DNA of 63,997 nucleotides from a virus. Taxonomy: Duplodnaviria > Caudoviricetes. Where the stretch lies: positions 1 through 63,997 of IMG/VR virus record IMGVR_UViG_3300038393_001965. One strand, given 5' to 3'. Each line of letters opens with the position of its first letter. Position 1 is the stretch's first letter. The notes beneath the pieces are model-generated. The model did not search any database. It saw nothing but the letters and a program-made list of their open reading frames with translations, and had not been told where the DNA came from. Made by a program: the position numbers and the translations under genes. Shown piece by piece: positions 1 to 63,997 of this stretch.

Positions 1-40
1 ACGCCGCCGAGCTGCGCGCCGAAATCCAGAGGCCGCTGCG

Positions 41-331
41 ATGAACGATGCCGAGGTCCGCGCGGTCCCGGAATCGAATGGCTTCCGGGGCGAATTCAAG
101 AAGGTGCACCGCTCCGAGTGGGAAGTCGTCCGCGAGAACGGCCGGCCGCTACTCTTTGACACCAAGGATCAGGCCGAGGTCGCCGCATATCGCGCGCTGA
201 TGAAGCATCTTTTCGGCGACGGCATCGTGCGCGCCGGCGAGAAAGCATCATCTGCGATGACCGAGGCTGAAGCCAAGTTCGGCAAGCCGCTGCGCGGCGG
301 CGGCAAGACTGTCGCGGTGGAGCGCCGATGA
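41..331 (+). CDS. Hypothetical phage protein
   Basis: ORF coupled to the next gene by ATGA overlap. Confidence 0.7.
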   Translation: MNDAEVRAVPESNGFRGEFKKVHRSEWEVVRENGRPLLFDTKDQAEVAAYRALMKHLFGDGIVRAGEKASSAMTEAEAKFGKPLRGGGKTVAVERR

Positions 332-1095
332 GCAAAGGACCAGAATTCAAGACGGAAGCCGAACTCTGCGCCGCGTTCGTCGCCGCGTTGCCCGAGGGCT
401 GGACCGCCTACAACGAAACGGAAGGCTTTGACATCCTGCTCGCGCGCGCCGATGGCCTGCAGATCGGTGTCGAAGCCAAGCTGAGGCTCAATGCCGAGGT
501 CGTCGTCCAGGCCTCCAAAGAATGGGGCTACACCGCGAACGGGCCAGGGCCGGACTTCCGCGCTGTCCTTGTGCCTAGCGGTCGCGCGCAACATCATATG
601 TCCGCGATCTGCGCCATGCTGGGGATCACCGTCATCACCGTGGTGCATCCCGATGACCACACCGAGGAGCGCTACGGCTGGAAGCCGCCGGCGTTCCGGC
701 CCGATCTGCCCGACAAGAACACGCACAACTATTGGAGCGGCAAGGAGCACGACTGGTACGATCGCTGCCCGGCGGAGCGCTGCAAGCTCCCCGAATATGT
801 GCCCGACGTCGGCGCCGGGCACTCCGCGCCGGTGAGCCTGACGAACTGGAAGATACAGGCGATCAAGCTGCTGATCATCATGGAGCGCCGCGGGTTCGTC
901 ACCAAGACCGATTTCAAGCACGTCAAGATCGATCCCAGCCGTTGGACGCGGGATTGGCTGGAGCGCGGTGTCGAACGCGGCCAGTTCATCGCGGGGAAAT
1001 ACACCCCCGATCTGAAGGCTCAGCATCCGACGAACTGGGCCCAGATCGAGGCCGATTACGAGAAATGGAAGCCGACCGCCGAGGTCACCGCATAG
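328..1095 (+). CDS. Putative PD-(D/E)XK nuclease-like protein
   Basis: E...FDILL...GVEAKL motif; in the replication operon. Confidence 0.5.
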   Translation: MSKGPEFKTEAELCAAFVAALPEGWTAYNETEGFDILLARADGLQIGVEAKLRLNAEVVVQASKEWGYTANGPGPDFRAVLVPSGRAQHHMSAICAMLGITVITVVHPDDHTEERYGWKPPAFRPDLPDKNTHNYWSGKEHDWYDRCPAERCKLPEYVPDVGAGHSAPVSLTNWKIQAIKLLIIMERRGFVTKTDFKHVKIDPSRWTRDWLERGVERGQFIAGKYTPDLKAQHPTNWAQIEADYEKWKPTAEVTA

Positions 1096-1096
1096 C

Positions 1097-3370
1097 ATGC
1101 CAGCAGAAGAATTCTCCCGGCTGCTCGCGCAGCACATCGAGCCAGTGGCGCGCATGCTGCTCGGTGAACCTAACCCGCATATGTCGAAGCCCGGATCCGA
1201 GCTTCGCTGGGGCGCCGCCGGCTCGTTCTCCGTTGACCTTCAGAAGGGTGTCGCCTTCGACCACCAGGACAACGAGGGCGGCGGCACGCTTTGGCTGCTG
1301 GGCAAGCTGCAGGGTCTTAGCGAAGGCGAAGGGGTGGACTGGCTGCGCGACAACGGCTTCGATCTTCCCGGGAAGGCCCCGCAAGCGGGCAGCAACCAGC
1401 TCGCCGGCCCCGGCAAGAAGGAAACCGTCCAGACCTGGGATTACGTCGACGCCGACGGCAACCCGGTCTTCCAGGTTGCCAGGATCCAGACCAGGTTGCC
1501 CGACGGCTCCTGGAAGCTGAACAAGTACGGCAAGATCGAGAAGACCTTCATCCAACGCCGCCGCTTCGAGGAAGAAGCCGGGGTCTGGATCACCGGCCTC
1601 ATCGATGACGACTACATGAGGAAGGGCAAAGGCCAGAACTGGACCCGCTACTCCGCGGCAAACTTCGAGAAATGGAAGATGACGGAGCGCCGGCATTTCG
1701 CCGGCGTCGACGAGCTCCCCCTCTACAGACTGCCCGAGGTCCTCGAGGCGATCGCCATGGGTCAGGCCATCCACATCGTGGAAGGCGAAAAGAAGGCTGA
1801 TGCGCTCTGGGCCGTCGGCATCGCGGCGACCTGCAACGCCGGCGGTTCTAAGAAATGGGCGCCGCACTACAACGATATCCTCGCCGGCGCCCACATCGTC
1901 ATGATCCCGGACAACGACGACGTCGGTCGTGTCCACATGCAACTGGTCGGTTCTCAATTGCGGCCGCGGTCGGCCTCGGTCAGGATCCTCGACATCAGGG
2001 CGTTCTGGCCGGAGGCACCCAGCAAGGGTGACATCTGGGATTGGGCTCAATCCGGCGCCGATGTCGCCACCCTCTACGACATCGTCGATACGCATTCGAA
2101 ACCCTGGACGAAGGAGTTCCCGAAATCCCGCTTCAACGCGGTGCCGTTCGCGCGTCTCGATGAGCCCGGCCAGGAGCACGAATACCTCATCTTCGAGATC
2201 CTCACCCGGCATGAGGTCGCCGTGATCTATGGCGAATCCGGGTCCGGCAAAAGCTTCGAAGCCATCGATCTCGGTATGGCGGTGTGTCGTGGAGTCGATT
2301 TCAACGGTCGTGCCGTCAGGCGTGGCGGCGTCATCTACCAGGCCGGCGAAGGTGGCATCGGGGTGAAGAAACGCATCCGGGCGTATCGACAAACCTACAT
2401 GGACAAGGATGAGAACCCCGACTTCATCCTGTTGCCGGCCCGTGTCGATCTCTTCGCGAAGTCCGAGGAAGACGTGGAAACCTCGCGCGGGACCGATGCT
2501 CTCATCGCCGAGATCAAGGCCTGGGCAGATACCTTCAGCTCACCGCTCGAGCTCGTCGTCATCGATACGCTCGCGACGGCGACCCCGGGTGCCAACGAAA
2601 ACGCGTCCACGGACATGTCGGTGGTGCTCAACAACCTGGAGCGGATCCGCGATGAGTGCCACACCGCGGTGCTCATGGTCCACCACAAGCCGCGGAACGG
2701 GAATAACCCGCGCGGGCACTCCTCGCTGTTCGCCAACGTCGACAACGCGATCGAGTTGGAGATCACGCAGCGGCTCGACATCACGAACCGCGACGACGGC
2801 ACCCAGCTGATCCGTCAGATCCACCGCGCCACGGTACAGAAGAACAAGGATGGCGAGCGTGGGCACGGCTGGGATTTTGTCCTCAAGCAGGTCGTGTTGG
2901 GAAAGCGACCGACCGGCGAGCTGCTCACGAGCGTGGTCTGCGCGAAACCCGGCGGTCAGACCCCGGAGGCCAACGACGAGAACAAGCTGAGCGACCAGCA
3001 GAAGATCGCGATGACGGCGCTGATGAAGGCAATCGAGGAATACGGTGAGGCCCCATCCCCGATGCTGAAACTCCCACGAGGCATCGCCCGGGTGGTTCGC
3101 ATGGGGTATTGGCGTCAGGAATACGCGTCGATCAGCCTGATCGATGATGAGGACCCAAAGAAGAAGTCGGAGCGCATCAAGAAGGGTTTGCAGCGCGCCG
3201 GCGAACGTTTCCTTGGCGCACGCTGGATCGGTCGCGCCGAGCCATATGTGTGGCTCACCGGCAAGCCGGTTCCGGGGTTCAAGCGCGCCACCGATGCGAA
3301 CTACGTCTCGGAGCCAGAACCGATGAGCGCCGGGATGGCCGAGGTGATCGATGGAGACATCCAGCTATGA
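1097..3370 (+). CDS. Primase-helicase (TOPRIM + RepA/AAA_25 helicase)
   Basis: IVEGEKKAD and IPDND TOPRIM motifs; Walker A GESGSGKS; VVIDTL Walker B; VHH...RGHSSL. Confidence 0.9.
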   Translation: MPAEEFSRLLAQHIEPVARMLLGEPNPHMSKPGSELRWGAAGSFSVDLQKGVAFDHQDNEGGGTLWLLGKLQGLSEGEGVDWLRDNGFDLPGKAPQAGSNQLAGPGKKETVQTWDYVDADGNPVFQVARIQTRLPDGSWKLNKYGKIEKTFIQRRRFEEEAGVWITGLIDDDYMRKGKGQNWTRYSAANFEKWKMTERRHFAGVDELPLYRLPEVLEAIAMGQAIHIVEGEKKADALWAVGIAATCNAGGSKKWAPHYNDILAGAHIVMIPDNDDVGRVHMQLVGSQLRPRSASVRILDIRAFWPEAPSKGDIWDWAQSGADVATLYDIVDTHSKPWTKEFPKSRFNAVPFARLDEPGQEHEYLIFEILTRHEVAVIYGESGSGKSFEAIDLGMAVCRGVDFNGRAVRRGGVIYQAGEGGIGVKKRIRAYRQTYMDKDENPDFILLPARVDLFAKSEEDVETSRGTDALIAEIKAWADTFSSPLELVVIDTLATATPGANENASTDMSVVLNNLERIRDECHTAVLMVHHKPRNGNNPRGHSSLFANVDNAIELEITQRLDITNRDDGTQLIRQIHRATVQKNKDGERGHGWDFVLKQVVLGKRPTGELLTSVVCAKPGGQTPEANDENKLSDQQKIAMTALMKAIEEYGEAPSPMLKLPRGIARVVRMGYWRQEYASISLIDDEDPKKKSERIKKGLQRAGERFLGARWIGRAEPYVWLTGKPVPGFKRATDANYVSEPEPMSAGMAEVIDGDIQL

Positions 3371-3372
3371 CG

Positions 3373-3538
3373 GATGTCCCGTTGTTGTCCCGCTCGATGT
3401 CCCCCCATGGATTTTGCGGTGAAATAACGCAAAGCCTTGCATCGCATGGGGTTGCGCTTCATCGGAGGCGGCGCATCGCCGATGCGGTGAAATGGCTCGA
3501 TGTCCCCGTAGTCCCGCAAATGTCCCCTGCGATGTCCC
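3373..3538 (+). repeat. Iteron-like cluster A, 7 copies of (GA)TGTCCC-like motif
   Basis: Copies at 3373, 3385, 3396, 3499, 3509, 3519, 3531, spaced ~10-12 bp, directly after the primase-helicase stop. Confidence 0.75.
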
Positions 3539-3554
3539 GCCACAGGAGGGCGTG

Positions 3555-3833
3555 TTGACCTCCGAAATCCGTGTCGAAGCCCTTCCGTTTGGTGATCACT
3601 ACCTCGCCGTCTTCCGCGAGACCGGCACCACCGACGTCATCCTGGACGGCCCCGACGGGAGACCCCAGCGCTTCACCAGCGCGTACGCCGCGATTACCGC
3701 TGGAAAGGCGACGCTGGTCCCCGCCGCTGCCGGCCTAAAGGCGCAGGCGAAAACGTTCCGCGCCGATCGCACCCGCGGCGCCGATGAGGAACGACGCAGC
3801 GTCTTCTCCGCTTTCGATCGGGGGGAACCGTGA
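3555..3833 (+). CDS. Hypothetical protein
   Basis: AGGAGG RBS before GTG/TTG start; GTGA overlap with next gene. Confidence 0.65.
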   Translation: MTSEIRVEALPFGDHYLAVFRETGTTDVILDGPDGRPQRFTSAYAAITAGKATLVPAAAGLKAQAKTFRADRTRGADEERRSVFSAFDRGEP

Positions 3834-4261
3834 AGCACCGCTGCGACATCTTCAAGGTTGCGGAGCAGTGCGGCGTCAAGCTGCTGAAGCCGGCCGATCA
3901 CCGCCCATTACGGCGACGAGCCCGAGAATGCTTCGCGAAGAAGACTCTGAAGAGGATCGGGCAACGGCGAGGCGAAGCTCATCTCGCCCTCACCCTTCGC
4001 TTGATCGTGGAAACCGGGGACAACGCGGCGGAGCTCTACAGCGAGACCATCCAGGCGATCTCGGCCGTGCTGGAGAACCCCGCGATCGAGGCGCGCGGCG
4101 GCCGCCTCTTCGACGAGTTCGACAAGATTGGTCTCGCCGAGATCCGACATCAAGCCAAGATGCTCGCCGTCGGATTACCGCTGACACACGTCATGCGGGT
4201 GCTGCTGGCGGTTAGACTGGCCGATGGTATAGTTGATGCCGGCGGCAGGAGGGCGGCGTGA
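3830..4261 (+). CDS. Hypothetical protein
   Basis: Coupled ORF (GTGA overlaps at both ends). Confidence 0.7.
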   Translation: MKHRCDIFKVAEQCGVKLLKPADHRPLRRRARECFAKKTLKRIGQRRGEAHLALTLRLIVETGDNAAELYSETIQAISAVLENPAIEARGGRLFDEFDKIGLAEIRHQAKMLAVGLPLTHVMRVLLAVRLADGIVDAGGRRAA

Positions 4262-4617
4262 AGCTTTACACCCGGGACAAGTTCATGGCGCTTCCCGCCG
4301 GCGTCTTCTTCGTGAAGATGGCCGGCAAATGGGCTAACCAGGATCTATGCGTCAAGGGCGAGACCATCATTGGTCGAGAGGGTCGCGCGATAGACTTCTA
4401 CGAACAGACACTCAACATCATTGATTTCGCAGATTCGAACGTCCTTGTTGAACAGCTCGAAGAGATGCTCGAGGCAGGCGCGTCCTACCCATACAACCGA
4501 ACCGACGGCCGAGACGGCATGTTCGATGATGGCGACATGTTCCTGGTCTATGAGCGCGAGGATCTCGCTGGGCTGGCGGATCAGATCAGAACGGCGATCG
4601 AGGTCAGCCCAACGTGA
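4258..4617 (+). CDS. Hypothetical protein
   Basis: Coupled ORF. Confidence 0.7.
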   Translation: MKLYTRDKFMALPAGVFFVKMAGKWANQDLCVKGETIIGREGRAIDFYEQTLNIIDFADSNVLVEQLEEMLEAGASYPYNRTDGRDGMFDDGDMFLVYEREDLAGLADQIRTAIEVSPT

Positions 4618-5210
4618 CAGCCTGGACCGCCAAAGCCGTCGAACACCGCGTTCTCGAAGCCGCTGAAACCCTGATGCTATGCCCGAACCATCATGCCGGC
4701 GGTGTCACAGCCTGGCCGGAGGTGGTGCGCTCCAAAGAGGACGCCTACGGCTATGAGGCCGCCACCTACAAGCGGCTGCCCTCACCCGGCGCGCTCTCCA
4801 GGATGTCGACGACATGGGGATGGATCAATGCGCATCCGGTTGAGTCGGATCGCAAGTTGCTCTACGCCTGGGCCTGGCAGAAGACCAAAAAAGGTAAATT
4901 CCTCAACGATTTCGCCTCCCGCGAAGGCATCAATTCCCGTACGCTTCGGCGCGCGATAACCGCGATCTGCCAAGCCATTGCGGATCGCTTGAACCAACGC
5001 GAAATCGCGTGGTCGGACCAACGCGTTGACGTGGTGTCCGAAATCGAGCCAGAAAACGCGCCAGAACAGGTATCGTTCCACAGGCATGCCAACCACTTCA
5101 TGGAGCCTGGGGCGAGACCGAGGTTTCCGACACCGGCCGAGATCAAGGCCCTGGCGAAGCGCCTCGAAAAGCAGAACCGGAAGCGGGCTCGCACCAAAGC
5201 CCACGCATGA
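4614..5210 (+). CDS. DUF6362-like protein, candidate late-gene regulator
   Basis: WT...VEHRVLEAAETL...WPE...PSPGALSRM...W pattern with C-terminal HTH-like segment; occupies the Q-like position before packaging genes. Confidence 0.55.
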   Translation: MTAWTAKAVEHRVLEAAETLMLCPNHHAGGVTAWPEVVRSKEDAYGYEAATYKRLPSPGALSRMSTTWGWINAHPVESDRKLLYAWAWQKTKKGKFLNDFASREGINSRTLRRAITAICQAIADRLNQREIAWSDQRVDVVSEIEPENAPEQVSFHRHANHFMEPGARPRFPTPAEIKALAKRLEKQNRKRARTKAHA

Positions 5211-5260
5211 TTCCCCTGGTGATCACCAGATAGCGTCAAGCTAATTCGGCGGATTATGGT

Positions 5261-5367
5261 GGGACATCCCGGGGACATCCTCGCCCAGGCAACCACCCGA
5301 TAAACCCTTATCCTTCCGTCGCCAGCGGGACATCAACGGGGACGCCACCCGGGACATCGGGGACAAC
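5261..5367 (-). repeat. Iteron-like cluster B, 6 copies of GGGAC(ATC), inverted relative to cluster A
   Basis: Copies at 5261, 5272, 5327, 5339, 5351, 5360. Confidence 0.75.
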
Positions 5368-5591
5368 ACGCTCTTGTGATTATGAGATCGATGCTCCCGC
5401 AATGCAGTGTCTCGCGCATCCTCCCCTCGCGTAGACGCCAAGTTCTGATAGGAAGAGACCTTACGGCGAGCGCGTCAGCGCGATGACGCCGTCGTAGAGC
5501 TATACGTTCTCAAGGTATGCTCTACACAAAGAAAAGAGCGCTCGCTTGCGCGAGCTCCTCTGTATCGAACGTTCATCAAGGTCAGCATGTA

Positions 5592-5921
5592 ATGGCGAAA
5601 CAGATCGGTCCTTCGGTCCGACAGCTCGACATGCGCACCGCCCTACCGGCAGCCAAGAAGGCTGATGCCGAGCTGCTTACCCCGGAACATCGAGCTTGGC
5701 GGGAGGTCGTCCTGCAGCGTGCTGGCTTTAGATGCCAGGCCGTTGAGGACGGCCGTCGTTGCGCCGTCTCGTATCCATCACGCCTCTTCGCTGACCACAT
5801 CGTCGAGCGAAAGGACGGTGGTGCTCCGGTCGACCTCGACAACGGTCAATGCCTCTGCGGGAGGCACCACACCATCAAGACCACCGCTGCTCGAGCTGAA
5901 CGGATGAAGGTCCGCTTCTGA
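5592..5921 (+). CDS. HNH endonuclease (terminase cofactor, HK97 gp74-like)
   Basis: ADHIVE...GG...NGQCLCGRHH; directly upstream of the terminase genes. Confidence 0.9.
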   Translation: MAKQIGPSVRQLDMRTALPAAKKADAELLTPEHRAWREVVLQRAGFRCQAVEDGRRCAVSYPSRLFADHIVERKDGGAPVDLDNGQCLCGRHHTIKTTAARAERMKVRF

Positions 5922-6301
5922 TGAAGAACACGTTCAAGATCACGGTGGGTGAGACCCCTGCCTTGTGCAGCATCGAATTAAACGGCCAGAAGCTGCACGG
6001 CGTCACTAGCGTCTCCTTCGACCTCGATGGTCAGAGGAAACCAAGCGCTCTCCGACTGGAGATCATCGGCGAGATCCTGGTCGACGGTGAGTTCCACGAC
6101 CGTGTCATCGCGTCGACGGAACCGCACGATCCCGACAGACAACCCCGAGACGTTGAACTGGGGGGGGTCTCAATCTCTGGGCGAACTGGGGGTCGGAACC
6201 GCCCGGGGCTCATGTTCACAAAATTTTTTTCGCCACCCCGGAAAACTGGATTGTGGCGCCCGGAACCCGAAAATAATCGGTTGTTGTCGAAGCCAGCATG
6301 A
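5921..6301 (+). CDS. Hypothetical protein; 3' end runs over the putative cos region
   Basis: TGATG coupling to HNH. Confidence 0.55.
   Translation: MKNTFKITVGETPALCSIELNGQKLHGVTSVSFDLDGQRKPSALRLEIIGEILVDGEFHDRVIASTEPHDPDRQPRDVELGGVSISGRTGGRNRPGLMFTKFFSPPRKTGLWRPEPENNRLLSKPA
6159..6232. other. Putative cos / packaging initiation region
   Basis: G-run ... AAAATTTTTTT between HNH and terS, the usual cos position in HK97-like phages. Confidence 0.45.
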
Positions 6302-6756
6302 AGACACCCAAACGCGGACGCGGTCGGCCGGCGTTCAAGCCGACGCCCGCGATGCGGCGCATCGTCGAGCTGATGGTCTCCTGCGGCGACAGCAAGGAAA
6401 CGGTCTCCCGGGCGATCGGTTGCTCGGTGCCGACGCTCGAACTCCATTTCGACGAGGAGTTGAAGAACGGTTACGCGAAGAAGCGCCGTGAGATCCTGAC
6501 CTGGATGGAGCGAGGCGCGCGGAAGGGTAATGCCACCCTGATCAAGCGGCTCGAGGAGATGACCAGGGTTACCGGTGCCGCGGCGGACTTCGAGGCACAG
6601 CAGAAAGACGGCAACGCAGCTGCGCCTGTCGCTGGCCCTGCGCGGGCGGCAAAGCGCGGCAAGAAGGAAGTCCAACGCGAGGACGCCTTTCACGCCGGCA
6701 CGAATTCCGAATGGGGTGACGATCTCGCACCGATCGCGGGCACGAAGCCGAACTGA
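6298..6756 (+). CDS. terS: Terminase small subunit
   Basis: GRGRP + HTH (IGCSVPTLELHF), KKE...A..AG C-terminus; coupled to terL. Confidence 0.8.
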   Translation: MKTPKRGRGRPAFKPTPAMRRIVELMVSCGDSKETVSRAIGCSVPTLELHFDEELKNGYAKKRREILTWMERGARKGNATLIKRLEEMTRVTGAAADFEAQQKDGNAAAPVAGPARAAKRGKKEVQREDAFHAGTNSEWGDDLAPIAGTKPN

Positions 6757-8612
6757 TGACGTGGTCGACAGCGTGCCTCGACTGGGAGGCTCGCATAGTC
6801 TCTGGCCGTAGCCTGATCCCCGACGGCCTACCCATCGACAGCGCACGCGCGGAGAAGGCGCTGCGCATCTTCAAGCGGCTGCGGGTGAAGGACATCATCG
6901 GCAAGCCGACGCTGGGCGAGGTCTGCCCTCAGTGGATCTTCGATCTCGTATGGGTCGTCTTCGGCGCCCATGATAGCGTGGCAAAACGGCAGCTGATCCG
7001 CGAATTCCTCATCCTGATCAGCAAGAAAAACGCGAAATCGACACTCGCCGCCGGCATTATGGTGACAGCGCTGATCATGAATCAGCGGGCGATGGGCGAG
7101 TATCTGATCCTGGCGCCGACAAAGGACGTCGCCGACAACAGCTTCCTGCCGGCACACGGCATGATCACCGAGGACGACGCGCTCTATAAGCGGTTCAAGC
7201 CCAGCGATTCTACCCGCGAGATCGTCAACCGGTTGGATGGGTCTGTCCTGGCGGTGAAGTCGGCTGACGCCGACGTCGTCGGCGGGCAGAAAGCAATCAG
7301 CTTTTTCGTCGACGAGGTCTGGCTTTTCGGCAAGAAGGCGTCCTCGGCGAACGTGTTGTCGGAGGTTGCCGGTTCGCAGGCGTCGCGACCGGAAGGGTTC
7401 GGGATCTATGCCACGACGCAGAGCGACGACCCGCCGACCGGCGTCTTCGCGTCGAAGCTGCTCTATCATCGCGGCGTTCGTGATGGCAAAATCGACGATC
7501 CGACGTCGCTCCCCCTGATTTATGAATATCCCGGGGAGATGGCGAAGGAGAAGGCTTGGCGAGACCCGAAGACTTGGCACATCCCGAATCCGAGCCTTGG
7601 GTATTCCGTCGACAAGCAGTGGTTGACCACCGAGCTGCGCAAGAAGGAGCTCGAAGGCACCGCCGAACTCAGCCTTTTCGTCTCGAAGCACTTCAACATC
7701 GAAGCCGGACTTGGGCTGAAGTCTGGCAGCTGGGCCGGTGCCGAATTCTGGCTCGAAAACCCGAAGACAGGGAAGTCGAACGTCGACCGATCGTTGACGC
7801 TCCATGAAGTGATCCGCCGATCGGAAGTCATCACCATCGGTATCGACGGTGGTGGTCTCGACGATTTGCTCGGTCTTGCTGTGCTCGGTCGTGAGGAATG
7901 GAGTGGCGATCTCCTGTTGTGGTCGCACGCCTGGGCGCACGAGATCGTGAAGTCGCGGCGAACCGATATCGCGTCGAAGTTGGATGAGCTCTCCGACGCC
8001 AAGGAGTTGACCTTCGTCAAGCTGCCTGGTGAGGACGTCTACCAGCTCGCGCAGATCGTCTTCGAGGTCGAGGATTCGGGCAAGCTCGCTTTCGAGAATT
8101 CGATCGGCGTCGACTCATTCGGTGTCGCCGCTATCACCAAGGCGCTGACCGGAGAAGAAAGCCCGATCGACAAGGACCGCATCGTCGGTATTTCGCAGGG
8201 CTGGAAGCTCAACGGCGCCATCAAGGACACCGAGCGTGATCTCGCCGGCGGCGTCATCAAGCATAACGGCGGCGCCCTGATGAGCTTCGCCGTCGGCAAC
8301 GCGAAGGTGGTGCCGCGCGGTAACGCGATCTCGATCGACAAGCAGGAATCCGGCTCCGCCAAGATCGATCCACTGATGGCGGCCATTCACGCCAAAGTCC
8401 TCATGGGGCTCAATCCCCAGCCGGGTCGATCCGTGTACGACATCATGGATGATGAGGAAGAAGGCGCCGTTTCGCAGGAATCGGATGCCGAAGACCCGCT
8501 ATCAGACGACATCGACCCGCAGATCCTTGCCGATCCTTGGCATCCGCGGTGGCAAGAGATGAAGGACCGGTGGGAGCGCAAGCACCTGGCCGGCGACGAG
8601 GAAGTGTACTGA
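6756..8612 (+). CDS. terL: Terminase large subunit
   Basis: Walker A ISKKNAKST; FVDEVW; NPSLG; GIDGGGLDDL; KIDPLMA. Confidence 0.95.
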   Translation: MTWSTACLDWEARIVSGRSLIPDGLPIDSARAEKALRIFKRLRVKDIIGKPTLGEVCPQWIFDLVWVVFGAHDSVAKRQLIREFLILISKKNAKSTLAAGIMVTALIMNQRAMGEYLILAPTKDVADNSFLPAHGMITEDDALYKRFKPSDSTREIVNRLDGSVLAVKSADADVVGGQKAISFFVDEVWLFGKKASSANVLSEVAGSQASRPEGFGIYATTQSDDPPTGVFASKLLYHRGVRDGKIDDPTSLPLIYEYPGEMAKEKAWRDPKTWHIPNPSLGYSVDKQWLTTELRKKELEGTAELSLFVSKHFNIEAGLGLKSGSWAGAEFWLENPKTGKSNVDRSLTLHEVIRRSEVITIGIDGGGLDDLLGLAVLGREEWSGDLLLWSHAWAHEIVKSRRTDIASKLDELSDAKELTFVKLPGEDVYQLAQIVFEVEDSGKLAFENSIGVDSFGVAAITKALTGEESPIDKDRIVGISQGWKLNGAIKDTERDLAGGVIKHNGGALMSFAVGNAKVVPRGNAISIDKQESGSAKIDPLMAAIHAKVLMGLNPQPGRSVYDIMDDEEEGAVSQESDAEDPLSDDIDPQILADPWHPRWQEMKDRWERKHLAGDEEVY

Positions 8613-8616
8613 TCCC

Positions 8617-10023
8617 ATGACAGCCATCGCCTCGGTGCCGCGTGTCCGGATCAAGGGCACAGGCATCTATATCAACGAGCTCTTCGCGCAGCGCGAGGTG
8701 ACGGAGCCGCGTTACCCAAATCGTCGTCGCGTTTATGATGGGCCGCGCACGCTCGCCGGCGTCGCGATCACACCGGACACTGCCGTCACGATCTCGACGG
8801 TCTGGGCGTGCCTTCGCTACCTCTCGCAGACCGTTGGGGTGATGCCCTGGCGCGTCATGAAGGAGGTACGACAAGGCGCCGACATCCAGAAGAACCATCC
8901 TGTCGACTGGCTACTCTATAAGCGGCCGAGTGCGGAATGGTCGTCGATGCAGTTCCGCGAGACGCTCACCCACTGGGCGCTCCGCTGGGGTAATGGTTAC
9001 GCCGAGATCGAGCCCGACCAGCTCGACCGGCCCTTTGCGATGTGGCCGATCCATCCGGAGCGCGTCTATGTCTGCCGGGCCATCGAGGATGGCTATAGCA
9101 GCTCCGGCGATCCGATCCTCACCGGCGAGTTGTTCTACGACGTCAACAACGGTGACGGCACCGGCGGTGGCCGCATCAAGATCGCGGCGAAGAGGATGTT
9201 TCACATCCGCGGCTTCGGTGAAGGTCCAGTTGGCGTCAACGTTATCCATTACGCGGCCGAAACGCTCGGTTGGGCGAAGGCGGCGCAACTCTTCGGTGCC
9301 TCGTTCTTCGGTAATGGCGCCACCCCGGCGACGGTTGTTCTTAACAAGAAGCCGCTGAAGACGAAGGGGCTGCAGCGGCAGCGCGCTGAATTTGAGCAGC
9401 TCTACAAAGGGCCGCGCAACGCCAACAAGACGGCGTTCCTCGACAACGAAGCCGATATCAAGACAATCGGTCTCGATGCCGAAAAAAGCCAACTGCTGCA
9501 GACCCACCAATATCTCGTCGAGGAGATCTGCCGGTGGTTTGGTGTACCGCCGCATAAGGTCATGCATCTCCTGCGGGCGACGTTCTCCAACATCGAGCAG
9601 CAGGGCATCGAGGTCGTCGTCGACAGCATTTCCCCATGGGTGAAGCGTTTCGAGGATGAGGCTGATTTCAAACTGTTCGGCCAGAACCGCGGCAACCTCT
9701 ACACCAAGATCAACATGCGGGCGCTGATGCGGGGCGATTCCCAGACGCGCGGCGAATACTACAAGCTGATGCGGGAAGCCGGTGCCTATTCGCCGAACCG
9801 GATCCTGCAGCTCGAGGACGAAAACACGATCGGTCCCGATGGCGACATCCACACGATGAATTCGACGTACACCACGCTCGAGCGGATCGCGAACCCGCCG
9901 GAGCCGACGGCTCCGCCCCAAAAGCAGCCGCCGGCCGAACCTGCGAACGGCCCCGTCGACGCCGCTACGGAGACGACGCTGCAGCGGATCGAACGCGAAC
10001 TGGAGTTGGTTGATGCCGCTTAA
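8617..10023 (+). CDS. Portal protein, HK97 family
   Basis: [43 protein letters not shown]. Confidence 0.95.
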
Positions 10024-10981
10024 GTCGCAGATCACCAATCGAGCGGATAACCCGCCACAGAACCCGCCGAGGCGGCCACTCGACGAGGCGGTGGCAATTC
10101 TCACCAAGGGTCTTGACGCCGTCCTGGGGCGGCTAAAGAAGCTTGAGGCGCAGCCGGCTGGTCGCGACGGTCGCGATGGCATCGCCGGCCAGGTCGGTGC
10201 GCAGGGTGAACGAGGCCCACAGGGCGAACGCGGCGAGATCGGCCCGGCCGGCCACGAAGGCGCTGTTGGGCCGCGCGGCGAACGCGGCGAGACCGGGCCG
10301 CGCGGCGAACGCGGCGAAACAGGTCCGCAAGGGGACGCTGGACCAGCAGGCCCGCGTGGTGACGTCGGCCCGCAGGGCGCCGCCGGCGATATCGGTCCGG
10401 CAGGCCCCCAAGGCGAGCACGGCGAAACCGGAGCGCAGGGGGAACCTGGCCCGCGCGGAGAAGCCGGCCCTCAAGGTCTGGCCGGTGAGAACGGCCGCGA
10501 TGGTGCCATCGGACCTGCTGGCGCCGCTGGGGAGCAAGGTCCTCGCGGGGAACGGGGCGAACCGGGACCGGCTGGCGCCCAGGGCGAACGCGGTCCCGCC
10601 GGCGAACAGGGTATTGCCGGCCGGGATGGCCGTGACGGTCAGCCTGGCGCCATGGGCGATCGCGGACCCGAGGGGCGAGCCGGCGAGACCGGGCCGCAGG
10701 GCGAGGCTGGACCGCCGGGCCCGACCGGCGAACCCGGTCCTATGGGACCTGCCGGCGCGCGCGGACTTCAGGGGGAACGCGGCGAAGCTGGTCCAGTCGG
10801 TCCGAAGGGGCCGCGCGGCGATCGTGGCCTCGACGGTCCAGCCGGAAAAGATGGCAGTGACGGAGCCACCTTCGAATTCAGCGATTCCTATCCGCTTTCG
10901 CCGACCGACCTCAACAATCTGCGTGTCGTCGAAATGACCGATCAGCACGGCGCCGTCCGCCGAGTCATCACACTTGATTGA
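10013..10981 (+). CDS. Collagen-like protein (79 uninterrupted G-X-Y triplets)
   Basis: GRD...GAT triplet run flanked by a short helical N-terminus and small C-terminal domain; GGAG RBS. Confidence 0.9.
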
Positions 10982-10988
10982 GGGGCAA

Positions 10989-11687
10989 ATGGCGAAACTT
11001 ATCAAGCAGCTGCAGGCGAAGTCAGAGGCGACCATCAAGGTCGTCGCCAGAGGTGCGCAGCGCGCCGAGATATACGTCTATGGCGTCATCGGTGGCGACT
11101 GGTTCGGCGACGGCGCCACGGCCTCGCAGTTCGCCAAGGATCTGAAGGCGGTCGGCAACGTCAGCGATATCGATCTTCATATCGATAGCGAGGGCGGCTC
11201 TGTCCAGGATGCCCAGGCGATGTATACCCTCCTCGTCGCTCACGCCGCCAAGATCACCACGCATATCGACGGCTGGGCTTGTTCCGCGGCCTCGTTCCTC
11301 GCCATGGCCGGCGAGGAGATCATCATCGGCGAAGGCGGTATGTTCATGATCCACAACGCCCAGATGGTGGCGTGGGGAGAAGCCGAGGATTTCGATCGCG
11401 CCGCCGCACTGCTGCGCACCACCAATCAGACCATCCTGCAGAAATATGTCGATCGCACCGGGTTGGCCGCCGATAAGGTGAAGGCCTGGATGGATGCGGA
11501 GACCTGGTGGACCGGCAAGGAAGCCGTCGACGCCGGCTTCTGCGACAAAGTGGTCTCGAACCTGAAGATCGCCGCGGTGGCAGCACGCGACGGCAAGCGT
11601 GACGTCTCGCGCTTCACTAACGTGCCGCTGGCACACCGCCCGCGCCGCAACCTCGCCGCGGCCAGGCTGGCAGCTCTCGCGAAATAG
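10989..11687 (+). CDS. ClpP-type head maturation protease
   Basis: IYVYGVIG, IDSEGGSV, DGWACSAAS, MFMIHN, ETWWTGKEAVDAGFCD. Confidence 0.95.
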   Translation: MAKLIKQLQAKSEATIKVVARGAQRAEIYVYGVIGGDWFGDGATASQFAKDLKAVGNVSDIDLHIDSEGGSVQDAQAMYTLLVAHAAKITTHIDGWACSAASFLAMAGEEIIIGEGGMFMIHNAQMVAWGEAEDFDRAAALLRTTNQTILQKYVDRTGLAADKVKAWMDAETWWTGKEAVDAGFCDKVVSNLKIAAVAARDGKRDVSRFTNVPLAHRPRRNLAAARLAALAK

Positions 11688-11761
11688 GAATCCCGGGCCG
11701 GTCCGGTAAGCCCATCCGCGCCTTGGGCAAGCGCACCAACCTCCCAAGATTGGAGAACTCT

Positions 11762-13222
11762 ATGACCAAGCACGTTGTGCTGCGGGCCGGCAACGGCTTG
11801 CTCCTGAATCGCGCGTTTCTCGGCGCGCTGATGACCGGTCGCGCCGGCTTCGGCCCGATCGTCATGGACGCCGTCACCGCGCTTGAGGAGCGCCGCGACG
11901 AGCTCATGGCGGCATCTCAGGCGATCATCGCCGCTGCCGATGAGGCCGAAATCGATCTCACCGACGAGGAGACCGACAAGATCGAGGCCAACGCGGCCGA
12001 GGTTGCCAAGATCGATCGACAGATCGCAGCTCGCAAGGCGATGGCGACTCCGCAGGGCCAGGGTCGCAAGACGACGCCGGAACCGCAGAATAAGAACGGC
12101 AGTGGCGACGGCCAGGGTCGTCGTGTCCCGGCGCAGCCGCGCATGGATAACCAACGTCATGGCTTCGCATCGTTCGGCGCATTTGCAACGGCAGTAAGCG
12201 GCCATTACACCCGTAAGGAGAACGACGAGGTCACCAAGCTGCGCAACGCCGCGACGACCTTTGGCAACGAAGGCACCGGCGCCGACGGTGGCTTCCTCGT
12301 CCCGCCGGAGTTCTCCGAAAGGATCTGGCAGAAGGTCGAGGCTGAGGAGAACCTCCTCACCCGTTGCGCCCCGCTGGTCACCAGCAAGAACGGCATGGCG
12401 ATCCCAAAGGATGAAACCACGCCTTGGCAGAACTCCGGCGGCATCCAGGTCTACTGGGAGGGCGAAGGCCAGGCGCCGGCGGGTAGCAAGCCGGCGCTCG
12501 AGCTCGGCACGTTGCGTCTCGCCAAGCTGTTCGGCCTTGTCCCGATCAGCGAGGAGCTGCTCGATGACGCCCCCGGCCTCGAATCCTGGCTGATGGTCAA
12601 GGCGCCGTCCAAGATGACGGCGAAGATCAACACCTCGATCGTCGCCGGCACCGGCGTCGGCCAGCCGCTCGGCATCATCCCAGGCTACTCGGCCGTCGGT
12701 GCCTCCGTCGTCCAGGTGTCGAAGGAGACCTCTCAGCCGGCCGATACGGTCTGGTTCGCCAACATCAACAAAATGTGGGGCCGCATGTATGCGGGCTGGC
12801 GCCGCAACGCGATCTGGCTGATCAACCAGGATGTGGAACCGCAGCTGGAAGGCATGGCCTTCGTCGGCAACGGCATCACCCCGACCGCGGCGTCGAGCAC
12901 CCCGGCTTACATGCCTCCGGGTGGCGTCGCCGATGCGCCTTACGCCCGCCTCAAGGGTCGCCCCGTCGTTCCGATCGAGGCTTGCGCCGCGCTTGGCGAC
13001 CTCGGCGATATCATCCTGTGCGACCTCAATCAGTACTGGGCGCTCACCAAGGCCGGCGGCATCACGACCGACACCTCGATCCACCTCTACTTCGATCAGG
13101 CGCTGACCGCCTTCCGTTTCATCTTCCGCGTCAACGGCCAGCCCGCCTGGTCGAGCACGATCACCCGCCAGAACGGCTCGTCCAACGAGCTGTCCTGGGC
13201 GGTGGCGCTGCAGGCTCGGTAA
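11762..13222 (+). CDS. Major capsid protein, HK97 fold with delta domain
   Basis: Coiled-coil N-terminus, DGGFLVPPEF, ISEELLDD, GTGVGQPLGI, LKGRPVV. Confidence 0.95.
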   Translation: MTKHVVLRAGNGLLLNRAFLGALMTGRAGFGPIVMDAVTALEERRDELMAASQAIIAAADEAEIDLTDEETDKIEANAAEVAKIDRQIAARKAMATPQGQGRKTTPEPQNKNGSGDGQGRRVPAQPRMDNQRHGFASFGAFATAVSGHYTRKENDEVTKLRNAATTFGNEGTGADGGFLVPPEFSERIWQKVEAEENLLTRCAPLVTSKNGMAIPKDETTPWQNSGGIQVYWEGEGQAPAGSKPALELGTLRLAKLFGLVPISEELLDDAPGLESWLMVKAPSKMTAKINTSIVAGTGVGQPLGIIPGYSAVGASVVQVSKETSQPADTVWFANINKMWGRMYAGWRRNAIWLINQDVEPQLEGMAFVGNGITPTAASSTPAYMPPGGVADAPYARLKGRPVVPIEACAALGDLGDIILCDLNQYWALTKAGGITTDTSIHLYFDQALTAFRFIFRVNGQPAWSSTITRQNGSSNELSWAVALQAR

Positions 13223-13232
13223 TCGGCCAGTC

Positions 13233-13260
13233 GCGCCCGCTTCGGCGGGCGCTCCCCTTC
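13233..13260 (+). terminator. cUUCGg hairpin after capsid gene (attenuator or mRNA stabiliser)
   Basis: GCGCCCGC-TTCG-GCGGGCGC with only a weak U-tract. Confidence 0.55.
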
Positions 13261-13303
13261 ACTCGCGCCACGGTGGCGCATCACCTGTCGGAAGGACAGA
13301 TCC

Positions 13304-13840
13304 ATGAACCAGCTCTTCGTTGAAGGCCACCAGGTCGTCCTGGGCTTCAAGCCGGTGGCGTTGAACACCGCCGCCAACTCCGGCGACATCGTGTCGCTCA
13401 AGAACTATGGTCGCTGCACCGTCATGTTCATCAAGGCGGTCGGTACCGCTGGCGATGATCCGACGCTCTCGTTCAAGCAGTACACCGATGTCGGCGGCAC
13501 CGGCATCAAGGCTCTCGCCTGCACCCGCATCGACAAGAAGCAGGCTGCTACCGATCTCACCGCCGTCGGAACCTTCACGAAATCGACGAGTGACAGCCCG
13601 GCGTCGAATGACACCTTCAACACCACCAACGGCACCTGGACGAACTCCGATCTTGCGGAGCAGGCCGCCATCGTCGTGGCAGATTTCAAGGCCGAAGATC
13701 TCGACATCGCCAACGGGTTCGATTGCTTGTCCTGCAATGTCGGCGATGTCGGCACCAACGCCCAACTTGGCACTCTGATCTACATCTTGGGCGAGCCCCG
13801 CTACTCCAAGGAAACGGTGCCATCGGCGATCGTCGATTAA
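13304..13840 (+). CDS. Putative head decoration / minor capsid protein
   Basis: Beta-rich, Thr-rich; immediately after capsid gene. Confidence 0.55.
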   Translation: MNQLFVEGHQVVLGFKPVALNTAANSGDIVSLKNYGRCTVMFIKAVGTAGDDPTLSFKQYTDVGGTGIKALACTRIDKKQAATDLTAVGTFTKSTSDSPASNDTFNTTNGTWTNSDLAEQAAIVVADFKAEDLDIANGFDCLSCNVGDVGTNAQLGTLIYILGEPRYSKETVPSAIVD

Positions 13841-13911
13841 TCGCCCCTCGTTCGAGTTTGCCTCCGGCTGAACCGGCCGGGGGCTAATCTTTTCGCAATG
13901 GAGATCCGACA

Positions 13912-14319
13912 ATGAAATTGCGTTTTGTTCAGAAGGCGCCTGGCCGCCATGAATACCAGGTTGGCAAGATCTATGACTTCAACGGCCCCGTAGAAGAAGG
14001 CTACGCCGCCAAGTATATCGACCGCGGCTGGGCAGTTGAAGTCGGCGGCGGCAAGAAGCAGGAACCCCCCGCCGATGCCGGCGATGTCACCAAGACCGAC
14101 GACGGCGGCAAGGGCTCCGGCGACACCGATGTCGGCCAGATCGGCACCGTCGATCGCGACGCCATCACCATCCCCGATGGCTGGGCTGACCTGCCCGCTT
14201 CCGACCTTCGCGCGCTTGCCGACTCCGTGGCCGACGCTCCGACCAAGAACAAGGCCGAAGCCGTCGCCGCCGTCGAGGCTGAGCTAGCCCGCCGCGCCGC
14301 TGCCAGCCAGCAGCAGTGA
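13912..14319 (+). CDS. Virion-associated protein with C-terminal HeH/LEM-like helices
   Basis: WADLPASDLRALA...TKNKAEAVAAVEAE; G/D/T-rich linker. Confidence 0.5.
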   Translation: MKLRFVQKAPGRHEYQVGKIYDFNGPVEEGYAAKYIDRGWAVEVGGGKKQEPPADAGDVTKTDDGGKGSGDTDVGQIGTVDRDAITIPDGWADLPASDLRALADSVADAPTKNKAEAVAAVEAELARRAAASQQQ

Positions 14320-14855
14320 TCGATCCGGCCGCCTTCGTCCACCCGAAGGCTCACGTCGACGCCGAGACGGTCAGCCTCGGCGCCGGCACCAAGGTGTTCC
14401 AGTTTGCCAGCGTGACGCGCGGCACCAGGATCGGCGCCGATTGCGTGATCTGGCCATTCGCCATGCTCGACGGTCCTGTCATCGGGGATAGGTGCAAGGT
14501 GGCCAGCGGCGTCACGATGGGGCCCGGCTTCAAGATCGGGAACGATTGCTTCATCGGTCCCAACGTCGTGCTGGCGAATGACTGCTGGCCGTTCGCCGAG
14601 ATGACCGGGGTCGATCACGAGAAGCTCACCGATGGCGTTCATTTCGCGGTGGTGATCGAGGACGGCGCCGTCATCGGTGCGAATTCCACGCTGCTGCCCG
14701 GCATCACGATCGGCGCCGGTGCCGTTGTCGCCGCGGGGTCGCGCGTGACGCGCAGCCTTCCGCCTAGCGCGGTGTGGCGCGCCGAAAACGGCTACATCAG
14801 CCAGGTACCGAAAAATTGGCGCGAGAAGCGCATGCGCTGGGCGAGGTCCGCCTGA
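14316..14855 (+). CDS. Hexapeptide-repeat (left-handed beta-helix) acetyltransferase, sugar acetyltransferase-like
   Basis: IDPAAFVHP; IGNDCFIGPNVV; IEDGAVIGANSTLLPGITIGAGAVVAAGSRVT. Confidence 0.9.
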   Translation: MIDPAAFVHPKAHVDAETVSLGAGTKVFQFASVTRGTRIGADCVIWPFAMLDGPVIGDRCKVASGVTMGPGFKIGNDCFIGPNVVLANDCWPFAEMTGVDHEKLTDGVHFAVVIEDGAVIGANSTLLPGITIGAGAVVAAGSRVTRSLPPSAVWRAENGYISQVPKNWREKRMRWARSA

Positions 14856-15481
14856 TGCTCACCGTGGCAACGGCGTTCTGGGACGCCAACGCGGCGTCCT
14901 TCGACTTCAGTCGCCGCTACTCGGAGGAATGGGTCGACAAGCTCTTTCGCGGCTTTATGCGCAATCTCACGATGCCGTTTCAATTCGTCTGCTTCACGGA
15001 AAGACCTCGCGAGTTCCGCGAAGAGATCATCCAGGAGCCGCTCACCATTGAGCCGCCGGACTATCGGTGCCTGATCGAGCCGTATCGGCTTGGCGAACCG
15101 ATGATCCTGGTTGGGCTCGACACCGTCGTCACCGGAAGCTGCGACGCCCTGGCCGACTATGTGCTGGGCGGTGGCGAGCTCGCGCTCCCGCGCGATCCGT
15201 TCTCACGCGAGCGCGCCTGCACTGGTGTCGTCCTGGTGCCGGCCGGCCGCGAAAGCATCTGGTTGAACTACACCGGCCGCGACGACATGGAGCACATGCG
15301 GGCGCAACCGCACGCCTTCATCGATGATCTCTTCCCAGGCCAGGTGCTGAGCTGGAAGGGCGACATCAGGAATATCGGGCTTGAGACGCTACCCGCCGGT
15401 GCGCGGATCATCTATTTCCACGGTGCCGACAAGCCGCATGAGCTCGGCCACCTCGATTGGGTCTGGGAACATTGGAGCTAG
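14855..15481 (+). CDS. Glycosyltransferase, GT-A (GT8-like) fold
   Basis: YSEEWVDKL...RNL..PFQFVCFTE; GLDTVVTG (DxD-like); IIYFHGADKPHE. Confidence 0.75.
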   Translation: MLTVATAFWDANAASFDFSRRYSEEWVDKLFRGFMRNLTMPFQFVCFTERPREFREEIIQEPLTIEPPDYRCLIEPYRLGEPMILVGLDTVVTGSCDALADYVLGGGELALPRDPFSRERACTGVVLVPAGRESIWLNYTGRDDMEHMRAQPHAFIDDLFPGQVLSWKGDIRNIGLETLPAGARIIYFHGADKPHELGHLDWVWEHWS

Positions 15482-16119
15482 ATCGTTGGGCCCCGCAGCC
15501 GACCTGGCGCGGTATGGCTGCCTTCGTCATCGCATCGGGGCCCAGTCTCACCCGCGATGTCTGCGATAAGATCAGGGGCCACAACGCCATCGTCGTCAAC
15601 GCGTCGTTCCGGCTGGCGCCCTGGGCGCCGATCTTGTTCTTCACCGACAGCAGCTTCTACGAACAATACTGGGATGCCGTCGAAGCCTGGAACGGCGAGA
15701 TCGTGACGCTCTCGAAGGCGGCGAAGCGCGATCTCAGCGATCGTGTCCAGCTGCTCGCCTCTGAAGGCGATCCTTCGCTGCCATTGCTCGATTTCCCGCC
15801 GGCTGGCGCTCCTGCAGTCGCCCAAGGAAGGACCAGCGGCCACACCGCAACTTCGGTGGCAGTCGCGCATCGACCCGCCCACCTCGGTCTTGTCGGTTTC
15901 GACATGCGCGTCGTCGATGGCCGCGAGCACCACCACGCCGAGTACAAAGGTCCGCGCGATCTCGACGTCTATGCCAGCGATTATGTGCCAGCCTTCGTCG
16001 GCTGGAATGCCGCGGCACTGCGCGCGGGCGTCAAAATCTGGAACTGCACGCCGGGATCGGCCGTGAACGAATTCGAATTTGCCGACGTCGACGAGGTCAT
16101 CGCATGCGCTCGATCCTGA
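15472..16119 (+). CDS. Maf/DUF115-like (sialyltransferase-type Rossmann fold) putative glycosyltransferase
   Basis: FVIASGPSL; AIVVNAS; FFTD; TSGHTA; LGLVGFDM; start position uncertain. Confidence 0.65.
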   Translation: MELDRWAPQPTWRGMAAFVIASGPSLTRDVCDKIRGHNAIVVNASFRLAPWAPILFFTDSSFYEQYWDAVEAWNGEIVTLSKAAKRDLSDRVQLLASEGDPSLPLLDFPPAGAPAVAQGRTSGHTATSVAVAHRPAHLGLVGFDMRVVDGREHHHAEYKGPRDLDVYASDYVPAFVGWNAAALRAGVKIWNCTPGSAVNEFEFADVDEVIACARS

Positions 16120-16751
16120 CGGTGACATCACCTGCGGGTGACCGCACGCTGCTCACCATCGCCGAGATGCGGGAAGCCGCCGGCGTCACCGTGAACACCT
16201 ACGACACCCAGCTGCAGAGCATCGAGAAGCGGATCACTGCCGCGATCACGACGGAATGCAATATCGCCATCGGTTCCGGTGCGCCACCGACGCTGCGCCA
16301 GGAAACGCTGACCGAGACGTTTTATCAGATATATGGCGAAGAGCTTGTCCTCTCTCGCCGGCATGAGATCTCGGTCTCAAGCCTGGTCGAGGATGGCGTC
16401 ACGCTCACCGATGCCGACATTATCGTCGACCCCGAAACCGGGATCATGAACAAGATCTGCAACGATTATCCGACCTGGTGGTCGGCGCGGAAGATCGTGG
16501 TCGTCTATAACGCCGGGTTCGCCACTGTCCCCGACGATCTGAAGATGGCGGCGATCGAGTTCATGCGCACCACCTGGCTCGGTGCCTCGCGCGACCCGCT
16601 GGTGAAGAGCCAGCGCGTCCGGGTCTACGATGTCGACGAGACCGAAACACAATACTGGGTCGGGTCGGTGCCGGGCCAATCAAGCGAAAGCGCGGTGCCG
16701 GATATCGTCGCCGGTCAGCTCACCCGCTTCAGGATCGCGGCGGTCGGCTAA
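16104..16751 (+). CDS. Head-tail adaptor (gp6-like)
   Basis: LLTIAEMR; VVYNAGFATVPDDLKMAA. Confidence 0.85.
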   Translation: MRSILTVTSPAGDRTLLTIAEMREAAGVTVNTYDTQLQSIEKRITAAITTECNIAIGSGAPPTLRQETLTETFYQIYGEELVLSRRHEISVSSLVEDGVTLTDADIIVDPETGIMNKICNDYPTWWSARKIVVVYNAGFATVPDDLKMAAIEFMRTTWLGASRDPLVKSQRVRVYDVDETETQYWVGSVPGQSSESAVPDIVAGQLTRFRIAAVG

Positions 16752-17092
16752 TGGCGGATCTCTCCGACACCCCGGCCGGCATAATCTCCCGGCTCGATAA
16801 CTCGCTGGCAAAGCATGGCGAGGACATCTCCGTCCGGCGGGGCGCCACCACCGTGGCGGTGCGCGCTCGCGTCATCCCGGTCCGGCCGGAGCAGCTCGCC
16901 GGCATCGTCGACGAGACGTTCTGCAACGTCATTTTGAGCCCGACGCAACTCAACGCGGCTTCCTGGGTCTTTCCCATCAAGAAGGGCGACCAGGTCGTCG
17001 AGGCCTCCGGCAAGGTGCGTACCGTTGAATTCCCGAAGCACAAACGCGTCGGCAACACGCTGGTGCGGATCGAACTTCTCGTCGGCGGCTGA
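16751..17092 (+). CDS. Head closure / head-tail joining protein
   Basis: Synteny, size, IKKGD motif. Confidence 0.65.
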   Translation: MADLSDTPAGIISRLDNSLAKHGEDISVRRGATTVAVRARVIPVRPEQLAGIVDETFCNVILSPTQLNAASWVFPIKKGDQVVEASGKVRTVEFPKHKRVGNTLVRIELLVGG

Positions 17093-17766
17093 TGCCCTTC
17101 CAAACCTTCGAGCGCGATCTGCGGCTCGCCACGGCCGGCCTGCAGCCGGCCGAGATCAACAAAAGGCTCGCCGCCTTTGCGCGCGACCAACTTGCCGCTA
17201 CGATCGCCGCTGGTGAAGGTTCGGCGAACTACGATCGTTTCGTCAACGGGCGCGAAGGCGCGCCGGAGGAAAGCGTCCAGGTCCCCGGTGTCATCCTCTA
17301 CGCCTTCAATTGGTGGGACGACGTCATCGCCGCCGCTTTCGAGGAGCTCGAGAAGCGCTCACCGCGGAAAACCGGCAGATATGCGAGATCGTTCATCGCG
17401 ATCAGCAACGGTGCCGTCATCACCGACTACAGCAGCCTTCCCGGCACCGCCGAGGTCATCATCACCAACTTCCAACCATACATCCGGAGAACGGAGGCTC
17501 GGGAAAGGGTATTTGCAGCGGCACGGCTGGCGTTGGCGCGTCGCTTCGGCAACGCCTACCGCGTCGAGATCCGATTCCTCAGCATCGCCGCCGGTGTCCA
17601 TCCGGCGATCCCGTACATCCTGAAGGGTGCCTATGCGGCGCGGCGTAACGCCCGCATTGCCAATCCCGCAAATTTCGCAGGCCAGAGCATCCCGCGTCGT
17701 AAAGACCAGGAGCCCGGGCAACCGATCACCTATCCTGCGCTCATCATCAACGCCCTGGCAGCCTAG
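17092..17766 (+). CDS. Neck / tail completion protein (HK97 gp10-like)
   Basis: SPRKTGRY, ITNFQPY; synteny. Confidence 0.6.
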   Translation: MPFQTFERDLRLATAGLQPAEINKRLAAFARDQLAATIAAGEGSANYDRFVNGREGAPEESVQVPGVILYAFNWWDDVIAAAFEELEKRSPRKTGRYARSFIAISNGAVITDYSSLPGTAEVIITNFQPYIRRTEARERVFAAARLALARRFGNAYRVEIRFLSIAAGVHPAIPYILKGAYAARRNARIANPANFAGQSIPRRKDQEPGQPITYPALIINALAA

Positions 17767-18183
17767 ATGTCATCCGTCATCGCCTTCGACACCATTTCGC
17801 AGCGTCTCACCGCGAGCTGGACGGCCACCGCGCTGGTCTTCGAGAACGCCGATTTCGATCTCCCCAACGAGCCGACAACGTTCGTCTACGTCGAGATGTG
17901 GGCGATCCCAGGCGGGTTTGATCGGGCGTCCATTGGCGGCGGCGATCGAGACGACAATCTCTGGCGCGAATACGGCACGCTCGACATGTACGTGATGGTA
18001 CCGAAGGGCACCGGCAGCCGGGACGCCCGCGACAAAGCGGGCCAGCTTATCGACCTCTTCCGAGGTTTCGAAATCGGCGATCTCACCTTCCTTGAAGCCT
18101 CCATTGGCGAAGGCCAGCCGGGCCGCGAGTTTGCCAATTACTGGGGCATGAACGCTTCAATTTCATGGAGACGCGACCAATGA
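17767..18183 (+). CDS. Tail terminator protein
   Basis: FENADF...VPKGTG...LIDLFRG; just before the tube gene. Confidence 0.75.
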   Translation: MSSVIAFDTISQRLTASWTATALVFENADFDLPNEPTTFVYVEMWAIPGGFDRASIGGGDRDDNLWREYGTLDMYVMVPKGTGSRDARDKAGQLIDLFRGFEIGDLTFLEASIGEGQPGREFANYWGMNASISWRRDQ

Positions 18184-18395
18184 CCATCACCGTCAACAAG
18201 TCTTTCAACACCGCCCTGCAGCGCTTCAAGGCCGGCGACGAGATCCCGGACGGCGCCGATCTCGCCCCGCATACCGTCGAAAGCCTGATCGATGCCGGTT
18301 ACCTGGCGAGCCCGCCTCTCGCGAGGGCCCCGATCGCGCCTCCGGCGAAAGCCAAGACCGACGAGAAGCCGGTCGACGACAAGCCTACCGAGTAG
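18180..18395 (+). CDS. Small hypothetical virion protein
   Basis: Coupled ORF; FKAGD...LIDAGYL. Confidence 0.6.
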   Translation: MTITVNKSFNTALQRFKAGDEIPDGADLAPHTVESLIDAGYLASPPLARAPIAPPAKAKTDEKPVDDKPTE

Positions 18396-18466
18396 CACCA
18401 GAAACCTTCCCCTCAACCTCGCTCCGCCCCGCCTGACCGCGGTGCCATCTGTCATGGAGAAGCATC

Positions 18467-19933
18467 ATGAGTGACGCAAACCGCGTTCGCTTGACCCACG
18501 TGCGCGAGCTCACTCTCGGCACCACGCCTGGTACCCCGCGTATGCGCAAGGCGCGCATGACCGGAGAGACGCTTCGCTTCGCGCCGTCGTTCGTCACGCC
18601 CGAGGAGATCCGCGATGACCGCATGAATGCGGATCCGGTGAAGGTCGACGAGATGAACGACGGCCCGGTCAACGGCGAGTTGTCGTGGCCGCCGCACGGA
18701 TCGCCGTTCTCCGATTGGCTGGAATCGCTCTTCTGCAACACTTGGAGCAACGCGCCGTTCCGAGATAATGATGGTACCGCGGATAGCGTCATCACCGGGA
18801 TCGCCACATCGGGCACCGTGGCAACCGTAACCACCGGGGATGCCTTCGTTGCCGGGCATCTCGTCCGCTTCAGCGGTTTCGGCGTAGCCAACAACAACGG
18901 CGTGTTCAAGTGCACGACCGGATCGGCTACGGTTCCCGCTTTTGTAGGCTCCGGCATCACTGATGAGGCAGCTCCTGCAGCTGCTGCCCGCATGAAGGTC
19001 GTCGGCTTCCAGGGTGCCTCCGGGGACATCGTTGCAGCGGCAAATGGTCTGACGTCGACGTCGCTCGATTTCACCACGCTCGGCCTCAAGGTGGGCCAAT
19101 GGGTCAAGATGGGCGGCACCGCCACCGGCGACAAGTTCGCCACCGCGGCCTGCAACGGCTGGGCTCGCATCATCGCGATCGCCGCCAATCTGCTCACGCT
19201 CGACAATCTGCCCACGGGCTGGACGACCGACACAGGTACCGGCAAGACCGTCAAGGTCTGGGTCGGTGATACGATCAAGAACGGGTTGCTGACGCTCGGT
19301 CAGACCCTCGAACGTGGCTTCCTCGACCAGTCGGTGCCAACCTATATCGCGCAACGCGGCATGGTGGTCGATCAGGGCGTCTTCAACTTCGCCACCAAGC
19401 AGATCGCGAAGTGGGCGATGACGTTCGCCGGATTGACCGGCGCGGAAAGCCAGACCTCGCTCGATTCGTCGCCTGACGATGCCACCACCAACGCCATCAT
19501 GGCGGCCGCGGTGAACGTCGGCCGCATCGCTGAGAACGGAACGGTCATCGGCGGCCCGAACTTCATCGAGTCGGTCGACATCACCGTCAAGAACAACCTG
19601 CGCATGATCGGCGGTATCCGCTCCGACGGTCTCGTCGGCCCCGAAGACATCGGCAAGGGCTCCGTCGACGCCACCGTGGCGATGTCGACGTTCTTCGGCA
19701 GCGATACCTTGCTGGCCAAGCTGTTCTCCGGCGTCGCCACAAACATCAATATCCGCATCGCCAAGAACAGCCAGGCGATGGTTTGGGCGCTCCCGCGCCT
19801 CACCTACACCCAGGGGCAGACCAACGCGACGGCGAAGAACACCGATACCAAGCTGCCGCTGACCAGCGAGGCCTCTTACGACAGCCTGACGCAGGCTCAC
19901 ATCCTCCTGGACCGGTTCGAATACTACGAATGA
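18467..19933 (+). CDS. Tail tube protein with internal beta-domain insertion
   Basis: ELTLGTTP, EEIRDDR, GPVNGEL N-terminus; long for a tube protein; precedes chaperones. Confidence 0.8.
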   Translation: MSDANRVRLTHVRELTLGTTPGTPRMRKARMTGETLRFAPSFVTPEEIRDDRMNADPVKVDEMNDGPVNGELSWPPHGSPFSDWLESLFCNTWSNAPFRDNDGTADSVITGIATSGTVATVTTGDAFVAGHLVRFSGFGVANNNGVFKCTTGSATVPAFVGSGITDEAAPAAAARMKVVGFQGASGDIVAAANGLTSTSLDFTTLGLKVGQWVKMGGTATGDKFATAACNGWARIIAIAANLLTLDNLPTGWTTDTGTGKTVKVWVGDTIKNGLLTLGQTLERGFLDQSVPTYIAQRGMVVDQGVFNFATKQIAKWAMTFAGLTGAESQTSLDSSPDDATTNAIMAAAVNVGRIAENGTVIGGPNFIESVDITVKNNLRMIGGIRSDGLVGPEDIGKGSVDATVAMSTFFGSDTLLAKLFSGVATNINIRIAKNSQAMVWALPRLTYTQGQTNATAKNTDTKLPLTSEASYDSLTQAHILLDRFEYYE

Positions 19934-20032
19934 CCGAGACCCCGCGCCGACACGCGGGTTGAGTTCTTGCGCAAGACGGCGGCGGGTTGTCGGAACCCGC
20001 CGCCACCCTTTCCCGACAAAAGGATATCCGAC

Positions 20033-30300: not shown

Positions 30301-30689
30301 TGTTCGATTCCACTGGTGCGGTCACCTTCACCAACTATGGCAAGGGGCTACGTTGCTGGGCCCCAGTGCTGGTCAGCGCGGTTCGTGACGCCGGTACTGG
30401 CGATTGGACGTTCAAATGGAACCGTCGCGACAGGCTCGGACAGGCATGGCCGGAAAGCGGGCCGGAAACGCCGCCGATGAGCGAGGCGACGGAAGCCTAT
30501 AAGGTCAATTTCTACGACGGCATGGGTATGCTGGTGAACAGCTACGACGCCAGCAGCGAGACCTACACATATAGCGCCGCCGACCAGACCACCGACTTCG
30601 GTTCGCCGCAGGTCACGATGCCGACGACCGGCGTCGACCAGGTTTCCGCGGTCTATGGCCAAGGCGTCGAAATGAGGGCAGCGGCATGA
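27333..30689 (+). CDS. Baseplate / host-specificity protein (GTA megatron-like)
   Basis: SKYGE, RIWADDKLI, PAWPGIVY, LSTLLRGLKGTE, WNRRDR, E..EAY. Confidence 0.9.
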   Translation: MAFIAPLAGAAVGGGLLGSIVTTAVGVGINLAIAYFFPQKIKGPRAESLKAQTSKYGEQLTRWYGADRTAGAVIWLKGDHVDEHVKKERQGKALGPEVTTYSYTATFAVAFAWNGPASGITRIWADDKLIFDVSAEALADAIAHGGKGIGVAKGASITIYLGTDTQKPDPDIEADRGAGNVPAWPGIVYAVIKNLPLDEFGIRVPNIEGEITQAQGLATSSVSPISAGARPWQTDCSGDYYVNAYDTTLYIEKLPGAAVISLNTLPHDAFCAHITDLNKVAVTYSLFSGMRVFDAATGAFEQDIVGVGPVSPTVMTCMDDITFGGVNYLFVYNDTNLTFSCLSNVGMGYGLNWQVEVPLASRMQSLSASPSRLYGTNGSSTIAVLNWDGTGASPADVTLTGLSGGARACFYDEESDSVVIETTTGSVYVYTPDLATLLRSKVNSFAGSLSQIDPLLSKRMKVASDQIAIKQTAGSGTNDIYIYRVSDLSEVQHIVASGTTWDNKGTANYYYVGFNERWQVAFVVDGSGDATNPRLWYLPRPQRLPVPLADVLVAECRLAGLLADASAVPTVIYGYGDRSGTPPRGAIEDLTRVNFVDWAQIDGVQTFFPRQTAVFRSIAFEETGMALNAEPDAIQISEEYPAALDMPEQMIITYPSYDAVYRTGAQAGTTKDDQKFSDEPSQADETGAPIKVRRHRTMEFSTAQVLTDDDAAKVADILFNALRDAAIVYKTKVSAKHMDLHPGQVVTLPLDESRTAKAVLTKMSGDHVIDMEFRKRGDSFVSEAVGQPTPYVVDTLLGLADAAPALIDGHLLRSADDNDGFYAGVAVISDGAFRSATIYRSEDAGETYAPWAGFTNGMIRGIATGALPNRPHPAAIDRATSFSIAVPIGTAPDSITEAQLLASETSNAFAVWNPTVGDWEYIRAASVVDNLDGSWTLSTLLRGLKGTEFAMAGHVAGATVYHLDDQAMTRPVHGDRTLSRVYVAVPTSTVFDSTGAVTFTNYGKGLRCWAPVLVSAVRDAGTGDWTFKWNRRDRLGQAWPESGPETPPMSEATEAYKVNFYDGMGMLVNSYDASSETYTYSAADQTTDFGSPQVTMPTTGVDQVSAVYGQGVEMRAAA

Positions 30690-31423
30690 CGACATCAAAC
30701 CGCCTCGGCATCACCGAGATGGCGGAAGCGCAGAACAACCGTTCCGTCACCGTCAATGAGGCGATCGCCATCCTCGAGGCTGTCGGAGGCGGCAACACCC
30801 AGGCCGTAAGCGTCGGCGATAACGCACCTCCGGGATCACCCGCCGAGGGAGATGTCTACGTGGTCGGCACGGCCGGCACAGGCGCCTTCAGCGGTCATAA
30901 CAAGGCGATCGCGATCTATTACAACGCGGCGTGGATCTTCGTCGCGCCGCTCGAAGGCTTCAAGGCATACGATCAGACGAGCGACACCAAATACCTCTAT
31001 GACGGTTCGGCCTGGTCGGCGGAGGCCAGCGCGCTCGCGAAGGCGACTACCGCACAGGTGCGCGCCGCAACGGCCGACAAAGCGCTGACCGCCGACAACG
31101 TCTACAGCGCCGCGGCAGAGGTGACGCTCGCCGATGCCGCGACGGTGGCGGTCGACATGGCAACCTTCATCAACGGCGTGGTTACGTTGGCCGGCAACCG
31201 CACGCTTGGCCAGCCGTCGAACACAAAGGTCGGGCAAAGCGGCGTCATCCGCATCGTTCAGGATGGAACTGGAAGCCGCACGCTGGCCTATCATGCGGAT
31301 TGGAAGTTCGCCGGCGGCGTCGATCCCACACTATCAACGGCCGCAGGTGCGGAAGACCTCCTCTTCTACCAGGTGATCGGCGCCAACAAGATCTATGCCA
31401 ATCTGGTGAAGGCAATCGGCTGA
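30686..31423 (+). CDS. DUF2793 tail protein with variable C-terminus
   Basis: VTVNEAIAILE; PPGSPAEGDVYVV; W.FVAP.EG. Confidence 0.85.
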   Translation: MTTSNRLGITEMAEAQNNRSVTVNEAIAILEAVGGGNTQAVSVGDNAPPGSPAEGDVYVVGTAGTGAFSGHNKAIAIYYNAAWIFVAPLEGFKAYDQTSDTKYLYDGSAWSAEASALAKATTAQVRAATADKALTADNVYSAAAEVTLADAATVAVDMATFINGVVTLAGNRTLGQPSNTKVGQSGVIRIVQDGTGSRTLAYHADWKFAGGVDPTLSTAAGAEDLLFYQVIGANKIYANLVKAIG

Positions 31424-31836
31424 TGATCCCCGGCATCGGTGCCAGCATTGGCGGCCTCGCCGGCCTCGCGCCGCTTGTGATCGGTGGCACACCCGTCACA
31501 ACTGCAACCCAGGGCGTCGCCTACTCTGGCTTCACCGCCTCGGCCAGCGGCGGCGCGACCCCATACACCTTTTCTCTCGTCGGCAGCTGGCCGACCGGTA
31601 TCTCGATAAACTCATCCACCGGTGCCGTATCGGGCACTCCGACGGCATCTGGCACTTTCGCCAGTCTCTCCGTGCGGGTGACCGACAATCTCGGCGCCAC
31701 CGCCGATCTCGCAACATTCACGCTGACGGTCGGGGTATCGGCATCCATCAGGCAGGCGATGGGTCGCGCCGCCTTCATCAACAGCAACGGCACGCGCCAG
31801 TCCATCGGTCTCGGCGCCTTCATCAACGAGGGATAA
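31423..31836 (+). CDS. Putative Ig-domain (He_PIG-like) virion protein
   Basis: ASGGATPYTFS...PTGISINSSTGAVSGTPT. Confidence 0.8.
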   Translation: MIPGIGASIGGLAGLAPLVIGGTPVTTATQGVAYSGFTASASGGATPYTFSLVGSWPTGISINSSTGAVSGTPTASGTFASLSVRVTDNLGATADLATFTLTVGVSASIRQAMGRAAFINSNGTRQSIGLGAFINEG

Positions 31837-31839
31837 CGG

Positions 31840-33171
31840 ATGGCGACCTATTATCTCCGGTCTGGCGCCGCCGGCGCGGCCAACGGAACGAGCTGGGCGA
31901 ATGCGTACACGACGCTCACAGCGGCGCTCTCTGGAAAATCGGCCGGCGATACCATCTTCGTCTCCGAAGATCATTCCGAAACCACTGCGCTCGATCTCAC
32001 ATTCACTTCACCGGGCAGCGCGGCAGCTCCATGCAGAGTGATATGTGTCGATCACACCGGTTCCGTGCCCCCAGTTTCGGCGGACAGACGCTCGACGGCA
32101 GCGATTTCGACATCGGCCGGCAATGACATCAACTTCACCGGCGGCAACATCATCTATGAAGGCATCATTTTTTCCGCTGGTAGCTCCAGCAGCACGGCCA
32201 GAATATTCGCCACGACATCCACCGACCAATCGGTCAAATTCAAGAATTGCGCGCTTCGCATCGCCACGACGTCGAGCAGCGGCAACATCGTTTTGGGCAG
32301 CAGTTCCGCCGGCGGGAGCCTGATCGTTCTCGACAACACCACGGTGCAGTTCTCATCCACGGCGCAGACGATTTCCTGCACGGCCAGCCTGTTGTGGATG
32401 AATACGCCATCGGCGATCACTGGCGCCACGATCCCGACGATCCTGCTCTCCAGCGTTTCAGGCAATCGCAGCGCGCGGTTCGACCTGCGCGGCGTGGATC
32501 TGAGCGCCGCTGGTTCGGGCAAGACGCTATTCGATCTTGCACTGAGCGGCGTCATTGAGATCGTCGCTTCCATGGTCGATTGCAAGATCGATTCCGCGGT
32601 GACCCTGACGACGCGCCCGCCTGCGCGCGGCTCCGGTGGTCTGGATTATCTGCGCTGCGACAGCGGCGGCACGAACTACAAGCATGGACGAGTGCGCTAC
32701 GAGGGGACGCTCACCGAGGAAACCACGATCGTCAGAACGGGCGGCGCCAACGATGGCACCACGACGATCTCGTGGAAGATCGTCACCACCGCCAACTCGA
32801 ACGAGTTCTATCCTTTCGAAAGCCTGCCGATCGCGATCTGGAATGACACCACGGGCTCATCGGTGACCGCGACAATCGAGGGTATCTGGGGCGGTGGCGC
32901 CGTCCCGAATAACGACGACATCTGGATCGAAGCCGAATATCTCGGCTCAAGTGGATCGCCGCTGGCATCGTTTGTCAACGATGGCAAGGCCGACATCCTG
33001 GCGGCGAATGCCGGTCACACCTCGAGTTCCGAGACCTGGGGCGGCAGCACGACCAAGTTCAAGATGGCGGTGACATTCACGCCGCAGCAGAAAGGTTGGG
33101 TGTTCGTTCGCGTCAAGGCGGCGAAAGCCTCGTCGACGTTCTACATCGACCCGAAGATCACGCTCTCCTGA
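31840..33171 (+). CDS. Putative receptor-binding / tailspike protein (beta-helix-like)
   Basis: YY...NGTSWANAYTTL..AL...AGDTIFV start; Ser/Thr-rich; last tail gene. Confidence 0.6.
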   Translation: MATYYLRSGAAGAANGTSWANAYTTLTAALSGKSAGDTIFVSEDHSETTALDLTFTSPGSAAAPCRVICVDHTGSVPPVSADRRSTAAISTSAGNDINFTGGNIIYEGIIFSAGSSSSTARIFATTSTDQSVKFKNCALRIATTSSSGNIVLGSSSAGGSLIVLDNTTVQFSSTAQTISCTASLLWMNTPSAITGATIPTILLSSVSGNRSARFDLRGVDLSAAGSGKTLFDLALSGVIEIVASMVDCKIDSAVTLTTRPPARGSGGLDYLRCDSGGTNYKHGRVRYEGTLTEETTIVRTGGANDGTTTISWKIVTTANSNEFYPFESLPIAIWNDTTGSSVTATIEGIWGGGAVPNNDDIWIEAEYLGSSGSPLASFVNDGKADILAANAGHTSSSETWGGSTTKFKMAVTFTPQQKGWVFVRVKAAKASSTFYIDPKITLS

Positions 33172-33207
33172 ACGACAAGAGGGCCGACGCGACGAACGCC
33201 GGCCCTC
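33172..33207 (-). terminator. Terminator of the pilin transcript (possibly bidirectional)
   Basis: Minus strand GAGGGCCGGCG-7 nt-CGTCGGCCCTC-TTGTCGT between convergent genes. Confidence 0.6.
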
Positions 33208-33262
33208 CCATTCACGTCTCCTTCGGGTTCAAATCGACGGGGGACGTGTGTTTCTTGGTCGG

Positions 33263-33499
33263 CTACGTGCCAGTGCCGCTGGCCGCCTTGCAAGTGCCAC
33301 TGGTTGTCGACGTAAGGATGCCCTTGCCATCGAGAATATTGCAGAGGCCGGTGAAACGGCCACTTACCCATCCGCCGATCGCCACGATGGCAAGGATGGC
33401 TGCTCCCGCGATGATCCCTATCAGGATCGAGTATTCAACCATTGCGGCGCCGTCTTCATCGTCGCGAAAACGCTTCGCCAAGTCGAGAATTCTTGTCAT
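33263..33499 (-). CDS. flp: Flp (Tad-type) pilin, copy 2
   Basis: FRDDEDG^AAMVEY Flp motif, hydrophobic helix, Cys pair. Confidence 0.92.
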   Translation of the reverse strand: MTRILDLAKRFRDDEDGAAMVEYSILIGIIAGAAILAIVAIGGWVSGRFTGLCNILDGKGILTSTTSGTCKAASGTGT

Positions 33500-33554
33500 G
33501 GCTTCCGCCCCTTAAGGAAGTGGCTCGGGCCTTTCGACCCGAGCCAGACCAATA

Positions 33555-33791
33555 TCAGGTGCCAGTGCCAGTGGTGGCGTTGCAGGTACCCTTGGCGGTG
33601 CTCGAAAGGATACCCTTGCCGTTCAGGATGGTGCAGAGGCCCGTAAAGCGCCCGCTTACCCAGCCGCCGATGGCGACGATCGCCAGGATCGCGGCGCCGG
33701 CGATGATGCCGATGAGGATGGAATATTCGACCATCGCGGCGCCGTTTTCGTCGTCGCGGAACTGCTCGTAAGTACTGATGATCTTCTGCAT
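33555..33791 (-). CDS. flp: Flp (Tad-type) pilin, copy 1
   Basis: FRDDENG^AAMVEY Flp motif, hydrophobic helix, Cys pair. Confidence 0.92.
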   Translation of the reverse strand: MQKIISTYEQFRDDENGAAMVEYSILIGIIAGAAILAIVAIGGWVSGRFTGLCTILNGKGILSSTAKGTCNATTGTGT

Positions 33792-33903
33792 GTGCTTGAA
33801 CCCCTGTTACCCAAATACCGGACAGAGGTGCTCCTGAAAGATGCTCATCCCCCGGTCCCGACGATGATCCTGAAACCGACATGCCGTTGGAGTCAAAGGA
33901 AAA

Positions 33904-33919
33904 TTAGCAATTTGTTAAC
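33904..33919. promoter_or_regulatory. Near-consensus CtrA box upstream of the pilins
   Basis: TTAG-caatttg-TTAAC (consensus TTAA-N7-TTAAC, one mismatch), next to minus-strand TTGACT at 33891-33896; extra GTTAAC half-site at 33984. Confidence 0.55.
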
Positions 33920-34057
33920 TGCGATCTACTGAGGGCAGTTCTTTGCCCACGCCTAAGCTTCTGAAAGCGATAGGTATTTCGACGTTAACTATCCGGTGAA
34001 CCTCCGGGCGTTCGGCCAAAAAGCGTACCGCTTAGGATTTGAGACGGATATATCCGG

Positions 34058-35047
34058 TTATTTCTCGCGGATAGCAGATGCACCTGCCAGCGCGGGCGCC
34101 GTTGCGACGCTCGCTTCCCGGCCAATCCATCGGATGAGCGTAATCGACACGACGGCGACGACCGCGCCGCCAATGATGTCCATCAGGTGGTGACCTCCCT
34201 CGGGGATCGTGCCGAGGATCATCAAAGCGTTGACCAGGACTATCGGCCAGAACAGCACGGTTCGCCGCATAGCGTAGACCACGAGAAGGCCGAGTGTGGT
34301 GTGAAATGACGGGAAGGAGATCAACCCGATCGTCGTCTCCACGCTGAACTCGAAAGGCGCGAGCGAGCGGAGCCGGTGAAGCGTGGTGAGATGGTCGAGC
34401 CCGCCTGTCGCCGTATAGTGGCTGTAGGACGTCGCGGCGGGGTGGTAGTAGGCGTAGGCTCCTGCTGCCGGGAAGAACATCGATATCGTCGTGGTAAACA
34501 AGAGCGTCACCACCATCAGCGCTGCGAACTCGAAAAACCGTTCTCGCCCTCCTATCGTGGCGTGGAACAGAAAGACCAACTGCCCTTGGTAGAGGATTGA
34601 CGTGTAGCAGGCGACGAGGATTGCGGCGAGCCAAGTAGACGAGTTCGCGGCCTCGACAACGGCTGGCCAGTTGAACCCTATCGATCGGTCACCGGCCGCT
34701 ATCGCCGCATCCATCAGCGGTCGCTGCGTCGCGGCGGCAAGGTACATATAGAGGCCATTGGCGATCTGGAAGACGAAGAGCAAAGCGAAGAAGACGCCGA
34801 GGCTTTCCAGTCCTTCGGAGATCTTCGCCAGCACATCCTTCAGTGCGCCGCTCATGCGTCCGATCGGCAGGCGAAACAGCAGACCGACGCCGAAAAGTGC
34901 TGCGCCCATCGCGATGCCGCTGGCGGCGCTCGCTGCAGTGCCCGGTGCAATCGAGATGTTGGAATGAGGCAAGAGGGCGGCGTCAAGGATCGCGAGGAGC
35001 GCAATCGTGACCACAATGACTAGCAAATATCGGTGATAGGCGCCCAT
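34058..35047 (-). CDS. PAP2-superfamily multi-TM enzyme (Aur1/IPC-synthase-like subgroup)
   Basis: FPAAG, ISFPSFHT, GGHHLMDIIGG; about 8 TM segments; GGGGAG RBS. Confidence 0.85.
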   Translation of the reverse strand: MGAYHRYLLVIVVTIALLAILDAALLPHSNISIAPGTAASAASGIAMGAALFGVGLLFRLPIGRMSGALKDVLAKISEGLESLGVFFALLFVFQIANGLYMYLAAATQRPLMDAAIAAGDRSIGFNWPAVVEAANSSTWLAAILVACYTSILYQGQLVFLFHATIGGRERFFEFAALMVVTLLFTTTISMFFPAAGAYAYYHPAATSYSHYTATGGLDHLTTLHRLRSLAPFEFSVETTIGLISFPSFHTTLGLLVVYAMRRTVLFWPIVLVNALMILGTIPEGGHHLMDIIGGAVVAVVSITLIRWIGREASVATAPALAGASAIREK

Positions 35048-35129
35048 CGCTCCCCCCGAGCCTTGCCTGACAATGCCCCGCAACGCCTGAAACCGCAACT
35101 TCCGCAACAACGGAAAAGGGAAATCAACC

Positions 35130-36062
35130 ATGGACACCACGTTCAAGGGCGTCGTCGCGCGCCTGAGCGACACCGATCTTCCGCGCATCGGCTATGGCAT
35201 TGGCGTCGGCGAGGATGAGATCCACGCCTTCCTCGATGTCGAAACCGCCGGCGGTGGTTACGACGACGAAGGTCGCCCGAAGATCCTTTTCGAGCCGGCC
35301 CGATTCTACGCGCATCTCTCCGGCGCCGCCAGGGCGCAGGCTGTTGCCGCCGGTCTTGCCGCCCCCAGGTGGGGCGACATCCCTTACGGCCCGCAATCGA
35401 GCCAGTATCCGAAACTCGTCCAAGCCATCGCGATCGACGAGACCGCGGCGCTGATGTCGACGTCCTGGCAGATCGGCCAGGTGCTCGGCGAGAACTTCGG
35501 CGCCGCCGGCTATGACAGCGTTCAGGCCTTCGTTGCCGACATGGTCAACGGAGGCGAGGCCGCCGGGCTTCAGGCTGCCGTCAACTTCATCAAGGCCAAC
35601 CACCTCGACGACGAGCTCCGCAACCACCAATGGGCGGCCTTCGCGCGGGGGTACAATGGCCCTGGATATGCTCGCAATTCATACGATACGAAGCTCGCCG
35701 CCCGCTTCAAATGGTGGCAGGGCAGGCCCGATACGCCGTGGACGCCGCCGAAGCCGGACGACGCCGCACCGCCGGTGCCGGTGCCGACACCCAAACCCTC
35801 GATCACAATCTATGTGCTCACCTGGGGGAGCAGCGACGTCCCGCGCGAGACCCGCTATTTCACCCCGGACCACGGCACCGATGCCGTCATGCGGCTGTCG
35901 GAACGCGTCATCGAGCTCGACAAGGCTCCGGCGAACGCCGCCTTCGCGTCGCTGTCGCGTCTTCCCGACAGCATCTACCCAGAAGGGATGACGCTCGCCT
36001 CTTGGACGAAGACAAGCGACGAGCGGCCCACTGACGAGGGCAGCCTGGAAGTGCCGGCATGA
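35130..36062 (+). CDS. Endolysin, N-acetylmuramidase (DUF3380-type) with Pro linker and unknown C-terminal domain
   Basis: DVETAGGG, PKILFE, STSW..GQVLGEN, WAAFARGYNGPGY..NSYD.KL. Confidence 0.92.
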   Translation: MDTTFKGVVARLSDTDLPRIGYGIGVGEDEIHAFLDVETAGGGYDDEGRPKILFEPARFYAHLSGAARAQAVAAGLAAPRWGDIPYGPQSSQYPKLVQAIAIDETAALMSTSWQIGQVLGENFGAAGYDSVQAFVADMVNGGEAAGLQAAVNFIKANHLDDELRNHQWAAFARGYNGPGYARNSYDTKLAARFKWWQGRPDTPWTPPKPDDAAPPVPVPTPKPSITIYVLTWGSSDVPRETRYFTPDHGTDAVMRLSERVIELDKAPANAAFASLSRLPDSIYPEGMTLASWTKTSDERPTDEGSLEVPA

Positions 36063-36715
36063 CCGAGCATAAGATCAGATGGCTTGAGCCCACTGACCGC
36101 GAGCGCCAGTGGCTTCGCCGCTACACCTCCAGCGACAAGCATAAATGCGCGGCGACGGGCAGCTATTGCAACGCCATGTTCGAACTTGGCGAGGCCGACG
36201 TCCTCTACACCGACGATGGCTACATCGAAGGCGACCGGGAAGACAGAAAGCCGCCTGAAAGCGATCCTCGTTGGCCGACTGCCTGCAACGCCTGCGGGCG
36301 CGCCTTCGGTGCCGATGATCCCTTCCAGCTCTTCAGCCGGCATATCTATCTCTGCGAAGCAACCGGTGACCGGACCACGCTGGAAAGCGCCCCGATCGGC
36401 TCTTGCTGGGACGCCTGGTGGATTTCCGAGCGGCGCAAGGATGGTCCAACCGGCAGCGGGTATATGGTCGGCCCAGATCATCGGTCACTGGTGGTGAAGC
36501 TACCAGGCAATCACGACTGGATGGTCGACAGCCGCGCCAGCAACTGCACCATGCCTGACGACAACGCCCATTTCTGCTGGGTGCGCCACGGCCGCCCCGA
36601 GGACGGCACGCTGCACGTCGACAAGAACGGGCACACCTGCGCGGCCGGCGCTGGCTCAATAGCCGTCCCCGGGTTCCACGGCTTCCTCCATCACGGCGTG
36701 CTGCGGGACTGCTGA
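36059..36715 (+). CDS. Cys/His-rich hypothetical protein in the lysis cassette
   Basis: CxxC, many Cys, GSI...FHGFL..G C-terminus; ATGA-coupled to endolysin. Confidence 0.7.
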   Translation: MTEHKIRWLEPTDRERQWLRRYTSSDKHKCAATGSYCNAMFELGEADVLYTDDGYIEGDREDRKPPESDPRWPTACNACGRAFGADDPFQLFSRHIYLCEATGDRTTLESAPIGSCWDAWWISERRKDGPTGSGYMVGPDHRSLVVKLPGNHDWMVDSRASNCTMPDDNAHFCWVRHGRPEDGTLHVDKNGHTCAAGAGSIAVPGFHGFLHHGVLRDC

Positions 36716-36766
36716 CCAATCCGCGCCCGGCGGCTCCGGGCAGATCCGACAAAAAGGAAACCTCCC

Positions 36767-37147
36767 ATGCTCAAAGTCGCTTTCGCGGCTCTGGCGATGC
36801 TTGCGTTCGCCGGCTGCGCCAACCTTCAGAAGGCCTACGATACCGTCACCTCGGCCAAGGTTCCGGCGAAGACCATCATCGTCGCCGCCAACGCCTTCGA
36901 CGGCCTCAAGATCACGGCGAAGAACTACATCGTCTACTGCTCGCCGGCACCAGCACCGACGGGCTGCGATGACGCCGTGATCCAGGGCAAGCTGATCCCC
37001 GCCATCAAGTCCGGCACCGTGGCCCGCAATTCGCTCGAGGACTTCCTCGCCAACCATCCCGGCGAGCTCGGCGACAAGGGTCTCTACGACGCGCTGACCT
37101 CCGCGAACTCCACCATCTCCGCTGTCGTCGCCGCCTACAAGGGCTGA
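36767..37147 (+). CDS. Lipoprotein, candidate spanin component
   Basis: Signal peptide with FAG-C lipobox; in lysis cluster. Confidence 0.7.
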   Translation: MLKVAFAALAMLAFAGCANLQKAYDTVTSAKVPAKTIIVAANAFDGLKITAKNYIVYCSPAPAPTGCDDAVIQGKLIPAIKSGTVARNSLEDFLANHPGELGDKGLYDALTSANSTISAVVAAYKG

Positions 37148-37182
37148 GCGGCGCCGGCATCCCTCCAAAAGGAAACCTCACC

Positions 37183-37491
37183 ATGAATGCCACCGTCGCA
37201 ATTACCCTCCTGCAGACCATCCTCACCCTGATCCCGCAGATCACCAGCTCGAAGTCGGTTGCCACCGTCATCAACGCGCTGATCCAGATCATCCCGATCG
37301 CGGTGCAGGAAGCCCAGGATCTGCTTGGGCCGATCCGCAACATCATCGCGGCCCTCTCTGCCAACGACCAGGCCACGGCCGACCAGCTCGCCGCGCTGAA
37401 GGCGCTCGATGCCCAGGTCGACGCCGCCTTCGACGCCGCGGTCGCCGCCTATCTTGCCCAGCGGCCGGCAGCCGCCGCAAACCCTTCGTAG
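37183..37491 (+). CDS. Amphipathic helical protein of the lysis cluster
   Basis: AAAAGGAAACCTC RBS, near-identical to that of the preceding gene. Confidence 0.65.
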   Translation: MNATVAITLLQTILTLIPQITSSKSVATVINALIQIIPIAVQEAQDLLGPIRNIIAALSANDQATADQLAALKALDAQVDAAFDAAVAAYLAQRPAAAANPS

Positions 37492-37550
37492 GCGGCGGGC
37501 TCGCGCTCGTCGCCTCGATCCCAACCAAGATCGTCAACGGAGTCACTTCC

Positions 37551-37775
37551 ATGGGTAATTACTCGAAACTGATCGGCGCGCTGGTCGGCAATGTCGTCGC
37601 CATCGGCGCCGTCTACCTCGCCAGCAAGGGTCTGGCGACCTGTGCGCCGGCCACTGACGGCTCCGAGGCCTGCACCATGCTCGGCTTCACCACCGCCCAG
37701 GTCACCGCCTTCGCCATGACGGGCGTCAATGCGGCGTTCGTCTGGGCGTTCCCGCCGAACACACCGAAGACCTGA
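37551..37775 (+). CDS. Putative 2-TM holin
   Basis: 74 aa, two hydrophobic segments, VWAFPPN tail. Confidence 0.55.
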   Translation: MGNYSKLIGALVGNVVAIGAVYLASKGLATCAPATDGSEACTMLGFTTAQVTAFAMTGVNAAFVWAFPPNTPKT

Positions 37776-37928
37776 CCGACCAATGGAAGGTCGCGTCGAA
37801 CTGATGACGGCATGGCTACGAGAGGCATGGCGCCGCTCGTGGCCATACGTCGCCATCGCCGCCGGCGCTTTGGCGATTTGGTGGCTGAAGTCTCTTTGAG
37901 CAGTGCATGAAAGGGCTTTGGGGCAGAA

Positions 37929-38666
37929 ATGGCGGAAGACATGGCAAACGGCGACGAACAGCAGCGCACCTACCATGATGCGGTTCAGGCGGCGCAGGGC
38001 GAGCGCATCACCAACATGGGGCGCCGCATCAATGATGTCGAAGTCGAAATGCGGGCTGGGTTCAGCCAGGTCAACAACTTGCTCAATTCCTCGACCAACG
38101 AAACGCGACAGGCAATCGCGGCGTTGTCGAGCAATCTGGCCGAGCGCAACAAGACGCAGTGGCCGGTCATCTTTCTGGCTATCGGTGTCGCGTCCAGCGT
38201 GCTCGGCTACTTCGTTACCCAGGCGCTGACTCCAATACGCGACGCCAATCTCGACATGAAGGCGGCCATCGTCGATACGCAGAAGTCCATCCAGGCGCTG
38301 GCCGCCAACACGGTCTCGCGGCAGGAAATGGATTGGCGCACCCAGCGCGGCGTTGAAGATCGGGCAACGATGCTCGCCTCGGTCTCATCGATCCGGGACA
38401 CCATGGTGTATCGCAATGAATGGCAGGAAAGGAACCTCAGTCGCGACCACGACATCGAGAACATCCGCGCCGACGCAGTGCGCGATGTCGCCAACCTGCA
38501 GCGCCAGCTTGACCAGCAGCGCGCGGATTTCCAGACCTTCTCCAACTCGCTTGGAAACGGCAGGGATTTGCTCATCGACCTGAAGACCGAACAGGGGCGG
38601 CTGAGAGACCAGATCGCCGCGTTGATGGCAAAGGTCGCCGCGGAGCAAGCCGGCACGCCTCGCTGA
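37929..38666 (+). CDS. Single-TM coiled-coil protein (lysis accessory)
   Basis: WPVIFLAIGVASSVLGYFV TM flanked by coiled coils; last late gene. Confidence 0.6.
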   Translation: MAEDMANGDEQQRTYHDAVQAAQGERITNMGRRINDVEVEMRAGFSQVNNLLNSSTNETRQAIAALSSNLAERNKTQWPVIFLAIGVASSVLGYFVTQALTPIRDANLDMKAAIVDTQKSIQALAANTVSRQEMDWRTQRGVEDRATMLASVSSIRDTMVYRNEWQERNLSRDHDIENIRADAVRDVANLQRQLDQQRADFQTFSNSLGNGRDLLIDLKTEQGRLRDQIAALMAKVAAEQAGTPR

Positions 38667-38694
38667 TCCTCCCGGGCGCTGTACTGCGCCATTC

Positions 38695-38729
38695 GCCCCG
38701 CTGGCTTCACCGCCAGCGGGGCTTTTTTT
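38695..38729 (+). terminator. Rho-independent terminator of the late/lysis operon
   Basis: GCCCCGCTGGC-6 nt-GCCAGCGGGGC-T7. Confidence 0.92.
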
Positions 38730-38734
38730 GCGTT

Positions 38735-38959
38735 TCAGGTCTTGATGCTTGCCGCCGGCGGCTTCTGTGTCTGGTCGAAGGACAGCCGTTCAACGGTGAG
38801 CGCTATGGCGCGCGCCAGCGCCTGCGCCTCGCCAAGCACGGTTGGACCATAGAGGCCGTTCACCGCTTCTTCGCTGGGCAACACGCCCGGCGGGCAGTGT
38901 TCCTCGATCGTGGCGCGGATGAGCCGGAGGGCGGCGCGGCAGTCCGGATCGTTTTTCAT
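38735..38959 (-). CDS. Hypothetical protein
   Basis: GGAAGG RBS, ATG at 38959. Confidence 0.6.
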   Translation of the reverse strand: MKNDPDCRAALRLIRATIEEHCPPGVLPSEEAVNGLYGPTVLGEAQALARAIALTVERLSFDQTQKPPAASIKT

Positions 38960-39042
38960 AACCCTTCCCACATACAATTTCGCTAAAATGCCCGGAACCG
39001 ATAGAGCCATCGCGGCTTGAATCCGGTTGTTGGGTGTTGTGC

Positions 39043-39915
39043 ATGCGTAACGCTGAAGAGCGGCTGAAGTTCATCCGGCCGATGGAGCCAGCGCTGGTGT
39101 TGGAAGCGCCGGTCAGCGACGACTGGCTCCACGAAATCAAATACGACGGCTTCCGCACCCAGCTGATCCGCGACTGGGCCGGCGTGCGCGCCCTCTCTCG
39201 CAACGGCCATGACTGGTCGAAACGCTACTGGCCGATCGTCGACGCCGGTGAAAAGCTCCCCGCGAAATCCTTCATCCTCGATGGCGAGACGATCGCGCCG
39301 GAGCCCGACGGCCGGCCGAACTTCCATGCCATCCACTCGCGCATGGCATGGCACGCCGAAGGGCTGGCCTTCGTCGCCTTCGACATCCTGCATCTCGATG
39401 GCCAGGATCTCCGCGCCGTCCCGGCGATCGAGCGCAAGGCGATCCTGTGGGACCTCGTCAAGCCGGCCGACGGCATCATCCAATACAGCCAGCATGTCGA
39501 GGGCGGCGGCGCCGAGTTCTACAAGGCGGTCGAAAAGATGGGCCTCGAGGGCATGGTCTCGAAACGCCGCGGCAGCTCCTATCGCAGCGGGCCAACGGAA
39601 GCCTGGCTGAAGATCAAATGTTGGGAGACGGCGGACTTCGATCTGCTTGGCATCAAGCGGGAGCCCAGCAAGCCAGCTGTCGCGCTGGTCGCGCGTGAGG
39701 GCAAGTACGCGGGCGCGCCGGCGATATCAATCACGAAAGAGGTTAGGGAACGGCTCCTGAAGCGCATGCGCGGCGCCTCACCGGCGCCTGTTCCGACCGC
39801 CGTCGCGGCTGACAATGTCGAATGGCTGCAACCTGGTCTCAGGGCCACGGTGCGGTCGTTGCGCGGCGAAGCGAAGCTCCGGCACGGCTCGGTGCAGAAG
39901 ATCAGCGGGGATTGA
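39043..39915 (+). CDS. ATP-dependent DNA ligase (LigD/LigC-like ligase domain)
   Basis: EIKYDGFR, LDGE, FVAFDIL, EGMVSKR, WLKIK. Confidence 0.92.
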   Translation: MRNAEERLKFIRPMEPALVLEAPVSDDWLHEIKYDGFRTQLIRDWAGVRALSRNGHDWSKRYWPIVDAGEKLPAKSFILDGETIAPEPDGRPNFHAIHSRMAWHAEGLAFVAFDILHLDGQDLRAVPAIERKAILWDLVKPADGIIQYSQHVEGGGAEFYKAVEKMGLEGMVSKRRGSSYRSGPTEAWLKIKCWETADFDLLGIKREPSKPAVALVAREGKYAGAPAISITKEVRERLLKRMRGASPAPVPTAVAADNVEWLQPGLRATVRSLRGEAKLRHGSVQKISGD

Positions 39916-39946
39916 AGGCGGAGTATCACGAGCCTATCTCGCCAGG

Positions 39947-40279
39947 ATGTTTTGCCTCCCCGAGATCACCTATCCGCTCGCCATAGACAGCATCGGCAAG
40001 ATGCTGGCGCTCGGCCAGGAGATGACCGCGCATTGCCGCAATCCCGGCTGCGGCCATCACAATCGCATCAATCTGGTCGCACTCGGCCGCCGTCTGGGCT
40101 TCGATCATGGCTGCGGCGAGCAGGATCTGCTGCCGCACTTCTACTGCCCGAAGTGCCGCGCCGGCGGCCGCGACGACAAGCGCGTCGGCTTCATCCATCA
40201 CACGCTTACGGCCGAGCATTGCGCGTGGCCGCACGAGCGCGAGGTCGCTCGACAAAAGCTCGGGAAACGGGCAGGCTGA
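39947..40279 (+). CDS. Zn-ribbon hypothetical protein
   Basis: CRNPGC...CPKC. Confidence 0.65.
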   Translation: MFCLPEITYPLAIDSIGKMLALGQEMTAHCRNPGCGHHNRINLVALGRRLGFDHGCGEQDLLPHFYCPKCRAGGRDDKRVGFIHHTLTAEHCAWPHEREVARQKLGKRAG

Positions 40280-40280
40280 A

Positions 40281-40481
40281 GGTTCAAAGTTTCGCGGTTT
40301 GTCCACACCCGCTCAAAACATGTGGAAAACTCTGAACCCGTTGATCGGAAAGGTTATCCGTTCGGCCTGTCACGCCGGAGGTCGCGGGTTCGAGCCCCGT
40401 CACTCGCGCCAGTTTTTCAATAAGTTAGCCGTTGGGTAGAGGGTGAAAAGTCTGAACGCCAGACCGGCAATTCAGACTTTT
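40281..40481. repeat. Two inverted pairs of AAAA(G/C)TCTGAA-like sites flanking the att core (arm-type sites)
   Basis: 40281-93 (inverted), 40326-36, 40446-56, 40471-81 (inverted). Confidence 0.6.
40363..40411 (+). other. attP core: 3' 49 nt of tRNA-Asp(GTC) including CCA
   Basis: CGGC-CTGTCAC-GCCG, GGTTCGAGCC T-arm, CGCCA end; no 5' half; adjacent to the integrase. Confidence 0.9.
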
Positions 40482-41616
40482 AGCTCTTTTTGTTCCCCCT
40501 GAGAGCCCGCCTTCCCTCGCGTCTCGCATCGTCGGCGCGCCTTACCATCTCGACCTGGACGGGCACGTAGGTCTGCTCGAGCTTCTTCGATTCGGAAAGC
40601 GAGTTAGCGAGCTTCGCCGAAAGCGCGGTGCCCTCGACACCGCCTGCGACGGCCTCGGTGCTTCCCGAACGCCGAAAGTCCAGCATCATCCTGGTGTCGC
40701 CCGGGAAGACAACCTTGCGCACGTCGCGAAAATCCTCAGCGAACGAGTTCTTCCGATAGGCGGCGCCACGTCGGGTCCGGAAAATTTCCATACTGCTGAT
40801 CGGCTCAGCCTCGCCAAACTGCTCCTCGACATACCAGCTGAACAGGCGCTCGCTGCGGCGCGACAGGGTCAGGACGCCGTCACGGCCGGTCTTGCCGCGG
40901 GTGATGTCAAACCAGATGCCTTTGCCGTCCTGGCGCTTCTGAGACAGTTTCAGCGTCCGCGCGTCGACCGGCGCCACGGCGCCGTCCCACATACATGCAA
41001 GAGCAGCAGCAAGCCCTTTATATCCAAGGCGAATCGCGCCTTTGACCAGCCGGACCGCCTCCCCTTCGTTCCATGTTTGGGAACGCCCTTTGGGCTCGGT
41101 GTTCACCACCGCCAGCGACGGATCCTGATCCTTCTCGCAATATTTTAAAGCCGCCATCACCTTCCAGAGCGCACGCCAGATCTTCAGCGCACGGTGTGCT
41201 TCCCGTAGGCTGACGCCGTCTTCGATACCCTGCCGCCATTCCGATATCGCCGGCATCGTCACCAGCTTCGGGGAGAATTTGCCGAAGACCGCGCCTATGT
41301 ATTTCCAGCCGCGCTCCCAGTCCTCTCTGGTGCGTACCGCCTTCTTCGCCCATTCATTGGTGCCGCGATAGACAAAGAAGGCCTCGCCGACGGAACCTGC
41401 AGGCCAAGTCTCGACCGTTGGCACTGGGCTCGTGGCGGCCGCGGGGACATCGCGGTTGTCCCACGCCTTGTTTAGCTGCTCGGCGATTGCCCAGGCTGAA
41501 GGCCCGTCTGGGCCGCACGATTGCGGCTTGAAGCCGGCGGCACGCATCGCGGCGGTGGGCTGCCAATAGCCCCGGCCCTTGATGACGCTGTAATAGCGGA
41601 CTTTCACTTTGCCCAT
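40480..41616 (-). CDS. int: Integrase, divergent tyrosine recombinase
   Basis: Adjacent to attP; RGKTG, LDFRRSG, C-terminal TY; start at MGKVKV. Confidence 0.8.
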   Translation of the reverse strand: MGKVKVRYYSVIKGRGYWQPTAAMRAAGFKPQSCGPDGPSAWAIAEQLNKAWDNRDVPAAATSPVPTVETWPAGSVGEAFFVYRGTNEWAKKAVRTREDWERGWKYIGAVFGKFSPKLVTMPAISEWRQGIEDGVSLREAHRALKIWRALWKVMAALKYCEKDQDPSLAVVNTEPKGRSQTWNEGEAVRLVKGAIRLGYKGLAAALACMWDGAVAPVDARTLKLSQKRQDGKGIWFDITRGKTGRDGVLTLSRRSERLFSWYVEEQFGEAEPISSMEIFRTRRGAAYRKNSFAEDFRDVRKVVFPGDTRMMLDFRRSGSTEAVAGGVEGTALSAKLANSLSESKKLEQTYVPVQVEMVRRADDARREGRRALRGNKKS

Positions 41617-41876
41617 GCCTTCTCCCGCACAGCCCGCAACATGGCGGCCTGAGCGGAAACCGGATCGTCGGCCCCGGTCAAGCCCCCTTGGACATCGATC
41701 CACTTGTCCACGGCCTCTAAACAGTAGTTACCCAACACGAGATCTGGCTTTGGGAAGCCAGCAGCCTCGAGCTCGGCGCGCTTCGCCGCAAAGACCGCCG
41801 CGGTGACGCCAAGCCGTCGGGCCACCTTCTCAGGGGCGACCATGCGCGGCTGAAGGGGAAAGCGAACGCTGCTCAA
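41604..41876 (-). CDS. Excisionase-like HTH protein
   Basis: VARRLG...GFPKPD...AVDKW; overlaps int start; TTGA coupling upstream. Confidence 0.75.
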   Translation of the reverse strand: MSSVRFPLQPRMVAPEKVARRLGVTAAVFAAKRAELEAAGFPKPDLVLGNYCLEAVDKWIDVQGGLTGADDPVSAQAAMLRAVREKAWAK

Positions 41877-42370
41877 TACCCCTCCAGCCACATCCGGTAT
41901 CTGCTCTCGATCCCGCGGAAGGTCTCGCCGGCTTTGGCGTGGTGGTCGAGCTCCGACCGGCTGGTGATGCCGCACTCCGCGCGCAACAACGTCGCGGCGG
42001 CGTCAGCGGAATCGACGCCAGTGGCCTGGTAGGCTTCAGCCAGAAACCTCCAGAAGCCTTTCTCAGCGCAGATGATGCCCGCGCGCTGCGCGAGCGCACC
42101 ACCCTTCGGCTTCTCGGGTGTGTTAATTTTCTCCGCCTCGCTTGAGGGCGCCTCGGTCGCCGAACCTTGGGAGTTCCCTTGGAAGTTAGGTTCCAAGGTT
42201 GGCTCCTGCGCCGCGCTTCTGAGCCCGGCCGGCTCAATGATGTCGACGACGAGATCGTCGTCTTCGACGGTGACCACGAAGGCCTCTCCATCTGAGGCTT
42301 CCACGCCCAGCAGCTGCTCGACGACGGTTTGCAATGGGAGCGTGTATCGGTGGACGACCAGCGGTTTCAT
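41873..42370 (-). CDS. Hypothetical protein
   Basis: AGIIC...FWRFL...CGITSRSELD phage-type motif. Confidence 0.7.
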   Translation of the reverse strand: MKPLVVHRYTLPLQTVVEQLLGVEASDGEAFVVTVEDDDLVVDIIEPAGLRSAAQEPTLEPNFQGNSQGSATEAPSSEAEKINTPEKPKGGALAQRAGIICAEKGFWRFLAEAYQATGVDSADAAATLLRAECGITSRSELDHHAKAGETFRGIESRYRMWLEGY

Positions 42371-42984
42371 GGCTCTCTCGCATGCTTATAGTCGCCTGGG
42401 AGCGGCGAACGATGGGGCTTGCTGGCGTGCTTGCGTCTGATCTTCTCGACGATCTCAGGACGCTCGATTCGTTCTAGTTCGCAGAAGGCCGCCTCGCCCA
42501 TCGACTGGCCGTTTGCCGCGACAAGAGCTGCAAGCGTGACCATTGTGCCGCCGATCTCTTGGCGAGGATCGCCGGGCTCACGCCCGAAGACATAATCCAC
42601 AAGCGTATGGGCGTCGGCGGCATTCCCGCCGAGCGATTGTACTAGTTCGAGTGATTCCTCGAGGAAGCGCCAGTTTCGCTCTACAACGTCGTACGCCGTG
42701 GTATCGCCGAAGCACTCCACGCACCACGCTGCGACCCGTTGCTGAAAAGCCGTCAGATCAGACACGCCTACCCCCCCCCATGTCTGGGAGTTCTCCGGCA
42801 GCCCGAAGAGGCTGTCGCCGGCCTCCTTCAGCTCGAACTCGCCGCTGGCGCGGATCGACGCCACCACGGCATCGGGGACATCCTGGAACGGTTCATCGAA
42901 CCACCATTGCCGGCGGCCGTCGACGATCTGCTGGTGCAGCTTCTCGCCAGCGCGGAGGCGGGTGAGGATTGTGTCGATCGTCAT
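42367..42984 (-). CDS. Two-domain protein with MazG-like C-terminus, joined across a G9 tract
   Basis: FQQRV..W...F...RFLEESLEL...QEIGG. Confidence 0.55.
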   Translation of the reverse strand: MTIDTILTRLRAGEKLHQQIVDGRRQWWFDEPFQDVPDAVVASIRASGEFELKEAGDSLFGLPENSQTWGGVGVSDLTAFQQRVAAWCVECFGDTTAYDVVERNWRFLEESLELVQSLGGNAADAHTLVDYVFGREPGDPRQEIGGTMVTLAALVAANGQSMGEAAFCELERIERPEIVEKIRRKHASKPHRSPLPGDYKHAREP

Positions 42985-43109
42985 GGATGCGGCCCCAGGA
43001 CGATGGCTAGACTGGTGATGTCGCGCGCCTCGCGGCGCGACATGTCAGGCGCATCGGTGACGCAGCCGGTGAGCCAAGATGCGATGAGGATTACCGGAAG
43101 CAGCCTCAT
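42981..43109 (-). CDS. 42-aa lipoprotein
   Basis: MRLLPVILIASWLTG-C lipobox; ATGA-coupled on both sides; not in the ORF track. Confidence 0.65.
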   Translation of the reverse strand: MRLLPVILIASWLTGCVTDAPDMSRREARDITSLAIVLGPHP

Positions 43110-43483
43110 CCGAGATCTCCCCAGCGAATGATGACGCCCTCAAACTGATCTATGCCGGGATGGTTTTCGCGCCAGAAGGTGCGCATGTCCGCCCATGAGG
43201 CGAAGCCATCGCGACGAGCGAACTCCTGCATGGCGGCATCGGAAAACAGCACGATGCCGTTTATCCTGACCACGCCATAGTCGGCAAAGTTCAGCAGCAC
43301 CAAGTCGACACCTGCACACGTGGCTCGGGCAATCAGCTTGCACTGCTTGGTCCGCATGCCGGTGTAAAGCTGCAGCTGCTCGCCCGGCATGGCATGACGC
43401 TTCCGATCGGCCCGGATGGTCTGCCGTTTGGTGCCGGCCAGGATCGGCGGGGCGAAGCGCTGCTTGAAGGAATAGGCGACCAT
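43106..43483 (-). CDS. ASCH-domain protein
   Basis: ILAGTKRQTIR; FARRDGF. Confidence 0.8.
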   Translation of the reverse strand: MVAYSFKQRFAPPILAGTKRQTIRADRKRHAMPGEQLQLYTGMRTKQCKLIARATCAGVDLVLLNFADYGVVRINGIVLFSDAAMQEFARRDGFASWADMRTFWRENHPGIDQFEGVIIRWGDLG

Positions 43484-43950
43484 CAGCGGGCCTGAATCGC
43501 TTCGAACCGCGAATTGGCGGCTCTCTTCTGACGGATTTCAGGCGAGGATGCGAGAAGCCTGCAATGGCACTTCGCACAAAGCCATGTCACTTCCAGGGGT
43601 TGAGCGTAGTCAGGGTGGAAGCCGCGAACGTTCCTCGTTTCGCCGCAATTCGCGCAGGGGTGTTTATCTAGCCGCCCGTCACGGATGGCGTTGCCGACGG
43701 CCGTTTGCGCCTTGTAGCCCGTCGGGTTGTCCGCCCTCCATTTGATTGTAGTGGCCCGCGCGGCAAGACGCCGCTTCGGCTGGCTGGCTCTGAGCCGGTC
43801 GTACTCCTGGACCTTGGGATTGGCACGACGGCGAAGCCTGACCCGCGCGCGCCAGCACACCTTACAAACCCCGACGCCATCGAAATTGACGGCGTTGGCG
43901 TAGAAGTCGCTCGGCTGCTTGCTTTGATTGCAAATACGACATATATACAT
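43483..43950 (-). CDS. Zn-finger / HNH-like protein
   Basis: CxxC pairs; HPDYAQPLEVTWLC..CH. Confidence 0.7.
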   Translation of the reverse strand: MYICRICNQSKQPSDFYANAVNFDGVGVCKVCWRARVRLRRRANPKVQEYDRLRASQPKRRLAARATTIKWRADNPTGYKAQTAVGNAIRDGRLDKHPCANCGETRNVRGFHPDYAQPLEVTWLCAKCHCRLLASSPEIRQKRAANSRFEAIQAR

Positions 43951-43969
43951 GGTGGTCTAAATCCTTGTT

Positions 43970-44470
43970 TTAAAAAGGAATTTCGTCGTCGAGTTCTCGG
44001 CTTGATCGACCGCCACCACCGCCGCCGCCACCACTTCCGAAATCGCTCTGCCGCTGGCCGCCACCATTGCCGCCGCTCGACCGGCCGCGGTCATCACCGC
44101 GATCTCCGTCACCGCCGTTCTTGGTGTCGAGCATCTGGAGTTCCCCTCGGAACTTCTGCAGCACGATCTCGGTGGTGTAGCGATCCGCTCCGGACTGATC
44201 CTGCCACTTCCGCGTTTGCAGCTGGCCCTCGACGTAGACCTTGGCGCCCTTCTTCAGATATTGCTCGGCGACCTTGGCGAGCCCCTCGTTGAAGATGACG
44301 ACGTTATGCCACTCCGTCTTTTCCTTGCGTTCACCGGAGTTCTTGTCGCGCCAGGACTCCGATGTGGCGATGCGGATGTTGACGACCGGATCTCCGCTGT
44401 TGAGCCGGCGGATTTCGGGATCGGCTCCCAGGTTTCCGATCAGCATTACGCGATTGAGTGATCCGGCCAT
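43970..44470 (-). CDS. ssb: Single-stranded DNA-binding protein
   Basis: [10 protein letters not shown]...EKTEWH...DDEIPF. Confidence 0.97.
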
Positions 44471-44471
44471 A

Positions 44472-45059
44472 TCAGTTGCCTTTCTCTTTCAGGGCTTGTT
44501 CTTTGGCGTTGTTGAGCTCGGCCATCGCTTCATGCGACCCGCCTGGCTTGTCGGGATGACGCTGGCCTGCCAGCCGCTTGAAACGGCTCTCGATCACGTC
44601 GCGGGTGATCTGAGGCTCGTCCCCCGGCATGAAGTCCATGACCTCGCGCCAGCCCTTCTGCTTCGGCGCAGGCAGGGCGGTGAAGCCTCGGAACGTGGCC
44701 CGCACGATGTGCAGGCCGCCGTGGCGCATTTCGGTACGCCGAGCTTCCACGATGTGATGAATGGCTTGAAGGTTATCCTCGACCTTCGGGTACCGATCGA
44801 CGGCGATGCAGACCTGCATGCCATCCCAGACGAACCAGACGGCTACTCCGGAATCGGACGGGCGCTCCACGCCCAACGTCACGTTGGACGAGATCACCAG
44901 GTTGGCGACCTTCTTCCCGCTGTCGCCGGCGAAGCGCTCAAGCGAGCCACGCACATTCTTCAGCGCGGCGGATAGGCCGGTCTGGAATTTCGAGGCCACC
45001 TTGTTGGCGGTCCTCGGCATCGTGTCGGGCCAGGTCAGCGGATAGGCTTGAGCTTCCAT
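44472..45059 (-). CDS. Phage protein with C-terminal J-domain
   Basis: AYPLTWP N-terminus; HPDKPGG. Confidence 0.85.
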
Positions 45060-45124
45060 CGTCTTCCCTCTCGATTATCGCGCCCCTCACGAGGAAGGGC
45101 GCGCCTCTGGGGTTGCGGCCCGCC

Positions 45125-45310
45125 TCAGACCAGTTCGAAGCGGGCGCCGGTCTTATCGGCAACGATCGGACCCCTGCCCTTCTTGCCGGCCTCGATGACG
45201 GGGACGCCGGTGATCTTGACCTCGTTGCCCTTCGGATCGAGGCCGGTGATCGTCAGCGAGGCGCTGGCGCGTTTCGCCTTCCAGTCCGTCAGTTTCTTGA
45301 TCGTTGCCAT
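45125..45310 (-). CDS. Hypothetical protein
   Basis: GAGGAG RBS. Confidence 0.65.
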   Translation of the reverse strand: MATIKKLTDWKAKRASASLTITGLDPKGNEVKITGVPVIEAGKKGRGPIVADKTGARFELV

Positions 45311-45355
45311 TTCCATGCTCCTCAATTCCCCGCCGGCGGGATGCCGGTCGGGATT

Positions 45356-45490
45356 TCAGTCTGCCCGGCCGGCGCTAGCGATGTTGGTGCACCAGGCGAT
45401 GCAGCCTTCGTGCTTAGCGAGGTCATGGGCGATGAAGCCCGCCGTCATGCAGACCAGGAGAATCGCGCAGAGCCTGTGGACGCTGGTCAT
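45356..45490 (-). CDS. 44-aa hydrophobic/secreted peptide
   Basis: MTSVHRLCAILLVCMTAGFIA...; ATGA-coupled. Confidence 0.45.
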   Translation of the reverse strand: MTSVHRLCAILLVCMTAGFIAHDLAKHEGCIAWCTNIASAGRAD

Positions 45491-45639
45491 CGCCTTCCGA
45501 CCTCCCGGCGTGTCGCCTTCTCGATCAGGATGACGACCGGCACCTTCGGATTGCTGGCGCCGGTGTTGAGGCAGCGCAGCCGGAAGCCCTTCTTCCGAAG
45601 GCAGTCGCTGATCTTGCCGAAGCGCTTGTCGTCTCTCAT
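45487..45639 (-). CDS. Small basic protein
   Basis: Coupled ORF. Confidence 0.5.
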   Translation of the reverse strand: MRDDKRFGKISDCLRKKGFRLRCLNTGASNPKVPVVILIEKATRREVGRR

Positions 45640-45851
45640 TTCGCCGGCCTTTCCTTCAGCAGATAGCCCATGCCGGCCTCTGACAGGATTGGATGCCCGG
45701 CGGCGCGCAGCTGGCGGACGTAGCGGTAGATCGTGCGCTCGCTGACCTTGACCTGGGCGGCGAGCTTGGCGCCCGTCGTCACCTGGTGGTCGGAAAGCAC
45801 GGCGAGGACCTCGCTGGCCTTGTAGACGCGGAGGCTGGTCGACATCACCAA
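45636..45851 (-). CDS. HTH_11-type winged-helix protein
   Basis: LAAQVKVSERTIYRYVRQLRAAG.PI...GMGY. Confidence 0.85.
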   Translation of the reverse strand: MVMSTSLRVYKASEVLAVLSDHQVTTGAKLAAQVKVSERTIYRYVRQLRAAGHPILSEAGMGYLLKERPAK

Positions 45852-46255
45852 GGCCTCCCGTCATCTTCTTCATGGTCAACGAAGTCGTGGTCGTCATCGG
45901 ACGTGTGGATGCCTCCAGCACCGTCGTGATGATCGGGCGACGCGATGTAGAGCGCCGGCTTGCTGTACGGCGCGTTACGGCGAAGTACCGTGCGCTCGTC
46001 GGTCAGCGTGTTGGAGAAGATCGCGGAGCCGCCATAGAAGTGTGATACCCATCCGGTTGCTATCAATTCCGGTTCCGGCTTCTCCGCCGTCGGCGTCGAC
46101 CATTCCACCTGAGGCACGTCGATGCGCAGCATCTTGGCGCCGAAACGCTCCACCTCGATGCCGCGGCCCCAGTGGGAGCGGTGGCCGAAGATCTCGACCA
46201 GCATCCATTCGAACGGCTGCTCTTCAGCGACCGGGGCTTCCTCAGTTTCCGGCAT
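45845..46255 (-). CDS. Hypothetical protein
   Basis: W.LVEIFGH...G...LRIDVP phage-type motif. Confidence 0.7.
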   Translation of the reverse strand: MPETEEAPVAEEQPFEWMLVEIFGHRSHWGRGIEVERFGAKMLRIDVPQVEWSTPTAEKPEPELIATGWVSHFYGGSAIFSNTLTDERTVLRRNAPYSKPALYIASPDHHDGAGGIHTSDDDHDFVDHEEDDGRPW

Positions 46256-46592
46256 TTTTCCTGCTCCATTGCGTGAAGGCGACCATCGCGGCGCCGAGCG
46301 CCGCATCGATGGTGTCGCCGGTGAATCGGATGCTTTGCCAGTCCGTCCACTCGCCGTTGCAGACCACGGCGTTGTTGGGCTGGCCGTTGAAATCGGGGTT
46401 ATCGCAGAGGATCTCGACCGAGCTCCCCTCTCCGGCGCGCAGCTGCTCGACGATCCGCCAGTTGCGGCCGTCCTGCTCGAAGCGATTATTTGCCTCGAGC
46501 AACTCGTCGACGCGGGCACGGTGCGCGTTGAGCAGCTCCGCCGCTATCTTCGGGGCGAAGACGACCTTGTTGATTGTCCAGTCCTCGGCCAT
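46242..46592 (-). CDS. Hypothetical protein
   Basis: GGAGG RBS, coupled. Confidence 0.65.
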   Translation of the reverse strand: MAEDWTINKVVFAPKIAAELLNAHRARVDELLEANNRFEQDGRNWRIVEQLRAGEGSSVEILCDNPDFNGQPNNAVVCNGEWTDWQSIRFTGDTIDAALGAAMVAFTQWSRKNAGN

Positions 46593-47398
46593 CAGAACGC
46601 CCCTCCGATGGTCTTGCGCCAGGCGTCGGGATCGGTCTCGACTTGGCGCGGCGGCGGCGTCTGGGCGGCGGCCTGTGGTTGGGGATCGGAGGTATGCTTC
46701 ACCCACCAATGGCGCGCGGTGAACACCTCGTCGACCTTCTTGGGATCGCTCGGCATCGTGGATTTGTGGAGGATCCAGTTGAGGTAGCTCGTCGGGACCT
46801 CCGACCACCGCTTGCCGGCGTGCTCGCCGAAATCGACCTTCAGCAATAGGATGGGCTTCGTGCTGATCTCGATCAGCGTCTCCACCGGATAGAGCTTCAG
46901 CAGATCGAGCAAGATGTGCGCGGTAACCCACGTGTCAGGCCCGGCGCGATGCGACGGTTCCGTCCGGGGGTCATCAAGGCAGAGCCCACGTTCGTACCGG
47001 ATCGATCCGTTCTTGTGGCTCTGCATCTCCGGCCAGGCCGTCTTCGCCGCCTTCAGCGTGCACACCCACGGCAGGCTGTGACCACGGATGAACCGGCTAT
47101 CGAACTCGACGTTATGCGCGCAGAGGATATCGGCGCCCGCAACGATCGCCCTACGGACGGTGTCGGGGTCATCGCCGGTCGCGGCGACCGCGTCGGTGAT
47201 GTGATGGGTCGCCATTGCCGGGAACGTGATCGGCATCCCCGGGCGGACAAGGCGTGAGAAAGGTCCACTCTCGATCTGCCATCCGTTGAACGGGAAGAGG
47301 CGGACATCCGTCCACCCTGCCTCGACCATCTCTGCGGGGTCGTCGAGCCCTGTCGTTTCCGTGTCGATCACGCGGATTAAAGTGTAGGGCTCAGTCAT
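46592..47398 (-). CDS. DEDDh 3'-5' exonuclease, ExoX-like
   Basis: IDTETTG, AHNVEFD, HRAGPD, FGEHAG..WSEVP. Confidence 0.9.
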   Translation of the reverse strand: MTEPYTLIRVIDTETTGLDDPAEMVEAGWTDVRLFPFNGWQIESGPFSRLVRPGMPITFPAMATHHITDAVAATGDDPDTVRRAIVAGADILCAHNVEFDSRFIRGHSLPWVCTLKAAKTAWPEMQSHKNGSIRYERGLCLDDPRTEPSHRAGPDTWVTAHILLDLLKLYPVETLIEISTKPILLLKVDFGEHAGKRWSEVPTSYLNWILHKSTMPSDPKKVDEVFTARHWWVKHTSDPQPQAAAQTPPPRQVETDPDAWRKTIGGAF

Positions 47399-47675
47399 GG
47401 CGCGACCGCCTGTGGCGGCGCTGCCGCCATTCGCCATTCGGATAGGCGCGGCAGAGATAGGCGCGGATGCTCGACTTCGGCACCGCTCCGCGCAATCTTC
47501 CGAAAATCACATCGACATCCGGCGTCTCGCTGTATAGGGCCAGCACATGCGCTCGCTGCGTCGGCACGAGGCCGAGCTTGCGCACGTTATCGTCGTCGAG
47601 CGCGTCGGGCAGTCCAGCGCCGCGAAGCATCTCGCGGACCTCGGCATCCGTAAATCGGGAGAATGGGCTATCCAT
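47391..47675 (-). CDS. Hypothetical protein
   Basis: Coupled ORF. Confidence 0.55.
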   Translation of the reverse strand: MDSPFSRFTDAEVREMLRGAGLPDALDDDNVRKLGLVPTQRAHVLALYSETPDVDVIFGRLRGAVPKSSIRAYLCRAYPNGEWRQRRHRRSRHD

Positions 47676-47919
47676 GGCGACGCTCCGCGCGGAAACCACC
47701 ACAGGTATTGACGGCTAGGACGATCCATCGGGAAATGATCTCGACCTGCTCGTCGGGGCGATCGTTGTTCACATCGATCGTGATGACATCGCGGCCGTCG
47801 GCATCGTAAATAACGCCGAGTTCAGCCCCGACGTCGACCGGCAACTTGACGTCGCAGCCAGCCAGCGCCTTGACGTAGGCCTCGGTGGTCGCCGGGTTCT
47901 CTGTACGTAAATCGCTCAT
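47668..47919 (-). CDS. Hypothetical protein
   Basis: Coupled ORF. Confidence 0.65.
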   Translation of the reverse strand: MSDLRTENPATTEAYVKALAGCDVKLPVDVGAELGVIYDADGRDVITIDVNNDRPDEQVEIISRWIVLAVNTCGGFRAERRHG

Positions 47920-48161
47920 CAGACCGACCCGCCAACCTTTTTCTCAAGGTAGGCGACTGCCTGCCCGACGGTGATGATCGTCATGCAGTCGTCGTCGGGG
48001 ATCTCGATCCCGAATTCCTCCTCGAACGACATGATGAGTTCGATGCTATCGAGGCTGTCGGCGCCGAGGTCCTCGATGATCCCAGCTTGGTCGACGACGT
48101 TGGCAACATCGATGCTGAGATGCGTGGCGATGATCTTCTTGACGCGATCGGCGATGGTCAT
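47919..48161 (-). CDS. acpP: Acyl carrier protein
   Basis: RVKKII...EDLGADSLDSIELIMSFEEEFGIEIPDD...TVGQAV; AAGGAG RBS. Confidence 0.95.
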   Translation of the reverse strand: MTIADRVKKIIATHLSIDVANVVDQAGIIEDLGADSLDSIELIMSFEEEFGIEIPDDDCMTIITVGQAVAYLEKKVGGSV

Positions 48162-48195
48162 TGTTCTCTCCTTGGGGTCAGGTCGCGGCGGCGGC

Positions 48196-48522
48196 CTATT
48201 CGGTGACCGGCTCCGGCGCGACAACCTGGGCGGCGAAGCCGATGATCGCGGTTGCCAAAGCGCGGAGCGAATGGCTGTCGGTCACCGCGCCGGGGTGACC
48301 TTCGATGACGGCGCGTGCGAGATCCGTGGCGCCGGCGAAACTCAGCGGCGTCACGATGGCGCGGCCGCCGGCGTCGACGAGCATGACGTCGCCGACATTG
48401 AAGGATTGATCGACGGGACCATCCTTGCCGGGCACCTTCATGATGCCCGGCCGGGTGACAGAGACGACCTTGCGGCCGTTCTCGAATTTGGCGACGTCGG
48501 CGGCGCGGACCTCAACCGTCAT
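48196..48522 (-). CDS. Hypothetical protein
   Basis: Coupled ORF starting MTVEVR. Confidence 0.65.
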   Translation of the reverse strand: MTVEVRAADVAKFENGRKVVSVTRPGIMKVPGKDGPVDQSFNVGDVMLVDAGGRAIVTPLSFAGATDLARAVIEGHPGAVTDSHSLRALATAIIGFAAQVVAPEPVTE

Positions 48523-48629
48523 CTCAACCACCCGAAGATGTAGAACAGGCCGACCATCGGCAGGACCGTCAGCCAGGCGGCAACAAACGTCACGACGCCG
48601 AACATGAACAGTGCAGCGATGATCCTCAT
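48519..48629 (-). CDS. 36-aa membrane peptide
   Basis: MRIIAALFMFGVVTFVAAWLTVLPMVGLFYIFGWLR; AAGGAG RBS; ATGA-coupled on both sides. Confidence 0.6.
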   Translation of the reverse strand: MRIIAALFMFGVVTFVAAWLTVLPMVGLFYIFGWLR

Positions 48630-48955
48630 GGATGATCTCCTTCGCCCGTGCGCGGCACCAGACGACCGATGTTAGCCGTCGCTGTCGGCGGCTTCGCCGG
48701 CTCCTGGCTGCCGACCAGGATGGCGCCGGCGGCATCGAACGCCGTGATCGCAACGCGGGTCTGCCTGAGCTCCTCGGTCAGCGTCGCGATCTGGCGTTCC
48801 AGATCGGTTTCGCTGGCGCGCAGGCGGTTGAGCGTCTCGCCTACCTTCTTTGTGCTGCGTTCCAGCAGCGTCGACGCGACGATCTCGTCGGGCTTGAAAT
48901 CGGACTCGACGAGCTCGACCGTGGCGTCTTTCTTAATGCCTCGGAACAAGATCAA
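48626..48955 (-). CDS. Coiled-coil hypothetical protein
   Basis: GAGGAG RBS, coupled. Confidence 0.65.
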   Translation of the reverse strand: MILFRGIKKDATVELVESDFKPDEIVASTLLERSTKKVGETLNRLRASETDLERQIATLTEELRQTRVAITAFDAAGAILVGSQEPAKPPTATANIGRLVPRTGEGDHP

Positions 48956-50202
48956 CGCTCGTCCTCCTCGATCGCGCCGGGCTCCGGATTGTCCTTGTCG
49001 GCTTCATCCCGATAGGCGGCGAGCCAGGCATCCTTCTCAGCTTCGCGGCCGGCCTGCTTGTAGTCGACCGGAACGGCGCGCTCCGACATGTTCTTGCGAT
49101 AGGCGGCGCGACCGAGGCGCGTCGCCACTGCAATGGAATCGCCGTCGTCCGGCTGGGCGGGGTTGGGGGACGGGGCACCGGACGACGGCGACTGCTCGGC
49201 AGCATGCCCCTGCTTGCCGGGCTTCTCGGATGCCGCTGGAGTGTCGGCATCCGATTTCTTATCCGCCGGCTTCTTCTGCTCGGCGGTGGGTTTCTCTTTG
49301 GCGTTCTGCTTCGGCTGGTCGGTGGTCTTTCCGCCGGTCTGCTCCTTGGCACCACCGCCATCAGCCAGCTTGTCGAGCTTGCCTTTCAGATCGGCGGGCT
49401 GATCACCGCCTCCCTTCTTGATGGGCGGGAAGACCTCATCGATGTCGGTCTCCTTGCTCTTGATGCCCTGGTACATCGCGAACAGGTCGGCGAGTTCCTC
49501 GACGCCGATCTCCTCGAGGCCGGCGACGCCGACGGCGGCGAAGATGCGGTCGGGGGTGACACCGATGCCGGCCAGCGCCTTCATGGCGTCGTCGCGTCGG
49601 TCCGCCAGCGTGGTGATATCGCCGCGGATCACGTTTCCCGCGTGATCGAAGGCCTGGCGCCATACCGCCTTCGGGACACCCTTAAGGATGGCTTCGCGCA
49701 TGCCGATCGAGGCTGCGGCGTTGCCGGCCGTCATGATCATGTCCTGGGAGTAGAGACCGCCGTCGCGTTTCGCGATCGACTTGCGGGTGCGCGCGGTGCG
49801 CTTCAGGCCGGTTTCGAGATCGTGGAAGATGCCCTCGGATTCGACGTACTTCTCGATCTTGTCGACATGAACGATGCGAGAAGCACAATGGCAGTTCCCC
49901 CATTGAGACGCGATGATCTCGGCGAGGCGGATCGAAGGACCGCGGATCGTCTTGCCGTCTCGCGGGACCGCGTAGACGCATTCCTTGGCAGTCTGCTCGT
50001 CGAGCATGACAAGCTCGGTGACATTGCGCATAACCCTGGCGACCGAACGCGGAAACGCCTTAGCTGTTGTGACGTCCTGGTTGAGTTCTGCCATGGCGAG
50101 CTGCACCGCCAAGCTCTGGTTGCTGGCGGAGAAGCCTGCTGGCAGGTCGGTGATCTCACCGGTGCGCGGATCCACGGTCTCGGTCTTCGCGAGAGTATTC
50201 AT
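48952..50202 (-). CDS. Putative single-strand annealing recombinase (RecT-like)
   Basis: Follows the YqaJ exonuclease; FPRS...GPSIRLAE..WGN; disordered C-terminal tail. Confidence 0.6.
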   Translation of the reverse strand: MNTLAKTETVDPRTGEITDLPAGFSASNQSLAVQLAMAELNQDVTTAKAFPRSVARVMRNVTELVMLDEQTAKECVYAVPRDGKTIRGPSIRLAEIIASQWGNCHCASRIVHVDKIEKYVESEGIFHDLETGLKRTARTRKSIAKRDGGLYSQDMIMTAGNAAASIGMREAILKGVPKAVWRQAFDHAGNVIRGDITTLADRRDDAMKALAGIGVTPDRIFAAVGVAGLEEIGVEELADLFAMYQGIKSKETDIDEVFPPIKKGGGDQPADLKGKLDKLADGGGAKEQTGGKTTDQPKQNAKEKPTAEQKKPADKKSDADTPAASEKPGKQGHAAEQSPSSGAPSPNPAQPDDGDSIAVATRLGRAAYRKNMSERAVPVDYKQAGREAEKDAWLAAYRDEADKDNPEPGAIEEDER

Positions 50203-50236
50203 CGAAATTGGTCTCCTGTTTTCCGGAAGGCGCGCG

Positions 50237-51220
50237 CTATTCGGCGGCGCCGGCTTTCTTGATGCGGACATCGATGTATGAGGTCGCCTTCACCTCGTAG
50301 CCGGCGCGCTCCACGGTCTTGGCGGTGATCAGCCGGCCGTCCGAGATCCTCGCCGCAGAGGCGCCGTTCATCTTGTCGAGCAGCTCCGCCTTGATTTCCT
50401 TCAGGCGCTTCTCGATGACGCCCTTCTCGGAGGCGATGCGGGCTTTCTCGTCGAGGATCTCCGGCAACCTGTTGTCGTTCGAGAGGTCGACAACCTTGCC
50501 GTCCGGTTCGTAGAGATCCTCGAGCAGCTCGCCGTCGCGCTTCCAGTCCGCGTCGGGGTGACCGCCGCTATCGGTGAGCCGCCAGAAGTCGGCGACTTCA
50601 CCCTTGACCCGATCCATCAGCTTCGGGACGAGCGGGATTTCGACCGGAGGGTGCAGCTTGAGGCCATGCCCGGAGACGATCAGCGCGACGAGCGCATAGT
50701 TCGCCTTGGTGAGTGCGGCCTCGATCAGCGCCTGGACAGCGACATAGAGAGGTGGGGTGATCGCCTTGGTATCGGGGTCGATCCAGTTTTTCACCGAGTA
50801 GTCGGATGCCGACTTGATCTGGATGATCCCCTTCCCCTTGCGCTCCGGCATGCGGACGAAGGCGTCCGGGGTGGCGCCAATCCTGGCGGCGGGATCGCGG
50901 AAATAGCGATTGTTGTAGCTGTGGGTGATGTCCCAGGCGGGATAGTCCTCGCGCAGGAAGTCGATCGCGATGAACTCCATGGCGCGGCCGCGGCGGAAAA
51001 CATCGTTGTCTTCGGCGTCAGGCTTGCGGCCGGTCTTCTCGGCCCAGAGCTCGAACGGCGTCTTGTAGGGATTGATGCCGAGGAGCGTCGACGCATCGGA
51101 TGCCGTGACATCCTTCTTGCGCGCGGCAAGCCATTCCTCGCGGTTCGCCGGCTTGATGATCTCGATATTGCCGACGATGCCGGCGGCGAGATCACCGATG
51201 CTCTGGAAGGTGTCGTTCAT
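50237..51220 (-). CDS. YqaJ / lambda-exonuclease family protein
   Basis: WLAARK..VTASD...NPYKTP..LWAEKTG; ATPD; QIK. Confidence 0.92.
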   Translation of the reverse strand: MNDTFQSIGDLAAGIVGNIEIIKPANREEWLAARKKDVTASDASTLLGINPYKTPFELWAEKTGRKPDAEDNDVFRRGRAMEFIAIDFLREDYPAWDITHSYNNRYFRDPAARIGATPDAFVRMPERKGKGIIQIKSASDYSVKNWIDPDTKAITPPLYVAVQALIEAALTKANYALVALIVSGHGLKLHPPVEIPLVPKLMDRVKGEVADFWRLTDSGGHPDADWKRDGELLEDLYEPDGKVVDLSNDNRLPEILDEKARIASEKGVIEKRLKEIKAELLDKMNGASAARISDGRLITAKTVERAGYEVKATSYIDVRIKKAGAAE

Positions 51221-51402
51221 GATGACGCTCCGGTCGATGAGGATGGTTGGCGATAGCCGAGCGTGACCTCGAAGGTGCGGACGAGCTCCTCGAGCTGGCG
51301 GTCCTTCTTCAAGCCCATGCGACGCGCAAAATTCATGACGGTGAAAGCGTCATCGGCGAGCTCGCGCAGCTGCTCGGTGGTGAGGCGCTGAGCAGTCATC
51401 AC
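51217..51402 (-). CDS. Hypothetical protein
   Basis: Coupled ORF. Confidence 0.6.
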   Translation of the reverse strand: MMTAQRLTTEQLRELADDAFTVMNFARRMGLKKDRQLEELVRTFEVTLGYRQPSSSTGASS

Positions 51403-51767
51403 AGCGACCTCCAGATCAGCACTCCGGCGATGGCGACAGTCGCGAGGAAGAAACCGACTATCCAGGCGCCTGGCGCCGGGTTCGGCCTATCGTCGTCGTC
51501 GAACATCGCCTCGATGCGATCGAGGTCCGGGATGTCGAGATCGGCGGCGAGCTCGTGCTCGATCGCGTAGTCGAGCGGCGGCGCCGCGACGTGCATGCGG
51601 TCGGGCTCGAAGAGCGTCATCGTCTCGCCGTTCGGAAACGCGAGGATCCGCGTCTCGCATGTGGGGTGCCGGCGCGCCATCTCTTCGACATAGCGAGCGG
51701 ATGAAATGATCCCGGCATCAGCCCAGGCGCGGAGCATCCTTTCCGGGGCGTCTTCGATCGAGGCCAT
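51399..51767 (-). CDS. Hypothetical protein with C-terminal TM
   Basis: Coupled ORF. Confidence 0.6.
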   Translation of the reverse strand: MASIEDAPERMLRAWADAGIISSARYVEEMARRHPTCETRILAFPNGETMTLFEPDRMHVAAPPLDYAIEHELAADLDIPDLDRIEAMFDDDDRPNPAPGAWIVGFFLATVAIAGVLIWRSL

Positions 51768-52303
51768 CAGAAGGTCTCCTCGATCCGGGCGATCTGCGCC
51801 TTGAGGTCGTCACGCCGACGCCGGCAGCGTTCCGTCTCAGCGACGCGCCGCGCCTGGTTGTCGATCATGTCGGCGCAAGCGAGTTCCGTCTCGGCGTGGT
51901 CGAGCGAGCGGCGGAGGTCGTGGAGCGATGGGTCGATGGATGGGGCATCCATGTCAGAGCCCTCCGCGTTGTTGGCAGCAATGCGGGCAAGTTCGTAAAT
52001 TTCACCCAGCAAGGCGCGCATTCGTTCCGGCGAGACTTCAACGCCGTTGACAGCGATGTTGAAGAGCTCTGGCCCGGCGATCGCGTCCAGAGCCTTGGCC
52101 ATCTCGGGGGCGGCGGCGATCAGGCGGGCGTCAGCAAGCTTGTCGCCGAACACGAATTTGTTGCCGTCCAGGACCGTAGAGAACACGGCGGGGTCGCCGG
52201 GATTGTTCCCGATGGTGCATATCCATGCTGCCGCCCGACGCGGTCCACGGGAGCCTTCGACGGCCATCCATGGTCCTGGCGTATACTTTGATGCGCGGAT
52301 CAT
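51767..52303 (-). CDS. Hypothetical protein (TPGPW...ARLIAAAPE family)
   Basis: Common phage early-gene motif. Confidence 0.75.
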   Translation of the reverse strand: MIRASKYTPGPWMAVEGSRGPRRAAAWICTIGNNPGDPAVFSTVLDGNKFVFGDKLADARLIAAAPEMAKALDAIAGPELFNIAVNGVEVSPERMRALLGEIYELARIAANNAEGSDMDAPSIDPSLHDLRRSLDHAETELACADMIDNQARRVAETERCRRRRDDLKAQIARIEETF

Positions 52304-52491
52304 CGCGGCACCTCGACGACTAGCGGGATCATCGCGACGCCGCAGACCAGCACGCAGGTGATGCGCGGATGTTCCGCCAGCCAGTTCACCGTGCGGTCGA
52401 ATATCGTCTCGGCGGGCTCGACGGCGGCAAGCGCGGCGATGTAGGCGCGGCGCCGACGGTATTCAGCGAGGGTTTCTGGGCGCGATGGCAT
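52300..52491 (-). CDS. Small membrane protein
   Basis: Coupled ORF. Confidence 0.6.
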   Translation of the reverse strand: MPSRPETLAEYRRRRAYIAALAAVEPAETIFDRTVNWLAEHPRITCVLVCGVAMIPLVVEVPR

Positions 52492-52637
52492 CAGAGCACC
52501 CAGCCCATGCCAGCGGCAACGAGTAGGCCTGCGATGATGAAGCTCAACGCGATGGCGATCCGCCGGTACTCATGGCGACGAGCGATCGCGGACCGCAACT
52601 GGTCAATTTCAGGATCGAAGAAGGGTTTCGAGGGCAT
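52491..52637 (-). CDS. Small membrane protein, first gene of the PL operon
   Basis: AGGAG RBS, ATG at 52637. Confidence 0.6.
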   Translation of the reverse strand: MPSKPFFDPEIDQLRSAIARRHEYRRIAIALSFIIAGLLVAAGMGWVL

Positions 52638-52713
52638 CGGATTTCTCCTACTCCCCAGACGATAAGTGGGATCGATCCTACTCGTCAAGTCTGAAAATAG
52701 GATTGTTCCTACT
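52635..52713 (-). promoter_or_regulatory. PL promoter with three operators (AGTAGGA-N4-TCCTACT consensus)
   Basis: Operators 52635-52, 52665-82, 52696-713; minus strand TTGACG-17 nt-TTATCG. Confidence 0.85.
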
Positions 52714-52974
52714 TTTTCGAAGTGGCTGGCAAGCCTCGCGCGCGCAGGAGCTTATCCTCGATTCGTATGGCTCAGCATCAAGGTTGGCGTTCAGCCAACC
52801 TCTCGATGAATGCGGGACACACCAACGCTGCAGGATGTAGCGGGACACGGAATCGTCGAGTGAAATCGCGATTCGTCTAACGTAGAGCTCTACGATGAAG
52901 GTTAGAGATAATCTCCAACCGAGCGCGTGGAAGCGCGCGCGGATAAACCGCGCGCTTCGCCGCTGTCAACATCC

Positions 52975-53331
52975 CTACCGGTTGATATTTGTACCCAGCG
53001 CATCGCATCGGGCGATGACGTTCGATGCTTCTGCAGCACCGTCTGCAAGGCTGGTGAGAAAGAACTGACCGTCGCCGTAGAGCTTGCCGTAAAATGGGGC
53101 AGGCCCGGCGTAGCCGCCGAGTTCGTTTTTCGCGTTCACGGTTCCGCAGACGATCGTCTCGCCGGTGACCTGGGGCGCCGCCGACATCGCTGAAAACCTT
53201 GCACTGTCGGGATCCTTGAGGATGCCTAGAATCGTTGATTGCACGGCTGCCTGCTGGCCTTCCGATAGAGATGCAGCACCGGCAGGCCATGCGACGGCCG
53301 CACAAATCGCGGCTATCCCGATTCGCCTCAT
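52975..53331 (-). CDS. Secreted protein co-transcribed with cI
   Basis: Signal peptide; LKDPDSA...VCGTVNAKNELGGY; ATGA overlap with cI. Confidence 0.8.
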   Translation of the reverse strand: MRRIGIAAICAAVAWPAGAASLSEGQQAAVQSTILGILKDPDSARFSAMSAAPQVTGETIVCGTVNAKNELGGYAGPAPFYGKLYGDGQFFLTSLADGAAEASNVIARCDALGTNINR

Positions 53332-53993
53332 TCCTTGCTCACCGCGTAGACGACGCGGCCGACAACCCGCACGGTGTCGTCCTCTCCGCCGTCAATCGGG
53401 ATCGGTTCTTGGAATCTGGGATCTTCCGATTCGGGGAGCAACCAGATCTTGCCGCCATCATCGCGCCACAGCGTCTTGACCGTCGCCTCCCGCAACCCGT
53501 CGGCACGTTCGCGCTCCACGATATAGCGCTTTCCAAGCTCGAGCTGGGCGCCGGTCTCGATTAGGTCGGTGAAGACGAGAACGGTTTTCTCCGGGTAGCG
53601 CTTGTTCATGGAAGGCCCGCGCGTCTCAGCGGCATGCAGCCCGAAGGGCCTGAAGGCGGGATCGTCAGGGACCGGGACCGAATAAACATCGTCATCGCTC
53701 CACTCCCAGGTCTCAGCCCAGTGGCCGGCCTGCACGAAGCCTTTGACGGGGACCCTGCGAACAGCGGAGTCACCAGAGACCGATGTCGCCTTGGACAAGC
53801 CGAGATCCTTGGCGTCCAGCTGCAAGGCGCGTGCCAGCGATTCGAGCTTGTCGGTGCGCACGGAAAGCTTTTTGCCCTGCACGATGTCACGAATATACGT
53901 ACGCTCGAGGCCGGCCCGCGTGGCCGCCTCGACGGGCCCGAGACCGAGCTCATCTAGCCGTCGCGACACGATTTTTTGCAGTTCATTTTCCAT
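53328..53993 (-). CDS. cI: CI-like repressor (HTH + S24 autopeptidase)
   Basis: N-terminal HTH; VQAG cleavage site; GPSM; ATVK. Confidence 0.92.
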   Translation of the reverse strand: MENELQKIVSRRLDELGLGPVEAATRAGLERTYIRDIVQGKKLSVRTDKLESLARALQLDAKDLGLSKATSVSGDSAVRRVPVKGFVQAGHWAETWEWSDDDVYSVPVPDDPAFRPFGLHAAETRGPSMNKRYPEKTVLVFTDLIETGAQLELGKRYIVERERADGLREATVKTLWRDDGGKIWLLPESEDPRFQEPIPIDGGEDDTVRVVGRVVYAVSKE

Positions 53994-54074
53994 GTGGGAA
54001 TTATCCAACCCACGCTCCTGACAAGCGAGGGGGAAGTTTCCTATTGACGAAGTAGGATTGATCCCACTATCGTT
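53993..54074 (+). promoter_or_regulatory. PR promoter with three operators
   Basis: Operators 53993-4010, 54028-45, 54051-68; TTGACG-17 nt-CTATCG. Confidence 0.85.
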
Positions 54075-54347
54075 ATGCGCATGGAAGCTGAACTCATCCG
54101 CCACCTGCAGTCCCTTCTCGACGAGTTCCGTGCTCATAAGGACCTCGCGGAATCGACTATCGGCCGCCATTGCGCAGCCGACGGCGCGTTCTTCTCGCGG
54201 CTTCGCGAGGGCAACACGCTGACAGTGCGCAAATATGACGCTGTCGTCGCATGGTTTTCAGAGAATTGGCCGGCCGGTTCGGAATGGCCGGTCGATGTCA
54301 TGCGCCCGGCGAAAGCGACACCCGCGGCGAGCGAGGTCGCCGAATGA
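54075..54347 (+). CDS. Cro-like protein
   Basis: Divergent from cI; STIG...DGAFFSRLREG...WFSENWP. Confidence 0.8.
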   Translation: MRMEAELIRHLQSLLDEFRAHKDLAESTIGRHCAADGAFFSRLREGNTLTVRKYDAVVAWFSENWPAGSEWPVDVMRPAKATPAASEVAE

Positions 54348-54352
54348 GCGCC

Positions 54353-54550
54353 TCAGTGCCCGCCCCTCGCCAGCTTGGTGCGGCCGTCGGCGAGAAGCCG
54401 CCGAAACACTTCGTTGCTCATCACCAGGTGAGAAGCGGGCAAGCGTTCCGACTGTCGGCTTCCGTCGGCGGTGGTCATGCCAACCAGGTGGACGAAGTTG
54501 TCCTCGACGACAACACGGATCTCTTCGACGAACAGCGTAGGCTGCGCCAT
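54353..54550 (-). CDS. Small protein, apparent paralog of 54674-54931
   Basis: GGAGG RBS; PTLFV...VEDNFVHL...LVMS..VFRRLLADGR. Confidence 0.6.
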   Translation of the reverse strand: MAQPTLFVEEIRVVVEDNFVHLVGMTTADGSRQSERLPASHLVMSNEVFRRLLADGRTKLARGGH

Positions 54551-54673
54551 CCCCACCTCCCCGAAATGCTGCGCCGGCAATGCGCGCCAGCAATTCATCA
54601 CAGCGGGGCAGGTTCAAAAACAGTTCATTATGGGACTTGCACCGGTTTTGGCAGGAATGGTTTCCAACCGGTT

Positions 54674-54931
54674 TCATTGCTTGCTTCGACCAATTTTTCG
54701 AGCCTCGGAAATAAGACTTCGAAAGGTCTTGATCGGCATGGCAATGCGCGCCTGGAGACGCGCTTCGTGTTCCTGCCCGCCTATTTCCGGAAGTTCGGTC
54801 CAAAAGAGCAGGCGGATAATATTTTCCTCGACGACCTGAATTGCATATCCCGTCACGAAGAGACTGGGAAGCGGCTCCGGTTCGGTAAGTTTCGGCGTGC
54901 CGCCGTGGCCGTCGGTATTCATCTTCGGCAT
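54674..54931 (-). CDS. Small protein, apparent paralog of 54353-54550
   Basis: GAGGA RBS; PSLFV...VEENIIRL...IAMP..TFRSLISEAR. Confidence 0.65.
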   Translation of the reverse strand: MPKMNTDGHGGTPKLTEPEPLPSLFVTGYAIQVVEENIIRLLFWTELPEIGGQEHEARLQARIAMPIKTFRSLISEARKIGRSKQ

Positions 54932-55100
54932 TCCTCAATTTCTAGATCGCGCGCTGTGTCACCAGTCCCGCGCGACCGTCGGCTGCCCAAGGCCGGCGTG
55001 GTGGGCCCGTCTGTCCCGTTTGACATGGCCCACCACTTTTTTTCTTCCCCCCGTTCATCGCTTTCGTCTCCGCATTCCGTCGCTGGATTGGAGAGTAGTG

Positions 55101-55541
55101 ATGTCCGAGTTGCAGCGGCGCAAAAGGTCTTTGCGCGAGAATCAAGAACCGTTTGCACAAGGTGCAAAAATGTCTGACGCCTACGTCAACGAGGCTCGGG
55201 CCTGGGCGGACTTTCTCGTCCGCAAGGAGTTCCGCGGCCCAGGCGACACCGTCGACGCCGCCATGGCGCGGTGCGAGCGCAAGCATCGCATTGCGAGATC
55301 GGTTCTTTGGGGCCTTCGCTACCGGCCGCCGAAAGATATGATGGTCAGCCTCTATATGGGGCTTCGCAGTGCATACGAGGACGAGCTGGGCAAGCTCGAC
55401 CAGCGACTAGAAGAAGAACTCCGCAAAGCGGAATTGCTGGGGACAGATGCGACCAATTCGAAAGCTTATCGCGTGGCTCTGGCTGCGCTGGGAAAACAGG
55501 CGACGCGCGAGTCGCCTCTCAGCAACCGAGGCGCCAAATGA
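55101..55541 (+). CDS. Putative DNA-binding protein in CII-like position
   Basis: GGAG RBS (alternative start 55170); RGPGD...AM......LRYRPPK. Confidence 0.6.
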   Translation: MSELQRRKRSLRENQEPFAQGAKMSDAYVNEARAWADFLVRKEFRGPGDTVDAAMARCERKHRIARSVLWGLRYRPPKDMMVSLYMGLRSAYEDELGKLDQRLEEELRKAELLGTDATNSKAYRVALAALGKQATRESPLSNRGAK

Positions 55542-56131
55542 GCGCCCCCCTTCCAAACTGGACAACGATCCCACGGGGTGACCTCGACAGGCTTCTCGCC
55601 GCCTACTGCGAGGAAGGTCTCACCGCTTCGGCGATCGCCAAGAAATTCCAGAACTGCAGCCGATCCGCCGTGATCGGCCGTATCCATCGGAAGAAGCTTC
55701 AGCTCAACAACGGCTCCCCACGCAAGGGCAAGACCGGCCGGCGCAAGGCAGATGCGGCGCCGAAACCAGCGACGACCAAGGCGCCGGCGCGCAAGCCGAC
55801 CAAGCTTGTTCAACAGACGGTGTCGTGGCGCGGCGCCAGCAATCCGGTGGCAACCGATTTCAAGGCGCGTGCGGCACAGCGCGCCACATCACCAGGCATC
55901 GTGATCAAACGCGAGAACGCTTTCGATCCAATGCCCGACACCCCACCCGTGGCGTTTGGTTCGCCAGGATGCCGTTGGCCCGTCGACGGCATCAATGGCA
56001 CGGGGCTGCTCTCCTGCGGTGCCGTGAAGGAGATAGAGCACTCCTATTGTGGCGCGCATCGCCAACTTTCCTACCAACCTCCCTCCACGCGTCAGAGCGC
56101 CGGCCTTCGGTCGGCTGAAAGGATCCGCTGA
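55538..56131 (+). CDS. gcrA: GcrA-family cell-cycle regulator homolog
   Basis: WT...EGLTASAIA...SRSAVIGRIHR; CRWPV...CG...SYC.AH. Confidence 0.9.
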   Translation: MSAPLPNWTTIPRGDLDRLLAAYCEEGLTASAIAKKFQNCSRSAVIGRIHRKKLQLNNGSPRKGKTGRRKADAAPKPATTKAPARKPTKLVQQTVSWRGASNPVATDFKARAAQRATSPGIVIKRENAFDPMPDTPPVAFGSPGCRWPVDGINGTGLLSCGAVKEIEHSYCGAHRQLSYQPPSTRQSAGLRSAERIR

Positions 56132-56640
56132 TGACCGCCATTCATGAGAGACCGAACCGTGCCACGCCGAGCGAGGCCGCCTCCTTCATCGAGGAGTTCG
56201 ACCGCATCGAGCAGGACCGCGAGGAAAAGCTTCGGGTCCTCGACGCCGAGTTCAAGGCGAAAAAGCGCGTCATCCAGAAGGTCGCCAACGACGACCAGAA
56301 ATCGATCCTGGAGGACGCCAAGAAACAGGGCGTCGGCAAAGGCATCGTGCGCGCGATCGCCGATGCGCAGAAGCTTCGCCGGAAAGCGGAAGCCCTCGCC
56401 GATCGCGCCGACAACAAGCTCGATGGTCTCGAGGACGACGACCGCGATTTCGCAATCGATATCCGTGAGGCCCTTGGCGACAACTTCGCCAGCTTTGGGC
56501 TCGGCGCCGCCGCAGTGGCGCGTGAGGAAGCCGGCGAAGAGGAAGACGACGACAAGGCCGATGAAACCACGGCTGCCGTCGTCAACGCGGTCCGCGCCGG
56601 GGCCTCGAAAGAGGAATGGGACGGCGCTGCGAAGCACTAA
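56131..56640 (+). CDS. GapR/DUF2312-like nucleoid protein
   Basis: SFIEEFDRIEQD...DDQKSILEDAKKQG...IVR; acidic tail. Confidence 0.5.
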   Translation: MTAIHERPNRATPSEAASFIEEFDRIEQDREEKLRVLDAEFKAKKRVIQKVANDDQKSILEDAKKQGVGKGIVRAIADAQKLRRKAEALADRADNKLDGLEDDDRDFAIDIREALGDNFASFGLGAAAVAREEAGEEEDDDKADETTAAVVNAVRAGASKEEWDGAAKH

Positions 56641-56780
56641 ACCCGCGAAAGCGGCACCAGGTGGGCAGCGCTTGTAGGTGGCTCGTGACCACGCCAAGGG
56701 CGAACGCGGCGGCAACCTTCTGACCAGGCCGGGAAAGCAGCGGCCACTAGAACCGCCCGAACGGGCACGAGGGACTTGGG

Positions 56781-57398
56781 ATGACTGCCCTTCGCATCCT
56801 ATTTTTGGACATTGCGACGCGTACCGGCTTTGCCTACGGCGAGGCTGGCAGGCGCCCGATGTCCGGCAGCTTCCGGGTCGCTAAGCCGGGAGCCTCGCAG
56901 AGCGCCGCGTTCGGCAACGCGCTGCGGTGGATCACTACCTTCCATGAGGATCACCCGTTCGACGTGCTGGGCGTCGAGGCGGGCGCGGCCGGCAACAACG
57001 TCGCGGGTCGCACCACACTTCAAACTTCCGAGCTGCTGCAGGGTCTTCCAGCGTGCTTCCTTGGCATGGCTTTCCTACTTGGCGTCTACCAGGTCAGGCG
57101 CGTCGCGGTGTCGTCCATCCGAGCGCATTTCATCAATGCGGGGAACCTGAAGGGCGAGATCGCCAAGCCGCGCGTGATGGAGAAATGCCGCGCGCTCGGC
57201 TGGGTCAACAAGGACGATGAAGACCAGTCCTTCGATAGGTCCGACGCCCTCGCCGGCTGGTCATATTGCGAATCGCTCTTCGCCGCCAAGGAATCTCAAC
57301 CCGTCGACGATCTCTTCGTAGCCAGCGAGCGCCGCAAGCGTGAGGCCGAGGAGCTGAAGCGCCGATACGAGCAACCCACCACTCCGGAGCGTTTCTGA
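56781..57398 (+). CDS. RuvC-like Holliday junction resolvase
   Basis: ILFLDIATRTGFA; GVE; K..V; DRSDALA. Confidence 0.8.
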   Translation: MTALRILFLDIATRTGFAYGEAGRRPMSGSFRVAKPGASQSAAFGNALRWITTFHEDHPFDVLGVEAGAAGNNVAGRTTLQTSELLQGLPACFLGMAFLLGVYQVRRVAVSSIRAHFINAGNLKGEIAKPRVMEKCRALGWVNKDDEDQSFDRSDALAGWSYCESLFAAKESQPVDDLFVASERRKREAEELKRRYEQPTTPERF

Positions 57399-57703
57399 TG
57401 GATGGCTACCAGATCGGCGGCCTCGTCGCCTGCATCGACGAAAATTGGCAGTACAACATGCCAGGGCAAAACCCCGTCGGGGTAACGATGCCCCGGAGAG
57501 GCAAGGTCTATAGAATCCGGTCCAGGGTATTCCTTTCGTCCGACTTATTCCTCCGCTTCGATGAGATCTACAATCCGCTGCAGCCGAGCCCTAGCGGACC
57601 GTTTGAACCTGTCTTCGACGCCCGTTCGTTCTTGCCGCTCGATCCGAAACGGTTGGACATCTTCCGCCGGCAACTCGCACCAGTTGATCGGGTGCCAGCA
57701 TGA
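57398..57703 (+). CDS. Hypothetical protein
   Basis: Coupled ORF. Confidence 0.65.
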   Translation: MDGYQIGGLVACIDENWQYNMPGQNPVGVTMPRRGKVYRIRSRVFLSSDLFLRFDEIYNPLQPSPSGPFEPVFDARSFLPLDPKRLDIFRRQLAPVDRVPA

Positions 57704-58089
57704 CGACGCGCCCAAGGATCAGTCGGTATCGTGGCAACCATTCGCTGAGCTGGGCGGTGGCGATCGCCGGATTGATCGCTGCTCTCGCCTTCGTAATCTT
57801 CATGCTCTGCGGTGGTCTCGCCCATGCCCATGACGCGAAGCCGACCACCGTGCTCCCGCAGGGTTGGAGCTATCCGTTCGCCTGTTGCGCCAACTACGAC
57901 TGCCGGTCTGCGCAGCCAGGCGAGGTCAAAGAGGAGCGCGACGGCTACCACACACCGGGCGACGTCGTCCCATACGGCGACAAGCGGGTGAAGGACAGCC
58001 CGGACGGTGAGTTCCATTGGTGCGCCCATCAAGCCGGGCTCGACGCCGGCAAGACGATCTGTCTCTTCGCACCAGGACGGGGGTCGTGA
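57700..58089 (+). CDS. Exported Cys-rich protein
   Basis: TM/signal, AHAHD, GWSYP.ACC..YDC, SPDGEFHWC, ICLF. Confidence 0.7.
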   Translation: MTTRPRISRYRGNHSLSWAVAIAGLIAALAFVIFMLCGGLAHAHDAKPTTVLPQGWSYPFACCANYDCRSAQPGEVKEERDGYHTPGDVVPYGDKRVKDSPDGEFHWCAHQAGLDAGKTICLFAPGRGS

Positions 58090-58346
58090 TGGACGTCCAA
58101 TACGCTCCACGTCGACAAGTCCGCGCCTGGCTGCAGGCGGGCTGGCGCCTCGTTCCAGGTCACGAATACAGCCCGGATGACTACGCCATCATGATGGTGC
58201 GACCGGAAATCGAGACCGCCGTGACGGCGAAGTGGATCAACACGGTCGCCAAGAGGTTCGAGACGGAACCTCAGCATCGCTCTAACCGCAGCACGGGCGC
58301 GACGAGCCGGAATCGCGTGCGCTACGGCAGCGTGGAAAGGGCATGA
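58089..58346 (+). CDS. Hypothetical protein
   Basis: Coupled ORF. Confidence 0.6.
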   Translation: MDVQYAPRRQVRAWLQAGWRLVPGHEYSPDDYAIMMVRPEIETAVTAKWINTVAKRFETEPQHRSNRSTGATSRNRVRYGSVERA

Positions 58347-59074
58347 TGCGCGTTCTCGTCTGCTCCCCCAACCCGACGGTATCGATCAACCTTGAGGCTG
58401 TGCTTATCGCGGTCGACATCCAATGCGACGTCGAGGCGTCGGCGCAGGAGTTCGGATCGCTCCTGTTCCGAGATCCCGATGCCATAGGCGTCTTCCTGGC
58501 CTTGGGACCTGAGAGCGCTGCAAAGATGTGCCGCGATCTTCGGATGGGCGACGTCCGCAATCCGCTATTCGCTCTGATCGACGAGCAATCCGTGATCCAT
58601 GGCGCCACCGGCCGCGCGATCGCTCTGAACGCCGGCGCCGACGACGTTCAGCCATGGCCGATCAAGGGCGTCGAACTGGTATCGAGGCTGTTTGCGTTGC
58701 AGAGGCGCCAGCGCGACGGCAATCCTGCCCTCATTCAACTGCCCGGCTGCGTTCTCAGGCCGTCCACCGGCGAGCTGATCGGCGATGCCGCCCGTATCCA
58801 TCTCACTTCGCAGGAAGCGCTTCTTCTCGCCACGTTGGCGTCGCGGCCTGGCGCCGTGCTGTCGAAAGCGATGTGCATGTTAGCGCTCTACAACGGGCGC
58901 GATGAGCCGGGGCTCAAGATCATCGACGTCTTCGTCTGCAAGCTTCGCAAGAAGATAGCGGCGGCGACTGGTGGGCTCGACGTCATCGAAACGGTCTGGG
59001 GTCAAGGATTCCGGTTCAACCCGGATGGTTACGAGCCGTCATTCAGCCCATATGGTCAGCGGGTGCCGGGATGA
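58343..59074 (+). CDS. CtrA-like response regulator with degenerate receiver domain
   Basis: HLT..E..LL..L..R.G...K...LY.G.DEPGLKIIDVFVCKLRKK...IETVWGQG matches the CtrA DNA-binding domain. Confidence 0.85.
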   Translation: MMRVLVCSPNPTVSINLEAVLIAVDIQCDVEASAQEFGSLLFRDPDAIGVFLALGPESAAKMCRDLRMGDVRNPLFALIDEQSVIHGATGRAIALNAGADDVQPWPIKGVELVSRLFALQRRQRDGNPALIQLPGCVLRPSTGELIGDAARIHLTSQEALLLATLASRPGAVLSKAMCMLALYNGRDEPGLKIIDVFVCKLRKKIAAATGGLDVIETVWGQGFRFNPDGYEPSFSPYGQRVPG

Positions 59075-59538
59075 GGGAGATCCGGGACATCCTCGCGGAA
59101 TGCCTTCGCCGCGAGCGCTACGGCCTTATCAGGCCGCTTTGGGCGGACGTTGATCACGACGCCCGGGAGGAAGTGCGCCGGCGCGCCGACCATCTCATCC
59201 GCATCCTCGCCGACTACGGTGTTCGTTTCGACCAGGTGGGAGAACCAACGCCGATCGCCACGCCGACGTCGACGACGATCATCGCCAACCAGGTCGTTGG
59301 TGCGCCCGATACGATGCGCGAGGTCCGCGTCGAGAAGCGCGGCTTCTCGATCGTCGCCGTCAAGGCCGGCGATACCGCGGTCGAGCAAACCTTCACGCTC
59401 AACGAGGTGATGCTCAACGCTGGCCTCGTCCTCGCCGACGATCCCGCCGCGAAAACGATCAAAGGCCTCGGCAAGCAGCTCGCCGCGGCATGTGAGGTCT
59501 ACCGTCTCAACGCCGCTGGGCTCGGAGGCGGCAAATGA
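59071..59538 (+). CDS. Hypothetical protein
   Basis: Coupled ORF. Confidence 0.65.
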   Translation: MREIRDILAECLRRERYGLIRPLWADVDHDAREEVRRRADHLIRILADYGVRFDQVGEPTPIATPTSTTIIANQVVGAPDTMREVRVEKRGFSIVAVKAGDTAVEQTFTLNEVMLNAGLVLADDPAAKTIKGLGKQLAAACEVYRLNAAGLGGGK

Positions 59539-59738
59539 CCGGACCGCTTTCCACGGCATCGCGCGCGCTCGAGGAGATGGTCGACGTCACCGCTGACTGG
59601 TCGGTCGAGCTGCTACGGCGCGCCGCAGCCTCGATGAGCAGTGCGCTTGACCACGCCGCGATGCGCGACGTCGAGGGCGCCGCGGAATGGCGAAACCCCG
59701 CAACAAAGGAGCGTCGCTATGCAACAGCTCATTCGTGA
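59535..59738 (+). CDS. Hypothetical protein
   Basis: GGAGG RBS, coupled. Confidence 0.55.
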   Translation: MTGPLSTASRALEEMVDVTADWSVELLRRAAASMSSALDHAAMRDVEGAAEWRNPATKERRYATAHS

Positions 59739-61671
59739 GGCCGGTGAGCGGCCGATCGACCGCAGATTTGGCATCTCATTCCCGAAACCGGAAGCCATGG
59801 CGAAGCTTTCGCCGGCCGACCAGAAGGTCGCCGCCCTACTTGCGCAGGAAGCCGGCGTGCCATCACCGGTGCGCATCGAGGAAGATGAGCCGGGCGAGCG
59901 CGAACCTCGCGCCACGATCCTCCCTATCGAGACCTCGGCGCCGGCGCGGCCGATCACTGACAACGACGTGCACATCGGCGCCACCGGCAAAGGCGAGCCA
60001 GTTGGGATCGATTTGGCAAAGCTGATCGACGGCCGCCTTTTGATTCAGGGCAACAGCGGCGCTGGCAAGTCGATGTTGCTCCGCCGTCTGTTCGAGAAGG
60101 CTTTCGGCCGTGTCCAACAGCTGCTCATCGATCCCGATGGCGAGTTCTCCACGCTGAAGGAGCACTTCGATGTAGCGGTGCTGACCGCCGCCGATATTAG
60201 CAGGATCGGCGGCAACACCTTCGCGCATCATCTGCGCGAGCATCGCTACAGCGCGGTACTCGACCTCTCCGACGCGACATCCGAGGAGCGCCTCGATATC
60301 GTTGCCGATCTAGCCGAGGGCTTGCTTTCCGCATCGGAGCAGTTCTGGCATCCGTTGCTCGTCCTGGTGGACGAGGCCCAAACCCTGGCGCCGCACTACG
60401 ACACCGGCGATGTCGCCGCCGACACCAGGAAGCGGTCGACGGCAATGCTTGCCGACATGATGGGTCGCGGCCGAAAGCGCGGAATCGCCGGCGTCATCGC
60501 GACGCAGCGCATCGCTGAGACCGCCAAGGCTGTCGTCTCCAAGGCGACCAACATTGTCGTCGGCCGCACCATCTTCGATCGTGATCTCGAACGCGCCGGA
60601 GCTCTGCTCGGCTTCACGCTTGGCCACAGCCGCGCGCTGCGTACACTTGCCGACGGTGAATTCCTTGCCATCGGGCCCGCCATCGCCGGCCATCGGCGCA
60701 TCCGATTCAAGGCTGGCACCGTATTGTCACGGCACAAGGGCCGCGCCCCGGAGATTGTGGCGCCGCCGTCGATATCGGCGGCCGATGCTGTGGCGCTGCT
60801 GCAGACGGTCCCGGATACCGCCGGCTCTACGCCGCCGACATCCGAGCCGGATACAAACACCAACCATCGGCGCGGTTGGAGCGCGTCAGATGATGCGATT
60901 GTGCGGGAAGGCTTCGCAAAGGGGCTGAAGCTGACCGAAATCGCGGCGTCGCTGATCAAGAACGGCGGAGCCGCCCGTTCGCTCGGAGCGATCTCGGTCA
61001 GAGGTCAGACACTCGGCATCAAGAATACCCGAACCGTCGGCGGCTGGACGGACGAAGAATATCAGTTCGTCCTCGACGGGTATGAGGCCGGTGCAGCAAT
61101 CGCCGATATCCGCAAGTCGCTCACGGCCGCCGGATACGATCGTTCCTTTGGCGCCATCCAGATGGCGGCGATCAAGCTCGGGGTAAGCGGGTCGCGGGTC
61201 AATCTCTGGACCGAGGAAGAGACGCGCATCGCGCTGGCCGCTCTAGCGGCCGGCAGATCGCACGCGGAATGCCTCATCGAGCTGAAGGCCGCCGGCTACA
61301 TTCGCGGGCCGACTGCCATGCATAAATTTGCGACCAAGCACGGCGTCTTACGCAAGCATCGCGAAATCACGGACGATGAAACCAAGCTCATTCGCGCGAT
61401 GTTTGGTGAAGGCAAAACCCACGGCGAGATCGCGGCCAGGCTCGGCCGAACACATTCGTCGATAGCCAGCCAGTGCTCCAAGATGGGACTCAAGCATCGG
61501 CGCCCATGGACCGAGGCAGAATGCCAAATCCTCATCGACTACCAGGCCACCGGGAAGAAGCTGAAGGAGGCCGCCGAAAAGATCGGCCGTCCCTACGCCA
61601 ACGTCGCCGCTGAGTGCGGTCGATTGGGCCTCTCCTTCCTGAAACCGAAAACCGAAAGGACACCGACATGA
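59719..61671 (+). CDS. HerA/FtsK-like ATPase fused to five HTH/Myb-like repeats
   Basis: GNSGAGKS, LVDEAQ, GRGRKRG, ATQR; repeats WSASDD, WTDEE, WTEEE, ITDDE, WTEAE. Confidence 0.85.
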   Translation: MQQLIREAGERPIDRRFGISFPKPEAMAKLSPADQKVAALLAQEAGVPSPVRIEEDEPGEREPRATILPIETSAPARPITDNDVHIGATGKGEPVGIDLAKLIDGRLLIQGNSGAGKSMLLRRLFEKAFGRVQQLLIDPDGEFSTLKEHFDVAVLTAADISRIGGNTFAHHLREHRYSAVLDLSDATSEERLDIVADLAEGLLSASEQFWHPLLVLVDEAQTLAPHYDTGDVAADTRKRSTAMLADMMGRGRKRGIAGVIATQRIAETAKAVVSKATNIVVGRTIFDRDLERAGALLGFTLGHSRALRTLADGEFLAIGPAIAGHRRIRFKAGTVLSRHKGRAPEIVAPPSISAADAVALLQTVPDTAGSTPPTSEPDTNTNHRRGWSASDDAIVREGFAKGLKLTEIAASLIKNGGAARSLGAISVRGQTLGIKNTRTVGGWTDEEYQFVLDGYEAGAAIADIRKSLTAAGYDRSFGAIQMAAIKLGVSGSRVNLWTEEETRIALAALAAGRSHAECLIELKAAGYIRGPTAMHKFATKHGVLRKHREITDDETKLIRAMFGEGKTHGEIAARLGRTHSSIASQCSKMGLKHRRPWTEAECQILIDYQATGKKLKEAAEKIGRPYANVAAECGRLGLSFLKPKTERTPT

Positions 61672-63401
61672 CCTTGCAGACAAGAACGGTCGCGCTCGCC
61701 GACCTGGAACTCGACGACGACATCAACGCTCGTCGTCATCGCACCGACGAGGGCATCGAGGAATTGAAGGCGTCGATTCAATCCCACGGACTGGCGCAAT
61801 CGCTCCGTGTCAGACTGTCCGAGCGCGCCGGCCGGTTCCGCATCGTTGCAGGCAGCCGTCGCTTCCGTGTCCTCTGCGAACTGGCTACGACCGGCGGTGC
61901 CGTTGCCGGCGTTCCGGTCACCGACGAATTCCCGGTCCCCTGCATCATCGGGTACGAAGACGACGATCAGACCGCCCGCGAGCTAAGCCAGGCCGAAAAC
62001 CTGATCCGGCTGCCGCAGCATGAGGCCGACACCTACGAGACCTTCCGGGATCTCGCCGATCGCGGTCTCGATGAAGGCCAGATCGCGGCGCGGTTCGGCA
62101 TCGACCCGAAGCGCGTCAAGCGGATGCTGGCGCTGGGCAGGCTGTCGCCCGTGATCCTGGATGCCTGGAGGGAGGGCTGGTTCAAGGATCGCGCCATCGA
62201 AACGGTACGAGCCTTCACGCTGGCATCGTCGATCGCCGAGCAGGAACGCGTCTTCGCGCTGGCCAAGAAGTCCGGCGGCGCGCAGCCGTGGTGGATCAAG
62301 GAACAGTTCGGCGCCGGCGACCGCAACGTTGCCAAGCTTATCAAGTTCGTCGGTGTCGACGCCTATGTGGCGGCGGGCGGCATCGTGGTCGAAGATCTGT
62401 TCGATGAGGATCATGCCGTCTCTGACCCGGCTCTCGCGGCGAAGCTTGCCAACGAGAAACTGCAAGCGAAGGCGGATGAGCTTTATGCCGACGGCTGGTC
62501 GTGGGCTACGACCGCCGATCAGATGCCTCACGGCTGGGACTGGTCATGGCAGAAACTGCCGGTATCGAAAAAGAAGGCCACGAAGGCCGACAAGTTGAAG
62601 TCCGGGGCCGTGGTCGGGCTGAAATACGACGGCGCTATGGAAATCACCTATGGGGTTCTGAAGCCGGCCGCCGTGGAAAAGCGACAGGCAGAAAAGGCCA
62701 CCGGATCGAAGGAGAAGGCGGCGCCAACAATCTCCAACGCGCTGCATCAACGGCTGAGCGGACAGGCCACGCTGGCTGTGCGGCAGGCGCTCCAGCAGGA
62801 ACCTCGCGTCGGTCTCGTCGCGCTGCTCGCCGGCTTCATGACGCATCGGCGCATGCACGCCGACAGCCCGGTGCGCGTCTATCACGAGGGTTTCGCCAAA
62901 GCCTACGGCGAGGACAAAGAGAAATTCGCCAGCGTCTTTGCCCGCCTGTCCGACATGACGGATGCCGAGCTGTTTCAGGTCGCCGCCGGCTGCGCCGCCG
63001 AAGCCGTTCATATGGAGCGGACACACAATGGCAGGCTGCCATTCGACGCCGATGCGGCACCCCTCGCCGCGACGATCGCGCCTAATCTGCTGACAGCGGC
63101 GTTGCGCGAGACCTTCGATGCAGCCGACTACTTTGGTGGCGCCTCGAAGCCTTTCGTCGTTCAAGCCATCCGCGAAGCCCTCAACGATGACGAGGCCCGC
63201 AAGGCGGAGAAGATGAAGAAGGCCGAGTTGACCGCCTTCGCGCTCGCCAACGTGCCAGCGACCGGCTGGCTGCCGCCGGAACTGCGCGCGCCGACCTACA
63301 GCGGGCCCGGCGCGATCCCAGTGCTGGCCGAGGCGCCACCAACCGAGCCCGACGATGCCGATCTCGTCGACGAGGACGAAGACGAGATGGAGGACGCCTG
63401 A
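61668..63401 (+). CDS. Long ParB/RepB/Spo0J-family protein
   Basis: ELKASI..HGLAQSL.V; IVAGSRR; ENLIR; HTH IAARFG; YVAAGG....DLF. Confidence 0.9.
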   Translation: MTLQTRTVALADLELDDDINARRHRTDEGIEELKASIQSHGLAQSLRVRLSERAGRFRIVAGSRRFRVLCELATTGGAVAGVPVTDEFPVPCIIGYEDDDQTARELSQAENLIRLPQHEADTYETFRDLADRGLDEGQIAARFGIDPKRVKRMLALGRLSPVILDAWREGWFKDRAIETVRAFTLASSIAEQERVFALAKKSGGAQPWWIKEQFGAGDRNVAKLIKFVGVDAYVAAGGIVVEDLFDEDHAVSDPALAAKLANEKLQAKADELYADGWSWATTADQMPHGWDWSWQKLPVSKKKATKADKLKSGAVVGLKYDGAMEITYGVLKPAAVEKRQAEKATGSKEKAAPTISNALHQRLSGQATLAVRQALQQEPRVGLVALLAGFMTHRRMHADSPVRVYHEGFAKAYGEDKEKFASVFARLSDMTDAELFQVAAGCAAEAVHMERTHNGRLPFDADAAPLAATIAPNLLTAALRETFDAADYFGGASKPFVVQAIREALNDDEARKAEKMKKAELTAFALANVPATGWLPPELRAPTYSGPGAIPVLAEAPPTEPDDADLVDEDEDEMEDA

Positions 63402-63445
63402 TCGCAGCCTAGCCGGTAACGCACACCACAGGAGTTTGAGGAACG

Positions 63446-63826
63446 ATGTTTAGCATACTAGACCCCCACGACGGCCCCGTAATCGTCGGCCTTGAGAAGT
63501 TCGAAACGGTCTATGCCAAAGACCAGCCGCAGTACCGACCACTTCGGACGTTGCCGGCCAGAAATGGCGATAGCGCGATCAGCCGTTTCCACTTCACCGC
63601 TGCGCAGAGGCAAGCCATCGCCGAGGGTGCCGATCTTTATCTGGAATTGCTTCACTTCCGCGGCCCTCTTGCGCCGAGCCTGATCATGGTCATGAGCGAG
63701 CCCGCCGACACGCACAATTTTCGTTCGTGGTGGAGGGCGCAGACCAGCGCCCCGTACCAATTGGATGCTGTGCCGCCTCCCTCTGATCCTGGTCGCCCCG
63801 TCCCCGAACACGGATCGGGGCCGTGA
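63446..63826 (+). CDS. Hypothetical protein
   Basis: GAGGA RBS; YAKDQPQYRPL. Confidence 0.7.
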   Translation: MFSILDPHDGPVIVGLEKFETVYAKDQPQYRPLRTLPARNGDSAISRFHFTAAQRQAIAEGADLYLELLHFRGPLAPSLIMVMSEPADTHNFRSWWRAQTSAPYQLDAVPPPSDPGRPVPEHGSGP

Positions 63827-63833
63827 ACGCTGC

Positions 63834-63997
63834 ATGATCCTCAATTTCAGCAATGAGATCGACGAAGCGCTGGCGGCGATCGGCGTCACCGGCCTCGATT
63901 CGAAGCAGACCATGGCCCTCGCCATGGTCTTCGCCAAGGTGCTCGATCGCGGCATGGGCGCCGAACGCAGGCGCTGCCTCGATATCGTCGCCAGGAA
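63834..63997 (+). CDS. Hypothetical protein, truncated by window end
   Basis: MILNFSNEIDEAL...AERRRCLDIVAR, open to the end. Confidence 0.55.
   Translation, partial: MILNFSNEIDEALAAIGVTGLDSKQTMALAMVFAKVLDRGMGAERRRCLDIVAR

Follow-up and report, generated by a model that had tools for sequence, protein, structure and literature searches.

A coupled three-gene enzyme cassette in the head operon of a temperate phage: a candidate system for glycosylation of a virion head protein

What are an acetyltransferase, a glycosyltransferase and a Maf-like transferase doing among the head genes of a temperate phage? The question is raised by three overlapping plus-strand genes, at positions 14316-16119 of the 63,997-base stretch of DNA analysed here (the window), which are placed between head genes and the gene for the head-tail adaptor. 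The record consists of virus alone and is rated complete by CheckV, and an S24 repressor-like gene at 53328-54170 marks the phage as temperate. A blastn search in 'distant' mode against phage records gave no DNA match to the stretch. It is present in 11 DNA metagenome runs from soil or rhizosphere, each of which is a possible source.

An earlier note on this DNA had read the three genes as a cassette, expressed late, that builds an acetylated glycan on a virion protein. The reading we favour is related: cytoplasmic glycosylation of a virion head protein by phage-encoded enzymes, to which we assign a probability of roughly 0.55. The folds and families of the enzymes, the overlap of their genes and the conserved synteny were established directly, and are presented before the alternatives are weighed.

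Gene order and coupling in the head module

Upstream of the cassette lie the genes for the HK97-type major capsid protein (499 aa, 11723..13222, plus strand; Pfam Phage_capsid, E 8.1e-43), for a 178-aa candidate decoration or cement protein (13304..13840, plus strand) and for a 135-aa protein (13912..14319, plus strand), whose only match is phrog_4926 at E 0.0019. The cassette encodes an LbH (hexapeptide) acetyltransferase of 179 aa (14316..14855, plus strand; Pfam Hexapep, E 2.7e-26), a GT-A glycosyltransferase (GT) of 208 aa (14855..15481, plus strand; phrog_1962 'glycosyltransferase', E 4.1e-41) and a Maf/GT42-like transferase of 220 aa (15457..16119, plus strand; phrog_4603, E 3.5e-35). 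Its downstream boundary is the head-tail adaptor gene (16104..16751, plus strand; phrog_442, E 9.8e-21). The Pfam and PHROG matches of the capsid and adaptor genes confirm the flanks named in the earlier note.

Translational coupling within the head operon, also proposed there, is borne out by the overlaps of starts and stops. The stop of the 135-aa gene overlaps the LbH start (GTGA at 14316-14319), and the LbH stop overlaps the GT start (TGATG at 14853-14857). The Maf-like gene shares 10 or 25 nt with the end of the GT gene, and the adaptor gene, from its ATG at 16104, overlaps the Maf-like gene by 16 nt. In the five proteins from the 135-aa protein to the adaptor the hydropathy maximum does not exceed 1.46, compared with 2.93 for the PAP2 membrane protein of the window. 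No promoter-like site was found between 9467 and 20184, and late expression is therefore deduced from gene position alone.

The 71-nt gap 3' of the 178-aa gene contains a hairpin with a T-rich tail (13860..13894, plus strand; 11 pairs, of which 9 are G-C). It might act as a partial terminator and so reduce expression of what follows. Sites resembling terminators are as many in the region as chance would give (8 seen, 8.7 expected), so the hairpin serves as a lead only. As had been claimed, genes for sugar synthesis are missing: a Pfam scan detected none in the 65 ORFs, and there is no DegT in the complete record.

Folds and families of the three enzymes

The LbH protein scores 90.6 bits against Hexapep and 52.7 bits against Hexapep_2, the Pfam cut-off being 27 for both. 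Its best sequence matches in the PDB are a WxcM-like protein (4mzu, 1.1e-23) and an N-acetyltransferase (7s43, 5.8e-22), with further matches to a WlbB-type enzyme (3mqg, 8.3e-13) and QdtC (3.5e-9), while O-acetyltransferases match at 1e-7 or weaker in the same search. The score for TIGR03570 (NeuD/PglB/VioB) is 86.2 bits, under the cut-off of 160.8. Its nearest solved relatives N-acetylate nucleotide-linked 3-amino sugars, and by this resemblance the protein is probably an N-acetyltransferase for a nucleotide-linked amino sugar. The 'acetylated glycan' of the earlier reading has to be modified in this respect: judging by the closest solved relatives, the enzyme is likelier to tailor a donor sugar than to O-acetylate a finished glycan.

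For the GT, we took ATG 14855 as the true start in preference to GTG 14774, where the longest ORF begins. The protein has no Pfam hit, Glyco_transf_8 included, and searches against the PDB with the single sequence and with a profile returned chance-level hits only. The AF2 model (pLDDT 96.4) was more informative: its best fold match is glycogenin, a GT8 enzyme (VIA Z 17.1, rmsd 2.8, 189 residues), followed by LgtC and GlyE at Z 15.6, and the GT8 matches cover 185-194 of 209 residues. The alignment of homologues reveals two invariant stretches, G88-L89-D90-T91 right after strand 84-87 and H190-G191..K194. A canonical DxD motif is missing, with the invariant G-L-D-T at the place where it is expected, which counts against the virion-glycosylation reading. 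An invariant His-Gly..Lys-Pro close to the C-terminus resembles the metal-binding His/Lys motif of GT8 enzymes. Judged by its predicted structure, the protein is a GT-A enzyme with a GT8 (glycogenin/LgtC/GlyE)-like fold; its family, phrog_1962, is that of HdmD of phage P7.

The Maf-like protein was analysed from TTG 15457 (220 aa), with TTG 15472 as an alternative start. The database gene call P0001 starts at ATG 15514 (201 aa), which would remove W11 and P13, both nearly invariant among homologues. In sequence searches against the PDB, singly and as a profile, this protein also gave chance-level hits only; for it and the GT such hits were aminopeptidase N (0.0031), antibody chains, DNMT3B and PcrA. 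PF01973 (MptE-like/DUF115) is matched by 43 of 46 aligned homologues (best E 1.6e-9), and the window protein itself has no Pfam match at E <=0.01, PF01973 included. The AF2 model (pLDDT 94.9) has the Maf of Magnetospirillum magneticum (5mu5) as its best fold match, at the top of 1000 chains (Z 14.9, rmsd 3.8, 193/220 residues; Foldseek E 5.1e-5), and the alignment falls in the central domain of 5mu5, residues 257-514. Other matches are CstII/Cst-I (Z 11.0-11.4), MptE (Z 10.3), SteA (Z 10.3) and thiamine pyrophosphokinases (Z 8-9). The structure prediction and fold search proposed in the earlier note have thus given confident models for both transferases, one leading to Maf and the other to glycogenin, and the identities it gave to the three enzymes hold up in profile and fold matches.

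Invariant residues of the Maf-like family include G28-P29-S30, N48, D64, S127 and D149. Mutagenesis described in bioRxiv 10.1101/2020.06.03.131540 shows that Maf activity needs E324 and D415 in 5mu5 and D272, S334 and D357 in the C. botulinum Maf (CbMaf). The spacings of D64/S127/D149 are 63 and 22, compared with 62 and 23 in CbMaf, with 85 from D to D in both, a match of spacing only. As modelled, the protein is a Maf/GT42-like transferase reduced to its catalytic core. Its family, phrog_4603, also holds orf7 of phage D3 and HdmB of P7. The PHROG label of this family, 'alpha-2,3-sialyltransferase', is an annotation and not a test of GT42 membership.

Conserved synteny, donor sugar and candidate acceptor

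We surveyed 91 related loci (28 viral and 63 genomic), all of which contain a Maf-like ORF; L033 and L035 are Mesorhizobium or Bradyrhizobium prophages. An HK97-type capsid ORF is found on the same strand in 69 of them; the capsid gene ends less than 600 nt upstream of the Maf-like gene in 26, 600-1500 nt upstream in 9, 1500-3500 nt upstream in 27, and lies elsewhere in 7. The capsid gene thus ends at most 3.5 kb upstream on the same strand in 62 of the 91 loci, across several capsid lineages (among them D3-like and DUF6260-type), and in five more loci (L026-L030) a DUF6260/linocin-type capsid gene is upstream. These counts are not independent, given shared ancestry and the near-duplicate pairs L006/L007, L014/L039, L023/L035 and L058/L059. 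The parallel with virion glycosylation drawn in the earlier note is backed by this conserved place of the Maf-like gene just 3' of capsid genes.

The partners, on the other hand, vary. LbH, GT and Maf-like genes occur together in 13 loci, GT without LbH in 16, LbH without GT in 4 and neither in 58; in L026 the trio stands in a different order beside another capsid type. Elsewhere the neighbours are methyltransferases, DegT/aminotransferase, cupins, SDRs, a sulfotransferase, radical SAM enzymes or a transketolase pair. What stays constant in the module is the Maf-like gene.

To which sugar donor do the hosts point? Among 22 isolate genomes carrying related prophages, a NeuB-type synthase (PF03102) is encoded in 4 and absent from 18, whereas CTP_transf_3 (a KdsB-type cytidylyltransferase) is encoded in all 22. 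CMP-Kdo is therefore a better guess for the donor than a nonulosonic acid, which the earlier note had favoured: with 18 of 22 hosts lacking a NeuB-family synthase, and the window lacking one as well, a nonulosonic acid appears unlikely as the general donor. In published work, Maf enzymes act in the cytoplasm, where they O-glycosylate Ser/Thr, and CMP-Kdo can serve as their donor; two of them put Kdo on Ser/Thr in E. coli.

The 178-aa protein has no Pfam or PHROG match. In the ESM Atlas the clusters closest to it are viral hypotheticals (0.97), and the nearest cluster with a family, PF21190 (Bbp16) at 0.85, is a lead only; the protein is possibly a head decoration or cement protein. With 12 Ser/Thr among 25 residues, its segment 92-116 is the densest Ser/Thr patch among the 25 ORFs of the structural region. 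Of 24 distinct homologues, 15 have a loop extended by 8 or 10 residues, and the GT is present with 12 of these 15 compared with 3 of the 9 short-loop ones (Fisher p = 0.036, uncorrected for relatedness). In a Ser/Thr scan, neither the capsid nor the tail-tube C-terminus has a Ser/Thr-rich extension. From these sequence features, the Ser/Thr-rich loop of the 178-aa protein is most likely the best acceptor candidate, with the capsid protein second.

In the 135-aa protein an acidic/Gly-rich linker joins a small N-terminal domain to a helical segment at the C-terminus, and 17 homologues occupy the equivalent position in related loci. The N-terminal domain resembles the D3 orf6.5 family (hhalign probability 71.5%, E 3.6e-5, 28 columns). 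Complex prediction of the 135-aa and Maf-like proteins scored 0.53 (runs 0.51, 0.60 and 0.53; best of three controls 0.00), which the method rates as weak support. The mark it passed is attained by 116 of 157 complexes of known structure and by 2 of 215 mismatched pairs, scores passing it at 0.60 or below being found in only 18 of the 157 complexes and in both passing mismatches. Contact agreement among the runs was at least 26%, and partner pLDDT at least 67. These predictions hint that the 135-aa protein may assist the Maf-like enzyme, either as a binding partner or as a specificity factor. Small D3 orf6.5-like ORFs in 19 loci and in D3 end in a Ser/Thr/Pro-rich motif like SASPAAQASPQTTA, which we considered as an acceptor peptide and rejected, since it is an off-frame shadow of the CIASGPSLT motif of the Maf-like protein in overlapping DNA.

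Competing explanations, proposed mechanism and known systems

The enzymes might act on the host instead of the virion, remodelling the LPS/LOS core or another surface glycan of the envelope for lysogenic conversion, for superinfection exclusion or to prevent adsorption of progeny to cell debris. A temperate phage with a repressor-like gene fits such a role. The characterised bacterial relatives nearest to the three enzymes (LgtC at Z 15.6, CstII at Z 11.4 and WlbB-/QdtC-type acetyltransferases) make LPS/LOS and not glycoproteins, which counts against a virion target. We nevertheless regard envelope remodelling as unlikely: the cassette overlaps its neighbours in the head operon and has no promoter-like site, the Maf-like gene is 3' of the capsid gene in several capsid lineages, the proteins have no membrane segments, and the P7 operon stands behind a C1 repressor operator (record annotation) and is thus expected to be off in lysogens. 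Far more improbable is glycosylation of phage DNA, a base hypermodification against restriction. Glucosylation of DNA is the best-known role of phage glycosyltransferases, according to PMC12619734, but in the window Pfam scans detected no gene of a hydroxymethyl-pyrimidine or other modified-base pathway, the cassette lies in the head module and not in the replication module, and the fold relatives of its products act on proteins or glycans.

Other alternatives concern the target within the virion and the nature of the Maf-like protein. The earlier note had listed collagen and Ser/Thr-rich tail proteins among the targets, and the glycan could indeed sit on the collagen-like protein (10010-10981), the 488-aa tail tube or distal tail proteins. 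Of the 28 viral loci, 17 have the collagen-like gene co-conserved in this head module, in four genomic loci (L046, L054, L074, L079) collagen ORFs precede the Maf-like gene, the GT model resembles the GT domain of the collagen-modifying LH3 (Z 13.0), and the tail proteins at 31300-33171 contain 21-26% Ser/Thr. The same gene, however, also accompanies cassettes that lack the GT (L014, L024) and was not detected in L026-L030 or the D3 region; the LH3 score is below those of the GT8 matches and generic for the GT-A fold; what is conserved beside the Maf-like gene is the capsid gene and not the tail genes; and the densest Ser/Thr patch is in the 178-aa protein. A non-head target is, in our estimate, quite unlikely. 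The Maf-like protein could also be an enzyme like MptE or thiamine pyrophosphokinase, or else an assembly factor with no catalytic role, in which case the three genes would share no pathway. Its fold does occur in pyrophosphokinases, which weighs against virion glycosylation: PF01973 takes its name from a pyrophosphokinase, the MptE HPPK and SteA each score Z 10.3, with thiamine pyrophosphokinases at Z 8-9, and in 58 of the 91 loci neither this GT nor LbH accompanies the Maf-like gene. But Maf leads by 3.5 Z units with 193 of 220 residues covered, the invariant D/S/D residues are spaced like those required for Maf activity, and the neighbouring genes encode carbohydrate enzymes, all of which makes this explanation improbable.

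For glycosylation of a head protein, the reading we prefer, we infer the activity, order of steps, sugars, acceptor and benefit as follows. The cassette would be expressed along with the head genes, and its products would decorate one of the virion's head proteins. The Maf-like enzyme, being the constant member across phages, would most likely be the one that attaches the first sugar straight onto Ser/Thr of the acceptor; if, like its structural relatives, it takes a CMP-activated ulosonic acid as donor, the most available one would be host CMP-Kdo. The GT8-like GT would extend the glycan or add a second sugar from a host UDP or dTDP sugar, and the LbH protein would N-acetylate a nucleotide-linked amino sugar that supplies the GT step. 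The Ser/Thr-rich loop of the 178-aa protein would serve as acceptor, ahead of the capsid protein, and the choice of acceptor may be aided by the 135-aa protein through binding to the Maf-like enzyme. Shielding of the surface or stability would be the benefit. A broader version, rather unlikely in its entirety, would make this a widespread system of Gram-negative phages, in which a minimal Maf-like enzyme, supplied with the LPS precursor CMP-Kdo by the host and guided by a small protein encoded beside it (here the 135-aa protein), puts Kdo on Ser/Thr of a head decoration protein (here the 178-aa loop) while its partners diversify the glycan; if this Kdo reading is true, the virion coat would vary between phages as O-antigens do between strains.

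Glycosylation of virions by phage-encoded enzymes is so far known to have been demonstrated only in mycobacteriophages. If our reading is true, temperate phages of Proteobacteria would commonly have heads coated with sugar, and the enzymes responsible would be of another class, with a Maf/sialyltransferase-like core and a donor probably supplied by every host. This would bear on the stability of soil phages and on their recognition by bacterial and animal defences. It would be relevant to phage therapy, because D3-like Pseudomonas phages and P1 have the module. It would also give functions to the long-catalogued 'morphogenetic' genes pmgO/pmgP/pmgQ of P1 and orf7 of D3, and provide small, soluble, single-domain protein O-glycosyltransferases for glyco-engineering.

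In mycobacteriophages, phage-encoded glycosyltransferases modify virion proteins with host sugar donors (Freeman et al. 2023, as cited in PMC12619734), the glycans being located at the C-termini of capsid and tail-tube subunits. Here the hosts are Gram-negative and both C-termini lack a Ser/Thr-rich extension. Within a limited coverage of the literature, we found no report of glycosylated virions in Gram-negative phages or of phage Maf-like enzymes. With the Maf enzymes of flagellin the window protein shares the core fold; most of its aligned homologues match PF01973, and its invariant D/S/D residues are spaced alike. The solved Maf chain, however, has 632 residues with flanking acceptor-binding domains and a flagellar gene context, whereas the window protein is a core of 220 aa encoded in a phage head operon. 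With GT8 enzymes the window GT shares the fold, but not the DxD motif or a match to Glyco_transf_8. In a tripartite system of flagellin glycosylation, a small protein encoded beside Maf-2, GlfM, binds the enzyme and confers acceptor specificity, as bioRxiv 10.1101/2023.12.03.569772 (Unay, Kint, Viollier) describes; the likeness is a gene for a small protein ahead of the Maf-like gene, here in two phage lineages. GlfM is predicted there to be a four-helix bundle, to which the 135-aa protein has no similarity, so the analogy would be limited to the role.

The nearest counterparts are in phages P1/P7 and D3, whose proteins match in tblastn at 27-30% identity over 86-93% of the query. In P7, phrog_4603 (hdmB), a weak paralogue (hdmC) and phrog_1962 (hdmD) form one 'head morphogenesis' operon, and hdmB-hdmC-hdmD correspond to pmgO-pmgP-pmgQ of P1. 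These last three genes are dispensable for plaque formation, as stated in PMC10695390, and any role would accordingly be accessory. P1/P7 differ from the window in having the second Maf-like paralogue and an inserted phosphatase gene, no LbH, and a location that does not adjoin the capsid gene. D3 has the Maf-like gene (orf7) alone, in the same position as in the window, between the major head gene and the adaptor.

The cassette within the head operon

The cassette (14316–16119, plus strand) is real and conserved, and we read it, with a probability of about 0.55, as a module that glycosylates head proteins. It is carried by a temperate siphophage whose complete record (63,997 bases; CheckV completeness 100) is contained in soil and rhizosphere metagenomes. 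Pfam scans identify the terminase (6756–8612), portal (8617–10023), ClpP-type prohead protease (10974–11687) and HK97-type capsid (11723–13222). Next, on the plus strand, come the gene for a 178-aa protein (13304–13840), the first after the capsid, a 71-nt gap in which an 11-pair hairpin precedes a T-rich tail, the gene for a 135-aa protein (13912–14319), the LbH acetyltransferase (14316–14855), the GT-A glycosyltransferase (GT), the Maf-like transferase and the head-tail adaptor (16104–16751; phrog_442). Pfam also identifies tail genes of the RcGTA type (DUF2460, BR0599, Rcc01698-like) and an S24 repressor-like gene.

The earlier note had placed the three genes, translationally coupled, in the head block. 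Their coordinates proved exact, and coupling-type overlaps are present: the GTG start of LbH overlaps the stop of the 135-aa gene (GTGA), the GT start (ATG 14855) overlaps the LbH stop (TGATG), the Maf-like start (TTG 15457 or 15472) lies inside the 3′ end of the GT gene, and the adaptor ATG is 16 nt inside the Maf-like gene. A database gene call (P0001) has the Maf-like protein begin at ATG 15514; we prefer an earlier start because W11 and P13, encoded upstream of this codon, are conserved among homologues and confidence in the structural model is already high at about residue 11. None of five proteins contains a membrane-like segment (hydropathy maximum 1.46, versus 2.93 in the window's PAP2 protein).

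Other genes of this phage were also recorded. A collagen-like gene (10010–10981, plus strand; 323 aa; Pfam Collagen E 4.3e-41) sits between and overlaps the portal and prohead protease genes, encodes G-X-Y repeats with several G-E-T triplets and is co-conserved across related head modules; collagen ORFs lie upstream of the Maf-like gene in some beta- and gammaproteobacterial prophages (loci L046, L054, L074, L079). The strongly hydrophobic PAP2-superfamily membrane protein (34058–35188, minus strand; PAP2_3 E 1.5e-29), its gene flanked by the tail genes and a muramidase gene (35130–36062), may be a moron targeting host lipid phosphates. The plus strand further encodes a GcrA-like cell-cycle regulator domain (55271–56131), a HerA/FtsK-like ATPase that includes a sigma-70 region 4 segment (59641–61671) and a protein with a ParB N-terminal domain (61614–63401). 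No integrase family was found among the window ORFs scanned with Pfam, and the phage may therefore be kept as a plasmid-like prophage.

Predicted enzymes and candidate donor sugar

The Maf-like protein alone has no Pfam match; it falls in phrog_4603 (E 3.5e-35), 385 of 1736 candidate homologues match at E ≤0.001, and 43 of 46 aligned family members match PF01973, the MptE-like/DUF115 family. Its AF2 model (pLDDT 94.9, pTM 0.92) aligns best with the central Maf domain of Magnetospirillum (5mu5 residues 257–514; Z 14.9, rmsd 3.8 over 193 residues), then with CstII/Cst-I (Z 11.0–11.4), MptE HPPK and SteA (10.3) and, more weakly, mammalian sialyltransferases (Z 8–9) and thiamine pyrophosphokinases (Z 8–9). 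Invariant residues of the family include G28-P29-S30, N48, D64, S127 and D149. Activity is described as requiring E324 and D415 in 5mu5, and D272, S334 and D357 in C. botulinum Maf (bioRxiv 10.1101/2020.06.03.131540). The latter three are spaced at 62 and 23, close to the 63 and 22 of D64-S127-D149; this match, of spacing only, argues for an active enzyme.

The GT matches no Pfam, NCBIfam or PDB sequence but belongs to phrog_1962 (E 4.1e-41), and 515 of 794 database candidates are homologous at E ≤0.001. Its AF2 model (47-row alignment; pLDDT 96.4, pTM 0.92) has a predicted GT-A fold nearest to GT8, with glycogenin at Z 17.1 (rmsd 2.8 over 189 residues), Skp1 alpha-galactosyltransferase at 16.3, and LgtC and GlyE at 15.6. 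An invariant G-L-D-T directly follows strand 84–87, at the DxD place of GT-A enzymes, and H190-G191..K194 is invariant near the C-terminus.

The LbH protein matches Pfam Hexapep at E 2.7e-26. By sequence, its closest solved relatives are N-acetyltransferases acting on nucleotide-linked 3-amino sugars, namely WxcM-like 4mzu (1.1e-23), 7s43/7s3u (about 6e-22), 3mqg (8.3e-13) and QdtC (3.5e-9); O-acetyltransferases match at 1e-7 or weaker, and the score for the NeuD/PglB/VioB subfamily is below cut-off (86.2 vs 160.8 bits). A nucleotide-linked 3-amino sugar is thus the likeliest substrate class, judging by these relatives. Hyphomicrobiales make UDP-GlcNAc3N for lipid A, and this compound is a candidate substrate. 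Close homologues of the cassette proteins carry the labels Mesorhizobium, Aminobacter, Bradyrhizobium and Reyranella.

Transferase fold relatives of the Maf-like model at Z ≥8 with a known donor (Maf, GT42, GT29) presumably all use a CMP-activated ulosonic acid. The earlier note had cited the attachment of nonulosonic acids to flagellin by Maf proteins and proposed an acetylated glycan made with host nucleotide sugars. We likewise found no sugar-synthesis genes in the window; a nonulosonic donor fared worse, as a NeuB-family synthase occurs in just 4 of 22 isolate genomes with such prophages, by a search that works, being positive in 9 of 14 control genomes. A KdsB-type cytidylyltransferase (CTP_transf_3) occurs in 22 of 22. 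It is therefore unlikely that nonulosonic acids serve as donor throughout, whereas CMP-Kdo could. Two Maf enzymes are reported to transfer Kdo onto flagellin Ser/Thr in E. coli. The named hosts among phage-record matches are all Gram-negative, which fits Kdo but is biased by search reach. Kdo would be a possible, if doubtful, donor.

Capsid association and variable partner genes

Searched by tblastn against 50,697 phage records, the Maf-like protein matched 46, none of them reaching 60% identity (grouped by the opening word of the organism name: Pseudomonas 20, Caulobacter 13, Brevundimonas 5, Enterobacteria 2, Bertelyvirus 2, Stenotrophomonas 2, Xanthomonas 1, uncultured 1). We surveyed 28 viral and 63 genomic loci encoding relatives; a Maf-like ORF is present in 91/91. 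With a profile built from 43 ORFs called Phage_capsid by Pfam, an HK97-type capsid ORF was found on the same strand in 69 loci, ending ≤600 nt upstream of the Maf-like start in 26, 600–1500 nt in 9 and 1500–3500 nt in 27, and lying elsewhere in 7. Among the 22 loci without such an ORF, 5 (L026–L030) have a DUF6260/linocin-type capsid gene just upstream and 10 have <2.5 kb of upstream sequence. The 91 loci include several near-duplicates, and many are related by descent; the numbers therefore outline a pattern, not independent events. The association of Maf-like and capsid genes extends over head modules of the D3-like, window-like and DUF6260 types.

Partners were called by profile or phmmer within 6 kb of the Maf-like gene. 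Both LbH and GT accompany it in 13 of the 91 loci, GT only in 16, LbH only in 4 and neither in 58; in L026 the trio is ordered Maf-LbH-GT beside a different capsid type. Pfam finds methyltransferases nearby (L008, L020, L024, L025, L028, L033, L037), cupins (L019, L025), SDRs and an FAD oxidoreductase (L019, L029), a sulfotransferase (L026), radical SAM enzymes (L028), a GDSL esterase (L009), weak pyruvyl-transferase-like ORFs (L013, L014/L039), a DegT aminotransferase (E 1.1e-54) directly after the second Maf-like copy of L017, and a split transketolase with dehydrogenases and a GT9-like fusion (L029). Given that the Maf-like enzyme is the one constant component, we infer that it would act first, on protein, with the other enzymes tailoring the glycan.

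Viral contigs L016 and L017 each encode two Maf-like paralogues flanking the adaptor region. On viral contig L029 (2699–9576), a zinc dehydrogenase, separate N and pyrimidine-binding transketolase halves and an SDR adjoin the Maf-like gene, and a 791-aa fusion joins methyltransferase, GT9-like and GT (GT-profile match) parts; this set resembles a phage-encoded route to an unusual sugar. In D3-like prophages (L001, phage D3, 5691–6409; L042–L092) a small orf6.5-type ORF shares about 100 nt with the start of the Maf-like gene. Since the D3 Maf-like protein has its GPSL motif encoded upstream of the annotated orf7 start (5951), the true orf7 is probably longer than annotated.

Candidate acceptor, rival targets and known systems

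The 178-aa protein is conserved beside the capsid gene in the window's phage group. Its nearest Atlas clusters are viral hypotheticals, and a cluster partly annotated Bbp16, at 0.85, is a lead only. Residues 92–116 contain 12 Ser/Thr in 25, a density that no other patch in 25 structural-region ORFs reaches. Of 24 distinct homologues, 15 have a loop longer by 8 or 10 residues, and GT stands alongside 12/15 long-loop versus 3/9 short-loop homologues (Fisher p = 0.036, uncorrected for relatedness), a weak lead to this protein as acceptor. D3-like phages are without it, and the capsid protein itself is therefore still a candidate acceptor across the family.

Three consecutive N-x-T triplets (N-D-T, N-T-T, N-G-T) occupy residues 100–113 of the Ser/Thr-rich loop; most long-loop homologues retain the first two. 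The triplets may mark N-linked sites or have arisen by chance, given how rich the loop is in S, T and N. In L037 (3105–4067) the 178-aa protein is duplicated in tandem within one 320-aa ORF.

For the 135-aa protein, 17 homologues are encoded at the equivalent position, and an alignment links its N-terminal domain to the D3 orf6.5 family (hhalign probability 71.5%, E 3.6e-5, 28 columns), whose genes lie between capsid and Maf-like genes in D3-like prophages. Complex prediction with the Maf-like protein scored 0.53 (runs 0.51, 0.60, 0.53; contact agreement at least 26%, partner pLDDT at least 67), against 0.00 for the best of three controls. In calibration the mark was reached by 116/157 solved complexes and 2/215 mismatches, and scores ≤0.60 covered just 18/157 solved complexes yet both passing mismatches; the models thus lend weak support to binding. 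A Ser/Thr/Pro-rich conserved C-terminal motif of orf6.5-like ORFs was rejected as an acceptor peptide, being the other-frame shadow of the overlapping Maf-like CIASGPSLT.

The strongest rival to head-protein glycosylation is remodelling of the host envelope, given that LgtC, CstII and WlbB-type enzymes all work on LPS/LOS; the operon structure, the capsid linkage and a cassette block with no promoter-like site inside it speak against such a target. We give lower odds to a virion target outside the head, to DNA glycosylation, and to pyrophosphokinase or unrelated functions.

The families are already catalogued through PHROG labels, the P1 pmg genes and D3 orf7, flanked by the major head gene and the head-tail adaptor; our literature searches found no experiment on any member. 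In P7, hdmB belongs to phrog_4603, hdmC is a weak paralogue and hdmD belongs to phrog_1962, so the Maf-like/GT pair recurs in an E. coli myophage; the P1 equivalents pmgO, pmgP and pmgQ are listed as non-essential in a CRISPRi screen and earlier work tabulated there (PMC10695390). New here are the three-gene form that includes LbH, the host survey that speaks against nonulosonic acids, a candidate acceptor loop and a predicted, conserved small partner protein. GlfM is described as a cis-encoded specificity factor of Maf-2 (bioRxiv 10.1101/2023.12.03.569772), to which the 135-aa/Maf-like pair is analogous in role only. Mycobacteriophage virion glycosylation is reported at the C-termini of capsid and tail-tube subunits (cited in PMC12619734).
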